Part shown: in pieces, positions 1-26,681 of the stretch
Position numbering within the stretch: the stretch's first letter is position 1
How the letters are laid out: each line of letters opens with the position of its first letter
IMG/VR virus record: IMGVR_UViG_2718217859_000002
DNA from: a virus
Taxonomy: Duplodnaviria > Heunggongvirae > Uroviricota > Caudoviricetes
Strand: one strand, 5' to 3'
Length of the DNA stretch: 26,681 bases
Position numbers and translations under genes: made by a program
The notes under the pieces: model-generated
Databases searched by the model: none
What the model saw: only the letters and a program-made list of their open reading frames with translations
What the model was told of the DNA's origin: nothing

Positions 1-621
1 ATGAAAATCCCTTTTAAGTCACCGGCCTTTAATGAGGAGGCATTCAATTGTCCGTTTTGCATGGCATATGCTCAACAGGATTGGTCTGGGTTGAGAGATA
101 AGTACGGAGCACTTAAAGAAGTTTCTCTTTCTAAATGCCGCAATTGCAGCCGGATTGCATATTGGTATGACAAGCGAATGATTGTCCCTCAAGCGAGTGG
201 GATTGAGCCTCCTAATACAGATATGCCTGCTGATTGTGTTGCCGATTACATGGAAGCAAGAAATATTTTCAATCTTTCACCTAAAGGTTCTGCTGCAATC
301 CTTCGTCTTTGCTTACAAAAATTGATGGTGCATCTCGGTTTAGAGGGAGACAAGATCAATGACGATATTGCAACTTTAGTTCAAAAAGGTTTGCCAGAAG
401 AGATTCAACAAGCGTTGGATATCTGTCGTGTTGTGGGTAATAACGCGGTGCATCCTGGTGAAATAAACATTGATGACTCTCCGGAAATTGCAGCTTCACT
501 TTTTGGATTGATAAATTTGATTGTTGAAGAAAGAATCACACGACCACAGAAAGTAGCGAAAATGTACGCGAATCTTCCCGCGGGAGCTAAAGCCGCTATC
601 GAAAGGAGAGATGCCAAATAA
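1..621 (+). CDS. Zn-ribbon plus DUF4145-like domain protein (206 aa)
   Basis: ORF from ATG at window position 1 (upstream not visible, could extend). N-terminal CxxC...CxxC; C-terminal region with [14 protein letters not shown] motif resembling DUF4145 as I recall it. Stop overlaps ATG of next ORF (TAATG). Confidence 0.55.
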
Positions 622-1040
622 TGCCTGGGATTTTAGCAAGCACAGCTACTGCTGTAGGTATCATTGACAAAGCTGTAGGTATTGCAAAGAAGCTCGCTGA
701 TGATGGCGGCGAACTTGATAAAGCAACGCTTAAACTTGAGCTTGCTAACCTCATGAGCGAACTTGCAAGTGTGAAGATGGAAGTAATCACAACCCAAGCA
801 CTTCTTTTTGAGGCTGAACAGAAAAATAAGCAGCTTGAAGATCAGCTAAAGGATAAGCACACCTTCACTTTCAAAGATGGACTTTACTGGAAAGAAGGCG
901 ATGAAACAGCCTACTGTCCCAAATGCTTTGAAGTTGATAAGGTGCAAACACACATGGTTTTTTCGCGTGCCGTTGGTCAATACTCCGCGAGTTGGTATTG
1001 CATTAATTGCAAAAACAGCATTTATCCAAAATCCCGTTAA
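621..1040 (+). CDS. coiled-coil protein with C-terminal CxxC...CxxC zinc ribbon (139 aa)
   Basis: Translationally coupled to upstream ORF; heptad-like K/E/L-rich middle; CPKC...CINC at C-terminus. Confidence 0.5.
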   Translation: MPGILASTATAVGIIDKAVGIAKKLADDGGELDKATLKLELANLMSELASVKMEVITTQALLFEAEQKNKQLEDQLKDKHTFTFKDGLYWKEGDETAYCPKCFEVDKVQTHMVFSRAVGQYSASWYCINCKNSIYPKSR

Positions 1041-1045
1041 AATCG

Positions 1046-1261
1046 TTATTCTTTGGCGGAAGTGTCAAATGTCTTTGCATAAGGGCATTTCCCCTTAGTT
1101 ACGTAAGTGAACAGATAATTGCTGTTCTGATACGTGCACAGCGTTTTTCCATTCTCCGTCTGTTCTTCCTGTGGGTTGACCATTGTTATCTGTCCGGCAT
1201 TCGATAGGGCAGGCAATAGCGCCAACGTCAGAACAAATAAGCATTTAATTTGGATCACCAT
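1046..1261 (-). CDS. small secreted Cys-containing protein (71 aa)
   Basis: Hydrophobic N-terminus ending ALSNA/GQ (signal-peptide-like); ATG overlaps stop of the upstream recombinase ORF (ATGGTGA). Confidence 0.4.
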   Translation of the reverse strand: MVIQIKCLFVLTLALLPALSNAGQITMVNPQEEQTENGKTLCTYQNSNYLFTYVTKGKCPYAKTFDTSAKE

Positions 1262-1833
1262 TCTAAAGAAAACTCCTCTGCTAAATCATCCTGCACATCC
1301 TGACCATACCCGATGTAATACATAGTAGAGCGCGGGTCTGTCTGTCCCAGGAAATGGGCTATTGTCTCTATAGCTACCCCTGCATCAAACATCACACGGC
1401 CCCGACTTTTACGTGGCGTATGGCATCCCACATTAGAGAATCCGGCTCTACGTCCCATTTTCCCAAATTCAGTGAATACCGTGTTACGGGTTACGGCTTC
1501 GCCTTTACTGCGTAATGTGCCAGCACTGAAAATAAAATCTGTAGCTACAGGCATCTTCGTTTGCTCTGCCTTGCGTTGTGCCACCACTGACAACATGGCG
1601 GGGGTAACTTTTGGCCTTACTACGTTTCCGGTTTTCTCCTGCTTTATCTTCAAATGAGATTGCCCCTCAACATCCTGATATTTTAGCTTGAGTACGTCAG
1701 AGACACGCAACCCGCTTTCATACATAAACACCCATAAGCAATAAAACAGGTTGGTTTTACTATTGCGCTGTAGCTCTGCTGCTACTGTTTTTACCTCGTC
1801 TACATTCTTGAGGGCTTGGCTAATACCTTTCAT
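1255..1833 (-). CDS. small tyrosine recombinase (phage integrase fold, about 192 aa)
   Basis: C-terminal catalytic-like residues (GLRVSD, CHTPRKSRG, STMYYIGY). ATG at 1833 has an AAGGAG SD 9 nt upstream; the longer ORF to 1929 lacks one. Confidence 0.6.
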   Translation of the reverse strand: MKGISQALKNVDEVKTVAAELQRNSKTNLFYCLWVFMYESGLRVSDVLKLKYQDVEGQSHLKIKQEKTGNVVRPKVTPAMLSVVAQRKAEQTKMPVATDFIFSAGTLRSKGEAVTRNTVFTEFGKMGRRAGFSNVGCHTPRKSRGRVMFDAGVAIETIAHFLGQTDPRSTMYYIGYGQDVQDDLAEEFSLEW

Positions 1834-1930
1834 CTTTATACTCTCCTTATTCGTTTCAATGAAAGTAGTTTTGATCATAAAACGATCATTTTCAATATGT
1901 TGCACGATACGTTTTATGGTTGAGAGCACT

Positions 1931-2017
1931 AAATGATCAAAAATGATTAAAGGGCTATTAAAAGGTGATTAAGACTGATTAAAAGGTATTAAAGGCGATT
2001 AAAACCGATTTAATTTA
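1931..2017. repeat. iteron-like array, about 7 copies of [G/T]ATTAAA(A)GG at 10-11 bp spacing
   Basis: Direct reading: tgattaaaggg, tattaaaagg, tgattaagac, tgattaaaagg, tattaaagg, cgattaaaacc, gatttaattt. Confidence 0.6.
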
Positions 2018-2243
2018 GGTGCGTCCGTCACCATCGTTGAACACAAAGATCAAGCCTCCCGATCTGATGCAGGCACAAATATGAAATATCTTATTGATTT
2101 ATAAGTAAATTTATTTTATTTAAGCTGTTCACAAATGATTTGTCTTGTCAAGAAATTTATTTTCGGCAGATGAAAAATAGCCAATAAATAGCGATAAATG
2201 GTCTATATATGCCTGAGTATATAAAGATCAGTAGGTTACAGAA

Positions 2244-2262
2244 TACACTTTGCTAAAGTGTA
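2244..2262. promoter_or_regulatory. perfect 8-bp-arm palindrome TACACTTT-gct-AAAGTGTA (operator-like)
   Basis: Inverted repeat read directly. Confidence 0.4.
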
Positions 2263-2647
2263 TCGAATCTGGGTTGTATTGCATTATAAGTGATAATAAT
2301 TCTTATTATTGAATTGTATGACAAATGATTATTCTCTTTGAGATGTGCACGAGTGAACATTCGTTCAACAAATGATAGAACGTTTATTGAGCAACAATTT
2401 TGCAGTGATGCGCTATATGCCGCATTACATAAGGCTTTGCTGATGATAATGTAAAAGTGAAGAAAGTAAGAATTGCACTTTGAATCTACCTTTCATTGCA
2501 TTTTTTAGTAGGGAATTACACGGAATAAGCTATGAATATTCTATGATTTACACGAGATATTCTTGCTGTTTAATTTCGGCTTTGGAGATCAGGCATTCGC
2601 AAGAATACGCTAATGCGTTGCCTGAAAAGCCATTGCACATAATAGAG

Positions 2648-2971
2648 GTGAGCGTATAGCGAACTATCAATGTGATCATTGCACGAATGATAATGAGTGG
2701 ATATAGATTCTATATATCGTTAGATTGTAGTTTGATAGTTAATGTGTAATGTAGATTGTATGAGCGTATAGCGAATGTTAGTTAGATCAACAACAAACTA
2801 ACCTTTAAATCTCTTTTATCTTCTCATAGATATGGCTATGCGTAGCAACCGAAGGTTAGCCATTAATCTATGCAGCCGTAAGGCTGTTTTGCATGTAATA
2901 GTTGTTTGTTGTTGGTAGTCGTTAGACAGTTACCAATTTATAGATCAGAGATAGATGTGAGCGTATAGCGA
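2648..2971. repeat. three dispersed copies of GAGCGTATAGCGA (2648-2662, 2761-2774, 2957-2971)
   Basis: Exact 13-14 nt direct repeats in an ORF-free AT-rich region. Confidence 0.6.
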
Positions 2972-3065
2972 TACACTAATCATAACAATATCTTCTTACT
3001 TTTTAGTTAGTTAGTTGTTAGTAGGTTATTGTTATGCGCGCTATTAGCGCATGTATAAAGGTATC

Positions 3066-3296
3066 ATTTTTATCTAAAGGGCTTTAGACATTTTTGATAC
3101 CTTTTTCATCTCTAAAAAAGTGTAATTTTTATCTAAAGGGGCTTTAGACATTTTTTACACCTTTTTCTGTGCAAGACACTTACCAGTGTGCACAATACTT
3201 ATGCTTTTCTAAAGCCGGGAATTTTTAAGTTTGATTGATCAATTGTTAACTTTAAAAGTTACTTTTAACAATCACTTAGACGATCTAAAGCCGCAA
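3066..3296. promoter_or_regulatory. operator cluster: two 40-bp direct repeats each with palindrome TCTAAAG(G)GGCTTTAGA (3073-3088, 3132-3148) plus TCTAAAG half-sites near 3208 and 3286
   Basis: Read directly; lies upstream of the plus-strand operon starting at 3520. Confidence 0.55.
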
Positions 3297-3437
3297 TTAA
3301 CATAATATAAGTTGACATGCAAGCACTTTTTACCATATAGTGCGGCCCCCTATCTATAAATCACACATTTTACCACTTGTCAATACCATAAATAACCTTA
3401 TAAAACAGGTGCTTAGTTTAGTATTGATAAATATTTA

Positions 3438-3466
3438 TTGACTAATACTATAAGATGGTGTATATT
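3438..3466 (+). promoter_or_regulatory. sigma70-like promoter TTGACT-N17-TATATT
   Basis: Hexamers at 3438-3443 and 3461-3466, about 55 nt upstream of the 3520 start; AGGAGG SD at 3507-3512. Confidence 0.45.
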
Positions 3467-3519
3467 AGCATTAGGGAATTGCATTCCGTAGTAACCAACA
3501 ACAACCAGGAGGTAAATAA

Positions 3520-3750
3520 TTGCGATGGTTTGACACTGAGCAAGTCTACATTGCCCTGAAATGTGGGGAAGTGAAACGCCACACAATAGCCAGCAATATG
3601 GGGCAATGCGTTACCCGTGGAGACGAGAAGCGTGCAAAGATGTTTCGTGATGCTCTTACACGGTATGACAGAGAACGCGCGATCATTGATGCGCAGAATG
3701 TGCCAGGGCGTAAGAAACGTGCTGGACGTAAATCACAATTAATCAACTAA
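3520..3750 (+). CDS. hypothetical basic protein (76 aa), TTG start
   Basis: AGGAGG 7 nt upstream of TTG; basic C-terminus (RKKRAGRK). Confidence 0.45.
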   Translation: MRWFDTEQVYIALKCGEVKRHTIASNMGQCVTRGDEKRAKMFRDALTRYDRERAIIDAQNVPGRKKRAGRKSQLIN

Positions 3751-3770
3751 CAAATAAAGAAAGGTGCTTT

Positions 3771-3932
3771 ATGGATATTCGATTCAATCCAGAAGTATTT
3801 GCAGAATTACGCACGATGGCAACACAACGAGGTATTAGTATTCCCGCGTTAGTTAACGTCATACTTAAAGAAAAAATCATCCTACATCAAGAGGAAAAAT
3901 ATGATAAAGACGATCAAACGAAAAATAGTTAA
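3771..3932 (+). CDS. ribbon-helix-helix (Arc/CopG-like) DNA-binding protein (53 aa)
   Basis: Below ORF-track size cutoff; translated by hand: MDIRFNPEVFAELRTMATQRGISIPALVNVILKEKI... fits a strand-helix-turn-helix pattern. AAGGTG SD upstream. 3' end overlaps next gene in another frame. Confidence 0.4.
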   Translation: MDIRFNPEVFAELRTMATQRGISIPALVNVILKEKIILHQEEKYDKDDQTKNS

Positions 3933-5385
3933 TAGCATTAATCCCGTTTACCTTGTAGATTCAATTTGCGGCTCAGGAAAGAGTCACCGCCTTATAGAAT
4001 ATATACTCGGCCTTCAAGATTCATCTGAAGCTATCCCGCAACGTGTTCTAATAGCCGTTCCTACGCATGAATTAGCCACAGAGACGCGTAATAAGATGTT
4101 AGACGCGGGAATACATGGTTATCATGTTAAAGTCGATAGCGGGGCTGTTTTAGCCCTTAAACAAACACTATCAGAATCCTTTGATTATCCGGTCGTTATT
4201 ACCACGCATCAGGCACTACAGGTTTTTTGTGAGAGAGCAACCTTTGATAGTGAGATGCAAAAACTCCTGTATCCCTTTCAAGTTTTCATTGATGAGATTC
4301 CGGCAGCTTGGCACGGCGATCACGCTACAGTTTTACATAGTGACTCTGTAACGGATAACTTCCCGTTTATGCAGTGGATGGAAGAGAGAGACGGATTATT
4401 ATTCCTTAAGTCTGACAATGAGAACGACCTTTACAAGTATTACCATGAACGCCACGCCGGATCGGATAGCCTGAAAGCGGTTATCTATGCTGTGCTGAAC
4501 GGTAGCGGCTTGCTTTATGGGGAAACAGATAAAGGGTACAGCTTCTTTGCGCAGACAGCTAACCCTGTGATCAATTGTGCAATGTGGTCTGAACGTCTAA
4601 CCATTATGGGGGCGGGTGTTAGCCGATCTGAATGGCGTTATGTAGCTGAGAACGTGGCTAAGGTGGAATGTATGCCAGCTCCTGATCATCTACTACCGGA
4701 CAACGACCGCAGAGAACATAAGAACACGCCTGTTAAACTGGTATCTGTGCTAAAGCCAGGAGTAAGAGCGACGCTTACGCAATTACAGGAAGTTTTTAAC
4801 AACCATCTACAGACGATTGCCCTTACTATGGGAAGTCGGTTTATCTTTGCAACGAACAACGACAAAGGGATCTGTAACTTCAAGACTATTGCACTCGATA
4901 GCCTGGAGGATAACGGGAAAGGAAAAGCGGTAAGCATGGCAAGCTACGGGCTGAACGTATACCAGAGCTACCACGCCGCCGCTTTCCTGGGGTGTGCTAA
5001 CCTCAATGCTACAGATAACAACCGATGGGCGCAATGGCTTAATTTCTCCGGTTATGACGCTGAGGCGGTGTTACGCCTTAAGGTTGAAGCAATGACCTAT
5101 GAGCGTTGCTACCAGTTTATAAGCCGCACAAGCATTCGTGATAGTTCCTGCAAAGAGGCTTTAACGTTTATCGTGCCTGATACGCAGTGTGCTGAATATA
5201 TCAAGCGTTGGTATCTTCCACAGGCTGAGATCACAACGTTAGGCATCGAGAAGGAAAGGAAGAAAGAGAAGGGCGCTAATACAAAGGCAGCTATTCAGGA
5301 ACTGAAAGCTAAAGGCATGAAGCAAAAAGCTGTAGCAGAGGCGTTAGGCTTAGGGATTGCAACGGTTAAACGTAACTGGAAATGA
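3901..5385 (+). CDS. P-loop NTPase, helicase-like (replication-associated?) with C-terminal HTH (494 aa)
   Basis: Walker A CGSGKSH near N-terminus, PTHELA (helicase motif Ia-like), TTHQAL, Walker B VFIDEIP; C-terminal KAVAEALGLGIATVKRN HTH. GAGGA SD upstream. Function inferred from motifs only. Confidence 0.55.
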   Translation: MIKTIKRKIVNSINPVYLVDSICGSGKSHRLIEYILGLQDSSEAIPQRVLIAVPTHELATETRNKMLDAGIHGYHVKVDSGAVLALKQTLSESFDYPVVITTHQALQVFCERATFDSEMQKLLYPFQVFIDEIPAAWHGDHATVLHSDSVTDNFPFMQWMEERDGLLFLKSDNENDLYKYYHERHAGSDSLKAVIYAVLNGSGLLYGETDKGYSFFAQTANPVINCAMWSERLTIMGAGVSRSEWRYVAENVAKVECMPAPDHLLPDNDRREHKNTPVKLVSVLKPGVRATLTQLQEVFNNHLQTIALTMGSRFIFATNNDKGICNFKTIALDSLEDNGKGKAVSMASYGLNVYQSYHAAAFLGCANLNATDNNRWAQWLNFSGYDAEAVLRLKVEAMTYERCYQFISRTSIRDSSCKEALTFIVPDTQCAEYIKRWYLPQAEITTLGIEKERKKEKGANTKAAIQELKAKGMKQKAVAEALGLGIATVKRNWK

Positions 5386-5404
5386 TCTACAACGGTGCAC
5401 ACAG

Positions 5405-5429
5405 AAAGGGGCAAATCAGCCCCTTTTTT
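5405..5429 (+). terminator. rho-independent terminator after helicase-like gene
   Basis: AAAGGGGC-aaatca-GCCCCTTT followed by a T run. Confidence 0.6.
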
Positions 5430-5588
5430 ATTGCCTGTAGTAAATAGCACGAATTGCTAAAGAAAAACTATTGACTATCTATAAACTTTATGATACTCAT
5501 AAGTATTGAGGTGCATACAACCTCAAAAGTAACGTATATAGAGTATCCCTTTATACATATATCATACAACAACCACAAGGAAAAGCAA

Positions 5589-5774
5589 ATGAAATATTTT
5601 TCAGTTTTAGATGTGCTGATGGCACTGATTGAAGGTCGAGTAAGCCGAAACCGGATTCTACAGAACCGTAACGCAGCACGCCGCAGCGGTTATCACGATC
5701 GTGAGGCTCTATTCACCGAAGCCCTGCAAAAGTTCGACCAGATTCGCAAACGTGAGAAGGAAGGGCAGCTATGA
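5589..5774 (+). CDS. hypothetical small protein (61 aa)
   Basis: ATG with AAGGAA SD; the track ORF from 5490 has no SD. Confidence 0.4.
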   Translation: MKYFSVLDVLMALIEGRVSRNRILQNRNAARRSGYHDREALFTEALQKFDQIRKREKEGQL

Positions 5775-6028
5775 AACATCATTTAAGCATTGGTAAGCAC
5801 GAATACGAGATCACGGAAAGCGGATACACACTGGCAAAACAGATCGCTGATAGCAATTATGAGCTACCCGCAATTATCAGCTTTCAGGGGCTACCCCATA
5901 GCAAGGAACACACACAGCACTGGTTAAATCACTTAAGCCATTTCGGGGTGATTCAGTATGAAGCTGTGAATAGTCAGACGTTCCGTTTGCTTGAGATAAA
6001 CCCGTTTGAATTGTGGGTGACGCTGTGA
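5771..6028 (+). CDS. hypothetical protein (85 aa)
   Basis: ATGA overlap with upstream ORF. Confidence 0.45.
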   Translation: MKHHLSIGKHEYEITESGYTLAKQIADSNYELPAIISFQGLPHSKEHTQHWLNHLSHFGVIQYEAVNSQTFRLLEINPFELWVTL

Positions 6029-6231
6029 TCATATTCGATAGCGAATTTTCACAAGAAATCTTTCTGCAATATTTACGGGAAAGAACGGGAATGATTCTGT
6101 TTGATTCTGAGTTTTCCGGTGTGGTAGGTGAGCAATTTTTATATGCTCTTCTCGATAGCCTAAGTAAACAAGGCTTATTGCAATATACAAAAACTCATAT
6201 GAAAGCATTTAGAATCGACTCTGTAGCTTAA
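6013..6231 (+). CDS. hypothetical protein with internal tandem repeat (72 aa), GTG start
   Basis: Protein-level duplication IIFDSEFSQEIFLQYL / ILFDSEFSGVVGEQFLYAL. Confidence 0.35.
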   Translation: MGDAVIIFDSEFSQEIFLQYLRERTGMILFDSEFSGVVGEQFLYALLDSLSKQGLLQYTKTHMKAFRIDSVA

Positions 6232-6269
6232 AACAAACAACTATCAAACATCTTGAAGGGTGGAAAACA

Positions 6270-6371
6270 ATGGAAAGCTTAATATTTTTCTTAGTATTCA
6301 TGATCGCTTCCTTTTTTAACACTGCAAGAAGAAAACCAAAACGAAGGGGAAGCAATGAGCAAGCAAAAAGG
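6270..6371 (+). CDS. 33-aa hydrophobic peptide (single TM helix plus basic tail)
   Basis: Hand-translated: MESLIFFLVFMIASFFNTARRKPKRRGSNEQAKR; GGTGGA SD-like upstream. Below track cutoff. Confidence 0.25.
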
Positions 6372-6735
6372 TAAGAAAAACGTAATAACAACTATTGGCG
6401 AAGCATGTGATCAGTATGCGTTAAACAATCCTCGCAAATATAACTACGAGCATGATGCACAACCAGGCGAAGAATTGATCTTTATACTTGAAGAACCAAG
6501 CCCAGAATTAACAGACGAAGAATTATCACTCATTCAAAGTATGGACGGTGTTTATTTTAATCCACGTCCACGCAAAACAACGGTTATAGATTCCAGTCTT
6601 CTAAAAAGATGGCAGTGTTTGGGGTTTTCAGACATGGCCCATTTTAGGGGGTATATGTCAATGAATAGCCTTCAATATGCAGGCGTGCGAGAAACCGAAT
6701 TACTTCTGCTTGATAAAGTAAACATTGACGATTAA
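6355..6735 (+). CDS. hypothetical protein (126 aa)
   Basis: GAAGGGGAAG SD-like upstream of ATG. Confidence 0.5.
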   Translation: MSKQKGKKNVITTIGEACDQYALNNPRKYNYEHDAQPGEELIFILEEPSPELTDEELSLIQSMDGVYFNPRPRKTTVIDSSLLKRWQCLGFSDMAHFRGYMSMNSLQYAGVRETELLLLDKVNIDD

Positions 6736-6776
6736 CAGCGTTTGCTGAATATAAACCTTAACAAAAGGAAAATAAA

Positions 6777-6998
6777 ATGATTAACAAAGCAATTTTAGAG
6801 ACAACCACTTTTCACGATCTTAAACTTCTTTCTGAATGCTTCATAAGCCTGATTGAACGAGCACAGGAAGAAAACGATCTCGGTTTACTCGATGATATTA
6901 TAGACAACATTGCAACTTATAAAATCCCGCTCACCATTGCTATGAAGAAAGCACGCGAAGCACAACAACAATTAGAACAATTAGAGGAAGTGGCATAA
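6777..6998 (+). CDS. hypothetical protein (73 aa)
   Basis: ORF with AAGGAAAA upstream. Confidence 0.45.
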   Translation: MINKAILETTTFHDLKLLSECFISLIERAQEENDLGLLDDIIDNIATYKIPLTIAMKKAREAQQQLEQLEEVA

Positions 6999-7306
6999 TG
7001 AGCACTACACACAACGTAACTATTCAGATGATGGATCTGATTATTTCTTTACAGAAGGCAGTTAATTCGGCTCTGACGTTTCCAACTGAGCTAACCATTG
7101 CACAGGCTGTTATTAACCTGGAATCGACGCGGGAAGCACTTGAACTACTTATTGCAGCGTGCGAACAATCCGAAGGTGCACAGGTTGAAGCTGACGAATT
7201 GTCTAATCTGATCATCGTTATTCATGACACCACTGAAATCATGAAAGAAGCGGTAGCAGACCTGCAACCACTCATTAATGAACTAATCGACAAGGCTAAC
7301 AACTAA
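6998..7306 (+). CDS. hypothetical acidic protein (102 aa)
   Basis: ATAATG overlap coupling with upstream ORF. Confidence 0.45.
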   Translation: MSTTHNVTIQMMDLIISLQKAVNSALTFPTELTIAQAVINLESTREALELLIAACEQSEGAQVEADELSNLIIVIHDTTEIMKEAVADLQPLINELIDKANN

Positions 7307-7515
7307 TGACAAAAACTAAACGTGTGCGCCTTCTGGCGCTCACAGAAGAAGGGAAAGCGGGTAATTGTTTCACAGTAGGTAAAGTGTATACCGGCTTACT
7401 CGACACTTACACCCGCCTGATGCACGTAACCGATGATAACGGTAACGATCAAACAATCGTTTTAGATGGTAATTGCGTATTTGGTGAATGGGAACTGACA
7501 ACCGAAAAGAATTGA
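7306..7515 (+). CDS. hypothetical protein (69 aa)
   Basis: TAATG overlap coupling. Confidence 0.45.
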   Translation: MTKTKRVRLLALTEEGKAGNCFTVGKVYTGLLDTYTRLMHVTDDNGNDQTIVLDGNCVFGEWELTTEKN

Positions 7516-7534
7516 AAAAACTTTGATTTAACTA

Positions 7535-7563
7535 TTGACTTTATAACAGAAATGTTATATAAT
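7535..7563 (+). promoter_or_regulatory. near-consensus sigma70 promoter TTGACT-N17-TATAAT
   Basis: Hexamers at 7535-7540 and 7558-7563 with a 17-nt spacer. Confidence 0.5.
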
Positions 7564-7569
7564 AAGAAG

Positions 7570-7810
7570 TGTAGGGGAAAGAATCTAAAACAGGTGTTAG
7601 CTGGCGTTAATCCTTCTCCCGATTTTAATCCTACACGAAAGCGGGGTAGACCTCAAGGGGTCGCGCCCTATCTAACCTGCCTCGCTTTCCCTTTACCAGT
7701 TTTTTTAGAAATTGTTTCCCTCGTTAATAGTTTCATATATTTTCCTTATTGCTTTATCAAAATTGTGTCTTAAGAATGCAGGGGCTACGGATTTGGCCCC
7801 TCATCTTTTT
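7570..7810 (+). ncRNA. candidate small non-coding RNA (promoter to terminator, no convincing ORF or SD)
   Basis: Predicted start about 7570; GC stem pairing 7634-7645 with 7681-7691 followed by a T run near 7700; second terminator at 7781-7810. Confidence 0.3.
7781..7810 (+). terminator. rho-independent terminator
   Basis: GGGGC-loop-GCCCC followed by TCATCTTTTT. Confidence 0.55.
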
Positions 7811-7957
7811 AACCAACTGCGAAGCATGAAACACTTTCTAAAAACACTGTTTACAGTGTCTATAAACCCCGTATAAACAAATAACGGTGTATATTGTTTC
7901 TTGACAACAATTCTACTAAGCCAAAAGCTGAATATGTTTTTTGTTTGTTGGTGTTTA

Positions 7958-8146
7958 TTAAGGTGCCAATCTTAGAACGCTGAAAGCGTGGATGATCCCC
8001 GAAATCATCTCGGCACCGCCTCCTATTAAAATGAGAATCCAAAAGGTTTGAAAGTTAATAGTAGTTCCTAAAAGTCTGATCGATGCATCCACATTGTGAA
8101 AGACAGCGATTAGCCATCGCACGAATAACAGGTTTATAGATTCCAA
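7958..8146 (-). CDS. small hydrophobic protein (62 aa), TTG start
   Basis: Perfect AGGAGG SD 8 nt upstream of TTG (minus strand); hydrophobic sequence with GGG turn. Confidence 0.3.
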   Translation of the reverse strand: MESINLLFVRWLIAVFHNVDASIRLLGTTINFQTFWILILIGGGAEMISGIIHAFSVLRLAP

Positions 8147-8310
8147 AGGGGGCGACCTCCTAAGCGCCTACTCCCTGTAAGCCTGTTATTCAACCCCTCA
8201 AGGGTATATAACAATAAGCAATCTTATTCTTATATGTCCTCCTCTTTAAGTTCATATAACTGCGATTTAGTAACACTCTATAACATCCTTCAAATGTTGT
8301 ATTCATAAAG

Positions 8311-8340
8311 CCGGAAGCTTTCCCCTTCCGGTTTTATTTT
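8311..8340 (+). terminator. rho-independent terminator just upstream of structural operon
   Basis: CCGGAAG-ctttccc-CTTCCGG followed by TTTTATTTT. Confidence 0.6.
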
Positions 8341-8382
8341 GTCAGCACTAAACAAGAATGTTAGAAAAAAGGTAAAGCAACA

Positions 8383-8598
8383 ATGCAAAATCTCATTCTA
8401 AAGAATGGTAATGAAGAATTGATTATCACTAATGAAGCATTCAACGCTACGGCTTATATGTTGGGAATCACTCCCACAGAATTGAAAAAACATTGTGATA
8501 AGCTTTTTAAGTCTGCTGATGAACAGAAACCTACTATGCAGGATCTGATTAAAGCAAAAGCAGAACAAATCAAACAATCCAAAAAAGGAAACAATTAA
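8383..8598 (+). CDS. hypothetical small protein (71 aa)
   Basis: AAGGTAAAG SD upstream; first gene of structural cluster. Confidence 0.45.
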   Translation: MQNLILKNGNEELIITNEAFNATAYMLGITPTELKKHCDKLFKSADEQKPTMQDLIKAKAEQIKQSKKGNN

Positions 8599-8601
8599 TT
8601 T

Positions 8602-8973
8602 ATGGCTATTATTAATATGAGCGATCTGTTTCCAGTTCGCAAATCATTTACCGATATCGTTTCATATGCAACTGATGAGTTCGGTTGTGTGCAATCTTTT
8701 ACCGTTGATCTGGCGGTTGATGTTGAATGTGGCGATCTGATTACCAGTGACGGCGCTGAATATGTAAGCGGCGGCGATGTTCTTGTCGTTGTGTCTGATG
8801 CGGTATCCGCTGGCGACGCTAAAACCGTTAACGTGCTGCGTAGCAATGCCGGACTGGTTTGCATCAAATCCGATGCTCTGAATGTTGAAGGCGCTGTGAA
8901 AGAAGCCGCTATTGCTGCCCTGGCTGCAAAAGGTTTCCAGATGGCTGGCTTTAATACTGTATTCACATCTTAA
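8602..8973 (+). CDS. putative head decoration-like / minor virion protein (123 aa)
   Basis: Beta-rich V/D/A/G/S composition; sits immediately upstream of the capsid-like gene (decoration-then-capsid order as in lambda D-E). Homology not verified. Confidence 0.4.
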   Translation: MAIINMSDLFPVRKSFTDIVSYATDEFGCVQSFTVDLAVDVECGDLITSDGAEYVSGGDVLVVVSDAVSAGDAKTVNVLRSNAGLVCIKSDALNVEGAVKEAAIAALAAKGFQMAGFNTVFTS

Positions 8974-8991
8974 TATAAAGGAATAAAAATA

Positions 8992-10020
8992 ATGATTATT
9001 GGTAATGAATCCGTCGATCTGGCTCCGCTGTTTAGTCTGCACGACTCTCGCAACTTCCTGTTAACTTCTCTCGACTTTACTGATCCGGTAGGTGTGAGTT
9101 CTCATAAAGTGGCTGTTAGCCAACTGGTGGAAACTAACGAATCTCTGTTCAACAAAGAAACCTCTCGTTTCTCTTCTGAACATAACGTGACTAAACGTGA
9201 ACAGGGTAAAGAATTTTTAGTAGAGATCCCCTACTTCCTGCGTGAAGATATGATTAAGCCGCAAGACGTGCAAGGCAAACGTAAGCCAGGCGCTACCGTT
9301 GAAGAAACTCTGACAGATATCTACGCGGAATATGTTGCTAAGCACCACATTGCTTTCCAGCGTACTAAAGAGAGCGTGCTGGCTGCTTCCCTGTTTAGTG
9401 GTCGCACCTACACCCCTAAAACTGACGATGTGCTGATCCAGTGGGGCGATCTGTTCAGTGCTGTTCCGATGACTGCAACCATCGACGCATCAAGCACCAC
9501 ACCTTCTATGGTGTTCCAGCAATTCGATCAGATGCATACAGACGTTATCACTAAAGCACAAAGCCAGGCGGCTGCTGTAGAGCGTATCGTTGTATTCTGT
9601 AAACCTGCCGCTTTCAACGCTATCCGTTACAGTGCTGGCATGGTTAACGCGTTCCAGTATGCAAGCCCTACCGACGACGCAAACATCGTTTATAGCGTGC
9701 GCTCCCTGCTGCCAGGTGTGACTACCTTCACTATTCCAGGGACTAATATCGATATCGTCAAAGTTACCGATCCGCTGCTGCTGGCGCATATGACTTCTGA
9801 TGCGGTGGCTGTTCCGAAGTTCGCTAAAGGCTCTAACGTCTATCAGAACATTTTCGGCGCTCCGTCTTCAACGTTCGACCTGCTGAATTCTGGATCGGCT
9901 GAATATTACAGCTATGCATTTAGCCCAGCACGTAACGACGCTGTAAACGTAGTTACCGAGAATAGCCAGATGGTTGTAAACCACGGCGTAGGCTTCACTG
10001 TACAGATCACAGTAGCGTAA
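8992..10020 (+). CDS. putative major capsid protein (342 aa; lambda gpE-like size and architecture)
   Basis: Size, position and a 30-aa helix-prone segment (TLTDIYAEYVAKHHIAFQRTKESVLAASLF) compatible with an HK97-fold spine helix; strong SD. Inference, not search-based. Confidence 0.5.
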   Translation: MIIGNESVDLAPLFSLHDSRNFLLTSLDFTDPVGVSSHKVAVSQLVETNESLFNKETSRFSSEHNVTKREQGKEFLVEIPYFLREDMIKPQDVQGKRKPGATVEETLTDIYAEYVAKHHIAFQRTKESVLAASLFSGRTYTPKTDDVLIQWGDLFSAVPMTATIDASSTTPSMVFQQFDQMHTDVITKAQSQAAAVERIVVFCKPAAFNAIRYSAGMVNAFQYASPTDDANIVYSVRSLLPGVTTFTIPGTNIDIVKVTDPLLLAHMTSDAVAVPKFAKGSNVYQNIFGAPSSTFDLLNSGSAEYYSYAFSPARNDAVNVVTENSQMVVNHGVGFTVQITVA

Positions 10021-10070
10021 TAAAGCGTTAATAGTCGTTTCCTGTGCGACTGGAAATAAAACAGGCAATA

Positions 10071-10137
10071 AGGGCAAAAGGGATTAACTAACCTGTAAAG
10101 CAAATACAGTAACGGATCTCTTTGCCCTTTTTGTTTT
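10071..10137 (+). terminator. structured terminator after capsid-like gene
   Basis: 9-bp stem AGGGCAAAG/CTTTGCCCT enclosing a 39-nt loop with nested CTGTA/TACAG hairpin, then TTTTGTTTT. Confidence 0.45.
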
Positions 10138-10170
10138 CTACCGTTTATTAAATATTGTGAGAGAAAAACC

Positions 10171-10362
10171 ATGAACACACAAAACAACAATCCCGTTGAA
10201 ATCTTGAAAGCTGTTTCCACCTTACCGGAAGATATTCTGAATATCTCTCAAGTATGCAAGTTTTTAGGGATCTCTAATACCGCTGTACGTCAAAGAATCT
10301 TTGCTACTGGCTGTTCCGCTATGGAAGCAGTGCAATATTACGTAGCAAAACAAAATAAGTAA
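10171..10362 (+). CDS. small HTH DNA-binding protein (63 aa)
   Basis: ISQVCKFLGISNTAVRQRIF helix-turn-helix pattern. Confidence 0.45.
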   Translation: MNTQNNNPVEILKAVSTLPEDILNISQVCKFLGISNTAVRQRIFATGCSAMEAVQYYVAKQNK

Positions 10363-10380
10363 AAGATAAAGGAAAATATT

Positions 10381-12222
10381 ATGGATCTGAATATCTCAAC
10401 CTTAACAAACAAGGTTGTATTTAAGGTGGATTTTGCATCATTACAGAAAGCACGCGATGCAGGTAAGAAATTCCAGAAAGAAATGGAAAACCTAACCAAT
10501 CCAACATTGAAAGGGAAGAAGGCTAAACGAGCTATAGACGATGCTAACGATCTGGTAAAAGCCCGTAAAGCTACACAGGCTAAAGCTGATGCCAAAGCGT
10601 CAGACAAGCAAGCTCAAACCGATAAGAAGAACGCTGATAAGGTGGCAAAGGCAGAAGCTAAAGCGAAGGCTAAAGCCGCTATAGCTGCCGATAAACAGAT
10701 CCGCGCTAAAGCAACGATAGCAGAGAAGGCAGAGATTAAACGCCAGCAAGCTTTTAGACAGCTTGAAGGCATCAAGAAAGGGCGTATGGGTGACGGTATG
10801 GACTCCGCCCAATACTACAAAACATTACAATACATCAAACAACAAACGGCAGCTTACGAGAAAGGCGCTATTAGTCAGGCTAAGATGAATCACCTGATCC
10901 GTGATCGCATCACGTTAGAACGCCGTGCGGCTGCTGTTAAAGCTCGCCAGGTGGCGGCTGATGGCGGTAAATATCCACATATGGCTAAACAGCTTAAAGG
11001 TGGTCATATAGGCGGTGGTGTAGGTGCAATGGTGGGCGGTGCTGCTCTCACTGCTGCTACTCTCGGCGGTGCTGCGATATTCAATACCGTAACCGATCAG
11101 GCAAGCAAGATCACAGACACTAACCGCAAGGCAAAAGCTGTTAACGTCAACACTAACGCCCTGTTAGCACTCAACCAGTACGGCTTAGAGCACGGGGTAG
11201 ATAGTTCCGTTGATCAACGTCAAGATAACCTTAAAGACGTTCAAGAACGTTTAGGCGAGACGATAGGGAATACTAAGTGGGATGCTAAAAAGGGTCGCTG
11301 GGCGGGGGGTAACGGTGCCGTTGATAACATCCTTAACAAATATGGTTGGAGTCCTGAACAGGTTAAAGGTTTCCAAACTGATCCATTAGGTTTCCTGGGT
11401 GCTGTAGTGAAAGAAGGCGAACGCCGTGGACTCTCTGACCAGGAGCAGGGTCACATGCTCGAAGACCTTGGAAATGATTTACAATATTTCCGTGGGGCTT
11501 TCAGTCGTAACGGTGAAGAGTTAAATAAAACTCTCGTTAAGATGCAACAAGCCAACGCCACCTATACACAAGCGGATCTTGACGCTGCTGAACGTCTGCA
11601 AGCTGTACAGGCTAATATGAATATGGCCTGGGAAGGTAGTAAGAAAGCTATCATGACGGGATTCGGTGAAGAGTTCGACGCTCAAGCTGGTGAAGAGTGG
11701 GCGCAAATGTTGAAAGATCTCAATCCTCTGTTTAAAGAACTTGGAAGCTCAACGGCTGAAATGATGAGTGCCTTTGCTGGTGCTGTATCGTGGCTTACTG
11801 CTGCATACCAGAATATAAATCCAGAGAACAAACATGAAAACCTTGATTCGTCCGGTATGTATTATAAGGACTCGTTTGTAGGTGGTATGGTTGATTGGGG
11901 TCGTAGTGCTTTAGGCTTATCGCCTATCCCTGGCACGGAAGACAAGCCAACAACTGGCGGAACTGCAATTCAGAACTATGCAAGCCCGTCCGAGAACGTG
12001 CAATCCCTGAAACAGAACGTTAGCCGTGATCTGAACACTACCCCATCTATGACGTATGCGCCAAGCATTGTCGTAAACGTGCCAGAAAGTAAGGTTGATG
12101 TGAATATCGCCCCTGATGGCTCTCAGCTTGGATCATACCTCGACTACAAAGTGGGAAGTATCCAACAAGATTTTGAACGTAGTTTCACGTTGGCGGCTCT
12201 GTCTGGGCAAGCACCAAGTTAA
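10381..12222 (+). CDS. large coiled-coil protein with Gly-rich hydrophobic segment (613 aa), tape-measure/pilot-like
   Basis: K/A/E-rich N-terminal coiled coil; GGHIGGGVGAMVGGAALTAATLGGAAIF segment; AAGGAAAA SD. Confidence 0.55.
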   Translation: MDLNISTLTNKVVFKVDFASLQKARDAGKKFQKEMENLTNPTLKGKKAKRAIDDANDLVKARKATQAKADAKASDKQAQTDKKNADKVAKAEAKAKAKAAIAADKQIRAKATIAEKAEIKRQQAFRQLEGIKKGRMGDGMDSAQYYKTLQYIKQQTAAYEKGAISQAKMNHLIRDRITLERRAAAVKARQVAADGGKYPHMAKQLKGGHIGGGVGAMVGGAALTAATLGGAAIFNTVTDQASKITDTNRKAKAVNVNTNALLALNQYGLEHGVDSSVDQRQDNLKDVQERLGETIGNTKWDAKKGRWAGGNGAVDNILNKYGWSPEQVKGFQTDPLGFLGAVVKEGERRGLSDQEQGHMLEDLGNDLQYFRGAFSRNGEELNKTLVKMQQANATYTQADLDAAERLQAVQANMNMAWEGSKKAIMTGFGEEFDAQAGEEWAQMLKDLNPLFKELGSSTAEMMSAFAGAVSWLTAAYQNINPENKHENLDSSGMYYKDSFVGGMVDWGRSALGLSPIPGTEDKPTTGGTAIQNYASPSENVQSLKQNVSRDLNTTPSMTYAPSIVVNVPESKVDVNIAPDGSQLGSYLDYKVGSIQQDFERSFTLAALSGQAPS

Positions 12223-12280
12223 TGATAAAGAGAATGTTTAATCACAATCTAAAACACTCTTATAAGGAATTAAGCATATA

Positions 12281-12314
12281 AGAGGCTCCCATTACAAGGA
12301 AGCCTCTTTATTGC
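12281..12314. terminator. hairpin terminator between convergent genes
   Basis: AGAGGCTCC-attacaa-GGAAGCCTCT then TTTATTG. Confidence 0.5.
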
Positions 12315-12329
12315 GCCTATGGCGTTGTT

Positions 12330-13550
12330 TTAAGCCTTAAAATCAATATTTAATTCATATCTTACTAATTCTACATATTCAGCTAATTCTTGAATGCTTG
12401 CCCCTTGTGAGTAGGTGCGAAAGGCTTCTGTTTTAGCTATCTGCTCTGTATGTCCGGTAATGGCTCCGATCCGCTGTTCAGGCACTCCTGCACGATCAAG
12501 ACAAGTGATAAACATCCCGCGCAAGCTGTGAAAGCATTGTCTATTTGTAGCGATTGGCAAGACGCTACGACGTAAACGTGAGAATGCTTGAGAATAGAAC
12601 GGGCCTTTCTTACCGTCGATTCTTTTTACTTTGTTCGAGTGAGGGAACAAATATTCACCATAATTATGATTTAAATATTCATCGACAATAATCGATAGTC
12701 TCGAATGTATCGGAACGTGTCTGATCCCTGCTTTAGTCTTACTTTTGCTGATATAAAAACAGCGTATTCCTTCCACAGTTACAACCTCTGACTTTTTCAG
12801 AGTTGCCAGTTCGTCTAATCTGCATCCTGAAAACAAGCCCATTAAAATAATATTTCTGATCTCCGGCTCCGCTGCATCAAGTAGCTTTTGCATTTGTTCA
12901 GGTGTAAACGGTTGATAACTCTCGATTGTGCGACGTGCTTCGAGGTTATGACCGTGAAAAGGGTTACTGTCTGGTATTCCGTCATAACGGCGTTTAGCAA
13001 ATTCATAGAGCGATCCTAAGCATGTAAGCCAGTTTTGACGAGATTGATCGGCTGCTCCTCGTTGCTTCTGGTCATCTAAGAATACTGTTACAAGCCGTCT
13101 GCCTATTTTCTCAATATGAATATCATCTTTCTGAATGCTTTGTAAAAATAGCTCAACGGCCCTTGCTGATTTCTGTAGTGTTGAGTATGAACGACGCTCT
13201 CTGTAGCATTCGGCGTATTCGTCACGTATTAGGCACAGGGAAGGCGGTGCATAACCGCGTTTTACAGCTCTTTGCGTGTTTTTATTGGCACTTGCCTCTG
13301 AATGTAAGGATTCAATAGCTTTTTGTAACCTCCTTTCGGGGTTATCAGGATTATGTTTCCGCTTTAGTTCCTCCCATTCTAATAACAGATGGTTTCTGAA
13401 TCTTCTCGCCTCATTCAGATCTCGTGTAGATGTGCTTTTTCTCCACAACTTGTAAGGGTAAAGATGGCGTAAGTATTTAGGAACAAAAATCTGAAACATC
13501 CAGATCCCATCTTTTCTCTTAAATAAGTATGCTTGGCTCTTGATCGACAC
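12330..13550 (-). CDS. int: tyrosine integrase of element 1 (406 aa), GTG start
   Basis: C-terminal HSLRGMFITCLDRAGV...GHT...Y catalytic-like motifs; N-terminal YLFKRKDGIWMF arm-binding-like hairpin; GAGGA SD. Confidence 0.85.
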   Translation of the reverse strand: MSIKSQAYLFKRKDGIWMFQIFVPKYLRHLYPYKLWRKSTSTRDLNEARRFRNHLLLEWEELKRKHNPDNPERRLQKAIESLHSEASANKNTQRAVKRGYAPPSLCLIRDEYAECYRERRSYSTLQKSARAVELFLQSIQKDDIHIEKIGRRLVTVFLDDQKQRGAADQSRQNWLTCLGSLYEFAKRRYDGIPDSNPFHGHNLEARRTIESYQPFTPEQMQKLLDAAEPEIRNIILMGLFSGCRLDELATLKKSEVVTVEGIRCFYISKSKTKAGIRHVPIHSRLSIIVDEYLNHNYGEYLFPHSNKVKRIDGKKGPFYSQAFSRLRRSVLPIATNRQCFHSLRGMFITCLDRAGVPEQRIGAITGHTEQIAKTEAFRTYSQGASIQELAEYVELVRYELNIDFKA

Positions 13551-13635
13551 GATAATGATCCTCTATTATCACGTAATCAGTTACCTATGATTGATCACAA
13601 AATCTTTATTTTACAGCAGGTTATTGTGGGTTTCC

Positions 13636-13657
13636 TCGATTCCCTTCGCCCGCTCCA
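13636..13657 (+). other. att core: 22-nt fragment matching the 3' end of tRNA-Gly(CCC) (TCGATTCCCTTCGCCCGCTCCA)
   Basis: Ends in CCA; acceptor 3' strand CGCCCGC pairs with the GCGGGCG 5' end of tRNA-Gly; matches my recollection of E. coli glyU. No 5' tRNA body present. Confidence 0.6.
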
Positions 13658-13821
13658 AACAAACATTTCTCAACGTCTACTAAAGTCCATCAAACCCACG
13701 AATATCAAGCCTTCCAGGCATTTTCATAGTTTATTAACGTCTACTCACAACTACCAGAATCTACACACAGAAGTGTATAGTAATGCGTATAGGACAAAAT
13801 TTATTTTTTGGAGCTATACAC

Positions 13822-15036
13822 ATGCTGCTTTCAGACCTTGCCATCAGGCGCGCGAAGCCGAAAGAAAAGGCTTATACACTCAATGACGGTAACGGGCTTT
13901 CGTTGCTCATTGAGCCGAACGGTTCGAAAGGGTGGCGACTGCGCTACAGGTTTGCAGGAAAGCCCAAAATGTTGTCGTTGGGTGTGTACCCTGATGTGTC
14001 TCTGTCTGATGCCAGGGCGGCAAGGGATGAGGCTAAAAGGCTTCTTGCTGGTGGTATAAATCCAAGTGAGGCCAGAAAAGCCCAAAAGCGAGAACAGGCG
14101 AGCAAATTTGGCAATACTTTTGAGGGTATTGCTCGCGAATGGTACGAAAAGCGGATCGACAGGTGGTCATCGTCATACGCCGAGGAAATGATCGAGACGT
14201 TTGAAAAAGATGTTTTTCCGTACATTGGCGGTAGGCCGATCGCAGAAATTAAGCCGATGGAATTGCTGGCGGTTCTTTCCCGTCTTAATGACCGTGGTGC
14301 GACTGAAAAATTGCGTAAGGTTCGCCAGCGATGCGGCGAGGTGTTCCGGTACGCAATCATCACCGGACGCGCCGAATATAATCCAGCCCCTGACCTGGTG
14401 AGCGCATTTGCTCCACATAAAAAAGAGCATTACGCCTATTTGAAGGCCGACGAACTGCCGGAATTTTTCCGCGTTTTTAATACGTACACCGGAAGCCAGA
14501 TCGTCAAACTGGCAATGCGGCTATTAATTCTGACAGGTGTCAGACCCGGGGAATTACGGCAGGCAGAATGGCAGGAGATCGATTTTGATAATCGTTTGTG
14601 GGAAGTGCCTAAAGAACGAATGAAGATGCGCCGTCCGCATTGTGTGCCATTACCAGAACAGGCGATAAAAATACTGGAGCAGTTAAAAAACATGACAGGC
14701 CAGTATCAGTTTATTTTCCCCGGTCGTATTCACCACAGTAAGCCAATGAGTGAAATGGCGATGAATGTGCTCATTCGTCGTATCGGCTATGCCGGGCGCG
14801 TTACTGGTCATGGATTCCGGCACACCATGAGCACCATTTTGCATGAGCAGGGCTATAACACCGCGTGGATAGAGACGCAGCTCGCACACGTCGATAAAAA
14901 CTCAATTCGTGGCACATACAACCATGCGCAATATCTGGATGGTCGCCGGGAGATGCTCCAGTGGTATGCCGACTATATGGATTCGCTCGAGCATGGCGGA
15001 AATGTGGTGCATGGTGAGTTCGGAAAATGCGGGTGA
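13822..15036 (+). CDS. int: P4-type tyrosine integrase of element 2 (405 aa)
   Basis: N-terminal LSDLAIRRAKPKEKAYTLNDGNGLSLLIEPNGSKGWRLRYRF arm-binding domain typical of P4/CP4-57-type integrases; C-terminal HGFRHT...Y; GGAG SD. Track ORF begins earlier at 13783 without SD. Confidence 0.9.
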   Translation: MLLSDLAIRRAKPKEKAYTLNDGNGLSLLIEPNGSKGWRLRYRFAGKPKMLSLGVYPDVSLSDARAARDEAKRLLAGGINPSEARKAQKREQASKFGNTFEGIAREWYEKRIDRWSSSYAEEMIETFEKDVFPYIGGRPIAEIKPMELLAVLSRLNDRGATEKLRKVRQRCGEVFRYAIITGRAEYNPAPDLVSAFAPHKKEHYAYLKADELPEFFRVFNTYTGSQIVKLAMRLLILTGVRPGELRQAEWQEIDFDNRLWEVPKERMKMRRPHCVPLPEQAIKILEQLKNMTGQYQFIFPGRIHHSKPMSEMAMNVLIRRIGYAGRVTGHGFRHTMSTILHEQGYNTAWIETQLAHVDKNSIRGTYNHAQYLDGRREMLQWYADYMDSLEHGGNVVHGEFGKCG

Positions 15037-15134
15037 CTGGTTGAGTATACAGTAGTAGACTTTGAGCACCTAAAAAGGCTGATGCAAACAGAGCTGGATC
15101 GGCCTTAACATTAGACCGCTTGAAGGGGGAGAAT

Positions 15135-15848
15135 ATGCCAATTGTGGAAAACATTCCTGACTTATCCCACTGGCGAACAGTACAGGAGTTTTCTATCACC
15201 CAGGCCGCTTTATTGTTGGCCGGAATTGATCCTTATGATTACCCTACTCTTGAACATGTCAGAGATAATAAACATGAACGTTGGAAAATGGCATGGGGGT
15301 TGGCTAATGGAATGGTAACAGCCATCCGTCGTGGTGTCTTAACTCCTGTTGAATGTACCTCTGAAATAGTTGAGTACGATAATTGGGGAAATGTTTGTGA
15401 TATTGAGTACAAACGTCTGACATCAGCGCAACTGACCGATCGTGCATATGAGATAAGCAAGGATAAAACTTTAATTAGTCGCCATTCTTTATATGAGTGG
15501 ATAAAAAATGAGAGCGTTGATTTTGCGAGATGCCCTCGCCCTATACCTGTTAAGGAAGTTAATCCGCCAGCAATCATTGAATCATCTCATCAGGTAATTA
15601 ATCCTGACGAGTATTTGTGTACTTATGGGCATAAGAGTGATGGGTTGGAGTATGTGCAGGATGCTATAAGGGAACTATGGTCGACGTATGACCCAGATGA
15701 CCCACAGACGGCTCCGACAGAGCATGAGGTACTTGAATATTTGAAAAAAAGGGGGGCGGGTTCTAATGTTGCTAGGGCTGTGAATCTGATTTTAAGGCCT
15801 GAACATCTGAAGCGTATTGGTAGAAGACCAAAAAAAACAAAAAGTTAA
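15135..15848 (+). CDS. hypothetical cargo protein (238 aa) in integrase-proximal variable region
   Basis: AT-richer than flanking genes; GGGGGAG SD; no recognisable motifs. Confidence 0.55.
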   Translation: MPIVENIPDLSHWRTVQEFSITQAALLLAGIDPYDYPTLEHVRDNKHERWKMAWGLANGMVTAIRRGVLTPVECTSEIVEYDNWGNVCDIEYKRLTSAQLTDRAYEISKDKTLISRHSLYEWIKNESVDFARCPRPIPVKEVNPPAIIESSHQVINPDEYLCTYGHKSDGLEYVQDAIRELWSTYDPDDPQTAPTEHEVLEYLKKRGAGSNVARAVNLILRPEHLKRIGRRPKKTKS

Positions 15849-16107
15849 ATAGTGGTCGCTATTCCAGAAAAATGGTGGTTTCCTTTCAAAAAAAAGTAAC
15901 CACCAATGCAGATTAAATCGTAAGAACAGTAATTTTTCTTCGTGTTTCACGTCAGCATGATACTTAAAATAGTAAACGCCATTATTAAAAAAAGGTGGAG
16001 CTATTTCACTGAAATGGTATTCGCCATTCATAATGGTAAGCATCTATAAATATCACTTTTCTTAATGCAAGCTATGTACACCTTTATAGACGTTACAAGG
16101 TGAATAT

Positions 16108-16305
16108 ATGGCAAACTCTCTTATTCGTTTAACGGAAGTTCAGCGTAGAACTGGATATAGCAAGGCATGGATTTATCGCCTTATGGGGCAAGGTAAATTT
16201 CCTGCATCAGTTAAAATTGGCTCGCGAGCTATTGCTTTCGTTGAGAGTGAAATTGACGAGTGGATTAATCAGCGTATTGCGGAATCACGCGGAACAGCTA
16301 CCTGA
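16108..16305 (+). CDS. alpA: AlpA-family phage regulatory protein (65 aa)
   Basis: LTEVQRRTGYSKAWIYRLMGQGKFP...ESEIDEWI matches the AlpA HTH signature; AAGGTG SD. Confidence 0.85.
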   Translation: MANSLIRLTEVQRRTGYSKAWIYRLMGQGKFPASVKIGSRAIAFVESEIDEWINQRIAESRGTAT

Positions 16306-16382
16306 TTAAATGGCTACGGGGCTATTGCCCCCAGCTATCCACCAGCAAATAAAAGTAACTTAATTCGATAGCAGGAGTTTTT

Positions 16383-17231
16383 ATGAAATTTCCAAAAACG
16401 CCCGTACAGGGGCAGGGCTTCGTTCGGCCTGAAAACCAGAATCTGCAAAATTTCGGCGATATTATCCCGGTTATTTCCGGTGTTATTGGCGGGCGTGAAA
16501 CCAATATTGTTAGCGCCAGAGCGTTGCATAAGGCGCTGGGTGTGAAGCGTGATTTCACAACCTGGATTAAAGGACGCATTGATGAGTACGGATTTAAAAA
16601 TGGCGTGGATTTTGAAGTTGTAGAAAATTTGTACTTTGATTCCCCGAAACGGGGGAACCAAAGTGTAAATATTGAACAGTTTGATTCTGATTGGACAACA
16701 AAGCGCGGCGGTGATCGTCGCAGTGAAGAGTATTTGATCTCCACGAACATGGCGAAAGAACTGGCGATGGTCGAACGCACCGAACAGGGCCGCGCCGTTC
16801 GTCAGTACTTCATCAAATGCGAGGAGGAGCTACACAAGGTAGCGCCAGTGCGTTCCGCAGCGTTACGCAGGGAACTGAAAGCCCGTATCACCGTTGCCAG
16901 CTACTTTAAGCCGATGTGCGCCGCGCTGGAGGCGTACCGGGCTGAACTGGGTAAAAACACACTCCAGCACCACTACACCACGGAAGCCAATATGCTGGCG
17001 CGTATCGTGCTGGGTGGCATGACTGCAAAACAGTGGGCGCAGGCGAACGGCATCACAGGCGAACCACGCGACCACATGAGCACGTTGCAGCTTGAGCACC
17101 TTTCTTACCTTGAGCAGAGCAATATCACGCTGATTGAGTTAGGCCAGGACTACCACCAGCGGAAGGCTGAATTAATTCGTCTTTCGCAGCGTTGGTTAGC
17201 CCGTCGCATGGAGGAAAACAGCCATGTGTAA
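16383..17231 (+). CDS. phage antirepressor-like protein (282 aa)
   Basis: Motif-level resemblance to AntA/KilA-C type antirepressors; AGGAG SD. Confidence 0.5.
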   Translation: MKFPKTPVQGQGFVRPENQNLQNFGDIIPVISGVIGGRETNIVSARALHKALGVKRDFTTWIKGRIDEYGFKNGVDFEVVENLYFDSPKRGNQSVNIEQFDSDWTTKRGGDRRSEEYLISTNMAKELAMVERTEQGRAVRQYFIKCEEELHKVAPVRSAALRRELKARITVASYFKPMCAALEAYRAELGKNTLQHHYTTEANMLARIVLGGMTAKQWAQANGITGEPRDHMSTLQLEHLSYLEQSNITLIELGQDYHQRKAELIRLSQRWLARRMEENSHV

Positions 17232-17618
17232 CGCTCTGACCGTTACAAAAAGAGAAAGCGCCCCGTTGCCGGAGCGCCTTTGTGAACGAATTACCTACAG
17301 CACCGCGATGTTTGCTATGTGGGTGAATTTTAGCGACAAGTTCGTTCAATGTGAAGGCACTGATCACCGTTACTACAGCACGCCAGAAATGCAGAATATT
17401 TTGCTGCAAAATGCCGTTGGCCACGCTGTCCGGAAAGCAAAAAATTTTGCTGGTGGCGCGACTGATGCGATTTTGTCAGGTCGCCAGGTGCTGATCAATC
17501 TGATGTCTGATTTCGTTCTGGATAAAACAAAGGCGACCGCAGAGAGCCGCCAGTGGAAAAGCTACATACTTGAACGCATCACCAACAATGCCACATTTGC
17601 GGCTGGTGGGCAATGTGA

Positions 17619-26490: not shown

Positions 26491-26501
26491 AGGTGTAAAT
26501 C

Positions 26502-26681
26502 ATGACCATCACCGAAGCCGATATGCTGGAGATGATCCGCAGCATTGCCGAAATCAAACAACCAGCAAGCAAAATTAACAGGTGTTCAGCGCCTGTTTCC
26601 GTTGTGCTGCAACAGGAACGCCACCAGCAGGATGATGTGAGGCCGTATCAGTGGAAGAAACCGGACAGGCCGCGACGGTGA
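26502..26681 (+). CDS. hypothetical small protein (59 aa), ends at window edge
   Basis: AAGGTG SD upstream of ATG; hand-translated; stop TGA is the last codon of the window. Confidence 0.35.
   Translation: MTITEADMLEMIRSIAEIKQPASKINRCSAPVSVVLQQERHQQDDVRPYQWKKPDRPRR

Follow-up and report, generated by a model that had tools for sequence, protein, structure and literature searches.

Two short genes that overlap by a single nucleotide open the stretch of viral DNA analysed here (IMG/VR record IMGVR_UViG_2718217859_000002; 26,681 nucleotides, hereafter the window), and a first-pass annotation had read them as a translationally coupled pair and a candidate defence module. This arrangement raises the question of whether the two genes cooperate as a single system or whether each protects the cell on its own. 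We consider it likely that bases 1-1040 encode, in one short operon, two abortive-infection defences that each consist of a single protein and act autonomously. Since two known defences stand side by side here, the pair would not constitute a new two-gene system. The defence reading itself was right, as both genes belong to known defence kinds: ORF1 is a homologue of the validated PD-T7-4/RAZR system and ORF2 a remote homologue of the validated Rip1.

The two genes lie at the attachment-site end of a satellite-like island

ORF1 (1..621, plus strand) encodes 206 amino acids and ORF2 (621..1040, plus strand) encodes 139. The overlap of one nucleotide that had been claimed was borne out: the ORF1 stop codon TAA occupies 619-621 and the ORF2 ATG occupies 621-623, forming a TAATG at 619-623. 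The junction (604..623, plus strand) also includes, still within the 3' end of ORF1, an AGGAGAG run at 604-610 that resembles a Shine-Dalgarno sequence. The pairs of CxxC motifs are likewise present in both proteins, as C17-x2-C20 and C46-x2-C49 in ORF1 and as C99-x2-C102 and C127-x2-C130 in ORF2. The two genes are probably transcribed together; a scan for consensus promoters on the plus strand 5' of ORF1, made in locus L001, gave nothing convincing.

The first-pass annotation had placed the genes at an AT-rich left edge beside a small recombinase. The edge exists only because the window opens at the ORF1 ATG; the upstream DNA is present in L001, which is 100% identical over bases 1-2000, and inspection of this flank revealed a tRNA-Gly gene 600 bp 5'. 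The average GC content of E. coli is about 51%. Bases 1-1000, at 42.7%, do fall under this mean, but the AT-rich part of the window is 2000-3500, at 33-36%. Next to the small recombinase, this AT-rich stretch could have been an invertible switch, an idea that we considered and rejected: there was no sign of an inverted copy among the matches listed in 381 E. coli genomes, in a search not built to detect inversion. No Rfam families or tRNAs were found in the window, and bases 1-2000, used as a DNA query, matched nothing in the collections of plasmids and phages.

The element that carries the genes is an integrative, phage-satellite-like island of about 14 kb at tRNA-Gly, and not a prophage. Besides the 406-aa integrase at its far end, it includes a second small recombinase, a DEAD-box helicase and a capsid-like gene (Phage_cap_E); no terminase or portal was found among the scanned island ORFs. 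The mobile-cargo context that had been proposed therefore holds, as both genes sit at the attachment-site end of this island.

The adjoining small recombinase was also confirmed. It is a tyrosine recombinase (1255..1929, minus strand) of 224 aa if read from the first GTG and of 192 aa as PGAP has it (1255-1833), and it matches PF00589 in Pfam (E 1.2e-15) and the integrase family phrog_216 (E 5.7e-29). A small recombinase is annotated 3' of ORF2 homologues in L013, L014 and L017, and the gene belongs to the island backbone. Between it and ORF2 lies ORF3 (1046..1261, minus strand), which had been overlooked within bases 1-1261. ORF3 is convergent with ORF2 and encodes 71 aa with a signal-peptide-like N-terminus (PGAP hypothetical protein WP_000236626.1); it matches phrog_4641, a family of unknown function (E 8.2e-7), and its homologues are found 3' of ORF2 homologues at many loci. 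It too is an island backbone gene, outside the defence pair.

ORF1 is a full-length RAZR homologue

PD-T7-4 was reported by Vassallo et al. 2022 (PMC9519451) and studied as RAZR by Zhang et al. 2026 (PMC13017515). RAZR combines a zinc ribbon with a HEPN RNase and is turned on by assembly around phage ring proteins (PMC13017515). ORF1 matched the PADLOC PD-T7-4 model PDLC04109 with an E value of 6.3e-90 (residues 4-205 against positions 3-208 of 211) and the solved RAZR chain of PDB 9y9c with an E value of 6.2e-74 (residues 8-205 against 7-208). Identity to RAZR-Ec is about 58% overall, with about 50% for the zinc-finger domain and 62% for the linker and HEPN parts. The DUF4145 domain that the first-pass annotation had suspected was found by Pfam (PF13643, E 3.1e-13, with a score of 50 bits where the cut-off is 23.1); it is a divergent HEPN domain covering residues 85-163 (253..489, plus strand). 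A protein identical to ORF1, WP_000701124.1, is named 'DUF4145 domain-containing protein' by PGAP.

The four cysteines, the linker and the catalytic Arg/His of ORF1 are all in register with the solved chain. The cysteine codons C17, C20, C46 and C49 (49..147, plus strand) align with C16, C19, C49 and C52 of the solved protein. The predicted catalytic residues R143 (427-429, plus strand) and H151 (451-453, plus strand) align with R146 and H154 of RAZR-Ec, whose replacement by alanine abolished defence (PMC13017515). Judged by these alignments, ORF1 is a full-length RAZR/PD-T7-4 homologue.

We then compared the residues of RAZR-Ec that contact its trigger Gp77. Two of the five (R29, Y31, R35, T41 and E43) are kept in ORF1, namely R35 as R32 and E43 as E40. 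R29 is replaced by Gly and T41 by Leu, and Y31 has no counterpart, lying in a gap of four residues. As the zinc-finger domain is the variable specificity determinant of RAZR (PMC13017515), the lost contacts concern the range of phages and leave family membership untouched. With a trigger loop four residues shorter and only these two contacts kept, ORF1 probably has a phage range different from that of RAZR-Ec.

ORF2 is a remote member of the Rip1 family

The partner gene had no Pfam match above cut-off; with E values up to 1 allowed, only DMPK_coil, TniQ and LIM appeared, all below their cut-offs. A PADLOC search gave no match, tblastn against 50,697 phage records gave none, and searches of the PDB with the ORF2 protein sequence and with the family profile returned nothing relevant, Rip1 included. 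An hmmsearch of the ORF2 profile directly against the proteins of phage HK446 was not significant. The link between ORF2 and Rip1 is thus drawn from four lines of evidence only: a shared PHROG, profile-profile alignment with hhalign, bridging sequences and Foldseek.

Among PHROG families, phrog_1244 was the only significant match of ORF2 (E 5.4e-7, residues 7-135), and three ORF2 homologues also matched it, the E values ranging from 5e-7 to 5e-6 with ORF2 included. HK446 gp37, which is the solved Rip1 chain of PDB 9oox, matches the same family with an E value of 2.2e-53. When the ORF2 and Rip1 profiles were aligned by hhalign, the match had 94% probability and an E value of 1.4e-7 over 123 columns, with both CxxC pairs in register; those of ORF2 align with C121/C124 and C148/C151 of HK446 Rip1. 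The ORF2 profile collected 1287 clusters in a representative library, and 81 of 144 further sequences among the matches listed also matched the HK446 Rip1 profile, bridging the two. Finally, in a Foldseek search of the PDB with the AlphaFold2 model of ORF2, 9oox_L and 9oox_M were the top two of 422 matches, over 120 columns. The scores were weak (E 4e-3 to 8e-3, TM 0.32-0.38, rmsd 8-10 A), in a comparison that set a monomeric helical-hairpin model against a protomer of the assembled Rip1 ring. Identity between ORF2 and the solved Rip1 is about 18%. Judged mainly by the profile matches and the bridging sequences, ORF2 belongs to the Rip1 family as a remote, divergent relative.

Rip1 ('ring interacting pore 1') was reported by Patel et al., Nature 2026, according to a review in which it is described as a pore-forming protein that acts singly and responds to rings of small terminase or portal (PMC13434031). 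In the review's account, the protein is divided into an effector N-terminus and a sensor C-terminus, and most of its relatives, not all, reside in prophages, one Pseudomonas prophage carrying the gene between its terminase genes (PMC13434031). The AlphaFold2 model of ORF2 (mean pLDDT 81) predicts a helix at residues 2-26 and a coiled-coil-like helix at 31-79. The first of these is predicted to be amphipathic and is rich in Gly, Ala, Ser and Thr like residues 7-31 of Rip1, with a modelled hydrophobic moment of up to 0.53 against 0.42 in Rip1. We propose that this predicted helical hairpin (residues 2-79; 624..857, plus strand) is the membrane-active effector part, and that the C-terminal zinc ribbon, in which C99, C102, C127 and C130 enclose a hypervariable insert (915..1010, plus strand), may be the ring-binding sensor. 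The close family of ORF2 comprises 113 clusters at 90% identity, confined to Enterobacterales. Its mean pairwise identity is 79% across genera at residues 2-79 and 25% at residues 111-139, and a conserved N-terminus with a variable C-terminus would fit the effector/sensor split.

ORF2 flanks an exchangeable cargo slot

We surveyed about 60 related loci and found that ORF2 forms the right-hand, conserved border of a cargo slot. The neighbours 5' of its homologues fall into 16 clusters, of which a few probably represent spurious short ORFs, and at least a dozen unrelated genes occur there. The commonest occupant is PDC-S67-like (10 loci), followed by RAZR (9 loci), SieB (3 loci) and an Abi_C/AbiJ-like gene (1 locus), with unknowns besides. 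In three loci (L017, L019 and L059) the nearest real gene 5' of the ORF2 homologue lies on the opposite strand, making ORF2 a separate transcription unit. The boundaries of the slot are sharp: bases 14856-15620 of L001 are wholly replaced in L002, and homology among island variants begins exactly at the ORF2 ATG. ORF2 and the genes that follow it are island backbone, and RAZR belongs, with many others, to the exchangeable cargo of the slot.

A backbone position raises another reading, in which ORF2 is a life-cycle gene of the satellite that binds the small-terminase or portal rings of a helper to hinder or redirect packaging, RAZR being unrelated cargo. Ppi and Rpp of staphylococcal (SaPI) and E. 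coli phage-inducible islands bind the helper TerS in this way. The reading agrees with the position of ORF2 as a conserved flank that travels with ORF3, the small recombinase, the helicase and the capsid-like gene, with the binding of a small-terminase ring by its solved relative, and with an island that has a major-capsid-like gene and scanned ORFs without terminase or portal. However, a hypervariable C-terminus joined to a near-invariant amphipathic hairpin fits a sensor and killer better than a packaging adaptor, more distant family members occupy ordinary prophage cargo sites (for example beside P2 gpD and gpU), and no helper phage is known for the island. We consider this explanation quite unlikely.

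RAZR and ORF2 mostly occur apart

A second alternative is the one that the first-pass annotation implied: one cooperative system in which ORF2 is an obligate sensor, adaptor or second effector and translational coupling sets the stoichiometry. Several features of the junction speak for it. The 1-nt TAATG overlap comes with a ribosome-binding site inside ORF1, and the AGGAGAG/TAATG junction is kept in L032 and L006/L051 (RAZR identity 62-63%, ORF2 64-75%). RAZR is the second commonest neighbour of ORF2 homologues, found 5' of them in 9 of about 60 loci from at least four genera and representing two RAZR clades. Both proteins also carry a variable zinc ribbon, and both would be expected by homology to bind phage rings. 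A frequent neighbour, in two clades and with a kept 1-nt junction, may indicate pairing beyond chance.

Against this, the distribution of the genes does not support a cooperating module. E. coli genomes with a RAZR-like gene number 305, and ORF2 is adjacent in only 13 of them and absent from that position in 292. Conversely, at most 40 E. coli genomes carry an ORF2 homologue, 13 of which have RAZR, and ORF2 homologues stand behind many unrelated genes, or alone. We examined four other RAZR loci, three of them directly after an integrase and one alone by tRNA-Thr, and no Rip1-like ORF was found nearby in any of the four. Even the junction varies, since the nine RAZR-ORF2 loci show the 1-nt overlap in five cases, a gap of about 50 nt without overlap in three and a distance of 267 nt in one. 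The RAZR ORF at this last locus looks truncated.

The divergence of the two genes was also compared. In L032, RAZR is 91% identical and ORF2 only 74-75%, and in L002 ORF2 is 97% identical while RAZR is absent. Pairwise identities of RAZR and ORF2 correlate with r = 0.72, a value dominated by near-identical pairs. Together, these co-divergence data lean, if anything, to cassette exchange.

The known biochemistry points the same way. RAZR-Ec and RAZR-Kv suffice alone, as single-gene defences expressed from native promoters, and the active complex was rebuilt from RAZR and its trigger only (PMC13017515). Rip1 is also a single-protein defence, as the review presents it (PMC13434031). We regard one obligate two-gene system as highly improbable.

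There remains the reading of the locus as a toxin-antitoxin pair, with a HEPN toxin and ORF2 as its antitoxin or regulator, or with ORF2 as a DksA/TraR-like regulator. HEPN RNases are often the toxins of two-gene toxin-antitoxin modules, ORF1 and ORF2 are tightly coupled, and ORF2, with a C4 zinc finger behind its coiled coil, looks superficially like DksA/TraR in layout. We dropped both versions as having next to no chance of being correct, because RAZR overproduced alone is not toxic and so needs no antitoxin (PMC13017515), most RAZR genes lack ORF2, ORF2 has no Pfam match to MNT, DksA/TraR, zf-dskA_traR or any antitoxin family, and its homology points to Rip1.

A proposed model of two ring-sensing effectors

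Our preferred reading, two autonomous defences in one operon, suggests the following model. By analogy with E. coli RAZR, the ORF1 protein would rest as inactive linear oligomers until its Cys4 zinc ribbon bound phage oligomers that form rings, for example those of portals or of Erf-like recombinases. Wrapped round the ring, the HEPN (DUF4145) dimers would be placed for non-specific RNA cleavage, and translation would stop. The ORF2 protein, in turn, would dock on a small-terminase or portal ring through its variable C-terminal zinc ribbon, as Rip1 does, and a collar of its conserved N-terminal amphipathic helices could then form a membrane pore, causing the early death of the infected cell.

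It is unlikely, in our estimate, that the pairing is itself functional, with an RNase and a pore-former co-transcribed and translationally coupled as two ring-templated suicide effectors. If it were, one class of trigger, whether portal, small-terminase or Erf-like rings, would fire two independent kill mechanisms and so close the route of escape by single mutation, and the RAZR and ORF2 proteins could even assemble together on one ring. In a related scenario, the island would turn its conserved Rip1-like protein on the packaging ring of its own helper phage, as a form of satellite parasitism.

The pair reveals no new kind of system. Its interest lies partly in ORF2, which offers a candidate function for a protein family so far called 'hypothetical', with a wider superfamily of about 1,300 clusters at 50% identity, and which extends the Rip1 family from prophages to satellite-like islands. 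The slot, moreover, is a defence hotspot with exact boundaries, whose further occupants are good candidates for new single-gene defences and include 177-aa, 216-aa and 210-aa HEPN-like families. Lastly, RAZR and Rip1 are ring sensors that were described independently in back-to-back 2026 papers and whose relatives stand here in what is probably a coupled operon. Two suicide effectors that sense rings and are probably co-transcribed may be a new combination, and the coupled pair offers a direct, natural test of whether such layering serves synergy or prevents escape.

Comparison with known systems

Of the known systems, RAZR/PD-T7-4 is the counterpart of ORF1. From end to end they have one architecture, in which a conserved linker joins a Cys4 zinc ribbon to a DUF4145/HEPN domain bearing the Arg...His dyad; they come from the same host species, and both lie at the attachment-site end of an integrative element, with other alleles at the same tRNA-Gly locus. 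They differ in context: the gene that follows and overlaps ORF1 is Rip1-like, while an integrase precedes or overlaps three of the four other alleles that we examined. DS-38 is another single-protein defence that combines HEPN with a zinc finger, and only its HEPN domain aligns with that of PD-T7-4 (DefensePredictor preprint, 10.1101/2025.01.08.631726). Because ORF1 aligns with RAZR over both domains, it is kin to RAZR and not to DS-38, which is set apart here by its description.

Like Rip1, ORF2 is one small protein in which a predicted amphipathic helix rich in Gly and Ala comes first, a coiled coil next and a Cys4 domain last. It also belongs to the same PHROG and has Rip1 as its top, though weak-scoring, structural match in the PDB. 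Unlike Rip1, it is short (139 aa against 164 aa) and divergent, and it is a backbone gene of a satellite-like island, whereas the known Rip1 genes lie in prophages; that of HK446 is found between an anti-restriction gene and N.

Defence hotspots of P4 and P2 have reportedly been described by Rousset et al. in 2022, and defences encoded by PICIs are said to have been described by Fillol-Salom et al. in 2022. Like the hotspots of satellites and prophages, the slot studied here is sharply flanked, holds varied defence-type genes and lies near the attachment-site end. It differs from them in that the island family of ORF2 is not P4-like, and in that one flank of the slot, ORF2, is itself a defence-type gene.

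An overlapping gene pair beside a small recombinase

ORF1 (1..621, + strand) starts with an ATG at the first base of the window and encodes 206 aa. ORF2 (621..1040, + strand, 139 aa) begins on the final base of the ORF1 stop codon, forming a TAATG stop/start junction at 619-623, with a ribosome-binding-like AGGAGAG at 604-610. Both products carry cysteine pairs, C17xxC20 and C46xxC49 in ORF1 and C99xxC102 and C127xxC130 in ORF2. The first-pass annotation had described the overlap, the CxxC pairs, a DUF4145-like region and an adjoining recombinase, and all four were recovered from the sequence and from Pfam. The Pfam check that it proposed placed DUF4145 at ORF1 residues 85-163 (E 3.1e-13, clearing the curated cut-off). 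The gene for a small tyrosine recombinase (1255..1929, - strand; PF00589, E 1.2e-15) converges on the pair. The first-pass description of an AT-rich left edge needs two qualifications: bases 1-1000 have 42.7% GC against 33-36% in 2000-3500, the truly AT-rich stretch of the window, and the edge is the point at which the window was cut.

A 71-aa ORF (1046..1261, - strand), with two cysteines and an N-terminus resembling a signal peptide, also converges on the pair. It shares 7 nt with the start of the recombinase gene, and its end lies 5 nt past the ORF2 stop. Its PHROG match is phrog_4641 (unknown function), and in several genera it is found again downstream of ORF2 homologues. It lies within the region covered by the first-pass annotation, which does not mention it.

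ORF1 is an allele of RAZR

PD-T7-4 was obtained by functional selection in E. coli (PMC9519451) and renamed RAZR, ring-activated zinc-finger RNase, in 2026 (PMC13017515). ORF1 matched the PADLOC PD-T7-4 model over its whole length (E 6.3e-90) and the solved RAZR chain PDB 9y9c (E 6.2e-74), with the four cysteines and the linker in register with that chain. RAZR is a single protein combining an N-terminal Cys4 zinc ribbon with DUF4145, a divergent HEPN RNase, and requires R146 and H154 (PMC13017515); ORF1 R143 and H151 align with these residues. RAZR alone is non-toxic and acts by abortive infection. It forms linear oligomers, which rearrange into a 24-mer around phage proteins that are themselves rings (portals of 12 subunits, or an Erf-like protein of 24), and the assembled enzyme cleaves RNA non-specifically (PMC13017515).

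Phage specificity of RAZR is set by the zinc-finger domain (PMC13017515), where identity to ORF1 is about 50%, compared with 62% in the remainder. ORF1 keeps two of the five trigger-contact residues of RAZR-Ec, the characterised E. coli allele, and its loop is four residues shorter. With these differences, the ORF1 allele is likely to have its own phage range.

ORF2 belongs to a remote branch of the Rip1 superfamily

No significant match to ORF2 was found in Pfam, PADLOC or PDB sequence searches. Its close family comprises 113 clusters at 90% identity, with named members all from Enterobacterales and nearly all called hypothetical. The AlphaFold2 model (mean pLDDT 81) predicts a hairpin of two helices (2-26 and 31-79), with a small beta zinc ribbon after it. 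When this model was compared with the PDB using Foldseek, two chains of 9oox, phage HK446 Rip1 (ring interacting pore 1) in complex with the T6 small terminase, ranked first (E 4e-3 and 8e-3, TM 0.32-0.38, 120 aligned columns). HK446 Rip1 is gp37 in the HK446 genome, confirmed as the 9oox chain (E 2e-106), and matches phrog_1244 (E 2.2e-53), the only PHROG matched by ORF2 and three homologues (E 5e-7 to 5e-6, full length). Profile-profile comparison of the ORF2 and HK446 Rip1 families gave 94% probability (E 1.4e-7, 123 columns) with both CxxC pairs aligned. Searched against 1.84 billion representatives, the ORF2 profile matched 1287 proteins with E no higher than 1e-3, mostly of 130-155 aa and laid out as ORF2; among the matches listed, 81 of the 144 not previously in hand were also matched by the HK446 Rip1 profile. 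We conclude that ORF2 is a true, if distant, member of the Rip1 superfamily.

A review (PMC13434031) of the work of Patel et al. (Nature 2026) describes Rip1 as a single prophage protein, non-toxic alone, whose C-terminal half binds, as a 12-mer, to the 11-subunit ring of the small terminase, after which the N-terminal amphipathic helices form a membrane pore; Pseudomonas phages escape through portal mutations. Within that description, the ORF2 family fits the effector/sensor split of Rip1. Its Gly/Ala-rich amphipathic N-terminus is conserved, the first 80 residues being near-invariant across genera (79% mean pairwise identity), and its C-terminus is hypervariable: the zinc ribbon there contains a hypervariable insert, and mean pairwise identity is 25% over residues 111-139. 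We infer that ORF2 would likewise form pores and bind rings.

The islands at the tRNA-Gly locus

Bases 1-13658 match E. coli EC21GDE043 at 97%, where the element sits between tRNA-Gly and yqeG. This island is phage-satellite-like, encoding a DEAD-box-type helicase, a Phage_cap_E capsid-like protein and, at its far end, a 406-aa integrase. A 613-aa protein (10381-12222, + strand) matches PHROGs named "tail length tape measure protein" (phrog_16051, E 1.4e-65). This label may be misleading: the protein has no Pfam match, and no other tail gene was found among the ORFs scanned in the island, which has a capsid-like gene.

Two unrelated island families share one E. coli tRNA-Gly next to actS (surveyed loci L009, L010 and L011 versus L001, a genome identical to window bases 1-2000). 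The 530-aa integrase adjoins the tRNA in one family and the integrase is at the far end in the other; in both, a RAZR-like gene lies no more than about 2.5 kb from the tRNA.

Adjoining the small recombinase gene on its upstream side, about 2 kb (1930-3900) are AT-rich (33-36% GC) and contain no convincing ORF. The stretch holds direct repeats of the GATTAAA type (1934-1996), repeats with 60-nt spacing (3054-3167) and inverted repeats (1936-1952/3082-3098). The part at ~2356-3345, which has no annotated feature, is 95-96% identical in many of the 381 E. coli genomes matching the region, with no sign of an inverted copy among the matches listed. It might serve the island family as an origin of replication or as a regulatory region.

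A second mobile element follows the first integrase in tandem (13783-26681). It carries a P4-type integrase (13783-15036), an AntA-domain protein (16383-17231), a D5-type primase-helicase (19278-21050), an AlpA-like activator (22267-22554) and head-protease-like and small-terminase-like ORFs, and resembles a phage-inducible chromosomal island. L001 matches otherwise but lacks this element, with yqeG coming after the first integrase.

A cargo slot upstream of ORF2 homologues

ORF2 homologues were gathered at about 60 loci in genomes, viral contigs and metagenomes, and the genes next to them on the upstream side fell into 16 clusters, of which a few are probably spurious short ORFs. The neighbours included a PDC-S67-like membrane protein (10 loci), RAZR (9), a 177-aa unknown (8), a 216-aa membrane protein with an N-terminal membrane helix (6), a 210-aa protein whose R-x4-H motif suggests HEPN (4), SieB (3) and an Abi_C/AbiJ-like HEPN protein (1); in three loci the nearest real gene on the upstream side was on the opposite strand. 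Comparison of island variants revealed exact slot edges. Conservation on the left extends to 455 bp past the tRNA and resumes on the right at the ORF2 ATG, and the content between these points is swapped wholesale. The 177-aa, 216-aa, 210-aa and PDC-S67-like families are candidate new single-gene defences. Uncharacterised slot families recur across genera (L002, L007, L013, L024, L037 and other loci), with no counterpart in the window.

Two probable defences in tandem

The first-pass annotation had implied one two-gene module, and the genomic evidence argues against it. A RAZR-like gene was present in 305 and an ORF2 homologue in 40 of 5,426 complete E. coli genomes; the two stood side by side in only 13, all at least 99.8% identical to window bases 1-2000. 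In three of the four other RAZR loci examined the gene lay directly after, or overlapped, the 530-aa integrase at the same tRNA-Gly, in agreement with the remark that PD-T7-4 homologues often overlap an integrase (PMC9519451); in the fourth it stood alone, adjoining tRNA-Thr. Neither family profile found a Rip1-like ORF in any of the four. Identities are also decoupled: at L032 RAZR is 91% identical and ORF2 74-75%, and L002 carries ORF2 at 97% without RAZR.

Selection for the pairing itself seems unlikely to us, though we retain it: RAZR is the second commonest upstream neighbour, the slot is occupied by two distinct RAZR clades that share about 55% identity, and both proteins are expected, by homology, to be triggered by phage rings. 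One clade always has the 1-nt overlap (L001, L032, L006/L051), down to 62-63% identity, and the other a gap of about 50 nt in its three intact loci (L004, L005, L033). Repeated capture by a hotspot could produce this pattern as well. No DUF4145 neighbour was present at three more distant Rip1-like genes whose contexts were looked up, one of which adjoins P2 gpD and gpU.

Given the genomic evidence, the experimental self-sufficiency of RAZR and the report of Rip1 as a single protein, the best reading is that ORF1 and ORF2 would be two autonomous defences in tandem, RAZR as exchangeable cargo and the Rip1-like gene as island backbone. The defence interpretation was right in substance, and on firmer grounds than the first-pass annotation had available, with a RAZR allele and a Rip1-family member at a mobile-island defence hotspot. 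Slight further interest lies in two ring-sensing effectors being coupled and in the unexplored cargo of the hotspot. Compared with known systems, the pair is a RAZR allele together with a Rip1-family protein from a new clade that lacks annotation, rather than a new two-gene module.

Follow-up and report, generated by a model that had tools for sequence, protein, structure and literature searches.

Some tyrosine recombinases resolve multimers by acting on DNA beside their own gene, as do TnpI at the IRS of Tn4430 and Cre at loxP of phage P1. At 284 and 343 amino acids (aa), respectively, both enzymes carry a core-binding domain. The small recombinase that we describe here, referred to as sTyr, resembles these systems in the short repeated motifs of its promoter region, in having one such candidate site per replicon, and in a probable role apart from integration. 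It differs from both in that it has no core-binding domain and in that no defined inverted core site was found, and beyond membership in the superfamily we detected no sequence kinship to TnpI or Cre.

Other described recombinases share different features with sTyr. Like sTyr, FimB/FimE (and also HbiF, IpuA/B, and FimX) are about 200 aa long, consist essentially of the catalytic domain alone, and are found in an Escherichia coli host. Unlike them, sTyr scores far under the family cut-offs, and its locus shows neither an invertible segment, nor conserved inverted repeats at the flanks, nor any polymorphism of orientation. By sequence and by structure, the sTyr catalytic domain is matched best by XerA/XerC/XerD. 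Xer proteins, however, have an N-terminal core-binding domain and score above 220 to 335 bits with their own models, whereas sTyr reaches 33 to 43 bits against these cut-offs of 220 to 335, with only its catalytic part aligning. The Tn3/gamma-delta serine resolvases are analogues of sTyr by position only; their fold and chemistry are unrelated.

In its length, its single domain, and its invariant R, K, H, R, and Y, sTyr agrees with a phrog_216-like family of small (about 185 aa), catalytic-domain-only tyrosine recombinases, in which we found no member with a tested function. One relative, a 195-aa protein of the Lactobacillus pRC plasmids, has been called INT_C_like_3 and adjoins replication and toxin-antitoxin genes (PMC7117683). 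More distantly related proteins occur often on plasmids of Firmicutes, where tblastn gave 930 records. A relative on an Oceanisphaera plasmid, 34% identical to sTyr, also adjoins replication and toxin-antitoxin genes and has directly 5' of it four copies of a 13- to 15-bp motif, arranged as two inverted pairs, while the relative in Streptococcus phage IPP44 is flanked by the late activator and HNH/terminase genes. The enterobacterial clade that includes sTyr is set apart from this family by an identity of only 21 to 33% to most members and by a Gln at the His-II position. In contrast to these relatives, sTyr belongs to a capsid-encoding island of the chromosome, where it shares an operon with a secreted mini-protein. 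A literature search found nothing specific on this island type or on small tyrosine recombinases.

The recombinase gene and its coupled mini-protein

The window analyzed here is the whole 26,681-nucleotide stretch of IMG/VR record IMGVR_UViG_2718217859_000002. An earlier reading made from the letters and their open reading frames (here, the sequence-only reading) had proposed a second, FimB/FimE-sized recombinase of about 192 aa that is not an integrase. Our analysis bears this out, as sTyr is a single-domain protein of 192 aa encoded at positions 1255 to 1833 on the minus strand. Its open reading frame spans 1255 to 1929 (minus strand), and the NCBI start is the ATG at 1833, which gives the 192-aa product; directly 5' of this ATG lies AAGGAGAG. 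By HMM classification, sTyr belongs to Pfam PF00589 (58.7 bits against a cut-off of 27.1, residues 12 to 174) and falls outside the FimB/FimE models. It also matches phrog_216, named "integrase" (E = 1e-27).

The AF2 model of sTyr (pLDDT 93) comprises a complete catalytic domain and neither a core-binding nor an N-terminal domain. Its best fold matches by Foldseek are XerA (TM-score 0.75, query-normalized) and the catalytic core of lambda Int (TM-score 0.70 to 0.73, target-normalized). A family alignment of 51 sequences, which are 21 to 91% identical to the window protein, shows no variation at residues R43, D46, K67, H138, R141, K142, T170, and Y173. The His-II position is occupied by Q164, a Gln throughout the sTyr clade and a His in most relatives. 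With a dN/dS of 0.08 to 0.10 (about 0.08) at a dS of 0.4 to 1.2, the gene is under strong purifying selection, and its full length of 192 aa is kept at eight loci spanning six genera; truncated or fused copies occur at loci L018 and L019, and the P0011 copy is frameshifted. The closest relatives in a library of 1.84 billion proteins are almost all 180 to 195 aa long and align end to end, which makes the size of sTyr a family trait. Taken together, sTyr is an intact, constrained, catalytic-domain-only protein. It is an accessory recombinase and not the island integrase, given that a separate 406-aa integrase adjoins attR and that many islands of the family have no sTyr.

Immediately following sTyr, at 1046 to 1261 on the same minus strand, is a gene for a predicted secreted mini-protein of 71 aa. 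The two genes are translationally coupled, with the ATG of the mini-protein gene and the stop codon of sTyr overlapping by 7 nt (ATGGTGA), and this overlap is also kept in the Klebsiella, Salmonella, and Kluyvera loci. The proposed coupling to a signal-peptide protein thus stands, with the signal itself predicted from the sequence: the N terminus, MVIQIKCLFVLTLALLPALSNA followed by GQ, has by eye the n/h/c layout of a signal peptidase I-type signal peptide. The mature mini-protein has two Cys residues. It matches phrog_4641 (function unknown) weakly, and its relatives form at least 494 clusters at 90% identity in Enterobacteriaceae, every one of them named hypothetical. PADLOC returned no match for either sTyr or the mini-protein, which may be a separate, moron-type product sharing the sTyr transcript. 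In the Klebsiella and P0214 loci, the mini-protein gene lies directly 3' of a gene for a small protein (192 or 186 aa) with a Phage_integrase domain. The P0214 loci are named Citrobacter freundii by one source.

The island and the occupants of the recombinase position

The sTyr operon occupies the cargo end of a capsid-encoding island, 14.3 kb long, that is inserted in an E. coli tRNA-Gly gene. A direct repeat, 22 bp long and corresponding to the 3' end of tRNA-Gly, flanks the island; the attR copy (TCGATTCCCTTCGCCCGCTCCA) is at 13636 to 13657 on the plus strand, and attL lies about 600 bp to the left of the window. Adjoining attR, at 12330 to 13550 (minus strand), we found the full-length integrase that the sequence-only reading had assigned to its first element, a protein of 406 aa with a DUF6538, a SAM-like, and a catalytic domain. 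Roughly 13% of complete E. coli genomes carry an island of this family. A scan of IMG/VR returned one contig, and this is uninformative on packaging because the copy on it appears to be integrated.

Gene content varies between attL and sTyr. In the window this region holds an anti-phage gene at 1 to 621 on the plus strand (PD-T7-4; PADLOC PDLC04109, E = 6e-90; Pfam DUF4145), which has since been renamed RAZR (PMC13017515). The stop codon of this gene overlaps the start of a second cargo gene at 621 to 1040 (plus strand), which encodes a 139-aa protein of unknown function that matches no family in Pfam, PADLOC, or NCBIfam. In other strains, the 139-aa gene is replaced jointly with RAZR: two unrelated small genes occupy the region in UPEC132, and Rap1a and other genes occupy it in Klebsiella.

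Comparison of islands also revealed a non-coding block, at 2356 to 3300, that is common to the whole island family. Its occurrence in islands with or without sTyr makes it unlikely to be an sTyr-specific site. The block has a core of roughly 200 nt (about 2377 to 2553) and two palindrome-containing repeats of 59 to 60 bp at 3054 to 3167, with one copy in the L004 island. RNA structure in the 200-nt core was unsupported, as four sequences gave only a weak consensus fold of -16 kcal/mol. An Rfam search of positions 1 to 14000 returned nothing relevant, its sole match being EGFOA-assoc-1 at 7366 to 7563 with 22 bits, which is at chance level.

In sister islands, the position and orientation of sTyr are taken by a 183-aa serine recombinase closest to the Tn3/gamma-delta resolvase. 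This arrangement, found in 291 of 5,426 E. coli genomes, has res-like repeated inverted motifs upstream of the recombinase gene and a gene for a small secreted (YecR) lipoprotein downstream, and its homology to the window begins only at 2356. Other sister islands carry at the same position an unrelated small tyrosine recombinase of 186 aa. Many islands of the family, such as L011 and L012, have no small recombinase at all, which indicates that its function is dispensable.

These comparisons mark a conserved accessory position in an abundant and apparently uncharacterized family of capsid-encoding islands of Enterobacteriaceae, which carry anti-phage cargo such as RAZR. It is conceivable, if doubtful, that this is a dedicated position for an operon of a small recombinase and a small secreted protein, at which three unrelated enzymes (the 192-aa and 186-aa tyrosine recombinases and the 183-aa serine recombinase) are interchangeable. 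With an array of phased, half-site-like repeats doing the work of a core-binding domain, the minimal sTyr would then assemble its synapse and would act in the manner of Cre, circularizing or monomerizing the island after transfer. Were this Cre-like reading true, sTyr would be the first functionally assigned member of its very large orphan family.

The upstream region of sTyr

The promoter and leader of the sTyr operon, at 1834 to 1930 (minus strand), contain three GATC-centered TGATCA motifs and form a candidate core recombination or operator site. This segment aligns across eight loci from six genera. It is 71 to 88% identical, compared with 58 to 70% at the third codon positions of sTyr, and conservation of the 112 bp upstream of the gene exceeds that of synonymous sites. 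The alignment suggests a putative promoter of the form TTGAAA-17-AATGAT, with two GATC sites in the spacer. A motif of this segment, TGAAAATGATCAT, also lies 5' of the unrelated 186-aa recombinase, which argues that at least this motif is a promoter or host-factor element and not a recombinase-specific site. A core site of the usual kind (two inverted arms with a 6- to 8-bp spacer) could not be clearly defined near sTyr.

The promoter side of sTyr does abut repeats, as had been claimed from the sequence. At 1931 to 2016, about 100 to 180 bp 5' of the start codon, there is an array of seven to eight units of (G/T)AT(T/C)AA(A/G), one every 10 to 11 bp with a phasing of ~10.3 bp. Tandem Repeats Finder reports arrays of period 10 and period 21 at 1931 to 2010, and KATYAAR has seven matches on one strand, at 1935, 1945, 1956, 1967, 1977, 1987, and 1997 (spacing 10 to 11 bp), against a background of 52 matches on both strands of the 26.7 kb. 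A position weight matrix built from the array units found a second cluster nowhere in the window, consistent with one cluster per island. Of the earlier description of these repeats as GATTAAA iterons, the phased array holds, and "iterons" needs qualification: exact GATTAAA occurs only three times, and the repeats are additional copies, specific to some lineages, of a motif resembling TGATCAAA that lies beside the promoter in every version of the locus.

The E. coli and Klebsiella loci have the array, with a comparable one that differs in sequence detail in Klebsiella L006 and L021 to L024. The loci of Salmonella, Enterobacter, Kluyvera, and Buttiauxella lack it, as does an IMG/VR contig. Versions without it keep only the conserved TGATCA-rich promoter region of about 110 bp, and sTyr itself is 88 to 91% identical in the genera without the array. 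Islands with differing replication genes carry an identical array (a DEAD-box helicase in the window versus none in L004; DUF6945/Dam versus DEAD in Klebsiella). The array therefore tracks the sTyr module, and a role as the island replication origin is ruled out.

Just 5' of the array, a pattern scan detected a terminator-like hairpin at 2047 to 2065, oriented like sTyr (minus strand), which could act as an insulator; other loci have a GC-rich hairpin at the matching position. The adjacent AT-rich, non-coding stretch at 2066 to 2355 belongs to the sTyr module and lies outside the homology with the serine-recombinase islands, and parts of it appear by eye to be conserved in Klebsiella L006.

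Proposed multimer resolution and its alternatives

Our best explanation, tentative and a little short of probable, is that sTyr is a functional enzyme forming an accessory site-specific recombination module, which uses a site within its own promoter region and keeps the excised island monomeric, by multimer resolution or by cyclization. Of the two functions offered by the sequence-only reading, resolvase or invertase, it is the resolvase that the context supports best, through the Tn3/gamma-delta-like serine recombinase in the identical position and the single-copy repeat cluster. The same reading is favored by the complete catalytic domain with its invariant R, K, H, R, and Y under strong purifying selection, by the presence in the island of its own integrase and att repeats, and by the unrelated 186-aa recombinase that can stand in the place of sTyr. 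It also draws on the conservation of the upstream 112 bp above synonymous sites, on the tracking of the cluster with the recombinase and not with replication genes, on the inverted motif pairs of the Oceanisphaera plasmid, and on the frequency of distant relatives on Firmicute plasmids. Against it stand the Gln at His-II in the sTyr clade, the lack of a core-binding domain, which leaves specific DNA recognition unexplained, the missing array in most genera, the occurrence of TGAAAATGATCAT 5' of the unrelated 186-aa recombinase, the many family islands without a small recombinase, and the want of a clearly definable core site.

In mechanistic terms, we infer that sTyr would bind motifs of the TGAT(C/T)AAA type 5' of its own gene, with a conserved proximal group at 1834 to 1945 and, in E. 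coli and Klebsiella, the extra phased array at 1945 to 2016. Binding would repress its own promoter, and whenever the island, once excised and replicating, gives rise to dimers or multimers, sTyr would recombine two site copies. The additional repeats may serve as accessory sites, by analogy with TnpI/IRS of Tn4430 or Cre/loxP of P1. As a sub-variant, sTyr could act like Cre to circularize injected, terminally redundant DNA. The binding target, the position of the cut, and resolution as the selected function are all putative parts of this scheme. If true, it would provide a function for a large orphan family of minimal tyrosine recombinases on plasmids and phages, phased repeat arrays could give site specificity to an enzyme that has no core-binding domain, and sTyr, at 192 aa and with a short cis site, would make a compact genetic tool. 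If it fails, sTyr is an ordinary accessory gene annotated "tyrosine-type recombinase/integrase."

Some of the same observations would suit a protein that is mainly a DNA-binding regulator or architectural factor on the phased repeats and TGATCA motifs, controlling the sTyr/mini-protein operon or neighboring non-coding functions, with strand exchange not under selection and the repeats possibly being phased A-tracts (curved DNA, H-NS or UP-like). The Gln at His-II, the helical phasing of 10.3 bp at about 100 to 180 bp from the sTyr start codon, the two GATC sites within the putative promoter spacer, and the retention of the operon with a secreted protein even when a distant relative replaces the recombinase all fit this possibility. 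We nevertheless consider it unlikely, as a protein that only binds DNA would hardly be expected to keep the Tyr nucleophile and R, K, H, and R invariant under such strong constraint, a genuine serine recombinase sits at the same position in sister islands, and the array is absent in most genera despite the 88 to 91% identical protein. An enzyme of cargo exchange or of second integration, which would swap the defense or moron genes between attL and sTyr in an integron-like fashion or insert the island at a secondary site, is less probable still. The variability of the attL-sTyr region speaks for it, but the swap junctions have no repeated or TGATCA-like motif and one falls inside the mini-protein gene, which looks like ordinary recombination; with no site at the junctions, integron-like cassette exchange was rejected. 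Moreover, the variable region is downstream of sTyr and not on its promoter side, the island has no second motif cluster, and the island architecture is the same at every sTyr locus with compared flanks. As for a decaying, functionless integrase remnant, the missing N-terminal domains of ordinary integrases and the damaged copies at L018, L019, and P0011 point that way. The truncation with disrupted catalytic residues entertained in the sequence-only reading is contradicted by the invariance of R43, K67, H138, R141, and Y173 and by a dN/dS of about 0.08 sustained over dS values of up to 1.2, and with full-length genes across six genera, a family length of 180 to 195 aa, and a complete fold predicted at high confidence, we regard a remnant as scarcely credible.

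Compared with multimer resolution, a FimB/FimE-like invertase that flips a promoter segment, and so phase-varies the mini-protein or the early genes of the island, is improbable. It is suggested by the size and catalytic-domain-only architecture of sTyr, by weak matches to both NCBIfam models of a "tyrosine-type DNA invertase" (E = 2e-7 and 6e-7), and by imperfect inverted matches in the window, between the array and the palindromes at 3057 to 3105 and within a 14-nt pair at 1832 to 1845 and 2215 to 2228. The scores with these models, NF007370 and NF007371, are however 29.2 bits (cut-off 221) and 30.6 bits (cut-off 222), lower than those with the Xer models, and the repeat motif forms one cluster only. 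The search for inverted repeats that the sequence-only reading had proposed found no pair conserved near sTyr across the eight loci. No inversion was seen in 35 complete E. coli genomes, which are collinear across 1255 to 3300 where shared and vary there solely in having one versus two copies of the 59-bp repeat, nor in about 16 other loci from Klebsiella, Salmonella, Enterobacter, Kluyvera, Buttiauxella, and IMG/VR, which are arranged alike. With all genomes collinear, inversion between the array and the palindromes at 3054 to 3167, which also occur in islands without sTyr, was rejected, as was inversion across the 14-nt pair; neither pair is conserved across loci. Three draft assemblies have contig breaks 550 to 850 bp 5' of sTyr; these coincide with the multi-copy conserved block and fit best as repeat-induced assembly breaks and not as inversions.

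Two coupled genes and an uncharacterised family of minimal recombinases

Two overlapping genes occupy the minus strand of window positions 1046-2017. The upstream open reading frame (1255-1929, -) has its RefSeq start at the ATG at 1833, 8 nt past AAGGAGAG, and yields a 192-amino-acid (aa) small tyrosine recombinase, here sTyr. The second (1046-1261, -) encodes a mini-protein of 71 aa whose ATG lies within the string ATGGTGA, overlapping the sTyr TGA. The sequence-only reading had described a recombinase gene, a coupled mini-protein gene and upstream repeats at this location; the two overlapping open reading frames, the arrays found by Tandem Repeats Finder and the matches to a degenerate KATYAAR unit confirm that observation, and the finding is real.

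Residues 12-174 of sTyr match Pfam Phage_integrase, and the protein also matches phrog_216 "integrase." AlphaFold2, given 51 relatives as input, produced a model (mean pLDDT, 93) whose fold overlays the catalytic domains of XerA, lambda Int, XerH, Cre, and IntI; it has no equivalent of a core-binding domain. Across the 51-sequence alignment, whose members share 21 to 91% identity with the window sTyr, R43, D46, K67, H138, R141, K142, T170, and Y173 are invariant. At the second catalytic histidine (the "LGH" position), the enterobacterial clade has Gln164, whereas most other relatives have His.

Although the enzyme had been likened to FimB/FimE in size, membership in that family is unsupported: sTyr scores 29 to 31 bits against the NCBIfam FimB/FimE-type invertase models (cut-offs, 221 to 222) and 33 to 43 bits against Xer models (cut-offs, 220 to 335), and it falls under the cut-off of every curated NCBIfam family. 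Nor is it a truncated integrase remnant, the case that the sequence-only reading had itself named as fatal. Searching 1.84 billion representative proteins with a profile returned 2,296 matches, and almost all of the best full-length ones are 180 to 195 aa long, so small size is a property of the family and not a truncation. The remnant reading also fails because sTyr has 192 codons at all eight loci compared, from six genera, with dN/dS of 0.08 to 0.10 at dS of up to 0.4 to 1.2. Judged by these sequence constraints, the gene is functional. sTyr is a minimal tyrosine recombinase from an uncharacterised family, in an accessory role within a capsid-encoding island.

The mini-protein N terminus (MVIQIKCLFVLTLALLPALSNA/GQ) has the n/h/c layout of a predicted signal peptidase I-type signal, as judged from the sequence itself, and the predicted mature protein contains two cysteines. 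In Enterobacteriaceae, clustering at 90% identity divides its family into at least 494 groups, every one of them labelled hypothetical. Between loci, the mini-protein is 41 to 80% identical, versus 88 to 91% for sTyr. Its gene lies directly behind a small recombinase gene in every sampled context but one (locus L002, with a serine recombinase on the opposite strand at a distance of ~800 bp). A moron-type periplasmic function would be our guess.

The island and its optional module

E. coli chromosomes contain matches to the window sequence. In strain EC21GDE043, the island, 14.3 kb long, has tRNA-Gly on one side and yqeG on the other, and copies of a 22-bp direct repeat from the tRNA-Gly 3' end flank it (attR, window 13636-13657). 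From attL, ~460 bp of noncoding DNA is followed by cargo (a PD-T7-4/RAZR anti-phage gene at 1-621 and a 139-aa gene), the mini-protein and sTyr genes, both pointing left, and ~1.7 kb in which no gene is annotated. Next comes an operon that reads rightward from a pair of strong promoter-like sites (3312 and 3438), then a DEAD-box helicase-like protein, a lambda E-type major capsid protein with a 613-aa protein, and finally a 406-aa integrase. This last gene bears out the premise that the element has a separate full-length integrase at its right end.

The sTyr module is present in 35 of 5,426 complete E. coli genomes, as well as in Klebsiella, Salmonella, Enterobacter, Kluyvera, and Buttiauxella, and the same island architecture surrounds it at every locus with enough flank. 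A conserved noncoding block at ~2356-3300 (core, ~2377-2553) occurs in about 710 to 740 of the 5,426 genomes. Among complete E. coli genomes, the island family is far commoner than the module, and many islands with the block carry no sTyr (e.g., L011 and L012).

Several further features of these islands were observed. PD-T7-4 (PADLOC E = 6e-90) is an anti-phage RNase lately renamed RAZR, and a second RAZR-like gene, in a neighbouring island of strain 28A18CPO003A (L004 28828-29487), overlaps another integrase. The ~460 bp between tRNA-Gly/attL and the cargo, left of the window (L001 19400-19860), is 97% conserved between strains with differing cargo. Within 8992-12222, the capsid protein shares only ~25% identity with any phage capsid in the collection compared, and its best matches there come from Pseudomonas phages and from 150-kb myoviruses of Escherichia/Klebsiella. 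For the 613-aa protein that follows, the match is to a PHROG whose annotation is tape measure (E = 1e-65), and some sister islands additionally encode a "phage baseplate protein." No description of this island type was found in the literature searched. A ~200-nt noncoding segment (2337-2553; 76 to 97% identity), present in about 739 of the 5,426 complete E. coli genomes in DNA that carries no annotation, always lies within capsid-encoding islands of the same type, at several chromosomal sites; it has no Rfam match and a weak consensus RNA fold (-16 kcal/mol, four sequences), and a role in protein binding, as an origin, or in packaging is possible. Contigs of three draft assemblies (L008, L014, and L017) end at the same place, 550 to 850 bp upstream of sTyr; because these breaks coincide with the multicopy conserved noncoding block, they are probably repeat-induced assembly breaks and not rearrangements. 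An Enterobacter metagenome-assembled genome (L019 9346-10270) joins the N-terminal 236 aa of an island-type integrase straight to the C-terminal 85 aa of sTyr, with the mini-protein gene directly after, which looks like loss of the entire island interior between both tyrosine recombinase genes. Another partial sTyr copy lies at L018 10001-10288. A second element in tandem at the regenerated tRNA-Gly repeat (window 13783-26681) encodes a P4-type integrase with an arm-binding domain, an AntA antirepressor, a D5-type primase-helicase, a ProQ/FinO protein, a DUF2213 protein, and a 345-aa open reading frame, and looks like a PICI or cfPICI-type satellite.

A conserved upstream site and interchangeable recombinases

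Alignment of the eight loci revealed a conserved stretch of ~110 bp upstream of sTyr, 71 to 88% identical versus 58 to 70% at third codon positions. It contains three GATC-centred TGATCA motifs and, as read from the alignment, a candidate TTGAAA-17-AATGAT-like promoter. The putative GATTAAA iterons lie directly distal to the outermost TGATCA motif, as an addition: period-10 and period-21 arrays at 1931-2010, with seven KATYAAR units on one strand (1935-1997) at 10- to 11-bp spacing, against a background of 52 matches on both strands of 26.7 kb. The array is present in E. coli and, with a different spacer sequence, in Klebsiella, and absent from the five other sTyr lineages compared. Its units (TGATTAAA) are one base away from the conserved TGATCAAA, and a weight matrix built from them detected no second cluster in the window. 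We rejected the array as an origin for a particular initiator, since the same array lies beside differing replication genes. A plasmid-borne Oceanisphaera relative (34% identity) shares the layout of a site in front of the gene: its four copies of a 13- to 15-bp motif form two inverted pairs and stop 9 bp short of the start codon.

GATC is over-represented around the operon, with three in the upstream region (1868-1941) and one at the sTyr/mini-protein overlap (1255-1261). Klebsiella islands carry a Dam-family methyltransferase gene ~800 bp upstream of sTyr (L006 8495-9184), and in S. arizonae (L014) mutation has turned the two proximal GATC sites into TATC. The gene-free AT-rich region holds three copies of TGAGCGTATAGCGA(A/T) (2649-2663, 2761-2775, and 2958-2972), where a Klebsiella island has five copies of GTGACAAAATGGCAC; both sets are possibly origin iterons.

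Other recombinases occupy the sTyr position. In E. coli YZLc1-3 (L020 5219-5900), homology to the window begins at 2356, and immediately to its left, in the sTyr orientation, lies a 183-aa serine recombinase nearest to the Tn3 and gamma-delta resolvases, preceded by inverted GTGTAGTGAT...ATCACTACAC motifs and followed by a gene for a YecR-family lipoprotein. This arrangement occurs in 291 of the 5,426 complete E. coli genomes. At further loci (L025-L028 5435-6207), the same mini-protein family is preceded by a different small tyrosine recombinase of 186 aa, roughly a quarter identical to sTyr in alignment and with the canonical His-II; one source names the mini-protein cluster of these loci (P0214) Citrobacter freundii. 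TGAAAATGATCAT is kept ~55 bp upstream of the start of this unrelated enzyme, which counts against a purely recombinase-specific site.

Three small site-specific recombinases are therefore found at one island position, in most cases with a small exported protein encoded next, and this interchangeability is the main argument for a resolvase-type role of sTyr. The likeness to Tn3/gamma-delta-type resolvases is one of position, such an enzyme sharing the place and orientation of sTyr in sister islands. By this positional analogy, together with conservation, sTyr would be an optional site-specific recombination module of the island that would act at a site within its own promoter region, where it most probably resolves multimers or circularises island DNA.

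Inversion, cargo exchange, and regulation

Of the suggested roles of resolvase or invertase, positional analogy favours the former, and the latter, in which sTyr would flip a nearby segment, is not supported. Candidate inverted sequences exist: the array has imperfect inverted matches to both palindrome-bearing repeats (3054-3167), and positions 1832-1845 and 2215-2228 form an inverted pair of 14 nt. However, no inverted pair is conserved in position at other loci, and the palindromes sit in the block common to islands without sTyr. All 35 complete E. coli genomes are collinear over 1255-3300, as far as homology extends, the sole structural variant being one versus two copies of a 59-bp palindrome unit, and no orientation polymorphism was seen at any other locus compared. 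Because an assembly shows whichever orientation is in the majority, an infrequent switch could remain hidden, but nothing supports even that.

The cargo between attL and sTyr differs from strain to strain, as it would if sTyr exchanged it, yet the swap junctions have no common motif and one falls inside the mini-protein gene. That sTyr is a regulator only is hard to reconcile with a nucleophile invariant throughout the family and with the serine recombinase that replaces it in sister islands. Alongside the preferred resolvase-type role, autoregulation by sTyr at the same upstream site is likely.

The repeats at 3054-3167 are two tandem units of 59 to 60 bp, each with a ~48-bp palindrome (AAAGGTATCATTTTTATCTAAAGGGCTTTAGACATTTTTGATACCTTT), placed ~150 to 250 bp before the strong promoter-like sites that point right; a single unit is present in many strains. 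By eye, half of the palindrome resembles the first two iterons at 16 of 23 positions.

Follow-up and report, generated by a model that had tools for sequence, protein, structure and literature searches.

The 26,681-nucleotide stretch of Caudoviricetes DNA analyzed here (the window; IMG/VR record IMGVR_UViG_2718217859_000002) raises the question of what kind of entity an integrative element is when it carries head genes and no visible genes for packaging DNA. The element, Element 1, resides in the chromosome of Escherichia coli 08-00022. Its length of 14,258 bp is set by the spacing of a 22-bp direct repeat, one copy of which is the 3' end of the tRNA-Gly gene glyU (L007, positions 4379 to 4400), ~600 bp to the left of the window. 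The other copy is the attR core (Table 1), which doubles as the attL of the next element, and loci of E. coli and Klebsiella pneumoniae show the same pair on either side of the element. Element 1 is a closed, att-flanked unit. The first-pass annotation had set the left boundary at 1931 and proposed a search upstream for a tRNA-Gly and a second att core; both were found, the latter as an identical 22-mer, and the element begins at the tRNA. Window positions 1 to 1929, with a PD-T7-4 defense gene, two small genes, and a small tyrosine recombinase gene, thus lie inside it. The right end at 13657 was already exact, and all of the annotated ORFs were recovered at the same positions.

Element 1 encodes a major capsid protein (MCP), a gpD-like decoration protein (Dec), a full-length tail tape measure protein (TMP), a replication module, an integrase, a small recombinase, and antiphage cargo. 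No genes for a terminase, portal, protease or scaffold, neck, sheath, tube, or baseplate were found between the att sites, as had been noted earlier for the terminase, portal, and protease. The ~600 bp between the window and the tRNA are noncoding, which excludes a terminase, portal, or protease set hidden just beyond the window in the same element. Because Element 1 has its own genes for a head shell, its cement, and a tail ruler and nothing else that a virus needs, it is most likely a passenger of a large lytic phage. We consider it probable that Element 1 is a ~14.3-kb phage satellite at the 3' end of glyU, most likely parasitizing Stephanstirmvirinae-type lytic myoviruses (phi92, phAPEC8, Phapecoctavirus, and Justusliebigvirus); its satellite behavior is deduced from gene content and comparison.

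Table 1. Features of Element 1 within the window
Feature	Position	Strand	Evidence or remark
PD-T7-4 antiphage defense protein (DUF4145), 206 aa	1..621	+	PADLOC PD-T7-4 6.3e-90
Cargo protein, 139 aa	621..1040	+	PHROG 1244 (unknown function) 5.4e-7
Protein paired with small recombinase, 71 aa	1046..1261	-	PHROG 4641 8e-7
Small catalytic-domain-only tyrosine recombinase, 224-aa ORF	1255..1929	-	Pfam Phage_integrase 1.2e-15; PHROG 216 5.7e-29
AT-rich noncoding region with iteron-like repeats	1931..3500		33% GC; putative replication origin or other cis-acting sites
Two small early ORFs, 76 aa and 53 aa	3520..3932	+	ORF calls, RefSeq annotation
DEAD/DEAH-like P-loop protein with C-terminal HTH, 494 aa	3901..5385	+	PHROG 2467 3.5e-35; Pfam DEAD 1.5e-4
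Seven small early ORFs	5490..7515	+	ORF calls
Candidate small RNA	7535..7801	+	Near-consensus sigma-70 promoter, structured ~135- to 235-nt transcript, intrinsic terminator
Intrinsic terminator	8310..8342	+	GCCGGAAG-loop-CTTCCGG, then TTTTATTTT
First gene of structural operon, 71 aa	8383..8598	+	Positional conservation
Head decoration (cement) protein, lambda gpD-like fold, 123 aa	8602..8973	+	Family matches, predicted fold
Major capsid protein, HK97 fold, 342 aa	8992..10020	+	Pfam PF03864 7.3e-11; PHROG 29 4.6e-11
Helix-turn-helix (HTH) protein between MCP and TMP, 63 aa	10171..10362	+	Weak HTH_17, HTH_8, Sigma70_r4; PHROG excisionase 0.017
Tail tape measure protein homologue, 613 aa	10381..12222	+	PHROG 16051 (TMP) 1.4e-65
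DUF6538-type tyrosine integrase, 406 aa	12330..13550	-	Pfam Phage_integrase 2.1e-12, DUF6538 2.1e-9; PHROG 1 2.2e-38
attR core	13636..13657	+	22-bp direct repeat of glyU 3' end (TCGATTCCCTTCGCCCGCTCCA), identical 22-mer

The 342-aa protein, initially described as major-capsid-like, scored above the curated cut-off of Phage_cap_E (PF03864) and matched the PHROG family of major head proteins. Its AF2 model matched the HK97-fold capsids of PhiTE, Sf14, ICP1, Bas63, and lambda in Foldseek, so the designation held in both sequence and structure. Over the full length, the MCP is 24% to 26% identical to those of Stephanstirmvirinae, and its PDB profile matches were the MCP of Pseudomonas Pakpunavirus P7-1 (1.6e-16) and phi92 gp124 (1.4e-15). 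The predicted structure of the 123-aa protein likewise confirmed the suspected decoration protein; no sequence similarity to the decoration protein of the candidate helper phage was found. Both genes are under purifying selection (dN/dS ~0.12 to 0.22; 0.12 for the MCP against the thrW lineage, the relatives at thrW). The operon opens with a 71-aa ORF that has no family match in Pfam or PHROG and has a counterpart of 64 to 74 aa in the same place in all lineages (65% to 67% identity in part of the thrW group). About 40 to 70 nt upstream of the operon is a strong hairpin followed by a U-run. In all six lineages compared, a GC hairpin with a U-run precedes the first structural gene by 30 to 90 nt, although the sequences are unrelated. 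The earlier statement that the structural genes are bracketed by terminators stands for this conserved upstream terminator, but a scan found no excess of terminators (7, versus 5.5 ± 2.1).

The 613-aa protein had been listed among the structural-looking proteins of an element without visible tail genes. This picture has to be revised, as the protein belongs to the tail and not to the head: it is an end-to-end homologue of the TMP of phage anhysbys (30% identity), the role of which is set by synteny (sheath, tube, chaperone, TMP, and baseplate). The two share an N-terminal LEIN..KI.N.V.F.VD motif, a central Gly-rich hydrophobic segment, and a C-terminal LSGQ motif. Element 1 therefore contributes to the tail as well as to the head. 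Satellite TMPs are 24% to 36% identical to each other and that of Klebsiella is 40% to 42% identical to the phage TMPs, whereas MCP identities are 53% to 76% among the enterobacterial lineages and 34% to 39% to the Pantoea form; this contrast fits tail parts that have to track the helper. In many relatives the TMP gene is directly followed by a Dit-like gene, as is the phage TMP gene by the phage homologue. Identities to the phage gene are 71% to 73.5% in Citrobacter, 57% in the E. coli thrW lineage, and 48% in Pantoea. The Dit-like (baseplate) gene is missing from Element 1. Between the MCP and TMP genes, a 60- to 67-aa gene is called or annotated in most lineages; tblastn with the 63-aa protein of the window detects it in only some of the loci. 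The 63-aa HTH protein is a candidate excisionase or regulator.

The region at 1931 to 3500 contains true repeats, as first described: TGAGCGTATAGCGAA in three copies, two ~55-nt palindromic repeats (3054 to 3167), and GATTAAA-type repeats (1936 to 2010). A gene-poor region of 1.6 to 2.9 kb occupies this AT-rich position in all lineages. Within it, a block at ~2370 to 2545 is conserved; over 2337 to 2553, identity to the thrW lineage is 77% to 83%, above the ~72% of coding DNA. RNA structure in the conserved block was not supported, and no inversion of the region was seen among six close loci. The 76-aa and 53-aa ORFs that follow kept their position in the circular relative L054 and could not be assigned to a family by profile search. 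The 494-aa protein downstream was only weakly helicase-like, as its DEAD match is below the cut-off and PHROG 2467 has no known function; a weak HTH_23 match was seen at residues 462 to 491. Homologues with 45% to 46% identity fill the same slot in L027, L044, L049, and L053, other lineages have RepA/O-like initiators there, and phage relatives are limited to distant T4-like hypothetical proteins. We regard the 494-aa protein as the putative replication helicase or initiator of the glyU lineage.

Replication genes also link the family to Stephanstirmvirinae, the phi92/phAPEC8-type lytic myoviruses of ~150 kb that encode the TMP homologues. Two domains of gp184 of phage inny are 82% to 91% identical to the DNA-binding N termini of Rep proteins from sister elements, a match that reproduces the observation of Barth et al. 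(2023; PMC10448857). Phages of this group carry Odn-like nucleases whose DNA-binding domains were captured from the Rep proteins of sister satellites, a sign of an arms race. For the 494-aa protein itself, neither inny gp184 nor any Stephanstirmvirinae record gave a match.

Whether these phages are the helper of Element 1 itself depends on how the distant similarities are read. Element 1 could instead be the satellite of an unsampled or different myovirus group, with an old shared ancestry of TMP and MCP. Consistent with this, its MCP and TMP are remote from those of the nearest phages, the closest non-self TMP among 5.8 billion proteins (36% identity) belongs to a satellite as well, the MCP profile gives a slightly better score with the Pakpunavirus protein than with phi92, and the element has neither a Dit-like gene nor an Odn match. 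However, all 134 of the 134 phage records matching the TMP are of ~130 to 160 kb and listed with Stephanstirmvirinae-type phages (taxonomy checked for anhysbys and inny). In addition, the early half of Element 1 is 88% to 89% identical in DNA sequence to L054, which has a TMP 34% identical to that of anhysbys and a Dit-like gene (Pfam Dit_like), and sister lineages have tail genes 57% to 73% identical to those of the phages and Rep domains captured by inny. A different helper group is unlikely, and the true helper of the glyU lineage could be an unsampled relative. Two small genes of the family also have homologues in anhysbys (gp209 and gp057).

The family was compared at ~35 loci in E. coli, Klebsiella, Citrobacter, Enterobacter, Pseudenterobacter, and Pantoea, with the invariant gene order Dec-MCP-(HTH)-TMP-(Dit)-Int and sizes clustering at 12.4 to 14.3 kb. 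In the thrW lineage (L028 to L043), Dec is 63% to 72% and MCP 74% to 79% identical to the proteins of Element 1. Matches to the structural module were found in 560 of 5,426 complete E. coli genomes (~10%). Two relatives are circular (L018 and L054; 14.0 and 14.25 kb) and lack the large integrase, which in all integrated relatives, as in Element 1, lies at the tRNA-distal end in the same orientation. Homologues of phage TerL, portal, protease, or sheath proteins were absent from within 10 kb on either side of the ~35 loci. This distribution bears on two further readings. One, related to the "minimal virus-like element" proposed earlier, is a helper-free entity: a self-sufficient minimal virus, a particle of the gene-transfer-agent type, or a compartment resembling an encapsulin. 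The capsid genes, the replication module, and the circular 14-kb forms would suit it, but no member of the family has a portal, a terminase, or an alternative packaging ATPase, a TMP without tube, sheath, and baseplate cannot form a tail, and neither a lysis cassette nor an encapsulin cargo signature is present, which makes such an entity very improbable and leaves the earlier proposal unsupported. The other reading, a decaying prophage stripped of its packaging and tail genes, is scarcely credible. An isolated subset of structural genes at a tRNA hotspot beside another element, and insertion sequences in some copies (L006), might be expected of a remnant, yet both att cores and all genes of Element 1 are intact, the genes are under purifying selection, the same minimal gene set recurs in the same order in several genera and at different tRNA sites, circular episomal versions exist, and the related phages are lytic and not temperate.

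The left end carries the cargo. PD-T7-4, the identical copy of which in L001 matches Pfam DUF4145, lies between attL and the small recombinase gene; its slot holds other genes in relatives (L004; a type IV restriction HNH gene in Citrobacter), and the 139-aa cargo gene covaries with it. Such att-proximal defense cargo is typical of satellites. Homologues (67 to 74 aa) of the 71-aa protein at 1046 to 1261 adjoin the small recombinase in Klebsiella and Citrobacter elements and are 33% to 52% identical to anhysbys gp209. The small recombinase (192 aa in RefSeq) has the size of Xer or FimB/E-type invertases, yet it scores below their cut-offs; it is retained in L018 and L054 and missing in the thrW lineage. 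The integrase annotated at the right end was verified by its Pfam matches.

The genuine defense gene on board invites the view that Element 1 is a defense island spreading only by integration, excision, and other routes, with unpackaged DNA and with MCP, Dec, and TMP homologues acting as dominant-negative decoys that poison phage assembly. Satellite homologues of capsid proteins are known to disturb helper assembly (SaPIbov5 Ccm; PMC8569155), the phages bear a countermeasure against the replication origin, and a search for virome contigs as long as the element found none, all IMG/VR matches being provirus calls in bacterial genomes. A pure decoy would nevertheless need neither a matched Dec and MCP pair under strong purifying selection nor a full-length TMP colinear with that of the phages. 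The replication module and the narrow size range across genera, in integrated and episomal forms, also argue against it, and interference and transfer are not mutually exclusive but coupled in known satellites. We consider a decoy island improbable. A satellite-like element with a self-made shell that relies on a helper for everything else, also suggested in the first-pass annotation, is the best-supported reading, given the confirmed folds and the att-closed unit.

For such a satellite, the following cycle may be envisaged. Helper infection would switch Element 1 on, and the integrase, perhaps with the 63-aa HTH protein, would excise it; the 494-aa protein would then replicate it from the AT-rich iteron region. 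The terminator-insulated operon would be expressed (71-aa protein, Dec, MCP, HTH protein, and TMP), and MCP and Dec would form a small T=3 or T=4 shell with room for 12 to 14 kb on the helper portal, using the helper's protease or scaffold. The helper terminase would fill the shell, and neck, sheath, tube, and baseplate would come from the helper, with the tail incorporating the TMP of the satellite and, in many relatives, also a Dit-like initiator of the tail tube. The particle would bring the element into a new cell for integration at the tRNA or, for integrase-less relatives, circular episomal maintenance. Helper yield probably suffers.

The first-pass annotation had found no fit with the layouts of P4-like elements, PICIs, or capsid-forming PICIs (cfPICIs). 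This holds for cfPICIs and P4. Like Element 1, cfPICIs have their own HK97 capsid protein, need a helper tail, and integrate next to tRNA genes or at other att sites in Enterobacteria. They reportedly encode a complete set for head and packaging (portal, protease, head-tail connectors, TerS, and sometimes TerL) along with AlpA and Pri-Rep, and take only tails; Element 1 has no portal, protease, connector, or terminase gene and does have one for the tail (TMP). P4 (helper P2) is an 11.6-kb E. coli satellite that integrates at a tRNA gene, also exists as a plasmid, forms small T=4 capsids, and, like Element 1, carries defense cargo. It differs in lacking MCP and TMP genes and in using the external scaffold Sid, Psu decoration on P2 gpN, cos ends, and the alpha primase; Sid, Psu, and alpha primase were not detected in Element 1 by Pfam and PHROG searches. 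PLE of Vibrio cholerae is likewise a satellite of a large lytic myovirus (ICP1, with a T=13 helper capsid and a small satellite capsid), and both families have modular replication initiators and face helper nucleases with captured satellite Rep domains that target the origin. However, PLE has no capsid or TMP gene, its external scaffold TcaP remodels the ICP1 coat, and its integrase type and host differ. Aci01-2-Phanie (Acinetobacter) and MiniFlayer (Streptomyces) resemble Element 1 in size (~12 to 18 kb), in having their own capsid, and in having an unrelated or lytic helper. Phanie is described as a phi29-like podovirus that packages and replicates its own DNA and takes a contractile tail from elsewhere. 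MiniFlayer is reported to encode encapsidation functions and to lack replication genes. Element 1 shows the reverse split, with its own replication and no packaging.

SaPIbov5 also encodes a capsid homologue without its own portal or protease: Ccm, a homologue of the helper capsid protein, occupies only the pentamers, coassembling with the capsid protein of a temperate siphovirus into small T=4 capsids (Hawkins et al. 2021; PMC8569155). In Element 1, with a Gram-negative host and a lytic candidate helper, the MCP is only ~24% identical to that of the candidate helper and is accompanied by its own decoration protein, which suggests, unlike Ccm, an entirely satellite-made shell.

The layout itself is not without precedent. 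Barth, Dunham & Seed (2023; NAR Genom Bioinform 5:lqad076; PMC10448857, Fig. 8 and Table S6) used bioinformatics to describe an unnamed family of putative satellites of coliphages Inny, Muut, and Mt1B1_P17, with 224 putative members in E. coli. These encode Dec, MCP, TMP, and a baseplate protein, have an integrase gene on the tRNA side, and lack the cfPICI signature genes. Like Element 1, these have a tyrosine integrase at a tRNA-side att site, lack terminase, prohead protease, head-tail adaptors, and Pri-Rep, and measure ~12.5 to 16 kb in the same host species. The att core of the thrW-lineage loci recurs in the portion of their Table S6 that we compared, whereas the text of that table yielded no match to the glyU att core and no CP013662. 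Element 1 differs from them in its site (glyU, not thrW), its DEAD-like protein in place of a RepA_N initiator, the missing Dit-like gene, and the additional small recombinase and PD-T7-4 cargo. The glyU lineage is new with respect to that table and, given these differences, a new member of a kind of satellite already described in 2023.

The seven small early ORFs were confirmed and had no Pfam matches; the last (7306 to 7515, 69 aa) is 45% identical to anhysbys gp057, a phage early gene (PHROG 27862, 5.9e-15). Downstream, a TTGACT-17-TATAAT promoter (11 of 12 consensus matches, 7535 to 7563) and a terminator (7780 to 7801) delimit a speculative candidate small RNA with a predicted fold of -68.1 kcal/mol (z = -2.74; none of 200 shuffles equally stable) and no Rfam family. 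A 73-aa ORF overlapping it is unsupported. The window also contains Element 2, which resembles a cfPICI.

The upstream flank of element 1 holds both the tRNA-Gly gene and the second att core whose presence the first-pass annotation had proposed checking. The sequence of the window is identical to that of E. coli strain 08-00022 (NZ_CP013662.1). In the annotated record, the tRNA-Gly gene glyU is located ~600 bp to the left of the window start, after actS (ygeR), and the interval between glyU and the window start contains no genes and consists of non-coding DNA alone. The 22-nt 3' end of glyU (TCGATTCCCTTCGCCCGCTCCA) is repeated once, at window positions 13636 to 13657, directly to the right of the integrase gene, and the spacing of the two att cores is 14,258 bp. 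The right end at 13657, as originally proposed, is exact, being the end of the repeated 22-mer; the left end, originally put at 1931, is the tRNA, and window positions 1 to 1929 also belong to element 1. Since the att sites close the element and non-coding DNA extends up to the tRNA, a terminase, portal, or protease gene lying just beyond the window within the same element is excluded. The same pair of att cores flanks the element in further E. coli loci (14,257 bp, or 13,660 bp in one locus with different cargo) and in three K. pneumoniae loci (13.9 kb). In strains without element 2, the tandem neighbor to the right, normal chromosomal sequence (yqeG or ETT2 secretion genes) begins after the integrase gene. 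Att repeats, an adjoining tRNA, and a tyrosine integrase at one end, all found in element 1, characterize a group of unnamed putative satellites of Stephanstirmvirinae coliphages encoding a decoration protein (Dec), a major capsid protein (MCP), and a tape measure protein (TMP) (Barth et al. 2023, PMC10448857).

No ORF of element 1 matched terminase, portal, protease, scaffold, neck, sheath, tube, or baseplate families. Pfam, PHROG, and NCBIfam searches of all its ORFs gave no match to terminase, prohead protease, AlpA, head-tail adaptors, or Pri-Rep, and homologues of the phage TerL, portal, protease, and sheath proteins were also absent from the element, which bears out the earlier reading that terminase, portal, and protease genes are missing. 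The 63-aa HTH protein matched HTH_17 only weakly (0.087). The att-proximal cargo slot, occupied in the window by the PD-T7-4 gene, contains a type IV methyl-directed restriction HNH enzyme in Citrobacter (locus L012, 1654 to 2379) and other small genes in locus L004. In Klebsiella members (L009, 4394 to 5083; L055, 2980 to 3666), a Dam-like methyltransferase gene, possibly anti-restriction cargo, is found within a long non-coding region.

Features of element 1 and of the tandem element 2 (window coordinates)
Feature	Position	Strand	Location or remarks
Element 1
PD-T7-4 anti-phage defense gene	1-621		Nearest attL; PADLOC 6.3e-90
139-aa gene			Next to PD-T7-4 gene
71-aa gene		minus	Beside small recombinase
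Small catalytic-domain-only tyrosine recombinase		minus
AT-rich non-coding DNA			~1.6 kb; iteron-like repeats
Two small ORFs			Between AT-rich region and 494-aa gene
494-aa DEAD-like P-loop protein			C-terminal HTH; PHROG 2467 at 3.5e-35; Pfam DEAD below cut-off
Seven small ORFs, then 870-bp gap			After 494-aa gene
Near-consensus sigma-70 promoter	7535-7563		11/12; between early and structural modules
Intrinsic terminator	7780-7801		Downstream of the promoter
Operon 71 aa - 123 aa - 342 aa - 63 aa (HTH) - 613 aa			After 870-bp gap
DUF6538-type tyrosine integrase	12330-13550	minus	Rightmost gene of element 1
Element 2	13659-26681		Right end beyond window; unrelated to element 1, in tandem
P4-type integrase	13783-15036
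AlpA-like HTH, AntA, Icd-like protein
D5-type primase	19278-21050
ProQ/FinO	21692-22270
DUF2213 protease-like protein	23611-24282
345-aa protein	24625-25662		PHROG 196
TerS-like HTH protein	25672-26196

The 342-aa protein passed the threshold of the Pfam Phage_cap_E profile (7.3e-11) and aligned over its full length with the MCPs of ~150-kb coliphages (24% to 26% identity). Among solved structures, its family profile matched the capsid proteins of Pakpunavirus P7-1 (1.6e-16) and phi92 (gp124; 1.4e-15), and an AF2 model of moderate quality (pLDDT 64) resembles the HK97-fold capsids of PhiTE, Sf14, ICP1, Bas63, and lambda. The profile and structure comparisons that the first-pass annotation had suggested thus agree with its description of this protein as capsid-like. 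Element 1 has both an MCP and a decoration protein (Dec, 123 aa), as do the satellites of Barth et al.; no sequence homology between Dec and the phage decoration protein was detected by BLASTP or hhalign. Both MCP and Dec are under purifying selection (dN/dS of ~0.12 to 0.22, with synonymous sites saturated). Based on the 12- to 14-kb genome and the known T=4 satellites P4, SaPI1, and PLE, we estimate that the capsid would be T=3 or T=4.

The 613-aa protein, which matched PHROG 16051 (1.4e-65) and is colinear with the TMP of anhysbys at 30% identity, is identified by homology as a tape measure protein. Anhysbys is one of the ~150-kb lytic coliphages considered candidate helpers, and its gene is assigned as that of the TMP because it is placed after the sheath, tube, and chaperone genes and before the baseplate genes. 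The satellite TMPs (599 to 628 aa) and the phage TMP (662 aa) have in common an N-terminal motif (LEIN..KI.N.V.F.VD..SL..AK), a central Gly-rich hydrophobic segment, and a C-terminal LSGQ. Element 1, in which no tail genes had been recognized from the sequence at first, therefore does carry one. A detectable TMP homologue was present in 134 phage records, all of ~130 to 160 kb and listed with phi92/phAPEC8-type phages, the taxonomy being verified for two of the 134, anhysbys (Phapecoctavirus) and inny (Justusliebigvirus), both of the Stephanstirmvirinae.

A Dit-like gene, predicted to encode a tail baseplate component and counted among the group's features (Barth et al. 2023, PMC10448857), follows the TMP gene in the thrW lineage of E. 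coli and in the Citrobacter, Pantoea, and L054 relatives. The window has no Dit match, and the gap between the TMP stop (12222) and the integrase gene (12330) is only 107 bp; because the Klebsiella members are also without this gene, we read it as accessory. The Citrobacter Dit-like gene is 71% to 73.5% identical to the gene following the phage TMP, the E. coli thrW and Pantoea versions are 57% and 48% identical to the phage counterpart, and the Klebsiella TMP is 40% to 42% identical to phage TMPs. As judged by these identities, the link to the phages is much tighter in the relatives than in the window element. Two smaller proteins also have counterparts in anhysbys: a 69-aa satellite protein is 45% identical to gp057, and the recombinase-adjacent proteins of 67 to 74 aa are 33% to 52% identical to gp209. 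Between satellite lineages, the TMPs are 24% to 36% identical and far more divergent than the MCPs (53% to 76% among enterobacterial lineages and 34% to 39% to the Pantoea form). The TMP termini are assumed to contact the chaperone or terminator and the hub. Their conservation, together with the rapid turnover, suggests that TMP and Dit must fit the helper tail parts and are renewed from helpers.

A further connection to these phages was found in inny gp184 (367 aa; record L056, 7447 to 8550), which has a C-terminal motif (DRRIKEQ...DGYTET) in common with the annotated endonuclease anhysbys gp075. Fused to this C-terminal part are two DNA-binding segments in tandem. The N-terminal segment of gp184 is 82% to 88% identical to the replication-protein N termini of the satellite loci L034, L022, and L023, and its second segment is 89% to 91% identical to those of L041 and L032; this single phage gene may target two satellite replicon types. 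Phage nucleases with captured satellite origin-binding domains have been reported for Dec-MCP-TMP satellites and for PLE/ICP1 (Barth et al., PMC10448857), and the captured-domain pattern is reproduced independently here with gp184. The Rep variant of the thrW-lineage locus L028 had no match in the phage database. No RepA_N-type initiator mirrored in a phage T5orf172 nuclease, a trait shown by sister loci L022, L023, L032, L034, and L041, was identified in the window, which has instead the 494-aa DEAD-like protein; the latter showed no similarity to inny gp184 and had no Stephanstirmvirinae match.

As the first-pass annotation had noted, element 1 fits neither the P4-like layout nor that of the capsid-forming PICIs (cfPICIs), the gene sets of both being absent. 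P4-like Sid, Psu, Delta, and alpha primase-helicase had no Pfam or PHROG match in element 1, and no cfPICI portal, prohead protease, head-tail connector, or small terminase was found within its att-delimited 14.3 kb. Phage_AlpA and primase domains, corresponding to the AlpA and Pri-Rep of cfPICIs, are absent from element 1, and both are present in element 2. The large terminase and portal of an autonomous tailed prophage are missing from the att unit, in which every ORF of element 1 is accounted for. The idea of an autonomous virus or GTA-like particle is at odds with the absence of any portal or packaging enzyme and of tube, sheath, and baseplate genes, and that of a prophage remnant with the intact att sites, the conserved minimal content, the purifying selection, the episomal forms, and the lytic relatives. 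A role purely as a defensive decoy is improbable: it leaves the element's own replicon, constrained size, and complete colinear TMP unexplained, and in known satellites interference and transfer coincide. The genomic evidence is explained far better by a helper-dependent satellite than by any of these alternatives.

MCP homologues (40% to 98% identity) are restricted to Enterobacterales chromosomes, those of E. coli, E. albertii, Klebsiella, Citrobacter, Enterobacter, Cronobacter, Pluralibacter, Kluyvera, Dryocola, Pseudenterobacter, Serratia, and Pantoea. Across about 35 loci, the gene order never varies from Dec-MCP-(HTH)-TMP-(Dit)-integrase(-), and at none of them were homologues of phage TerL, portal, protease, or sheath found within 10 kb. 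The replication modules (DEAD-like, RepA/O-like, and HTH_36), described as swappable in the family, are exchanged between lineages. Element sizes are 12,364 bp for thrW (23-bp repeat), 13.7 to 14.3 kb for glyU, 13.9 kb for Klebsiella, and 14,279 bp for Citrobacter (41-bp repeat). Two Logan contigs without the large integrase are circular, with 30-nt terminal overlaps: (i) L018 (SRR33299909), a 14,021-bp Pantoea-type element in which the ParA gene spans the circle junction, and (ii) L054 (SRR16178778; 14,251 bp), the early half of which has 88% to 89% DNA identity to window positions 2569 to 8396. The L054 MCP is only 19% identical to that of the window and had no match in Pfam or the phage collection. 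The Pantoea-type MCP was found on no plasmid in PLSDB. The structural module was matched in 560 of 5,426 complete E. coli genomes, and the glyU-type module, at a coverage of 80% or more, in 57; a scan of species-representative genomes gave 6 loci only. Matches in IMG/VR were provirus calls of 19 to 76 kb, with no element-length particles among them. IS elements disrupt some copies, either in the pre-operon gap or inside the TMP gene (L006, 7501 to 8546; L040/L043, 12227 to 13528; H83 and H119 in E. coli genomes), and part of the population is therefore decaying.

Barth et al. described 224 putative satellites of this kind, unnamed, from sequence only and with no experiments (PMC10448857), and we found no later paper on them. 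Their table contains 143 string matches to the thrW att core and neither the glyU core nor strain 08-00022 (PMC10448857); the window element therefore belongs to a known kind but is a previously unlisted glyU lineage. Its integration site and its replication protein set it apart from those putative satellites, as do the absence of the baseplate gene and the presence of PD-T7-4 as cargo. As far as we could find, several results, all computational, extend the 2023 description: members outside E. coli, circular forms devoid of the large integrase, a second type of MCP, a terminator conserved ahead of the operon, and the pattern of TMP/Dit turnover.

We propose, tentatively, that these might be the first satellites to rebuild both virion ends of a lytic helper, placing a small shell made wholly of their own MCP and cement on a stolen portal and replacing the helper TMP and, in many members, the tail-tube initiator. 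The tails on satellite particles would then carry a satellite-specified DNA delivery core, the fast TMP divergence and repeated re-acquisition of Dit from helpers would reflect an arms race over tail compatibility, and the circular forms lacking the integrase would represent plasmid-like satellites whose helpers are lytic phages. To our knowledge, detailed work on satellites that exploit large lytic phages covers one system only, PLE/ICP1 of Vibrio cholerae. The Dec-MCP-TMP family would add another, in E. coli and Klebsiella, its structural module being matched in about one-tenth of complete E. coli genomes, with a strategy unlike that of PLE in that the element supplies capsid shell and cement itself, as well as a tail tape measure, which is unusual. 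If correct, this would represent a new division of virion construction between parasite and helper and would explain the origin-directed nucleases of Stephanstirmvirinae phages. Such phages are used in phage therapy cocktails, and a resident element could blunt them and move PD-T7-4-like defense genes between strains and genera. For this window, the gain is smaller: a glyU lineage not listed before, whose replicon differs and which adjoins a cfPICI-like element in tandem.

All six lineages examined have a GC hairpin followed by a U-run 30 to 90 nt ahead of the first structural gene, in unrelated sequences, suggesting that the structural operon is insulated and turned on by something other than read-through. 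The region of ~135 to 235 nt after the sigma-70 promoter folds into two long hairpins (z = -2.74), and window positions 7535 to 7801 possibly represent a candidate regulatory small RNA; Rfam had no match anywhere in the window. A non-coding block at 2337 to 2553 (L028, 5231 to 5392; also L022 to L024) is shared by the glyU and thrW lineages at 77% to 83% identity, a level above that of the coding DNA on its flanks, and contains repeated ATTACAC-like motifs; it may be an origin, a packaging site, or a regulatory site. A structured RNA in the conserved block (2360 to 2560) was dropped, as RNAalifold gave -16 kcal/mol with no covariation signal, and the ATTACAC-type repeats were rejected as a helper pac site, no cluster being found in anhysbys or in the Klebsiella, Citrobacter, or Pantoea elements. 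An invertible switch, considered on the basis of the FimB/E-sized recombinase and inverted repeats (1936 to 1952 and 3082 to 3098), was rejected, six close E. coli loci all being colinear. The 13-mer TATTGATTTATAA, common to the E. coli and Pantoea elements (window, 2088 to 2104; L018, 2775 to 2802), where it lies ~160 to 190 bp upstream of the small recombinase gene, and to one anhysbys site (973 to 1000), is probably a chance match (BLAST E values, 0.01 to 0.5). The RBS region of the 63-aa HTH gene resembles phage early genes over 26 nt (92% identity), too little sequence to carry an interpretation, and a shared late-promoter motif was discarded, the phage structural genes having ordinary sigma-70-like promoters with no distinctive motif.

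The core at 13636 to 13657 is also the attL of element 2, which, from its gene content, looks like a cfPICI-type satellite.

Follow-up and report, generated by a model that had tools for sequence, protein, structure and literature searches.

A conserved, mosaic non-coding region with probable control and replication-origin functions in a phage-satellite-like island of Escherichia coli

The gene-free stretch at positions 1931–3519 of the window, the whole 26,681-nucleotide piece of E. coli chromosome that was analysed, is probably a conserved, mosaic control and replication-origin region of an integrated island. Mosaic breakpoints lie at 2363 and 3345 and, judged by comparison with its relatives, the region is assembled from independently exchangeable modules. 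The reading that we tentatively prefer is that of a cis-acting control region, with a putative origin and operator on the right, bent or promoter DNA on the left and structures acting in cis in the middle. What would otherwise be described as a vague repeat-rich spacer is replaced by a map of separable modules: a candidate origin/operator, A-tract arrays shared across genera, a universal core of ~190 nt and a hairpin block that would represent a structured RNA of a new kind or else a group of signals in single-stranded DNA.

The island itself (positions 1–13550, ~13 kb) is inserted at tRNA-Gly and encodes a lambda-E-like capsid protein and an integrase, its genes being annotated almost wholly as hypothetical. 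Pfam and PHROGs scans (PHROGs only for the ORFs at 5490–8973) recognised no portal, protease or small terminase, and indeed no terminase at all among the scanned ORFs. The island has no nucleotide match to any phage or plasmid record and we found no description of its family in the literature searched; it is a phage-satellite-like integrative element that is apparently undescribed. Related islands were found in 740 records from 739 of the 5426 complete E. coli genomes (~14%, about one in seven) and also in Klebsiella, Raoultella, Leclercia and Citrobacter-like contigs, so that we are dealing with a family that is common in E. coli and carries its own capsid gene. Ten loci of a viral collection are true relatives; in a contig search with the 17-mer GTAAAAGTGAAGAAAGT, a short, purine-rich query prone to chance matches, only L018 was a true relative among the matches listed (L numbers designate individual loci). 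The left-end cargo of the family is variable, and variable left-end cargo of such islands is of a kind that often holds defence genes.

In every relative, in five genera and in islands of ~12 kb, 1.3–3 kb of gene-free DNA precedes the rightward operon, which corresponds to 10–25% of the island length. Such elements are compact, and the function of the gene-free DNA is likely to be central to replication, silencing and the response to a helper. The first-pass annotation had described an ORF-free, AT-rich region of 1.6 kb with several repeat families, placed between a leftward recombinase (1255–1833) and a rightward operon for a 76-aa, an RHH and a helicase-like protein, and this description holds in all parts. 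No ORF reaches 60 aa, the longest frame being one of 59 aa with a TTG start (2480–2659), and the GC content is 0.33 as against 0.41–0.50 in the flanks. Relatives show 1- and 2-nt indels inside the conserved core (2363–2553) and a 2-nt indel that breaks a 28-aa frame at 2832–2918; the frames in both places are thus not conserved as coding. A type I toxin or other micro-ORF was discarded, given this indel and the lack of any conserved hydrophobic small ORF. Decayed genes were discarded as well, because tblastn with genes found at the same position in relatives (a Dam methylase, a 127-aa ORF, a Ser recombinase and others) revealed no remnants, all E-values being above 1.

The significance of the repeats was assessed with 1000 dinucleotide-preserving shuffles of the region. 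All the families listed previously are present and exceed chance, with small corrections to their coordinates. The sequence ACAAATGAT occurs three times, at 2131, 2321 and 2368 (previously 2131, 2317 and 2366), GAGCGTATAGCGA three times, at 2650, 2762 and 2959, with copies 1 and 3 extending to 21 nt, and TCTAAAG/CTTTAGA six times; none of the shuffles reached any of these counts. The iterons reported as GATTAAA form a degenerate array of seven copies in which the strict sequence is found only three times. Palindromes placed at 2244–2262 and 2356–2369 exist but span 2243–2263 and 2356–2367, and what was taken for two 40-bp units is a pair of palindromic units in tandem, of 59 and 60 bp (3054–3112 and 3113–3172). 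The inverted repeat with 8-bp arms at 3242–3272 is real, although as a hairpin it is no better than chance (z −0.8).

Palindromic units, promoters and the early operon

An origin had been proposed for the region as a whole. We find it plausible for the right third only, where helicase-linked TGATACC sites and an 80% A+T stretch are found; a search for DnaA-box, IHF and 13-mer consensus sites in the region gave none. The two tandem units are imperfect palindromes (3054–3172; −12 to −19 kcal/mol, z −2.2 to −6.8) with outer arms GGTATCA/TGATACC in unit 1 and GTGTAAT/TTACAC in unit 2 and with inner arms ATCTAAAG/CTTTAGA. Each is flanked by an A run and a T run, both fold better on the minus strand, and most relatives possess a single copy. 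Further downstream, two copies of TCTAAAGCCG (3208 and 3284, within 3208–3293) flank the 80% A+T stretch (3221–3280), a candidate unwinding region with two GATC sites that also harbours the 8-bp-arm inverted repeat (3242–3249/3265–3272). The region has only two such 60-nt A+T maxima, the other being at 2081–2140, and each adjoins repeat arrays; an A+T-rich stretch of the kind expected of an iteron origin is thus found directly after the units. The segment 3190–3336 is an indel among relatives, absent from L002 and present in L196.

In the loci compared, GGTATCA/TGATACC units appear to accompany the helicase-type replication module. Relative to the first ORF, strict TGATACC/GGTATCA sites are found between −460 and −190 in the window and in L003, L203, L204 and L206, which are helicase-type loci that span E. 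coli, Klebsiella and Citrobacter-like contigs and whose helicases are 45–47% identical. The window has one strict pair (3060/3096), its other copies being degenerate, and L203, L204 and L206 have the GGTATCA...TGATACC pair together with one or two extra direct TGATACC, that is three to four strict copies within 120–140 bp; the helicase-type L205 has the variant GGGTAAT...TTTACCC. In the 12 HTH-Rep loci the strict motif is absent from this zone, with the exception of L002, presumably a recent recombinant of the window type. Outside the zone, it was encountered in an unrelated GATACCCC array (three copies, ~−1290 to −1230) in L005 and as a lone copy at −1038 in L183; it is absent from L202, a different kind of element with a helicase gene. 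Since L204 and L206 (78% identical) represent one lineage, no more than three or four helicase-type lineages are independent. The 60-bp unit is also kept in the different-Rep islands L002 and L196–L200, where we assume recent recombination, the copies being at least 95% identical. Other Rep types have different palindromic iterons in variable copy number, and motifs A, B and D correlate largely, if imperfectly, with the Rep family.

The proposed operator and promoter function is supported by the anatomy of the sequences next to the operon. Two sigma-70-like promoters are present on the plus strand, TTGACA N18 TATAGT (3312–3341, 11/12) and TTGACT N17 TATATT (3438–3466, 10/12), and the −35 element of the second, 54 nt upstream of the first ORF, is overlapped by the palindrome TAGTATTGATAAATATTTATTGACTAATACTA (3419–3450), a candidate operator. 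TTTTACC-type half sites are found at 3324 and 3364, and the segment 3346–3519 is specific to helicase-type islands. The number of promoters predicted in the region is not above that in shuffles (8 vs 10.4). The early operon (3520–5385, plus strand) consists of three genes. One encodes the 76-aa protein, members of whose family occur in every island; the products of the other two are an RHH/Arc-like protein of 53 aa and a helicase-like protein of 494 aa, which has an HTH match at its C terminus and a homologue that carries PF13384. A neighbouring element in the window is arranged in the classical manner of iteron-type origins, its tandem TGTTCAC-type repeats lying immediately 3′ of a D5 primase-helicase gene.

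We have combined these features in a model in which 3054–3400 would be the replication origin and the operator of the RHH–helicase module. The RHH protein or the C-terminal HTH of the helicase would bind the inverted and direct TGATACC-type sites and the 80% A+T stretch beside the units would melt; the TGATACC-type sites run into the promoter region, and the early operon might be autoregulated via the 3419–3450 palindrome. The 60-bp units are candidate binding sites of this module, but with their A and T runs they read equally well as bidirectional terminators. They are followed by TTTTT(C) on the plus strand and by TTTTTT or TTTAT on the minus strand, the stems being A+T-rich with internal loops of 4–6 nt, and a terminator consensus scan did not call them.

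Phased A-tract arrays and the adjacent recombinases

For the left part, the best reading of the sequence is a promoter region or bent DNA. Seven phased A-tract iterons of the type [GTC]ATT[TA]A[AG]GG occupy 1931–2013 on the plus strand with a period of ~10.3 bp (from motif positions and TRF); the degenerate motif [GTC]ATT[TA]A[AG] begins at 1945, 1956, 1967, 1977, 1987, 1997 and 2007, with spacings of 11, 11, 10, 10, 10 and 10. The stretch 2078–2200 contains an A+T-rich spacer (83% A+T at 2081–2140) with the conserved ATCTTATTGATTTATAAG and the palindromes ACAAATGATTTGT and TCTTGTCAAGA and, after the spacer, a second iteron array in inverted orientation (AAATAGCCAATAAATAGCGATAAATGG, inverted repeat I22). 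Inverted arrays are also found in L004 (38 nt, 74% complementary), and the same layout of array, spacer and inverted array recurs in Klebsiella L186 and L203. A palindrome with a 9-bp stem, ATACACTTT-GCT-AAAGTGTAT (2243–2263, fold z −2.9), is preceded by the conserved CAGTAGGTTACA; pairing is preserved at this position in Klebsiella despite a different sequence (TAGGACA...TGTCCTA), and in L204 and L206 the stem is unchanged with a different loop. On the minus strand, a promoter-like site, TTGTCA N17 AATTAT (2292–2324), is overlapped by a Fur-box-like palindrome (14/19), and its Klebsiella counterpart combines GAAATGATAATCATTATCA (17/19 of the Fur box) with a leftward TTAACA N16 TATCAT, all of these being consensus matches only. 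The palindrome at 2356–2367 is also located here. According to our model, 1931–2330 would be intrinsically bent, A-tract-phased DNA flanking the A+T-rich spacer and, together with the leftward, possibly Fur-controlled promoter, could constitute the upstream region or long leader of the leftward cargo genes.

The gene to the left encodes a small tyrosine recombinase of 192 aa (1255–1833, minus strand; Pfam Phage_integrase, 8e-16). The iteron array lies 112–174 nt upstream of its start codon in E. coli and at an equal offset in Klebsiella. Between these two, the left arrays (1931–2362) are 78% identical while the adjacent recombinases share only 25% and the RHH proteins 21–31% identity, and the array therefore co-varies with no island-encoded DNA-binding protein. 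Islands L004 and L136, which have no recombinase, possess it too, as does L195, where a Ser recombinase lies to its right. Three types of Tyr recombinase, with 25% identity between types, are found in relatives, others of which have Ser recombinases instead; the gene may lie on either side of the iteron array. On these comparisons the small recombinase is variable left-end cargo and not a fixed partner of the non-coding region.

This distribution also bears on the idea that the stretch might be an invertible promoter switch run by the adjacent recombinase, in the manner of fimS/FimB–FimE or Hin/hix, which we consider extremely unlikely. It is true that small Tyr (181–205 aa) or Ser (179–185 aa) recombinases adjoin the region in most relatives and that there are weak NCBIfam matches to a tyrosine-type DNA invertase and to the Mpi serine invertase. 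However, the 192-aa recombinase scores 29–31 bits where the cut-offs are 221–222, the Ser recombinases of relatives score 42–54 bits where the cut-off is 272, and the recombinases are interchangeable cargo that is found on either side of the iterons or is missing altogether. A palindromic unit of ~57 bp is indeed opposite in L203 as compared to L204 and L206, but such a palindrome is too short for an inversion made by a recombinase, and the long-range inverted repeats are only 71–88% complementary and lie in A+T-rich DNA. Inversion of the segment, for which the first-pass annotation had recommended a search, was not seen in the assembled genomes: none of the 637 HSPs between 17 related loci is on the minus strand, the best E. 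coli matches are colinear and the orientation of the core is constant.

A partition-like function had also been suggested, and we regard it as highly unlikely that the GATTAAA array is a parC-like centromere or that the region is a cos or pac site for a helper terminase. Tandem iterons of 10–11 bp in two inverted arrays do resemble parC and some pac sites, and the array is kept independently of the island proteins, as would be the case if a helper or host protein recognised it. GATC is more frequent than the composition of the region predicts (10 observed vs 3.4 expected, a count reached by 3 of 1000 shuffles), but its density is not above that of neighbouring coding DNA. The ORF scans with Pfam and PHROGs (the latter alone for 5490–8973) detected no ParA/ParM-type gene, and the repeats, given the identities quoted above, do not co-evolve with the RHH protein. 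Packaging is further disfavoured by a comparison with 50,697 phage records, none of which resembles the region at the nucleotide level, and by the position of the cosN-like sequences. The non-coding DNA of the island contains a single match to lambda cosN, at 8147, in a second ORF-free gap that immediately precedes the head genes; the only other match, at 704, is inside an ORF, and a cos site in the region was rejected.

The conserved core and the hairpin-dense middle

The core (2363–2553, plus strand), which includes AAAGTGAAGAAAG and a repeated ATTACAC motif, is conserved family-wide. It is 76–96% identical in the 740 records from 739 of 5426 genomes, where it is always unannotated, can be aligned, with indels that shift the frame, between E. 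coli groups, Leclercia and Klebsiella, and keeps its orientation relative to the operon in all relatives. The group B core contains one boxA/nut-like match (9/10) that is not conserved in the window. The core segment 2408–2420 pairs at 12 of 13 positions with the GAGCGTATAGCGA repeats. A P4-like RNA immunity was rejected, the best pairing run between repeats and region being 11, which was equalled or exceeded in 20% of 300 shuffles (P = 0.2).

An excess of structure is observed only in the hairpin-dense middle, at 2553–3190. The z-score is −2.9/−3.4 for 2553–3056, whereas the parts on either side gave −0.4 to −0.9 and four coding controls −0.6 to +1.1. The analogous segments of L203, L204, L004 and L186 range from −1.3 to −8.0, and in all five loci the values are as good or better on the minus strand. 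A nested long hairpin, GGCTTT-CAGGCA-ACGC...GCGT-TGCCTG-AAAGCC (2578–2632; −22.4 kcal/mol, z −2.9), has its place taken in L203, L204 and L206 by a different long hairpin after a shared TTTCCGGCTC. Three direct repeats (ATAGAKG)TGAGCGTATAGCGA at 2649, 2761 and 2958 span 2642–2972 on the plus strand, and an R-like copy of the repeat, TGAGCGTAAGCGAATGGTTGTTAG, is found in the downstream block of L002. Between 2786 and 2916, a 130-nt set of inverted repeats resembles a three-way junction (fold z −3.75 on the plus and −4.37 on the minus strand) with a closing stem of 11–13 bp, a 7+7-bp arm capped by AACC-GAA-GGTT and the hairpin GCAGCC-GTAA-GGCTGT. The stem of a further hairpin, ATGCGC-GCTATTA-GCGCAT (3035–3053), is found with other loops in the helicase-type L203 (AATTCC) and L206 (TGATCAC).

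The middle module of the window type is present in only 75 genomes, all copies being at least 95% identical. Their few differences are in loops or uninformative, and relatives that are 95–97% identical give no covariation power. Part of the module is dispensable in nature: L200 lost 2663–2950 (288 bp) by recombination between copies 1 and 3 of the TGAGCGTATAGCGA repeat, and IS elements are inserted in the module of L199 and L201. In other islands of the family, the invariant TGCGCTGTGCGC is preceded by a three-way junction whose three helices are all maintained, each in 3–4 different sequences, and in the curated junction all ~115 pairs are Watson–Crick with zero G–U. An invariant GC-rich 12-mer is common to genera and Rep types and absent from the window type. 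The middle module might have been an inverted copy of the TGCGCTGTGCGC block, with which it shares the 10-mer GTTAGTAGGT; alignments in both orientations were not above shuffles and this was abandoned. Rfam 15 gave no match at gathering thresholds in the whole window, and for 1800–3800 no family matched in a search extended to E up to 10, the best E-values being 1.3 or worse (17–23 bits).

The middle could be composed of DNA hairpins or of structured RNA, and in the model that we prefer the core and the hairpin-dense middle would function in cis through structures formed by DNA, single-stranded DNA or RNA. A possible, if doubtful, alternative is that ~2363–3170 is the gene or leader of a large structured ncRNA that starts in the core and ends at the two hairpin-plus-T-run units, and that this RNA, instead of a DNA site, would be the island's regulator in immunity, helper sensing or antitermination. 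Excess folding is found in the middle only, and in all relatives tested as well, the hairpins being at the same positions but of different sequence; GNRA-type loops (GTAA, GTGA) are on the plus strand, T runs are present at the 60-bp units, and the family junction has retained its helices as described. In Klebsiella and Raoultella a plus-strand Dam gene starts directly after the core, which makes rightward transcription out of the core likely, and in L004 the core is preceded, at a distance of 240 nt, by a strong rightward promoter. However, no convincing rightward promoter was found in the window's core, and the strand of the putative RNA is undefined because the minus strand folds as well or better, the 60-bp units included. 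The complete lack of G–U pairs in the family junction fits DNA palindromes better, the window's own variant has no covariation to offer, the pairing between core and GAGCGTATAGCGA is at chance level and Rfam is silent. We consider it rather more doubtful that core and middle represent a new class of 0.6–1 kb structured ncRNA replacing a protein repressor, for instance in sensing or hijacking a helper, with a 5′ part conserved in sequence and structured domains specific to each lineage. If this were true, ~14% of complete E. coli genomes would carry an RNA family that Rfam does not include.

By analogy with the G4-type ssi sites and the ssiA/ssiB hairpins of the RSF1010 oriV, the middle module might alternatively consist of DNA hairpins used in single-stranded form, e.g. 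as origin priming signals. The perfect Watson–Crick palindromes fold equally on both strands, in relatives they are situated between the iterons with their A+T-rich DNA and the Rep operon, and the 12-mer that is invariant across genera and Rep types is what one would expect of a host-enzyme target. We nevertheless think it unlikely for the window type, which is missing this 12-mer and where neither a primase gene nor a PriA-type site was identified. Quite unlikely, finally, is the view that much of the stretch is a functionless A+T-rich, H-NS-silenced spacer with repeats produced by slippage or template switching. The restriction of the middle module to 75 nearly identical copies, the tolerated 288-bp deletion and IS insertions, the varying number of 60-bp units and the absence of sequence conservation between island types outside the core would be compatible with it. 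On the other hand, relatives in five genera all keep 1.3–3 kb gene-free at this place in a ~12-kb island, conservation across genera extends to the core and to the left arrays, excess folding is seen again in relatives whose sequences differ, and gene remnants were not detected by tblastn.

Comparison with known systems

As a whole, the island resembles capsid-forming PICIs and other capsid-modifying satellites: it is an integrated element of ~12–13 kb, it has genes for an integrase and a capsid protein of its own as well as a replication module, and it is highly frequent in Enterobacteriaceae. It differs from these elements in that portal, protease and small terminase were not recognised by Pfam or PHROGs, in having no nucleotide match to phage or plasmid records, and in giving 10–25% of its length to gene-free DNA.

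The left arrays recall parC/ParR centromeres and omega-type RHH operator arrays through their helically phased tandem 10–11-bp repeats with an RHH protein encoded nearby. In contrast to parC/ParR, a partition NTPase was not detected in the island, and in contrast to both systems the repeats are conserved while the RHH protein diverges; being phased A-tracts, they may act simply as bent DNA. With fimS and its FimB/FimE and with Hin/Gin/Pin, the region shares a ~190-aa recombinase beside a promoter-bearing non-coding stretch, but no alternative orientation was seen in any genome examined, and the recombinase genes, which form part of the variable cargo, encode proteins that score far below the family thresholds. 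Like the P4 CI RNA (seqA/seqC) and the P1/P7 c4 RNA systems, the compact island has a long untranslated, repeat-bearing region upstream of its replication operon and no cI-type protein repressor gene recognisable nearby. It is set apart from them by repeat–core complementarity at chance level, the absence of an Rfam match and the fact that no defined promoter–terminator pair was found.

The closest parallels of the right part are iteron-type origins. The ori and crr of P4 are bound by the C-terminal domain of the alpha protein, the ori of SaPIs and PICIs is next to pri-rep, and the RSF1010 oriV combines iterons, an A+T-rich stretch and ssi hairpins. The candidate sites described here are located upstream of the operon and merged with its promoters, there is only one strict inverted pair, DnaA and IHF sites were not found, and the helicase-like protein matches no named Rep family of NCBIfam, all of which distinguishes them from these origins. 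As in these systems, direct and inverted short sites lie by an A+T stretch near a helicase-type gene bearing an HTH, and the candidate sites appear to track the Rep type across genera.

A gene-free region shared by a family of islands

The DNA between the leftward tyrosine recombinase gene and the rightward operon (1931-3519) is a conserved, modular trait of a widespread island family. To our search this is a new finding: no annotated RefSeq feature, curated RNA family or literature description was found for either the stretch or the family. Used as a blastn query, the stretch retrieved 740 records, which come from 739 of 5426 complete E. coli genomes. Almost all of them match 2337/2363-2553 only (76-96% identity); the matching DNA is always unannotated and lies at several different places in the chromosome. 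The E. coli loci fetched from such matches (related loci bear L numbers below) all proved to be islands of one type, in which 1.3-3 kb without genes lie upstream of a rightward operon ending in a capsid gene. A profile of the first operon protein revealed family members with the same layout in E. albertii, E. ruysiae, Leclercia, Klebsiella and Raoultella. The first-pass annotation had described the stretch as ORF-free, AT-rich and dense in repeats, and this description holds. There is no ORF of at least 60 aa, the GC content is 0.33, no tRNA or Rfam match occurs and all the named repeat families are present; the copy numbers of ACAAATGAT (three), GAGCGTATAGCGA (three) and TCTAAAG (six, both strands) were reached in 0 of 1000 dinucleotide-preserving shuffles. 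Its interpretation as a combined origin, partition-like and operator region was only partly right.

By megablast, 1200-5400 matches E. coli chromosomes only, with zero matches among 50,697 phage and 72,556 plasmid records. In strain EC21GDE043 a 99.1% identical match lies directly after tRNA-Gly (glyU), and the island there extends from this tRNA to a 406-aa DUF6538-type integrase adjoining yqeG. From its left end, the island in the window encodes a DUF4145 protein (1-621), two small ORFs and the 192-aa tyrosine recombinase (1255-1833, minus strand). The rightward operon after the gene-free stretch encodes three proteins: one of 76 aa, an RHH/Arc-like one of 53 aa and a helicase-like one of 494 aa that has a C-terminal HTH. 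Further right, a dozen small ORFs precede a second gene-free gap (7516-8383), beyond which lie the genes for a lambda-gpE-like major capsid protein (8992-10020) and a 613-aa tape-measure-like protein and, last, the integrase gene (12330-13550, minus strand). None of the island genes was recognised as encoding a terminase, portal or protease, and we therefore treat the island as phage-satellite-like, a label drawn from gene content. From 13783 onward a second, unrelated integrative element (13783-26681) follows in tandem. It encodes a P4-type integrase (Arm-DNA-bind_3) and an AntA antirepressor, as well as a primase-helicase of the D5 type (19278-21050) and a ProQ/FinO protein (21692-22270). 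Just 3′ of its primase gene, which is where a satellite origin classically lies, 10-bp repeats TGAACACTAC / AACTGTTCAC occur in tandem (21058-21079, 21219-21235 and 21294-21326).

The second gap of the first island carries a promoter-like TTGACT...TATAAT (~7537-7565), GC-rich hairpins and, 3′ of these, a terminator-like GCAGGGGCTACGGATTTGGCCCCTCATCTTTTT (~7779-7811). Together they point to a possible ~220-nt small RNA; the ORF at 7552-7773 (73 aa) may be spurious. Directly upstream of the head genes, AGGGGGCGACCTCC at 8147 matches lambda cosN at 10 of 12 positions; it is conserved in L002 (an island with a different Rep) and L003 (helicase-type) but not in other island types.

The part shared most widely, a core at 2363-2553, represents a universal non-coding element of the island family, which is also a new finding. 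It aligns across E. coli groups and more loosely with Leclercia and Klebsiella, and since these alignments carry 1- and 2-nt indels, coding is excluded. The idea that the segment might invert finds no support in the core, which keeps a single orientation relative to the operon in all loci. Directly after the core, the Klebsiella and Raoultella islands carry a plus-strand gene for a phage-type N6-adenine (Dam) methylase (L186 5285-5974, L188 2688-3371, L189 2846-3514, L191 2902-3570) where the E. coli islands are non-coding, so this position behaves as a cargo hotspot. The orientation of the Dam gene suggests that transcription leaves the core rightward; a promoter scan of the window assigned no promoter to the core.

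Local alignments between island loci place the breakpoints of a mosaic on either side. Islands of the L003 type, which have a serine recombinase, match the window only from 2363 rightward, and those of the L002 type match it from the left up to 3189. From comparison with L196, 3190-3336 is an indel, and the window's helicase-type module truly joins at 3345. The part at 2560-3200 occurs in 75 genomes only, all at least 95% identical. Within it, L200 lacks 2663-2950, lost when copies 1 and 3 of the GAGCGTATAGCGA repeat recombined, and L199 and L201 carry IS elements in or after this part.

Candidate sites at the two ends

The left module (1931-2362) begins with what had been called GATTAAA iterons. 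The array is real; it consists of seven degenerate, phased A-tract repeats (1945-2007, spacings 11, 11, 10, 10, 10 and 10 bp), 112-174 nt upstream of the recombinase start. In Klebsiella an array 78% identical lies at the same offset while the recombinases are only 25% identical; islands that lack a recombinase have it too, in others it stands beyond a serine recombinase gene, and the RHH proteins of array-carrying islands share only 21-31% identity. Its conservation across genera, also a new finding, is therefore independent of any DNA-binding protein encoded nearby in the island, which speaks against a recombinase site and against a partition centromere, and with it the partition-like reading loses its support. 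What this favours instead is a site read by the host or a helper, or DNA that is intrinsically bent. A+T content in the region peaks in the 60 nt at 2081-2140 (83%), 3′ of the array; next come a second array in inverted orientation and a 9-bp-stem palindrome, replaced in Klebsiella by another sequence that still pairs. At 2292-2324 a leftward promoter-like site is overlapped by a palindrome resembling a Fur box (14/19 matches in the window and 17/19 in Klebsiella); both genera have the two at the same position (L186 4950-4990; L203 3090-3115), a hint that the leftward cargo genes may be controlled in response to iron.

In most cases a small recombinase is found left of the gene-free stretch, but among relatives it is of three tyrosine types (~25% identical to one another) or a serine type, may stand on either side of the iteron array and is absent from some islands. 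This makes the recombinases variable left-end cargo and not fixed partners of the non-coding DNA. The segment between attL and the array (1-1261 in the window) likewise varies: the window has DUF4145 and a 139-aa partner there, L005 a GmrSD-type endonuclease, L184 and L204 an HNH protein and L202 an OLD-like AAA/TOPRIM protein; the island left end looks like a defence-gene hotspot.

The right module (3054-3519) is arranged, as far as its sequence can tell, like an origin and an autoregulated promoter combined. It starts with the two units announced as 40 bp long, which exist as two tandem long palindromes of 59/60 bp (3054-3172). The 60-bp unit is single in most relatives and duplicated in tandem in the window, L001 and L194. 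Homologues of the helicase-like protein (38-49% identical) occur in Citrobacter, Enterobacter, Klebsiella and E. coli. In L203, L204 and L206 the helicases are 45-47% identical and the upstream DNA has diverged beyond blastn. Between 190 and 340 nt ahead of the first ORF, these three islands nevertheless carry GGTATCA...TGATACC as an inverted pair with A and T runs, corresponding to window unit 1 and accompanied by one or two extra direct TGATACC copies. The pair was found in L206 as predicted, but L206 is of the L204 lineage and not fully independent. L205, with a helicase of 38% identity, has a GGGTAAT...TTTACCC variant resembling unit 2. In 12 islands with other Rep types the equivalent zone lacks the strict TGATACC motif, with the exception of L002, a recent recombinant; farther upstream there is an unrelated GATACCCC array in L005 and a single strict copy in L183. 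At the corresponding place the other Rep types have different palindromic iterons, variable in copy number and largely correlating with Rep family. The TGATACC-type sites would be bound by the RHH protein, whose sequence co-varies with helicase type, or by the HTH of the helicase.

A second A+T-rich maximum (3221-3280, 80%) lies 3′ of the units, and the inverted repeat reported at 3242-3272 exists, although as a hairpin it is no better than chance. Two sigma-70-like promoters follow, with a palindrome over the -35 of the proximal one, an arrangement that supports the predicted operator. An origin is plausible for the right third only, from the TGATACC-type sites and the A+T-rich stretch; no DnaA or IHF consensus occurs in the gene-free stretch. 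It is equally possible that the units are bidirectional terminators. A palindromic unit of ~57 bp is flipped in L203 (3871-3913, Klebsiella) relative to L204 (3875-3919, E. coli) and L206 (2373-2417, Citrobacter-like) with colinear flanks (minus-strand HSP, 86% identity, E = 4e-12), which we attribute to its palindromic nature. In most relatives the leader between operon promoter and first ORF contains a hairpin with a T run that resembles a terminator (L004 10530-10600, L183 6940-6985, L203 4140-4185, L204 4130-4170), suggesting control by attenuation or antitermination. The window leader (3473-3519) is without one and contains only a short GGAAT-TGC-ATTCC hairpin, with a (CAA)n tract between it and the Shine–Dalgarno sequence.

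Structure in the middle of the stretch

Self-complementarity is concentrated in the middle module (2553-3190), with folding z-scores of -2.9/-3.4 for 2553-3056 and -4.4/-4.9 for 2340-3190. Four coding segments scored around 0, the left and right thirds -0.4 to -0.9, and the left module showed no excess folding (-0.6 and -0.9). The analogous segments of four relatives, unrelated in sequence, gave -1.3 to -8.0; what appears conserved here is structure rather than sequence. The predicted elements include a nested hairpin (2578-2632), a 130-nt three-way-junction-like domain (2786-2916) and a hairpin ATGCGC-loop-GCGCAT (3035-3053); L203 and L206 have its stem around different loops.

This hairpin-dense centre, likewise a new finding, may act as RNA or as DNA. 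GNRA-type loops on the plus strand, probable rightward transcription out of the core and T runs 3′ of the units would fit an RNA. DNA structures would agree with minus-strand z-scores that are equal or better in all five loci, and with the family's best-conserved junction, in which ~115 pairs from eight lineages are all Watson–Crick with zero G-U. That the gene-free stretch hides a new large structured RNA is a minority possibility.

This junction, a three-way one, precedes an invariant 12-mer, TGCGCTGTGCGC, for example in L004 (9520-9620), L183 (6290-6400), L186 (6280-6375) and L203 (3680-3735). Of 29 sequences checked, 24 contain the 12-mer, and these span four genera and several Rep types; it is lacking in the window type (window, L001, L003) and in L184/L185, L184 having the one-base variant TGCGCTATGCGC. 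The three junction helices upstream of TGCGCTGTGCGC each exist in 3-4 different sequences with perfect Watson–Crick pairing kept. Junction and 12-mer together are a strong candidate for a conserved structured element, acting as RNA or single-stranded DNA.

Likeness to known systems

Among known systems, the partition, inversion-switch, cos-site and P4-immunity readings each failed on a testable defining feature; in a P4-like scheme, pairing of the core to the three repeats did not exceed chance. The gene-free stretch would rather be a satellite control and origin region of an already known type, its right third most closely resembling iteron origins known from satellites and plasmids, such as P4 ori/crr, PICI ori and RSF1010 oriV.

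Follow-up and report, generated by a model that had tools for sequence, protein, structure and literature searches.

A promoter and a probable structured, terminator-containing leader ahead of the capsid genes of a satellite-like Escherichia coli island

A promoter that lies in a gene-free gap and is followed by terminators raises the question of what is made from it and whether the product acts by itself or serves the genes further downstream. Such a promoter occurs in the DNA stretch analyzed here (the window; 26,681 nucleotides, IMG/VR virus record IMGVR_UViG_2718217859_000002), and a first-pass annotation, made from the letters of the window without database searches, had read it as the orphan promoter of a candidate small RNA of roughly 140 to 240 nt.

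The island and its gene-free gap

The window contains an integrase-bearing, satellite-like island of ~12 kb, which is a chromosomal element of E. coli. The island was detected in about 64 of 5,426 complete E. coli genomes (62 to 64, ~1.3%), STEC lineages included, and in these genomes is flanked by a tRNA-Gly on one side and by the ETT2 region on the other. Carriers include E. coli MA11, Ec-FL1-1X and O26:H11 FWSEC0001. A scan of genome contigs with the capsid protein returned one locus only. RefSeq annotates all of the genes of the island as hypothetical, with the exception of the integrase/recombinase genes and the capsid gene. Comparison of the DNA with 50,697 phage records, in both near and distant similarity modes, produced no match, and no description of the island or its RNA was found in the literature.

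The leftmost gene of the island is a truncated integrase-like gene on the minus strand (1255-1929). Between this gene and the early promoters lies a repeat-rich segment of ~1.5 kb without credible ORFs (1930-3500), in which TGAGCGTATAGCGA(A/T) occurs three times (at 2649, 2761 and 2958), a unit of ~60 nt is duplicated (3054-3107 and 3113-3167) and short GATTAAA-type repeats are present at 1944-2012; these repeats may be iteron/origin-like or regulatory. Two strong promoter-like sites precede the early gene block, namely, TTGACA-18-TATAGT at 3312-3341 (11/12 consensus matches) and TTGACT-17-TATATT at 3438-3466 (10/12). A further site, TTGACT-17-TATTAT, was observed at 1464 in the relative L016, ahead of the gene equivalent to that at 5490 in the window. 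The early block consists of small plus-strand genes, one of them for an Arc/RHH-like protein of 53 aa (3771-3932), and also encodes a DEAD-like helicase of 494 aa in which an HTH occupies the C terminus. The last of the early genes, adjoining the gap, encodes a 69-aa protein for which the AF2 model was of too low a confidence for structural searches (pLDDT of 58), so that its fold is not assigned.

The gap itself extends over 867 nt (7516-8382), of which the first-pass annotation had described the first third only, and separates the early genes from a capsid module, confirming the first-pass placement of the locus between early and structural genes. The first gene after the gap encodes a 71-aa protein (8383..8598, plus strand) and is followed by a gene for a 123-aa protein, the Phage_cap_E major capsid gene (8992-10020) and genes for proteins of 63 and 613 aa, after which comes the island's own tyrosine integrase gene (406 aa, minus strand). 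Variants of the 71-aa protein (65 to 73 aa; L014 1655-1852, L016 3816-4016, P0003 and P0004) bear the RefSeq name "ACP S-malonyltransferase," which is implausible for a protein this small. Directly after the island's integrase in the window, a second integrase, of the P4 type (Arm-DNA-bind_3, Phage_int_M and Phage_integrase domains; 13783-15036 onward), opens a different element; a glycoside hydrolase gene and ETT2 come after the island in other E. coli genomes. The best tblastn matches of the capsid were head proteins of myoviruses of ~150 kb from E. coli, Klebsiella and Pseudomonas, at 24 to 26% identity. The absence of a close phage relative and the nature of these nearest matches hint that the helper phage, if there is one, is not lambdoid.

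No ORF of at least 25 codons was conserved across relatives on either strand of the gap. The one long ORF, of 73 codons (7552..7773, plus strand), starts inside the promoter spacer and is not preceded by an SD, as the first-pass annotation had noted in rejecting it as a gene. Of 11 relatives, only the near-identical L002 has this ORF unbroken; stop codons or frameshifts disrupt it in the other 10. A PHROG search with its product was negative, and it is not a gene. A leader peptide was also considered and discarded, there being no conserved small ORF; a 16-codon ORF at 7832 was frameshifted in relatives.

The leaders of the relatives fall into three diverged types: type A, comprising the close relatives of the window; type B, comprising L016, L149 and L150; and clade 2, comprising L008 and L017-L028. 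All three have a common plan of a promoter, an untranslated leader, one or more terminators and then the capsid genes. In clade 2, in which the capsids are about 76% identical, the unit is shorter, with a promoter, a 235-nt leader, one terminator and the genes. Types A and B have only blocks of sequence in common, namely, the promoter with its palindrome, the 5′ end of the transcript, both arms of a helix bracketing the first terminator, the loop of a long hairpin (H3), a palindromic hairpin at 8202-8239 and a short motif before the ribosome-binding site.

A conserved promoter, two terminators and a bracketing helix

The promoter, TTGACT-17-TATAAT (7535..7563, plus strand), matches the sigma-70 consensus at 11 of 12 positions and has an A/T-rich tract upstream. 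The predicted start of transcription is at about 7569-7571, in agreement with the start near 7570 of the first-pass annotation, whose promoter call is upheld. By chance, 0.6 sites with at least 11 of 12 matches would be expected in a window, and two were seen; a match of this quality is, therefore, not significant by itself, and the functional argument is one of conservation. Among 12 distinct close relatives, the -35 element was invariant and the -10 element was always TAnnnT, while the spacer and flanks varied. The same pattern of hexamer conservation was detected in type B and in clade 2 and, hence, in three diverged lineages in all. No other plus-strand site with at least 9 of 12 matches was present in the region from 6500 to 8961, so that this is the sole promoter-like site before the capsid genes in a simple consensus scan, which is of a kind that non-sigma-70 or activator-dependent promoters downstream of the first terminator would escape. 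A TTGACA string at 7899 was examined as a second promoter and rejected, since it has no -10 element, its spacer is variable and it is mutated in L013 and L014.

A palindrome, TATAACA-N4-TGTTATA (7542..7559), lies within the spacer and -10 element of the promoter and is a candidate operator. Four of the six copies of TATAACA in the 26.7-kb window fall in the 867-nt gap, and the TAAC..GTTA core of the palindrome was retained in every type A and type B variant. Palindromes of this kind, in the promoter as well as deeper within the leader, are candidate repressor sites, for which two small proteins of the island, the RHH-like one of 53 aa and an HTH-like one of 63 aa (10171-10362), are candidate ligands.

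Transcripts from this promoter would encounter an intrinsic terminator, T1, at 7772..7810 (plus strand), with a core at 7780-7801 followed by CATCTTTTT, giving an RNA of ~240 nt. The extended stem (7772-7807) has a predicted dG of -16.7 and is invariant in type A; the tail contains five U residues only. The terminator placed by the first-pass annotation at 7781-7810 is this one. A second intrinsic terminator, T2 (AAAGCCGGAAG-CUUUCCC-CUUCCGGUUUUAUUUUG; 8305..8341, plus strand), had been missed by a simple terminator scan. Its stem is also invariant (dG of -16.5), and it lies 42 nt ahead of the first gene of the capsid module and was aligned to the terminator of FsrA. The scan found no plus-strand terminator between the early promoters (3312 and 3438) and T1. 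In type B, unrelated terminator hairpins occupy the positions of both T1 and T2, which is the clearest sign that termination itself has been under selection.

T1 is enclosed by a 22-nt inverted repeat (7697-7718 and 7828-7849, plus strand) whose arms are 91% complementary. The 5′ arm includes a T run that the first-pass annotation had interpreted as part of a terminator, while the 3′ arm lies beyond T1 and, hence, is transcribed and can pair only when T1 has been read through. A duplex of 20 to 23 bp, with predicted energies of -19 to -24.5 kcal/mol compared to about -6 for shuffled sequences, was predicted in 11 of 11 variants from two leader types and was present in both MFE and consensus folds. 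Changes in the arms were compatible with pairing: an A-to-G change in the 3′ arm of L015 and of type B produces a G-U pair, and a U-A pair is exchanged for C-G between L016 and L149/L150.

RNA structure along the leader

Two stem-loops were predicted in the 5′ third of the leader. Stem-loop 1 (7570..7635, plus strand) forms the 5′ end of the transcript and is closed by a UGUAGGG...CCUACA helix that recurs in type B; it exhibited two compensatory pairs and several broken pairs. Stem-loop 2 (7637..7689, plus strand; GAAAGCGGGGUAG...CUGCCUCGCUUUC) is GC rich, every one-sided change within it preserves pairing (GU/GC and UA/UG) and a different GC hairpin takes its place in type B. Covariation is thin in this part of the leader due to the closeness of the relatives, and a comparison of types A and B shows poor conservation of the 5′ third apart from the transcript 5′ end. 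Of the two hairpins for which the first-pass annotation had suggested a check of conservation, the T1 stem and the pairing of stem-loop 2 were maintained in type A, and different hairpins take their places in type B. The "GC stem plus T run" described in that annotation at 7634-7710 corresponds to stem-loop 2. The hairpin is real, but the T run begins ~10 nt past its end and is broken up in most relatives (AGTGATTTTTAG), so that the two together do not make a canonical terminator. An RNA of ~140 nt is, hence, an unlikely product of this locus, whereas the upper limit of the proposed range, ~240 nt with an end at T1, is supported. A helix between the 5′ end of the transcript and the loop of T2 was also considered and discarded, this 5′ segment being the most variable part and showing no covariation.

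Conservation of the type expected for an RNA extends 570 nt past T1, and this downstream part contains six compensatory pairs and many G-U-compatible changes. A three-way junction (7962..8017, plus strand) is formed by a GGUGCC...GGCACC helix around two hairpins; one of these, at 7977-7990, has two compensatory pairs in L012 and a loop that alternates between GAAA and UUUC. More compensatory pairs occur near 8040 and 8090. Hairpin H3 (8123..8191, plus strand) has a stem of 17 bp and a conserved loop motif, UCCAAAGGG; an A-U pair is replaced by C-G in L014, a U-G pair by C-G in four sequences and two G-U pairs are compatible with the plus strand only. The stem of H3 is wholly different in type B, in which the loop motif is nevertheless retained. 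A hairpin or palindrome, ATATAACAATAAG-CAAT-CTTATTCTTATAT (8202..8239, plus strand), is conserved in types A and B and contains one of the TATAACA copies.

The fold of the whole leader had a z score of -6.95 for the plus strand versus -3.81 for the minus strand, and that of the type B leader of L016 had a z score of -9.7. Two segments, 7590-7700 and 7960-8260, were more conserved than the flanking protein genes. The presence of RNA-type conservation and of the 3′ arm of the bracketing helix beyond T1 indicates that this terminator is read through at least sometimes and that the longer transcripts matter.

The only leader sequence common to all three lineages is (U)CCUCCU(C)UUAAG, present at 8238-8252 in the window, at about 3675-3690 in L016 and at about 5226-5240 in L008. 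This string looks like the 3′ end of 16S rRNA (anti-SD) and, hence, could mask a ribosome-binding site.

The search of Rfam covariance models that the first-pass annotation had suggested did not place the RNA in a family, nothing credible being obtained in any leader type for any family at gathering or permissive thresholds. Searches for other known elements were likewise negative for tRNA and tmRNA in the window (ARAGORN) and for the RfaH ops element, GGCGGTAGnnTG, within 7516-8382 with up to two mismatches. A degenerate pattern of the promoter plus TAGGGG matched 120 stretches in viral contigs, all of them chance matches except for one already known, and the exact 5′-end motif had no matches in these contigs.

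The leader as a proposed switch and its relation to known systems

On balance, these sequence features are best explained if the 7535 promoter is the late promoter of the capsid module and 7570-8382 is its untranslated, structured, terminator-gated leader of ~810 nt, a reading to which we give somewhat better than an even chance. The combination of a sole promoter-like site with the lack of a terminator from the early promoters to T1 points to the control logic of a late operon. While the promoter, the non-coding nature of the gap, the terminators, the RNA structures and the conservation of all of these are features of the DNA, the regulation of termination at T1 and T2 is what we infer from them. 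Host RNA polymerase would start near 7570 and normally halt at T1 (~7810), yielding the ~240-nt RNA, and polymerases escaping T1 would halt at T2 (~8341). The capsid genes would be switched on only when both stops are overcome by an antitermination factor or condition, and such a factor might be encoded by the island or come from a helper phage. In read-through RNA, the arms at 7697-7718 and 7828-7849 would form a duplex of ~22 bp around T1 that could plausibly undergo RNase III-type processing, similar to lambda sib/tI, with the TATAACA-type palindromes perhaps adding a layer of repression. The ~240-nt RNA is best read as the terminated product of the leader, by analogy to the 6S RNA of lambda.

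The orphan small-RNA gene of the first-pass annotation is too narrow a description of this locus: the promoter is the only one before the capsid genes, RNA conservation continues well past T1, one arm of a conserved helix lies beyond T1 and the arrangement of promoter, leader, terminators and capsid genes recurs in diverged relatives. A free-standing RNA of ~240 nt (7570-7810) that acts in trans by pairing with mRNAs of the island, host or helper, with the sequence beyond T1 being a separate element, is in our estimation unlikely. The strong, conserved promoter and strong, conserved terminator, separated by sequence without coding potential, constitute a layout typical of a dedicated small-RNA gene, 7590-7700 is very conserved and the first gene of the capsid module has, around its SD and start codon, sequence complementary to segments 7691-7703 and 7740-7756. 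This complementarity is, however, A/U rich and was not found in type B by eye. Between types, moreover, it is the function of the terminator and the bracketing helix that have been conserved rather than the 5′ third; the T1 tail has its five U residues only, and covariation of the kind seen in RNA persists beyond T1 in the absence of a second promoter and of an Rfam match. A trans-acting role of the short RNA is possible and would be compatible with the leader role. Improbable, in turn, is an immunity mechanism of the P4 CI, P1 C4 or IsrK type, in which a fragment processed from the leader would base-pair with leader repeats and force early termination. The layout resembles that of P4 PLE, and UCUAAAAC is present twice (7584-7591 and 7838-7846), with both copies complementary to 7700-7710 and with CUAAAAGC at both places in type B. 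The complementary stretches are, however, short and A/U rich, most type A relatives have UCGAAAAC as the 5′ copy, resulting in weaker pairing, and the 3′ copy comes after T1 and, hence, cannot promote termination at T1 in cis. The Rfam C4 and isrK models gave no match at the gathering threshold in the window, at an E value of ≤10 in 7400-8500 or at an E value of ≤1 in L016, L008 and L149.

An element acting at the level of DNA, such as a cos or pac packaging site or a set of operators, with the promoter and terminators just insulating early from late genes, has a similarly small likelihood. An island that is to be transferred requires a packaging site, and the gap, which directly precedes the head genes, has a concentration of TATAACA palindromes and contains GGGGGCGACCTCC (8146-8158), a string in the H3 loop that is conserved in type A and resembles the cohesive-end sequence of lambda. 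This cos-like string is replaced in type B, however, the capsid is unrelated in sequence to lambdoid capsids and the G-U-compatible and compensatory changes in the stems fit a plus-strand RNA only. Parts of the gap may have roles of this kind alongside that of a leader. Least probable by far is that promoter- and terminator-like strings have arisen by chance in a spacer that has no function and is decaying; a single promoter match of 11/12 is within expectation for a window, but the gap exceeds its flanking genes in conservation and the hexamers, terminators and helices have been kept in three lineages encompassing about 70 genomes.

A more far-reaching version of the leader reading, to which we attach a rather low probability, is that the RNA represents an undescribed class of long cis-regulatory RNAs tying the capsid operon of a satellite to a helper-phage or stress signal. 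Polymerase would then pass both terminators only once modified, the sib-like duplex around T1 would be processed to give a translation-ready mRNA, the terminated 240-nt RNA might feed back on the system and the island would represent a capsid-encoding satellite of a new kind, with its nearest capsid relatives in virulent myoviruses of ~150 kb. If the leader is a switch for the capsid genes, its few parts (a promoter, two terminators and one bracketing helix) would offer a compact and testable means of studying how the island senses a helper phage or induction, and a conserved, structured RNA of ~810 nt without a counterpart in Rfam would be added to those known.

The closest parallel to a terminator-gated leader is the late unit of lambda, in which the PR′ promoter is followed by the 6S RNA leader, the tR′ terminator and Q-mediated antitermination. 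As in lambdoid PR′ units, a strong, constitutive-looking sigma-70 promoter is located between early and late genes, a short non-coding transcript (~200 nt) would run to an intrinsic terminator and the late genes, having no promoter-like site of their own, would need read-through. The leader of the island differs from PR′-6S-tR′ in being four times longer and strongly structured and in having two terminators. The promoter spacer was seen to contain a palindrome and nothing recognized as a Q-binding element. No -10-like TAnnnT pause hexamer was seen on reading 7564-7600, and no Q-like or N-like protein was found by Pfam and PHROG searches among 20 proteins of the window (those of the island and two at the window edges); a Q encoded by the helper is possible. 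The bracketing duplex has a counterpart in lambda sib/tI, in which an RNase III site forms only in read-through RNA; in both cases, the terminator lies inside a longer duplex that can form only after read-through. Unlike sib, which follows a gene at its 3′ end, the duplex of the island is in a 5′ leader, and additional sequence is present between its arms, which are separated by about 110 nt.

The put site of HK022 is a cis-acting antiterminator RNA with two stems, which binds the polymerase that is transcribing it and, with no need of a protein factor, suppresses terminators further on. Stem-loops 1 and 2 are similarly adjacent, one base apart, and upstream of terminators, a likeness in shape only; they are about twice as large as those of put and poorly conserved between types A and B. 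In P4, PLE is a strong constitutive promoter followed by a long, untranslated and structured leader, terminators and then genes. The island has in common with P4 PLE/CI, P1 C4 and Salmonella IsrK a strong promoter and a long, untranslated and structured leader that includes terminators, but in the island these are upstream of capsid genes and not of replication or antirepressor genes, and the complementary copies within the leader are short and A/U rich. Most likely, then, the logic of a terminator-gated late leader is a known one, while the RNA is unclassified and the element that carries it uncharacterised; if it is merely a terminated leader, the island has placed an ordinary late-operon design in a new setting.

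Follow-up and report, generated by a model that had tools for sequence, protein, structure and literature searches.

The 6S RNA of bacteriophage lambda, the untranslated product of the pR'/tR'/Q late switch, is 194 nt long. Immunity in P4 involves the CI RNA, a relative of the P1/P7 C4 antisense RNA, in which premature termination of a constitutive leader yields a structured regulatory RNA. RNAIII of Staphylococcus aureus pairs with ribosome-binding sites through C-rich loops. The boxA consensus is UGCUCUUUAACAA in rrn operons and CGCUCUUA in lambda. HK022 put is a cis-acting RNA antiterminator of ~70 nt that forms two stem-loops just past the promoter (PMC9378689). It requires no protein factor and works through the zinc-binding domain of beta'. 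conAn is a bipartite antitermination system of Gram-positive conjugative elements and has been proposed to bar spurious transcription from a costly operon (PMC8191782).

A leader that invites comparison with these systems lies within an Escherichia coli island. Its best reading, held with roughly even confidence, is that a promoter feeds a terminated, structured leader that would gate a capsid/tail module, the expression of which would require terminator bypass. The window analyzed here is a stretch of 26,681 nt from a Caudoviricetes record (IMGVR_UViG_2718217859_000002), and the island occupies ~14 kb of it, from position 1 to about 13600; the remainder (13600-26681) is a second integrative element, unrelated to the island. 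Where complete E. coli genomes carry this island, it is found at a tRNA-Gly site, with actS on one side and yqeG on the other. The interval 7774-8382 (609 bp) was matched in 66 of 5,426 complete genomes, each time as a single chromosomal copy, and at least 80% of it was covered in 59 of the 66, with no PGAP annotation beneath. About 1% of complete E. coli genomes have the leader, among them EHEC strains of serotype O26:H11.

The island harbors genes for a PD-T7-4 defence protein, a small tyrosine recombinase, and a helicase-like protein, the last of which lies on the + strand together with a series of small unknown genes. A gene-free interval of ~870 bp (7516-8382) separates the small-gene run from the structural module; a 69-aa gene (7306-7515) is directly upstream of the leader region. 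The gene order after the gap is 71 aa, 123 aa, a Phage_cap_E-type major capsid protein (MCP), 63 aa, a 613-aa tape-measure-like protein, and a convergent integrase. Only the integrase and the helicase-like, capsid, and tape-measure-like proteins are recognized by profiles. Portal, protease, terminase, and P4 markers were not recognized among the island ORFs in a Pfam/PHROG profile scan, and the same scan did not recover the marker sets of P4-like elements (sid/psu/delta/alpha), PICIs (alpA/pri-rep/terS), cfPICIs (full capsid set with portal, protease, and terS), or PLEs (core genes). On the basis of gene content, the island is plausibly a phage satellite. Literature searches on the island, or on satellites of phAPEC8-like phages, returned nothing. 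The Tai tail-assembly-inhibition systems were also considered as an account of the island and rejected, as the Tai paper describes no such element.

Table 1. Features of the leader and of the structural module (window coordinates)
Feature	Position	Strand	Basis or sequence
Leader promoter, TTGACT-17 nt-TATAAT	7535..7563	+	11/12 consensus matches, near-consensus sigma-70
SL1, 5' stem-loop domain, 68 nt, starting a few nt after the predicted start (near +6)	7569..7636	+	concordant MFE folds in nine relatives
SL2, 53 nt, 13-bp stem GAAAGCGGGGUAG/CUGCCUCGCUUUC, directly abutting SL1	7637..7689	+	MFE folds
T1, terminator-like hairpin AGGGGCUA..UGGCCCCU then CAUCUUUUUA	7780..7810 (hairpin 7780-7808)	+	fold z = -3.3
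Three-way junction GGUGCC..[ACGC-loop-GCGU]..[GAUGAU-loop-AUCAUC]..GGCACC	7962..8017	+	read off the sequence
Covarying core P1-P3	8074..8191	+	covariance model R1
P1, loop CAUCCA	8074-8104	+	core helix
P2, loop UUAGCC	8106-8120	+	core helix
P3, 17-bp stem	8123-8139 / 8175-8191	+	core helix, capped by the invariant-loop hairpin
P4, long hairpin containing TATAAC motif 1	8201..8240	+	MFE folds
TATAAC motif 1	8207-8212	+	in the 5' arm of covarying hairpin P4
CU-rich box CCUCCUCUUUAAG, single-stranded, anti-Shine-Dalgarno-like	8238..8250	+	unpaired in the window MFE
TATAAC motifs 2 and 3	8255-8260, 8279-8284	+	variable segment 8255-8284, clade A only
T2, predicted intrinsic terminator	stem-loop 8305-8337, U-tract 8332-8340	+	fold against shuffles, positional equivalents in relatives
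T2-position stem, clade A			GCCGGAAG / CUUCCGG
T2-position stem, clade B			GCCCC..GGGGC
T2-position stem, clade C			CCCCC..GGGGG
T2-position stem, clade D			AGCCCC..GGGGCU
T2-position stem, clade E			GGCGGC / GCUGCC
Small hairpin AACA-AGAA-UGUU between T2 and the ribosome-binding site	8350..8361	+	RNAalifold pairs 385-388 / 393-396
First structural-module gene, 71 aa	8383..8598	+	tblastn 35-100% identity, intact in eight relatives; PGAP-annotated in relatives; conserved in all clades
Major capsid protein gene, Phage_cap_E fold family	8992..10020	+	Pfam PF03864 at 7e-11, PHROG 29
T3, long-stem terminator-like hairpin downstream of the capsid gene, then UUUUUGUUUUCU	10063..10140	+	-27 kcal/mol, z = -3.8
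Tape-measure-like protein gene, 613 aa, last of the module	10381..12222	+	PHROG 16051 at 1e-65

Relatives were gathered from E. coli genomes, by scanning metagenome and IMG/VR contigs for a DNA pattern, and via relatives of the capsid protein. They sort into six leader types, clades A-F, with the window in clade A. An ornate core is common to clades A-D, while clade E has a short leader of ~300 nt that yields no R1 match (see below for this covariance model). Clade F has diverged furthest (59% capsid identity).

Among phages, the capsid protein is closest to those of Phapecoctavirus/Justusliebigvirus (~25% identity), and the tape-measure-like protein shares 31% identity (E = 1e-44) with the tape-measure proteins (TMPs) of phAPEC8-like phages. 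Both sets of relatives belong to the Stephanstirmvirinae, virulent myoviruses of ~150 kb, rather than to lambdoid or P2-like phages. The gene order is also reminiscent of this lineage. A small gene precedes the island MCP gene at the place where phage anhysbys has its head-decoration gene, and in clades B-D the TMP-like gene is followed by that of a baseplate-annotated protein, matching the gene after the anhysbys TMP. The 123-aa protein was rejected as a head-decoration homolog, since it has no BLASTP similarity to the anhysbys decoration protein and gene order alone agrees. The structural region of the phAPEC8-like relatives carries consensus sigma-70 promoters and intrinsic terminators.

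At the DNA level, the island has no match in 50,697 phage records, and no credible phage match came from BLAST with the promoter-proximal 111 nt. Among the IMG/VR matches listed for the conserved 5' box TGGYGTTAATCCTTCT, extended similarity is confined to island-family members and the rest are chance. The initial annotation had tied read-through to a Q-type or Ogr-type factor, an attribution that finds no backing in the proteins: the island yielded no Q-, Ogr-, or Delta-like protein, the protein relatives are of the lineage described above, and no Q-like Pfam/PHROG match occurs among the scanned ORFs of 3520-12222 (with 5490-5774 scanned from the internal start 5589). No product annotated as an antiterminator is present in the 69 kb of phage anhysbys inspected.

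The leader promoter is located ~750 nt upstream of T2 and is among only three strong + strand sigma-70 sites of the island. It is retained in all clades with differing -35 and spacer sequences (TTGCAT-17-TATAAT, TTGACT-17-TAGAAT, TTGACA-17-TAATAT) and, of the + strand sites that resemble a promoter, is the only one the relatives have in common. The stretch from there to the first gene holds no second such site in the window, nor a consistent one in the relatives L002 and L003. The spacer between the -35 and -10 elements, where a Q-binding element would sit, is not conserved between clades. The conserved initial transcribed element is UAGGGG, which is not -10-like; clade-specific Q sites could still exist.

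The ~780 nt from the promoter to T2 are non-coding, because the ORFs of this interval are broken in close relatives. Stops or frameshifts disrupt all three of them, even in relatives at 90-97% identity, and a coding potential of the interval was rejected on these grounds. The flanking 69-aa and 71-aa genes are intact in all relatives compared. PGAP annotates nothing over the interval.

A clean terminator about 40 bp before position 8383 had been noted in the initial annotation and is confirmed here as a sequence feature. A gap of 42 nt separates T2 (8305-8340, z = -5.3) from the ATG that opens the first structural gene, and the position of T2 is conserved. In a fold of 8300-8350, it adopts the form AUAAAGCCGGAAG-CUUUCCC-CUUCCGGUUUUAU (8305-8337), with seven G/C-rich pairs, flanking A-U pairs, and a 7-nt loop, at -16.5 kcal/mol (z = -5.30; 0 of 200 shuffles equal it). 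The U-tract UUUUAUUUU directly abuts the stem, giving the G+C-rich stem-loop and U-tract that typify intrinsic terminators. A simple consensus terminator scanner did not list T2.

Within clade A, the T2 stem is invariant and the loop variable. A hairpin with a U-tract is found 35-75 nt upstream of the first structural gene in each clearly resolved leader type, and clades B, C, D, and E harbor at this position their own unrelated stems, with a U-tract behind each (-20 to -26 kcal/mol, z = -3.5 to -5.9). Clade F has a weak proximal hairpin (z = +0.35), and its member L177 carries a stronger terminator-like element ~200 nt further upstream; the element is clear in five of the six leader types and weak in the sixth. 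That form and position are kept while the stem sequence is replaced across clades is the strongest reason to regard T2 as selected and functional. Seen in at least five leader types, it argues, from sequence comparison, that blocking read-through at T2 is a selected function. T2 may well be a working intrinsic terminator that is efficient in vivo, a judgement made jointly with that on the gate as a whole and put at about even.

Two ways in which the leader might act on T2 were considered. A 9-bp pairing of the leader 5' end with the T2 loop (AGGGGAAAG / CUUUCCCCU) is lost in L015 and L008 and is probably due to chance or lineage-specific. As for a riboswitch-like antiterminator, inspection by eye turned up no conserved stretch able to pair with the T2 5' arm.

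T2 is not the only candidate terminator behind the promoter. T1 is judged weaker than T2 because its U-run begins 3-4 nt past the stem. Equivalents of unrelated sequence are present in L002 (z = -4.3) and L003 (z = -3.8), while the short clade E leader lacks T1. In the window, T1 is bracketed by a 22-nt inverted repeat (7697-7718 / 7828-7849), and it may have a structural role instead of acting as a terminator. T3 is also found in L002 (z = -1.4) and L003 (z = -3.3). Polymerase heading for the final gene of the module would pass T1, T2, and T3, as in operons that use processive antitermination.

All six leader types have the CU-rich box ahead of T2, in variants of CCUCCUC(A/U)..AAG, with CUUCUCCUCCUUAAGU in the short clade E leader. 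Within it lies CUCUUUAA, which we take to be the rrn boxA core. This sequence is exact at 8242-8249 in clade A, and related forms are present in clades E (CUCCUUAA), D (CUCUUAUA), and B and C (CUCCUCAAAG). No conserved hairpin follows within ~20 nt downstream, the position of a boxB.

The interval also specifies a large covarying structured RNA, which the earlier reading of this DNA overlooked. A series of helices recurs in the MFE folds of diverged relatives. The apical hairpin of SL1 bears a conserved box, GUUAGCUGGCGUUAAUCCUUCU (7596-7617), that is near-invariant in clades A-D and recognizable in clade F. Changes in this hairpin are one-sided and wobble only, while the outer stems of SL1 show, by eye, compensatory changes within clade A. 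SL2 has a counterpart in clades B-D, a different 13-bp stem in the same place, and is considered dispensable because it is absent from L002. In the first hairpin of the three-way junction, the stem is kept within clade A and the loop varies (UGAAA, GAAAA, GAAA, UUUC, GAAAU). P4 appears as a 17-20-bp hairpin in each of six relatives' MFE folds, with differing sequences.

In the core, the hairpin capping P3 carries the loop UCCUAAG (CCUCCUAAG at 8156-8164), which is invariant, as are the loops of P1 and P2. Covariance model R1, built on the core (8066-8197), scores all 23 genuine members of the family in clades A-D at 87-165 bits and leaves out three chance hits of the pattern scan. In the core alignment, 99.1% of cells are paired and 16 of 31 pairs have compensatory double changes; none of 500 shuffles is as high, and sliding the partners by 1-3 columns gives at most three compensatory pairs. 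These statistics draw on about 19 distinct sequences in four clades with common ancestry, and the alignment was fitted to R1 and is therefore biased toward the structure. The double changes in P3 are nevertheless plain in the raw sequences (GGUUUAUAG/CUGUAAGCC, GGAUCGUAG/CUGCGGUCC, GAUAUUCCUGA/UCAGGAAUAUC). Of the core cells, 46 are G-U versus 5 non-standard, and the structure is therefore assigned to the + strand RNA.

The hairpin between T2 and the ribosome-binding site also covaries, with one pair changing from A-U to G-C in 8 of 22 sequences. Its location past T2 implies that read-through transcripts are functional. No model of Rfam 15 (4,227 covariance models, including ROOL, GOLLD, OLE, HEARO, and raiA) matched the window at its gathering threshold or, in 7450-8450, in a permissive scan (E <= 10), the sub-threshold matches being chance, and tRNA/tmRNA scans of it gave nothing. 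In the 19-kb structural region of phage anhysbys, R1 with filters off gave sub-threshold hits only. Pairing of the leader with the translation-initiation region of gene 1 (inverted repeat 7740-7756 / 8373-8389) was rejected, as the duplexes in nine relatives are no better than shuffles (z = -2.4 to +0.7).

Clade E, which is devoid of the core, retains the promoter, the 5' UAGGGG start, the CU-rich box, and T2. For this reason, promoter, CU-rich box, and terminator are regarded as the common unit and the ornate core as an accessory domain of clades A-D.

The sequence itself carries the terminator and its conserved position, the promoter, the non-coding interval, the + strand RNA structure, and the extra terminators; that read-through is regulated, and by which agent, we infer as part of the gate. 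It is hypothesized that RNA polymerase starting from the leader promoter makes an untranslated, folded leader of ~780 nt and mostly halts at T1 or T2, such that the capsid/tail module (8383-12222) would stay silent. The module would be transcribed only once the polymerase has become resistant to terminators, i.e., by processive antitermination. A processive mechanism organized on the leader is suggested because several terminators, T1, T2, and T3, lie behind one promoter. Antitermination might be set up on the conserved leader parts, SL1/SL2 and the CU-rich box before T2, and the bypass factor could be encoded by a helper, by the island, or be the RNA itself. Several observations count against such a gate. 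No island antiterminator is recognized, and the phage searches turned up no leader box in common; clade F has a weak proximal hairpin only, and the U-tract of T1 is displaced. Moreover, the ornate core, at 130-290 nt with invariant loops, far exceeds the needs of known antitermination sites. Since it is oversized for such a site and absent in clade E, the core probably has another role.

A bolder version, considered unlikely, is that the 7565-8340 transcript represents an undescribed class of large structured RNA, on an undescribed family of E. coli tRNA-Gly islands parasitizing virulent phAPEC8/phi92-like myoviruses, with the RNA itself being the switch. The RNA might confer terminator resistance in cis, as a put- or conAn2-like RNA antiterminator in a Gram-negative satellite. 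Alternatively, its exposed anti-Shine-Dalgarno-like loops might mask helper late mRNAs at their strong ribosome-binding sites, and the weak-RBS capsid genes of the island would escape.

A related explanation, to which a similarly low probability is given, makes the interval a non-coding RNA gene in its own right, with T2 as its terminator, acting in trans, for example, by pairing of repeated exposed (C)CUCCU..AAG motifs with strong Shine-Dalgarno regions of helper mRNAs; capsid gating would then be a by-product. The constitutive-looking promoter, the invariant loops CAUCCA, UUAGCC, and UCCUAAG, and the four CU-rich motifs of the leader (at 8019, 8064, 8156, and 8238) fit this idea. So does the distribution of ribosome-binding sites: island genes all have weak AAGGA-type sites with at most 4 nt complementary to the loop, while anhysbys genes use (U)AGGAG(G), and that of the decoration gene, CUUAGGAG, matches the loop over 8 nt. 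However, an 8-nt match in one of ~280 phage genes equals the chance expectation, the window contains no target, and clade E lacks the core yet keeps the promoter and T2. A trans decoy or antisense role of the RNA or its core is conceivable and compatible with gating, with support no better than chance at present.

Less probable still is that T2 is a mere insulator and that the module is driven by a weak activator-dependent promoter overlapping or just past it, e.g., TTGTCA (8339-8344), 17 nt, TAGAAA (8362-8367), under a helper late activator, as with Ogr/Delta at P4 Psid. In clades A and E, -35-like TTGTCA/TTATCA and -10-like TAGAAA/TAACAA hexamers do follow T2 with 17-18-nt spacing, and such poor-looking sequences are typical of activator-dependent late promoters. 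Yet neither hexamer has the conserved final T, the promoter caller did not list the pair, and nothing comparable is conserved in clades B-D. A start there would leave a leader of ~9 nt and lose the AAGG ribosome-binding site, and the covarying hairpin at 8350-8361 would fall between the hexamers, outside the transcript.

The initial annotation had proposed that TATAAC promoters (8207-8284) produce a short RNA ending at T2, with read-through permitted by a lambda Q-type or Ogr-type helper factor. The motifs are present as described, on the + strand at 8207, 8255, and 8279, three inside 78 nt immediately upstream of T2; their role as promoters is unsupported. Although the three form a local cluster, TATAAC is not in excess over the whole window (10 seen versus 13.6 expected by chance). 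Motif 1 forms part of P4, a covarying stem. Clades B-F lack motifs 2 and 3, which vary inside clade A (TATAAA, TATCGC, TATTGC, TATAGC). None has a -35 partner or was listed by the promoter caller, and TATAAC is missing the conserved final T of the -10 hexamer. On these sequence features, the motifs are not promoter-like. In L009, motif 2 reads TATAAATA, a T4-type late promoter sequence, which was rejected as it occurs at motif 2 of this one relative only. Two copies of TATAAATA are present in the 19 kb of anhysbys examined, both within coding sequence and none in the structural-gene intergenic gaps inspected; in such gaps, the related phages use consensus sigma-70 promoters, and neither TATAAC nor TATAAATA occurs there. 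Given also that the profile scan of the island found no Q-like protein, the TATAAC model is very improbable.

Equally improbable is that the interval is a DNA site (a cos/pac packaging site or a replication origin) with incidental hairpins: a satellite needs a packaging site, none was located in the island, and the interval lies directly upstream of head genes, like cos in lambda, but the 9-mer GGCGACCTC (8152-8160), presumably part of lambda cosN at the lambda left end, lies in an unconserved, covarying stem (GGCG/CGCC versus UGGC/GCCA) with no phage DNA match and was rejected as a cos site, the G-U pairs that maintain the helices fit + strand RNA only, the phage records hold no similar DNA, and iteron-like direct repeats were not found.

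If the gate works as proposed, it would show how a chromosomal island can hold back capsid and tape-measure-like genes of its own until a phage comes in. The apparent tie is to large virulent phages, for which E. coli satellite biology appears unexplored in the literature searched. The leader is also a well-supported, unannotated structured RNA, and it offers an accessible system for studying RNA-based control of elongation or phage-satellite conflict.

Like ROOL, GOLLD, and RNAIII, the leader RNA is several hundred nucleotides long, has many covarying helices and exposed C/U-rich motifs, and is borne by a mobile element. Unlike them, it is positioned between a promoter and a terminator, which is atypical, and it has no Rfam match. 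The resemblance to P4 immunity is one of logic, in that a satellite would keep downstream genes off by premature termination in a constitutive leader that yields a structured RNA. However, P4 gates replication genes rather than capsid genes. The Rfam P4 CI / P1 C4 model had no gathering-threshold match in the whole window and none at E <= 10 in 7450-8450, and the window contains no seqA/seqC-type repeats able to pair with the loops.

As in conAn, a large (260-600 nt), poorly conserved RNA heads a long mobile-element operon with internal terminators, and a small gene is directly upstream, here the 69-aa gene. The island differs in phylum and element type, has no ConAn1 homolog, and places a separate promoter before the RNA and a terminator after it. 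Like HK022 put, the leader is predicted to begin with structured RNA immediately after a sigma-70 promoter, the abutting SL1 and SL2 starting within ~10 nt of the predicted start, as in putL. A put-like RNA would account for the bypass of several terminators without a dedicated protein. In contrast to the ~70 nt of put, SL1 and SL2 together span ~120 nt, and SL2 is missing from one relative (L002).

The closest parallel in layout is lambda pR'/6S/tR'/Q. The initial annotation had drawn this comparison, and its geometry stands: a constitutive-looking sigma-70 promoter, an untranslated RNA ending at an intrinsic terminator directly before head/tail genes, and more terminators downstream. The promoter itself, however, is at 7535-7563 instead of at the TATAAC motifs, and the Q/Ogr attribution is unsupported. 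The short terminated RNA of the lambda-type layout, with late genes next to it, is recognized from sequence only; that of clade E would be ~250 nt. Unlike 6S, the island leader reaches up to 780 nt and is elaborately folded. A Q gene, a conserved Q-binding spacer, and a -10-like pause element are all unrecognized in the island, the proteins of which are related to virulent phAPEC8-like myoviruses. The lambda Q analogy is valid for geometry only. Lambda Q, HK022 put, and conAn are thus architectural analogs, none of which includes the island leader as a member on the features tested. If the gate works, its layout would be like that of the lambda late switch, assembled from unrelated parts.

The non-coding leader RNA that precedes the capsid/tail module of the first island harbors additional self-complementary and repeated segments. 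Its predicted 5′ end, AGGGGAAAG (7561-7581), has 9 nt of perfect complementarity to the loop and 3′ arm of the intrinsic terminator T2, CUUUCCCCU (8318-8338), and the 3′ half of T2 recurs as a direct repeat at 7684-7706. Neither this complementarity nor the repeat is conserved in L015 and L008, two variants from the window's own clade A. The terminator-like hairpin T1 is bracketed by a 22-nt inverted repeat (7697-7718 / 7828-7849, 91% complementary); therefore, T1 may cap a longer stem instead of standing alone as a terminator. The terminator-like hairpin that follows the capsid gene is found again in the relatives L002 and L003.

The leftmost gene of the island (window 1-621) encodes a DUF4145-domain protein with a PADLOC match (6e-90) to PD-T7-4, a protein of anti-phage defence; the island thus carries defence cargo. 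The two promoters of the early gene block lie downstream of an A+T-rich, gene-poor stretch (~1930-3500, GC 0.34-0.36). Window 13600-26681 is a second integrative element, different from the first island and arranged in tandem with it; in other genomes, the island is directly followed by yqeG.

Promoters and hairpin of the first island and genes of the second element (window coordinates)
Feature	Position	Context
Near-consensus sigma-70 promoter, TTGACA-18-TATAGT	3312-3341	heads early gene block of first island
Near-consensus sigma-70 promoter, TTGACT-17-TATATT	3438-3466	heads early gene block of first island
Long-stem terminator-like hairpin with U-tract	10063-10140	between capsid gene and downstream 63-aa and tape-measure-like genes
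Integrase	13783-15036	second element
AntA antirepressor	16383-17231	second element
D5/P4-alpha-like primase	19278-21050	second element
ProQ/FinO-domain protein	21692-22270	second element
Head-protease-like protein	23611-24282	second element
Baseplate-hub-like protein	24625-25662	second element

All 12 island genes examined (gene starts 3901-10381) have weak AAGGA-type ribosome-binding sites, while those of phage anhysbys (locus L160) are of the strong (U)AGGAG(G) type. The invariant loop of the island RNA, CUCCUAAG, is complementary to one of the latter, that of the decoration gene (CUUAGGAG). Directly after its tRNA cluster, anhysbys harbors a hairpin, GUGCG-ACUCCUUAA-CGCAC (within L160 1622-1830), similar to the island P3 cap, GGCG-ACCUCCUAAG-CGCC; this region is absent from the covariance model's matches on that locus (E up to 10).

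The island capsid and tape-measure-like genes (window 8992-12222) are diverged copies, at 25-31% identity, of genes from ~150-kb virulent Stephanstirmvirinae myoviruses. Genes for a portal, terminase, protease, sheath, or tube are lacking from the first island. Because such phage-like genes keep their order without these components, the first island is suggested to be an undescribed satellite-like or interference element that targets virulent phages. The relative order of the major capsid and tape-measure genes is the same as in anhysbys, and each has a small or baseplate-type neighbour at the corresponding position.

Follow-up and report, generated by a model that had tools for sequence, protein, structure and literature searches.

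A phi92-type tail tape measure protein gene on a satellite-like integrative island of Enterobacteriaceae

The stretch of viral DNA analyzed here (hereafter called the window; 26,681 nucleotides of IMG/VR record IMGVR_UViG_2718217859_000002) contains all but the left end of an integrative island. The borders of this island can be read directly from an E. coli locus (L002) in which 14,283 bp are enclosed by perfect 22-nt direct repeats of the 3' end of tRNA-Gly; at the left att site, the repeat forms the end of the tRNA-Gly gene itself. Relative to the window, attL lies around 600 bp upstream of position 1, and searches of the window revealed neither a known RNA (Rfam) nor a tRNA. Rightwards from a cargo gene for anti-phage defense, the island encodes a presumed replication protein that is 94% identical in a circular relative (L006), a structural module, and a tyrosine integrase that is kept at the end of related islands (Table 1).

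The structural module opens with a 71-aa ORF without any match in Pfam, PHROG, NCBIfam, or PADLOC. The 123-aa protein encoded next resembles the decoration protein of the related phages in size and position, and both end in VFTS; we considered it as a homologue of this phage protein, which is unproven at an hhalign probability of 1% and without a match in PDB sequence searches. The capsid protein matches phi92 gp124 (21uy_N, E=1.2e-7) and the capsid of Pakpunavirus P7-1 (9zbi_A, E=2.3e-11) over its full length and is 24% identical, end to end, to the major head protein of phage anhysbys. Between the capsid gene and the gene that is the subject of this study lies a 63-aa ORF, again without a match in Pfam, PHROG, NCBIfam, or PADLOC, whose product looks like a helix-turn-helix DNA-binding protein. 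Homologues of the phage genes for sheath, tube, chaperone, hub, spike, portal, or terminase were found neither in the island nor in 14 related island loci, none of the loci examined encodes homologues of the phage neck proteins, and we recognized no packaging function in the island, be it a terminase small subunit, a pac site, or a cos site. A first-pass annotation made from the sequence alone had described our gene as following a capsid-like gene, unaccompanied by tail tube, sheath, or baseplate genes, and had placed it in a satellite context; all of this is borne out by the att repeats, the integrase, the island's own capsid gene, and the lack of other tail genes, the latter also across the 14 related loci. 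Outside the island, one gene of a separate downstream element (24625-25662) matches a PHROG named "baseplate hub".

Table 1. Features of the island within the window, with the segments of the 613-aa protein (tape measure protein, TMP) listed below its gene.
Feature	Position	Strand	Basis or remark
PD-T7-4 anti-phage defense gene, cargo at tRNA-proximal end	1..621	+	PADLOC E=6.3e-90; Pfam DUF4145
DEAD-like helicase, 494 aa, presumed replication protein	3901..5385	+	sub-threshold Pfam DEAD; PHROG 2467, E=3.5e-35
71-aa conserved first gene of structural module	8383..8598	+	found in relatives
123-aa protein directly 5' of capsid gene	8602..8973	+	family-conserved; positional analogue of phage decoration (cement) protein
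Major capsid protein of the island, 342 aa	8992..10020	+	Pfam Phage_cap_E, E=7e-11
63-aa small protein between capsid and TMP genes	10171..10362	+	position and sequence conserved in family
TMP gene, 613 aa	10381..12222	+	ATG start, stop codon included (ORF listing and translation)
TMP residues 1-45, conserved N-terminal segment	10381..10515	+	39% identity to phage anhysbys TMP
TMP residues 46-205, Ala/Lys-rich helical ruler	10516..10995	+	16-24% identity to phage TMP; long helices predicted
TMP residues 206-236, Gly/Ala-rich hydrophobic, putative membrane-insertion segment	10996..11088	+	composition, hydrophobic peak
TMP residues 237-470, conserved central core domain	11089..11790	+	39-48% identity to phage TMP over 237-380
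TMP residues 561-613, C-terminal tail	12061..12219	+	invariant S-G-Q motif; counterpart of gp134 baseplate segment
Tyrosine integrase of the island, 406 aa	12330..13550	-	Pfam Phage_integrase and DUF6538; PHROG 1
attR, 22-nt copy of tRNA-Gly 3' end (TCGATTCCCTTCGCCCGCTCCA)	13636..13657	+	single in window; 0 expected by chance

The 613-aa ORF is preceded by a Shine-Dalgarno-like AAGGA 7 nt 5' of its ATG. Its reading frame and composition agree with the earlier description of a K/A/E-rich coil followed by a Gly-rich stretch: Residues 46-135 contain 28% Ala and 23% Lys, while residues 206-236 contain 32% Gly and 23% Ala and include GGHIGGGVGAMVGGAALTAATLGGAAIF. This Gly/Ala stretch is also the sole strong hydrophobic segment of the protein, with a peak at residues 217-230 (Kyte-Doolittle mean over 19 residues >1.0). 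Structure prediction had been proposed by the first-pass annotation. The AlphaFold2 model, built on an alignment of 26 sequences, is nearly all helix, but its mean pLDDT is 49 with confident modeling only at around residues 245-400 (pLDDT 79-91), and a Foldseek search of the PDB with this model gave no significant fold match (best E=0.69) and nothing beyond what sequence homology provides. Searches of Pfam, NCBIfam, and PADLOC returned zero matches for the protein.

Its identity became apparent from comparison with PDB entry 21vq_V (Phi92_gp134), which is matched with E=1.2e-48 over query residues 66-611 and additionally over the N-terminal residues 2-40, and with PHROG 16051 (E=1.4e-65), which is named "tail length tape measure protein". 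Cryo-electron microscopy has established gp134 as the trimeric tail TMP of myophage phi92 (21vq) and resolved its residues 631-656 in the baseplate interior. Judged by its sequence, the 613-aa protein is a full-length homologue of this tail TMP. What had appeared merely reminiscent of a tape measure is therefore related over its full length to a TMP located by cryo-electron microscopy, that is, to a virion tail protein and not to a non-virion family. Like phi92 gp134 and the TMPs of other Stephanstirmvirinae, the island protein combines a conserved N-terminus, a helical ruler, one Gly/Ala-rich hydrophobic segment, a central domain, and an S-G-Q tail in the same order; full-length homology, helicity, the one hydrophobic peak, and the conserved C-terminal segment are all traits of gp134-type TMPs. 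Unlike these phage proteins, it has its gene on an integrative island of 14.3 kb and not within a complete tail operon: The phage loci that we compared have a constant order of sheath, tube, chaperone, TMP, tube initiator, and hub genes, whereas the TMP gene in the window has the HTH-like 63-aa ORF and the integrase as its neighbors.

Conservation between island and phage TMPs is concentrated in the first 45 residues, in the central domain, and in the S-G-Q motif and does not extend to the ruler. The N-terminal segment aligns with gp134 residues 3-41, has N10, F14, A24, K33, and P41 as residues invariant in island and phage TMPs, and may contact head-proximal parts of the tail or a chaperone. 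Within the ruler, phage TMPs carry additional segments of 13 aa after residue 81, 24 aa after residue 173, and 16 aa after residue 188. The equivalent hydrophobic peak of the phage TMP is found at residues 255-267. The central core domain contains most of the invariant columns and is the only confidently modeled part. An exhaustive profile search showed that it is also shared by presumed tape measures of greater length (700-2100 aa). At the C-terminal tail, the alignment reaches as far as gp134 residue 655, with F598, L604, S608, G609, and Q610 invariant in island and phage TMPs. Overall, the island TMP is around 30% identical to the TMPs of Stephanstirmvirinae, lacks some of their helical ruler segments, and is 27-49 residues shorter: Island TMPs comprise 609-635 residues (613 in the window) compared to 646-662 for the comparison TMPs, of which those confirmed to be phage-encoded comprise 659-662.

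This module is found again in members of Escherichia, Klebsiella, Kluyvera, Citrobacter, Enterobacter, and Pluralibacter, and islands of the same compact layout, complete with intact att sites, an integrase, and replication genes, occupy differing chromosomal sites in at least 6 genera. Around 7% of complete E. coli genomes contain the family's capsid gene, E. coli copies number roughly 400 with EC21GDE043, UPEC132, and GN02350 among the island-positive strains, and one relative, from SRR16178778, assembles into a circular contig of around 14.25 kb. Many relatives add a homologue of the tube initiator that is 56-66% identical to the phage protein (match to phi92 gp135, E=1e-70), while the window island itself has no such gene; a homologue of the tail chaperone was found in none of the family members examined. 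The island TMPs group in a single clade whose deep branches point to an old gene, and identities between TMP types amount to 24-39% compared to 50-79% for the capsid proteins. Seven E. coli alleles of the TMP gene display dN/dS ratios of 0.04-0.11 at dS of 0.2-0.4 without any indel and with the 613-codon frame intact, and this purifying selection is uniform over the whole TMP including the ruler and the hydrophobic segment. Given these values and full-length homologues in many genomes, the 613-aa ORF is no chance ORF. An IS3 element disrupts one E. coli copy, and in a few copies the annotation splits the gene into two ORFs. The matches in IMG/VR are prophage-style predictions from isolate genomes; a scan of viromes with the single sequence found nothing, and an alignment-based scan gave prophage-style predictions and phage contigs with no evidence of packaging. 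In the literature covered, which mostly did not extend to subscription journals, we found no published description of this element family or of any satellite of Stephanstirmvirinae.

Several observations connect the island to phi92/phAPEC8-like phages as candidate helpers. When phage records were searched with the TMP by tblastn, 107 of the 134 matching records were labeled Escherichia, 8 Klebsiella, and a few carried other host labels, and Vibrio was absent among the top organism names listed; Escherichia and Klebsiella are also the genera with the most island copies. The capsid match to gp124 and the tube-initiator genes of the relatives point to the same phages. Moreover, two small island ORFs match small ORFs of the phages. 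Identity to the known candidate helpers is low (around 30% for the TMP and around 24% for the capsid protein), which means that the true helper may be unsampled. Among the phages themselves, TMPs are 33% identical where the tube shares 84% and the hub 69%, and it is therefore plausible that a helper would accept a foreign TMP. The spacers in the structural region of the phages contain ordinary sigma-70-type promoters without any special recurrent motif, so that a comparison with helper late promoters is uninformative. We identified no pac or cos site shared between island and phage DNA, the best match being 26 nt long and marginal (E=0.026).

The combination of an own capsid gene with a TMP gene and no other tail genes suggests a satellite that re-cores the tail of its helper. 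Our preferred reading, which we consider to be correct with a probability of roughly 60%, is that the gene encodes a functional tail TMP on a 14.3-kb satellite-like island that uses its own capsid protein and depends for all other virion parts on a large, virulent Stephanstirmvirinae myophage from the phi92/phAPEC8 group. During helper infection, a trimer of the island TMP would replace the helper TMP at the baseplate hub, with the S-G-Q tail plugging into the helper's complex of hub and tube initiator, which in phi92 are gp137 and gp135. Tube and sheath subunits of the helper would polymerize about the helical ruler, and the conserved N-terminus of the island TMP would meet the tail-terminating parts of the helper, such as the terminator, gp129 in phi92. 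The product would be a chimeric contractile tail that we predict, from the helical segments that phage TMPs have and island TMPs lack, to be around 5-7 nm shorter than that of the helper, which corresponds to 1-2 of the 24 tube rings of phi92. Upon infection, the TMP would be first to leave the tube and might, through its hydrophobic Gly/Ala-rich segment, help to build a conduit for the island's DNA. The benefit could be an escape from interference or defense that targets the TMP or independence from the helper for the step that initiates tails; since tails join heads independently, a gain from an own TMP may not fall to the satellite alone, and the same applies to the PLE satellites of V. cholerae (PMC12987554). 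Counted against our preferred reading are this difficulty, the missing chaperone gene, the absence of a tube initiator from the window island, the lack of a recognized packaging function, the low identity to known candidate helpers, the low confidence of the structure model, and the prophage-style nature of the IMG/VR matches.

The most serious rival is that the island TMP acts as an interference decoy, a dominant-negative subunit that joins the helper TMP or competes with it at the hub, spoils tail assembly of the helper or leads to defective tails, and serves mainly as anti-phage defense of the host population. We regard this as unlikely, even though the island carries PD-T7-4 as defense cargo, the TMP comes without an accompanying chaperone gene, and the blocking of tail assembly is an established defense of mobile elements (Tai systems and Rta of PLE11, which targets the helper TMP). 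The conserved interface regions at both termini are just what a poison subunit would need, but the strong purifying selection is equally exerted on the ruler and the hydrophobic segment, which would be needless for a mere poison. Furthermore, an island capsid gene always accompanies the TMP and a tube-initiator homologue often does, which implies particles and hence working tails, and in the sole tested precedent, the PLEs, the TMP of the satellite is a working part of the virion. Decoy and structural roles of the island TMP can coexist.

Two other explanations appear far less probable. The first-pass annotation had suggested that the protein might be an external scaffold, a size determinant, or an ejection or pilot protein of a satellite capsid, and the position of its gene directly after the capsid gene without any other tail genes would fit this idea, as would the capsid-size scaffolds that the satellites P4 (Sid) and PLE (TcaP) encode. 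However, the homology runs end to end with a protein that occupies the tail lumen and baseplate and spans the N-terminus, the hydrophobic segment, the core, and the C-terminal hub-plug motif of this tail protein, its phage homologues are always encoded between the chaperone and the tube initiator or hub, and in many relatives of the island a gene for a tail-core protein, the tube-initiator homologue, comes next. No similarity to scaffold families was detected in sequence searches of Pfam, PHROG, NCBIfam, and the PDB, so that we abandon the scaffold and ejection readings as highly improbable. Even less credible is a decaying remnant of a phi92-like prophage with capsid and TMP genes as functionless leftovers. 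Two isolated phage-derived structural genes in a chromosome, the copy interrupted by IS3, and the few copies annotated as two ORFs could be seen in this light, but a perfectly conserved frame under such selection at dS up to 0.4, the recurrence of the compact architecture across genera and chromosomal sites, and the deep clade of island TMPs all argue against it. The related phages, moreover, have genomes of around 150 kb, and the 286 annotated features of anhysbys do not include an integrase.

Beyond the function of the single gene, the data could mean that these islands are an undescribed satellite family of Enterobacteriaceae, widespread in Klebsiella, that exploits large virulent myophages of the phi92/phAPEC8 type with a minimal kit of own capsid and tail core and that would represent a second, independent origin of chimeric tails; we see slightly less than an even chance for this broader proposal. 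The tail core of the kit would be the tape measure with or without the tube initiator. Until 2026, satellites were believed to take helper tails unaltered, and the sole exception demonstrated by experiment so far is that of the V. cholerae PLEs. If an independent enterobacterial family does the same, then tail-core substitution would be a general strategy of satellites, the divergence of TMP types would record an arms race centered on the tape measure, and E. coli or Klebsiella together with phi92 as a helper of solved structure would offer a tractable system for studying the acceptance of foreign TMPs and its pay-off. This would also be of practical interest because phages of the phi92/phAPEC8 type are candidate therapeutic agents against encapsulated strains of E. 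coli and Klebsiella, and islands that reside in the bacteria and hijack or sabotage such phages, with defense genes such as PD-T7-4 on board, could alter treatment outcome and spread genes.

Among the known satellites, P4 is distinguished by psu, sid, delta, the alpha primase, and cos. A P4-like satellite was rejected for the island because none of its ORFs matched these hallmark functions in PHROG, Pfam, or NCBIfam and a DEAD-like helicase is its presumed replication protein. The capsid-forming cf-PICIs are similar in being integrative islands of around 15 kb in Enterobacteria with their own capsid protein and with tails that come, in our island presumably, from a helper, but the full set that defines them comprises capsid, protease, portal, head-tail connectors, HNH, TerS, and TerL; in Pfam, PHROG, NCBIfam, and the island loci, we found nothing of this head and packaging set except the capsid protein, and membership in the cf-PICIs was therefore rejected as well. 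EPIPs (preprint, PMC12822802) have also been reported as a class of satellites with a TMP and altered tail length. As far as descriptions can be compared, they differ in having actinobacterial (mycobacterial) hosts, a siphovirus prophage as helper, a serine integrase, TerS, head-tail adaptors, and tails that are longer rather than shorter (PMC12822802).

The closest parallel are the PLEs, whose TMPs are 20% identical to that of their helper ICP1 and are incorporated into PLE virions (Nature 2026, PMC12987554). With TMPs that have 95 fewer residues, PLE particles possess tails shortened by 10 nm, and deletion of tmp cuts PLE transduction by 96-99.9%, as documented by western blot, mass spectrometry, transmission electron microscopy, and deletion mutants (PMC12987554). 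Virion incorporation, tail shortening, and the need for the TMP in transfer are thus demonstrated for PLEs, whereas we infer them for the island. The island belongs to another family of elements than the PLEs, its hosts and presumed helpers come from other groups, and it uses a tyrosine integrase at tRNA-Gly and encodes its own major capsid protein, while PLEs reuse that of ICP1. The island also has no recognizable tail chaperone or counterpart of Rta, which in PLE11 targets the helper TMP (PMC12987554); the 63-aa ORF was considered for both roles and is recognizable as neither, being HTH-like instead and without similarity to the phage tail chaperone. The window island has no chaperone or other tail-core protein alongside its TMP. 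On the other hand, both kinds of small integrative element lack most tail genes and encode a shorter homologue, of low identity, of the TMP of a large virulent myophage, which for the island is a presumed helper. In both, only some members add a second tail-core gene, which is the hub protein BhuB in PLEs (PMC12987554) and the tube initiator in the island family, and in both, the TMP types are highly divergent within the family.

The 613-aa open reading frame that follows a capsid-like gene in this piece of E. coli chromosome runs from ATG to stop (ORF call and translation) and is preceded, 7 nt 5' of the start codon, by an AAGGA ribosome-binding motif. The first-pass annotation had described its product as a Gly-rich protein with a Lys/Ala/Glu-rich coiled coil, which agrees well with the composition of residues 46-135 (Ala 28%, Lys 23%) and 206-236 (Gly 32%, Ala 23%; the sole strongly hydrophobic segment, including the Gly-rich string quoted there). 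The structure prediction proposed as a check gave an AlphaFold2 model that is helical nearly throughout, but a fold search with this model yielded nothing useful. The placement behind a capsid-like gene was likewise correct (Pfam Phage_cap_E, 7e-11).

Searches of Pfam, NCBIfam and PADLOC gave no match to the 613-aa protein. The suspected likeness to tape measures was confirmed by PHROG 16051 ("tail length tape measure protein"; residues 215-611, E=1.4e-65) and by a PDB sequence search in which residues 66-611 matched 21vq_V, the 659-aa tape measure protein (TMP) gp134 of phage phi92 (E=1.2e-48); the extreme N-termini of the two proteins align too. By cryo-EM, phi92 gp134 is a trimeric TMP of which residues 631-656 are resolved inside the baseplate (PMC13450770). 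Among phage records, tblastn found 134 with a match, every one below 60% identity and mostly named after Escherichia (107) or Klebsiella (8), and the matches listed are genomes of ~130-160 kb of the phi92/phAPEC8 type (Stephanstirmvirinae) with a constant gene order of sheath, tube, chaperone, TMP, tube initiator and hub. The family is small, with 39 representatives at E<=1e-30 among 1.84 billion in an exhaustive profile search; weaker matches were proteins of 700-2100 aa that have only the central region (~200-470) in common, as expected of a core domain shared by tape measures of different lengths. By sequence and architecture, not by genomic context, the 613-aa protein belongs with the phi92-type TMPs.

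The gene resides on an island bounded by a perfect 22-nt direct repeat, TCGATTCCCTTCGCCCGCTCCA, which is the 3' end of a tRNA-Gly gene and whose two copies lie 14,283 bp apart in a strain carrying this island alone. The repeat positions place the left end of the island ~600 bp to the left of the window and its right end at 13657. Inserted in tandem at attR is another, unrelated PICI-like element, which extends beyond the window; it also encodes an Ant-like anti-repressor, a repressor, a head-protease-like gene and a TerS/excisionase-like gene. Loci from further E. coli strains in which the first island is absent at this site match it with 100% identity.

Features of the island, with genes ordered left to right from PD-T7-4 to the 406-aa integrase, and of the element downstream of it (window coordinates)
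Feature	Position	Strand	Remarks
PD-T7-4 anti-phage defence gene (DUF4145)	1-621	+	PADLOC E=6e-90; cargo at the tRNA-proximal end
Small ORF homologous to an anhysbys ORF	1046-1261	-	
Short tyrosine recombinase	1255-1929	-	catalytic domain only, ~190-224 aa
AT-rich, ORF-poor stretch	1930-3520		~1.6 kb, GC 0.34
DEAD-like helicase and small ORFs			between AT-rich stretch and structural module
Small ORF homologous to an anhysbys ORF	7306-7515	+	
Sigma-70 promoter	7535-7563	+	near-consensus TTGACT-17-TATAAT
ORF overlapping promoter-hairpin stretch	7552-7773		73% conserved in related locus L006
Terminator-like hairpin	7780-7801		~215 nt beyond promoter
Structural module			71-aa ORF, 123-aa ORF, capsid gene, 63-aa ORF, TMP gene, in that order
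Capsid-like gene	8992-10020		
63-aa ORF	10171-10362	+	
TMP gene	10381-12222	+	613 aa
Integrase		opposite	406 aa; right end of island
attR	13636-13657		22-nt tRNA-Gly end
Second element	13658-26681		
P4-type integrase of second element	13783-15036		
Primase of second element	19278-21050		
345-aa gene of second element	24625-25662		matches PHROG named "baseplate hub"

The short recombinase is conserved throughout the island family, with 189-205 aa in three related loci (L006, L007 and L008). The AT-rich stretch of an E. coli relative contains 28-32-nt repeats at 59-60-nt spacing (~window 3050-3170), and this region could be an iteron origin or an invertible or regulatory region. Family members keep the 63-aa ORF in the same place, between the genes for capsid and TMP; database searches returned no match for it, and nothing could be assigned beyond a helix-turn-helix-like pattern (L..LgIs...VRqRif.tG). 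Its product could be a packaging-specificity or regulatory protein. When the 123-aa ORF was compared with the phage decoration protein, homology found no support. Just 5' of the structural module, the promoter and hairpin, in a stretch unannotated in RefSeq, resemble the layout of a lambda-type late operon under antitermination or of a small RNA. An Rfam search and comparisons of late promoters and pac sites between island and phage led nowhere.

Further gene sharing connects the island to phi92/phAPEC8-like phages. Its capsid protein can be aligned over the whole length to phi92 gp124 (E=1.2e-7) and, at 24% identity, to the major head protein of the comparison phage anhysbys, and two small ORFs are 45% and 37% identical to anhysbys gp057 (PHROG 27862) and gp209, respectively. 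In many island relatives, the "Dit-like" gene directly 3' of the TMP gene is the tube initiator, phi92 gp135 (PDB 21vq_N, E=1e-70), at 56-66% identity to the phage copy.

Island and phage TMPs share three conserved zones: the first 45 residues (39% identity, with invariant N10, F14, A24, K33 and P41), the central domain (39-48% over 237-380), which is the sole confidently modelled part, and the C-terminal tail (with invariant F598, L604, S608, G609 and Q610). Identity falls to 16-24% in the Ala/Lys-rich ruler, where the phage proteins contain extra helical segments of 13, 24 and 16 residues. By annotated lengths (including loci L001, L008 and L019), island TMPs measure 609-635 aa versus 646-662 aa for the comparison TMPs; confirmed phage-encoded ones have 659-662 aa, and the 646-aa protein (P0015) is labelled phage-type by its alignment alone.

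Full-length TMP homologues, 24-39% identical, are encoded chromosomally in Klebsiella pneumoniae, K. quasipneumoniae, Pluralibacter, Kluyvera, Citrobacter and Enterobacter, as well as elsewhere in E. coli. A local tblastn survey separated two clean classes: all 10 phage contigs contained a complete portal-to-spike operon, whereas at 14 island loci the TMP gene lies beside island-type neighbours (small module ORFs), sometimes with a tube initiator and in most cases with replication genes, an integrase or a capsid gene identifiable as that of the island family. Sheath, tube, chaperone, hub, spike, portal and terminase genes were absent by tblastn from all 14. Locus L006 (Logan contig SRR16178778_1816) is circular, ~14.25 kb, with a 30-nt terminal overlap, and is possibly an excised or replicating form; it has the small recombinase and lacks the large integrase. 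Its replication module is ~94% (~90-97%) identical in protein sequence to that of our island, but its capsid/TMP/tube-initiator module differs (TMP merely 36% identical, tube-initiator gene present, capsid gene without detectable similarity to the island capsid or any PDB capsid), which indicates modular exchange. Among the complete genomes of E. coli (5,426), 63 contain this TMP type, with one copy split by IS3 and a few annotated as two ORFs, and ~380-395 (~7%) the family capsid gene, always chromosomal and in at most three copies per genome. A commoner E. coli version at another site near pao/ykg genes (L038 and L039) encodes a 609-aa TMP merely 24-30% identical to other island TMPs and a 237-aa tube-initiator homologue (RefSeq "phage baseplate protein"); IS3 and IS1414 are inserted in L038. 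Virome scans gave no evidence of packaging of the island.

Seven E. coli TMP alleles all have exactly 613 codons, with pairwise dN/dS of 0.04-0.11 at dS of 0.2-0.4 and uniform constraint over N-terminus, ruler, core and C-terminus, and island TMPs form a single clade with deep internal branches apart from phage TMPs. These data exclude a decaying prophage remnant and argue for long residence of the TMP in these elements.

Homology, genomic context and selection are thereby shown directly. By analogy with the V. cholerae PLE satellites and from the anatomy of the TMP, we infer that a phi92/phAPEC8-like phage serves as helper and that the island benefits from incorporating its own TMP into shortened tails. 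The island TMP trimer would take over the helper's hub and tube-initiator complex via its conserved C-terminus, helper tube and sheath would polymerise along a ruler ~27-49 residues shorter, and the TMP would be capped through its conserved N-terminus. The shorter ruler predicts tails shortened by ~5-7 nm, or 1-2 of the 24 phi92 tube rings. During infection, the TMP would exit first and its hydrophobic segment would add to the DNA conduit. Compatibility of a TMP of 30% identity with the helper is plausible: the phage subgroups' own TMPs are only 33% identical to one another (tube 84%, hub 69%).

The conserved interfaces, and the tail-targeting defences already known, are compatible with a dominant-negative decoy acting against the helper's tails; this reading leaves unexplained the uniform constraint on ruler and membrane segment and the fact that a capsid gene always accompanies the TMP gene, and such a role could coexist with the structural one. 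The capsid scaffold or size determinant envisaged by the first-pass annotation is at odds with homology to a protein of the tail lumen over the full length and with the tube-initiator gene that adjoins the TMP gene in relatives.

Among known satellites, a cf-PICI was rejected since portal, protease, connectors, HNH, TerS and TerL are all missing, and a P4-like satellite was rejected for this element as well. We found no paper on this element or any satellite of Stephanstirmvirinae phages in the literature searched, whose coverage was incomplete. The closest tested system is the family of V. cholerae PLE satellites, whose TMP shares 20% identity with its counterpart in ICP1, a virulent myophage; PLEs also encode a chaperone, joined in some of them by a hub protein (Nature 2026, PMC12987554). 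PLE virions contain the PLE TMP and not that of ICP1, a TMP with 95 fewer residues goes along with tails shortened by 10 nm, and tmp deletion lowers transduction by 96-99.9%; the authors regard the benefit as unknown and report other satellites with predicted tmp genes (PMC12987554). Judged from its genes, our island would follow the same logic of an own TMP combined with helper tails, but it differs from PLE in encoding its own capsid protein, in integrating into a tRNA gene by means of a tyrosine integrase, in lacking a recognisable chaperone and in its presumed helper from another phage group.

Follow-up and report, generated by a model that had tools for sequence, protein, structure and literature searches.

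How does the 3′ end of a tRNA gene come to lie, with no tRNA before it, in the gap between two integrase genes? The question is raised by the DNA analyzed here, a stretch of 26,681 nucleotides from a Caudoviricetes virus record (IMGVR_UViG_2718217859_000002), referred to below as the window. At its middle, two tyrosine-recombinase genes are transcribed divergently from a 271-nt spacer, which contains a 22-nt sequence, TCGATTCCCTTCGCCCGCTCCA (13636-13657, + strand), of which the window has no second copy even at a tolerance of 3 mismatches. The left gene, int1 (12330-13550, - strand, 406 aa), starts 85 nt away from the 22-mer and the right gene, int2 (13822-15036, + strand, 404 aa), starts 164 nt after it; the coordinates of both genes agree with RefSeq annotation in other genomes. 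An earlier note, made from the letters alone, had placed the fragment at about these distances and had read it as a junction shared by two elements at one tRNA hotspot, element 1 on the left having been inserted between an intact tRNA gene, expected upstream of the window, and element 2 on the right.

The 22-mer is identical, over 22/22 positions, to the last 22 nt of glyU, the gene of tRNA-Gly(CCC), in E. coli K-12 MG1655 (b2864) and in three other genomes including OkiPb01676, which bears out the suspicion of the earlier note that a sequence with a T-loop, an acceptor 3′ strand and CCA derived from this gene. None of 100 shuffles contained a match to it, and 0 are expected by chance. On the cloverleaf of the 74-nt glyU gene, the 22-mer begins with the last 6 of the 7 T-loop nucleotides, takes in the 3′ strands of the T-stem and of the acceptor stem, and ends with the discriminator base and CCA. 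Integration at T-loop and 3′-end sublocations of tRNA genes is known, and integrases of this kind usually use a core that reaches from the T-loop to CCA (bioRxiv 10.1101/2020.11.02.365908). No tRNA body precedes the fragment: ARAGORN detected no tRNA in the whole window, Rfam gave no match at the gathering threshold in the whole window and none at E<=10 in 13500-13850, and the 5′ edge of the 22-mer is the exact end of tRNA identity, the window reading ggtttcc where the tRNA reads cgagggt. Because identity ends so precisely at this edge, the fragment is, on its sequence, a tRNA 3′ end that was displaced rather than the remains of a decayed gene. Neither a search of the window tolerating 3 mismatches nor one with a shorter query of 15 nt gave another core copy, and a scan of 13400-13900 for promoters and terminators gave nothing above chance.

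The outer copies of the core lie outside the window, and the full array was taken from a near-identical genome with 4-5 differences in 26.7 kb. This is the draft assembly GCA_012068455.1 (contig AARNYV010000001.1), which matches the window over its full length at 99.97-99.99% identity and in which the junction is embedded in a 323-kb NCBI contig. The tandem junction was located through exact-protein look-ups in draft assemblies, and the look-up reported 5 further similar places. In GCA_012068455.1, the order of genes and elements is ygeV, xdhCBA, actS, intact glyU, element 1, the 22-mer and element 2, continuing rightward with a degenerate third core, the native flank, a GH15 gene and ETT2. 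The intact tRNA-Gly(CCC) gene is found 601 nt upstream of the first base of the window (locus L039, 5426-5499), on the side where it had been expected. Copies of the 22-mer lie at 5478-5499 of this locus, inside the tRNA, and at 19735-19756, at the seam. The third core, TTCCCTTCGCC-GCTCCA, carries a 1-nt deletion and lies 897 nt past the end of the window (locus L021, 11907-11923), with native glyU-downstream sequence next to it. It follows from the order of these parts in the contig that all three predicted core copies are present, the last one being degenerate. In this genome, element 1 measures 14,235 nt and element 2 measures 13,920 nt.

Each of the two elements is also found alone at glyU. 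Element 1, of about 14.2 kb, is represented by window positions 1-13635, which lack its first 601 nt. In EC21GDE043 it stands alone, 14,261 bp long and bounded by perfect 22-nt repeats, after which the native glyU downstream sequence follows; here the first base of the window falls 602 nt within the element. Perfect 22-nt direct repeats flank it in O26 FWSEC0001 and GCA_012068455.1 as well. Its right, int1-proximal arm (13551-13635) adjoins the 22-mer in every copy of element 1 examined. Element 2, of about 13.9 kb, occupies 13658-26681, the window lacking its last ~896 nt including sieB, and it stands alone beside an intact glyU in OkiPb01676 and TUM9812. In fact, window positions 13636-26681 are 99.96% identical to the island that directly follows the intact glyU of OkiPb01676, and the left, int2-proximal arm of element 2 (13658-13821) comes directly after an intact tRNA-Gly in OkiPb01676, TUM9812 and ETEC4079. 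As for empty sites, glyU of K-12 runs directly into native downstream sequence. Identity to a tRNA 3′ end, an intact proximal tRNA, a core at every boundary, an integrase in each element, and both solo and empty sites were all found, and the idea of two elements sharing a junction at one hotspot stands. The 22-mer is the seam of a tandem array, a hybrid attachment junction that serves element 1 as right-end core (attR) and element 2 as left-end core, and the arrangement is real, ordinary and well understood; tandem arrays of integrative elements at tRNA genes, formed by successive integrations at the restored core, are already described (Islander/TIGER; Mageeney et al. 2020, PMC7192596).

Comparison of the junctions adds a refinement to this shared-junction reading, namely that the two cores are nested, with 22 nt for element 1 and 18 nt (TTCCCTTCGCCCGCTCCA, 13640-13657, + strand) for element 2. 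The 18-mer is perfect at the far-end, internal junction of the element 2-like island of ETEC4079. In the lineage of the window, the far-end core of element 2 is this 18-mer with one C deleted, TTCCCTTCGCC-GCTCCA, in 8/8 loci, among them L005 (~18478-18494) and L007 (32759-32775). The deleted core could mark an old, fixed and probably excision-impaired insertion, or it could be an imperfect copy carried in the element's own attP, with the crossover taking place 3′ of the deletion.

The glyU locus is a known island site (PMC2808357, PMC4313913, bioRxiv 10.1101/860726), and its occupants were counted in 5,426 complete E. coli genomes. The left arm of element 1 lies against an intact glyU in 258 (about 5%) of these, and its right arm with the 22-mer lies against the native flank in 149. 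In a further arrangement, seen in 26 genomes of O26:H11 type, element 1 and the 22-mer are followed by a third element with a 535-aa integrase and a 17-nt terminal copy of the core. The reverse order is present in at least one complete genome, ETEC4079, which reads glyU, element 2-like, 18-mer, element 1-like, 22-mer. The exact junction of the window was found in 0 of the 5,426 complete genomes, and likewise in none of the GTDB species representatives (searched with two patterns) and none of the JGI metagenomes; the tandem junction is therefore rare. At least 5 different right-hand contexts were seen for the exact Int1 protein, a sign that element 1 moved recently.

Some right-hand neighbors of element 1 are worth describing separately. 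In GCA_900604165.1 (L015, 7864-9915), the 22-mer is followed by an element with a 646-aa integrase of the DUF6538 type, and the arm of this partner (gaatttccctaacg) resembles the left arm of element 1. In SRR25724113 (L017), the 22-mer is followed by an unrelated flank with a Trans_reg_C gene. With such varied right-hand partners, the glyU core hosts at least 4 different neighbors of element 1. In one complete E. coli genome, VTB97420v, the int1 arm and only the first 12 nt of the 22-mer adjoin pdeF, which suggests a rearrangement or a deletion ending inside the core.

We hold with high confidence that the 22-mer joins, as a hybrid junction, two integrase-bearing elements stacked in tandem at the 3′ end of glyU, of which element 2 most likely came first and element 1 second. 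Each element would integrate by a tyrosine-recombinase crossover within the block of tRNA 3′-end identity (22 nt, or the nested 18 nt). Integration would rebuild the tRNA from the copy brought by the element, and the original 3′ end would be shifted to the far side of that element. The starting chromosome would have carried glyU, element 2, the degenerate core, the native flank and ETT2. In the next step, insertion of element 1 at the intact glyU, mediated by Int1, would have left the displaced 22 nt between the int1-proximal arm and the int2-proximal arm, and it is because of this position between the two arms that the integrase genes diverge from the fragment.

The structure alone cannot give the order of arrival, since both insertion routes yield an identical product, and the order has to be read from comparison with other genomes, which settles it reasonably well. 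Compared with OkiPb01676, which has element 2 only, the flanks of the tandem genome show 1 mismatch in 5,425 nt upstream and 0 in 8.6 kb downstream (IS2 apart), whereas comparison with the genomes that have element 1 only gives 32-181 mismatches upstream and about 2-3% differences downstream. Because the flanks match those of the strain with element 2 only, we infer that element 1 was most likely the later arrival and entered at the intact tRNA; its placing by the earlier note, between the tRNA and element 2, thus agrees with the comparison. The opposite history, in which element 1 was resident and element 2 later entered the displaced 22-nt copy at its right end, is in our opinion unlikely. 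It would give the very array observed, a first integration restores the core at both ends so that the second element may use either (PMC7192596), and, as ETEC4079 demonstrates, either order of the two families is possible. However, the displaced copy offers no tRNA body 5′ of its 22 nt, the 5′ strand of the T-stem included, and the flanks together with element 2 are essentially identical to those of a strain with element 2 alone, unlike those of the genomes with element 1 alone. Moreover, the deleted far-end core and its flank haplotype are common to all 8 element 2 loci (8/8), and the deletion is seen in at least 2 genomes with element 2 alone (OkiPb01676 and TUM9812), which points to one old insertion, and the signs of recent mobility belong to element 1. 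OkiPb01676 could in principle have been derived from the tandem array by precise loss of element 1, which is the same reaction reversed.

Two other explanations do without a boundary between elements at the 22-mer. A single composite element with two integrases, the 22-mer being an internal relic, would account for int1 and int2 being adjacent and divergent, and the array could in principle move as a whole by recombination between its outermost cores. Nonetheless, the 22-mer is exactly where matches to complete genomes end, either half can be found by itself at glyU flanked by its own direct repeats, the left half is joined elsewhere to other right-hand partners, and the outer right core has its 1-nt deletion; we regard this explanation as very improbable and, with the halves occurring separately at glyU and the matches breaking at the 22-mer, it was rejected. 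That the fragment is no attachment site at all, being a decayed tRNA pseudogene, a chance resemblance or a chimera of assembly, could be argued from the missing tRNA body and from the absence of the junction from all 5,426 complete E. coli genomes. Against this stand the perfect 22/22 match with 0 expected by chance, the edges of identity, which fall to the very base where two independently documented elements end, and the same junction in the 323-kb NCBI contig, besides the 5 further places reported by the look-up. This last explanation is scarcely credible, and pseudogene and chimera were both rejected.

The preferred history, with element 2 resident and element 1 inserted later, has consequences for the mobility of both. 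Element 1 should still be excisable, since neither of its own arms is lost and its 22-nt cores are perfect. Its predicted circle junction would read ...GGTTTCC-22-mer-GAATCTCCCC..., and the repaired chromosome would read glyU-AACAAACATT. The excision of element 2 is probably impaired, because element 1 DNA has taken the place of the tRNA body 5′ of the 22 nt at its left junction, and because of the 1-nt deletion in its right core; the predicted circle junction of this element would be ...GTTGTATCG-core-AACAAAC.... Perhaps the insertion of element 1, by removing the tRNA body from the left junction of element 2, could lock element 2 in place.

Element 2 is led by int2, a P4-type tyrosine integrase with its Pfam domains matched over nearly the full profile length. 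The protein has the arm-DNA-binding N-terminal domain (PF13356, Arm-DNA-bind_3, E 1.9e-26), the central domain (PF22022, Phage_int_M, E 8.6e-33) and the catalytic domain (PF00589, Phage_integrase, E 2.8e-28) of P4-type integrases. Further genes of the element encode AlpA (16108-16305), Ant (16383-17231), a primase-helicase of the D5/P4-alpha type (19278-21050) and a small-terminase-like HTH protein (25672-26196), besides Icd-like, ProQ/FinO, PerC and DUF2213/protease-like proteins. Judged by its predicted genes, this content matches that of a P4-like or PICI-like satellite. No PHROG or Pfam match to Sid, Psu or Delta was obtained among the ORFs scanned, several of which have no annotation.

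Between int2 and alpA, an ORF at 15135-15848 encodes 237 aa with no family match, and in TUM9812 and ETEC4079 the same slot is taken by unrelated genes of 255-265 aa. This position may serve element 2 as a slot for variable cargo.

The left arm of element 2 contains direct repeats of AACGTCTACT at 13672-13681 and 13736-13745, and a second pair, GTGTATAG / GCGTATAG, at 13773-13780 / 13785-13792; a similar tandem GTGTATAG motif is found in the far-end arm. These repeats are candidate arm-type sites of the P4-type integrase, to which it is predicted to bind. Candidates of this kind, taken as k-mers common to the arms together with GYGTATAG and the AACGTCTACT repeats, are only marginally above chance. 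In element 1, an 11-mer, CAGTTACCTAT (13578-13588), is common to the right and left arms and is likewise a candidate arm-type integrase site, marginally above chance and offered as a lead only; such sharing is weak evidence, because a shared 9-mer arose in about 39% of shuffles.

Element 1 is of a different make. Its integrase gene int1 matches Pfam PF00589 and PF20172, combining a DUF6538 N-terminus with a catalytic domain, and its translation shows the R, HxxR and Y motifs of catalysis; compared with the O26 copy, int1 has a dN/dS of 0.16. A helicase gene is found at 3901-5385, a gene for a capsid-like protein of 342 aa at 8992-10020 (PF03864, E 7e-11) and a gene for a tape-measure-like protein of 613 aa at 10381-12222. 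At the opposite, tRNA-proximal end, positions 1-621 hold a RAZR/PD-T7-4 defence gene, matched over its full length by PADLOC PDLC04109 (E 6.3e-90) and also by PF13643. RAZR/PD-T7-4 is an abortive-infection RNase for which the residues R146/H154 were described (PMC13017515). In the translated homologue, C17/C20/C46/C49, which would form the Cys4 zinc ribbon, and R143...H151 are intact, the latter with the same spacing as R146/H154. The Cys4 ribbon, the DUF4145/HEPN domain and the Arg and His residues being all present, the gene is predicted to have the RAZR function.

RAZR is carried as cargo at the tRNA-proximal end, and this end varies between copies of element 1; the O26 copies have YecR and a serine recombinase in place of RAZR, and other copies hold other genes. 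Because its contents differ from copy to copy, the end looks like a cargo or defence hotspot. Near the left end there is also a gene for a short tyrosine recombinase (1255-1929, - strand; 192-224 aa) with the catalytic domain only, and the serine recombinase of the O26 copies occupies the same position. Inversion, resolution or a mere remnant are possibilities for this short recombinase. It is followed by a non-coding stretch of about 1.9 kb (roughly 1930-3520) with several families of short direct repeats; at 2094-3167 these include TGAGCGTATAGCGAA in three copies and units of 28-32 nt about 60 nt apart. The repeats look like iterons or operator arrays, possibly a region of replication origin or control upstream of the helicase gene.

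The combination of RAZR with capsid and tape-measure homologues in element 1 is a more interesting observation than the seam itself. The capsid-like and the 613-aa proteins share about 25-30% identity with the major head and tape-measure proteins of virulent myoviruses of the phi92/phAPEC8 type. In the PDB, the capsid-like protein matches phi92 gp124 and the tape-measure-like protein matches gp134 (E 1e-48), and a Pakpunavirus capsid protein was also matched by the former. Between copies of the element, the two genes have a dN/dS of about 0.06, which indicates strong purifying selection. In a search of 20 ORFs against PHROGs, 10 of these also against Pfam, no portal, protease or terminase was detected in element 1, and BLAST against the structural region of Phapecoctavirus matched only the capsid and tape-measure genes. 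An ORF of 123 aa upstream of the capsid gene holds the position of a phage decoration gene, but has no detectable similarity. The variant in ETEC4079 (L008, 28023-33343) has in addition a baseplate gene, 53% identical to the Phapecoctavirus gene that comes just after the tape measure.

It is possible, though doubtful, that element 1 represents an undescribed family whose members are phage satellites, or defence islands derived from phages, with virulent phi92/phAPEC8-type (Stephanstirmvirinae) myoviruses as their target. Its structural homologues follow the gene order of the phage, and its tRNA-proximal end would hold a swappable defence cargo, here RAZR. More generally, the element may live as a satellite on these lytic phages, may be a defence island using structural decoys, or may be something else. 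Searches for literature on satellites linked to phi92 or Phapecoctavirus gave nothing relevant, and we found no paper describing such an element. If the satellite reading is true, the glyU array would hold two different phage parasites side by side, and if the satellite is one of lytic coliphages, this would bear on phage therapy and on the biology of satellites.

Apart from its gene content, the array is chiefly of value for annotation, since it fixes to the base the limits of two mobile elements whose genes appear in RefSeq as rows of hypothetical proteins. It is also a clean example of how flank haplotypes allow the order of arrival in a tandem array to be inferred. In addition, it presents glyU, best known for ETT2, as an active stacking site. 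The pairing and order seen in the window are rare and, as far as we could find, undescribed, no paper on this pairing in this order having been found in the literature; the mechanism is textbook.

Compared with known systems, the array shares with the other glyU islands (ETT2, GI-glyU) the same hotspot and the same succession of actS, glyU, island or islands, a glucoamylase-like GH15 gene and ETT2. Unlike these, the elements of the window are compact, carry integrases and lie between glyU and ETT2, whereas ETT2 is a fixed, decaying island without an intact recombination module here. Element 2 resembles P4 and the PICIs of Gram-negative bacteria in its P4-type integrase beside a tRNA gene, its core from the T-loop to CCA, its AlpA, Icd-like gene and primase-helicase of the D5/P4-alpha type, and a small module for morphogenesis or redirection of packaging with a TerS-like HTH protein; P4 differs in its target, which is leuX and not glyU. 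Element 1 is like the cf-PICIs in being an integrative island of ~14 kb with its own major-capsid-like protein. Of the capsid, protease, portal, connector and small terminase genes that define cf-PICIs, however, it shows a capsid-like gene only, with no portal, protease, head-tail connector or terminase gene detected in the 20 ORFs scanned. It also differs in having a tape-measure homologue (and, in the variant, a baseplate gene) related to those of Stephanstirmvirinae myoviruses, and in the position of its integrase at the tRNA-distal end. As a whole, although this pairing and order is absent from the 5,426 complete E. coli genomes, the array does not differ in principle from the tandem arrays described at tRNA genes (PMC7192596), with which it shares a tRNA 3′-end core restored at each boundary, one integrase per unit, successive integrations, and units that are found alone in other genomes.
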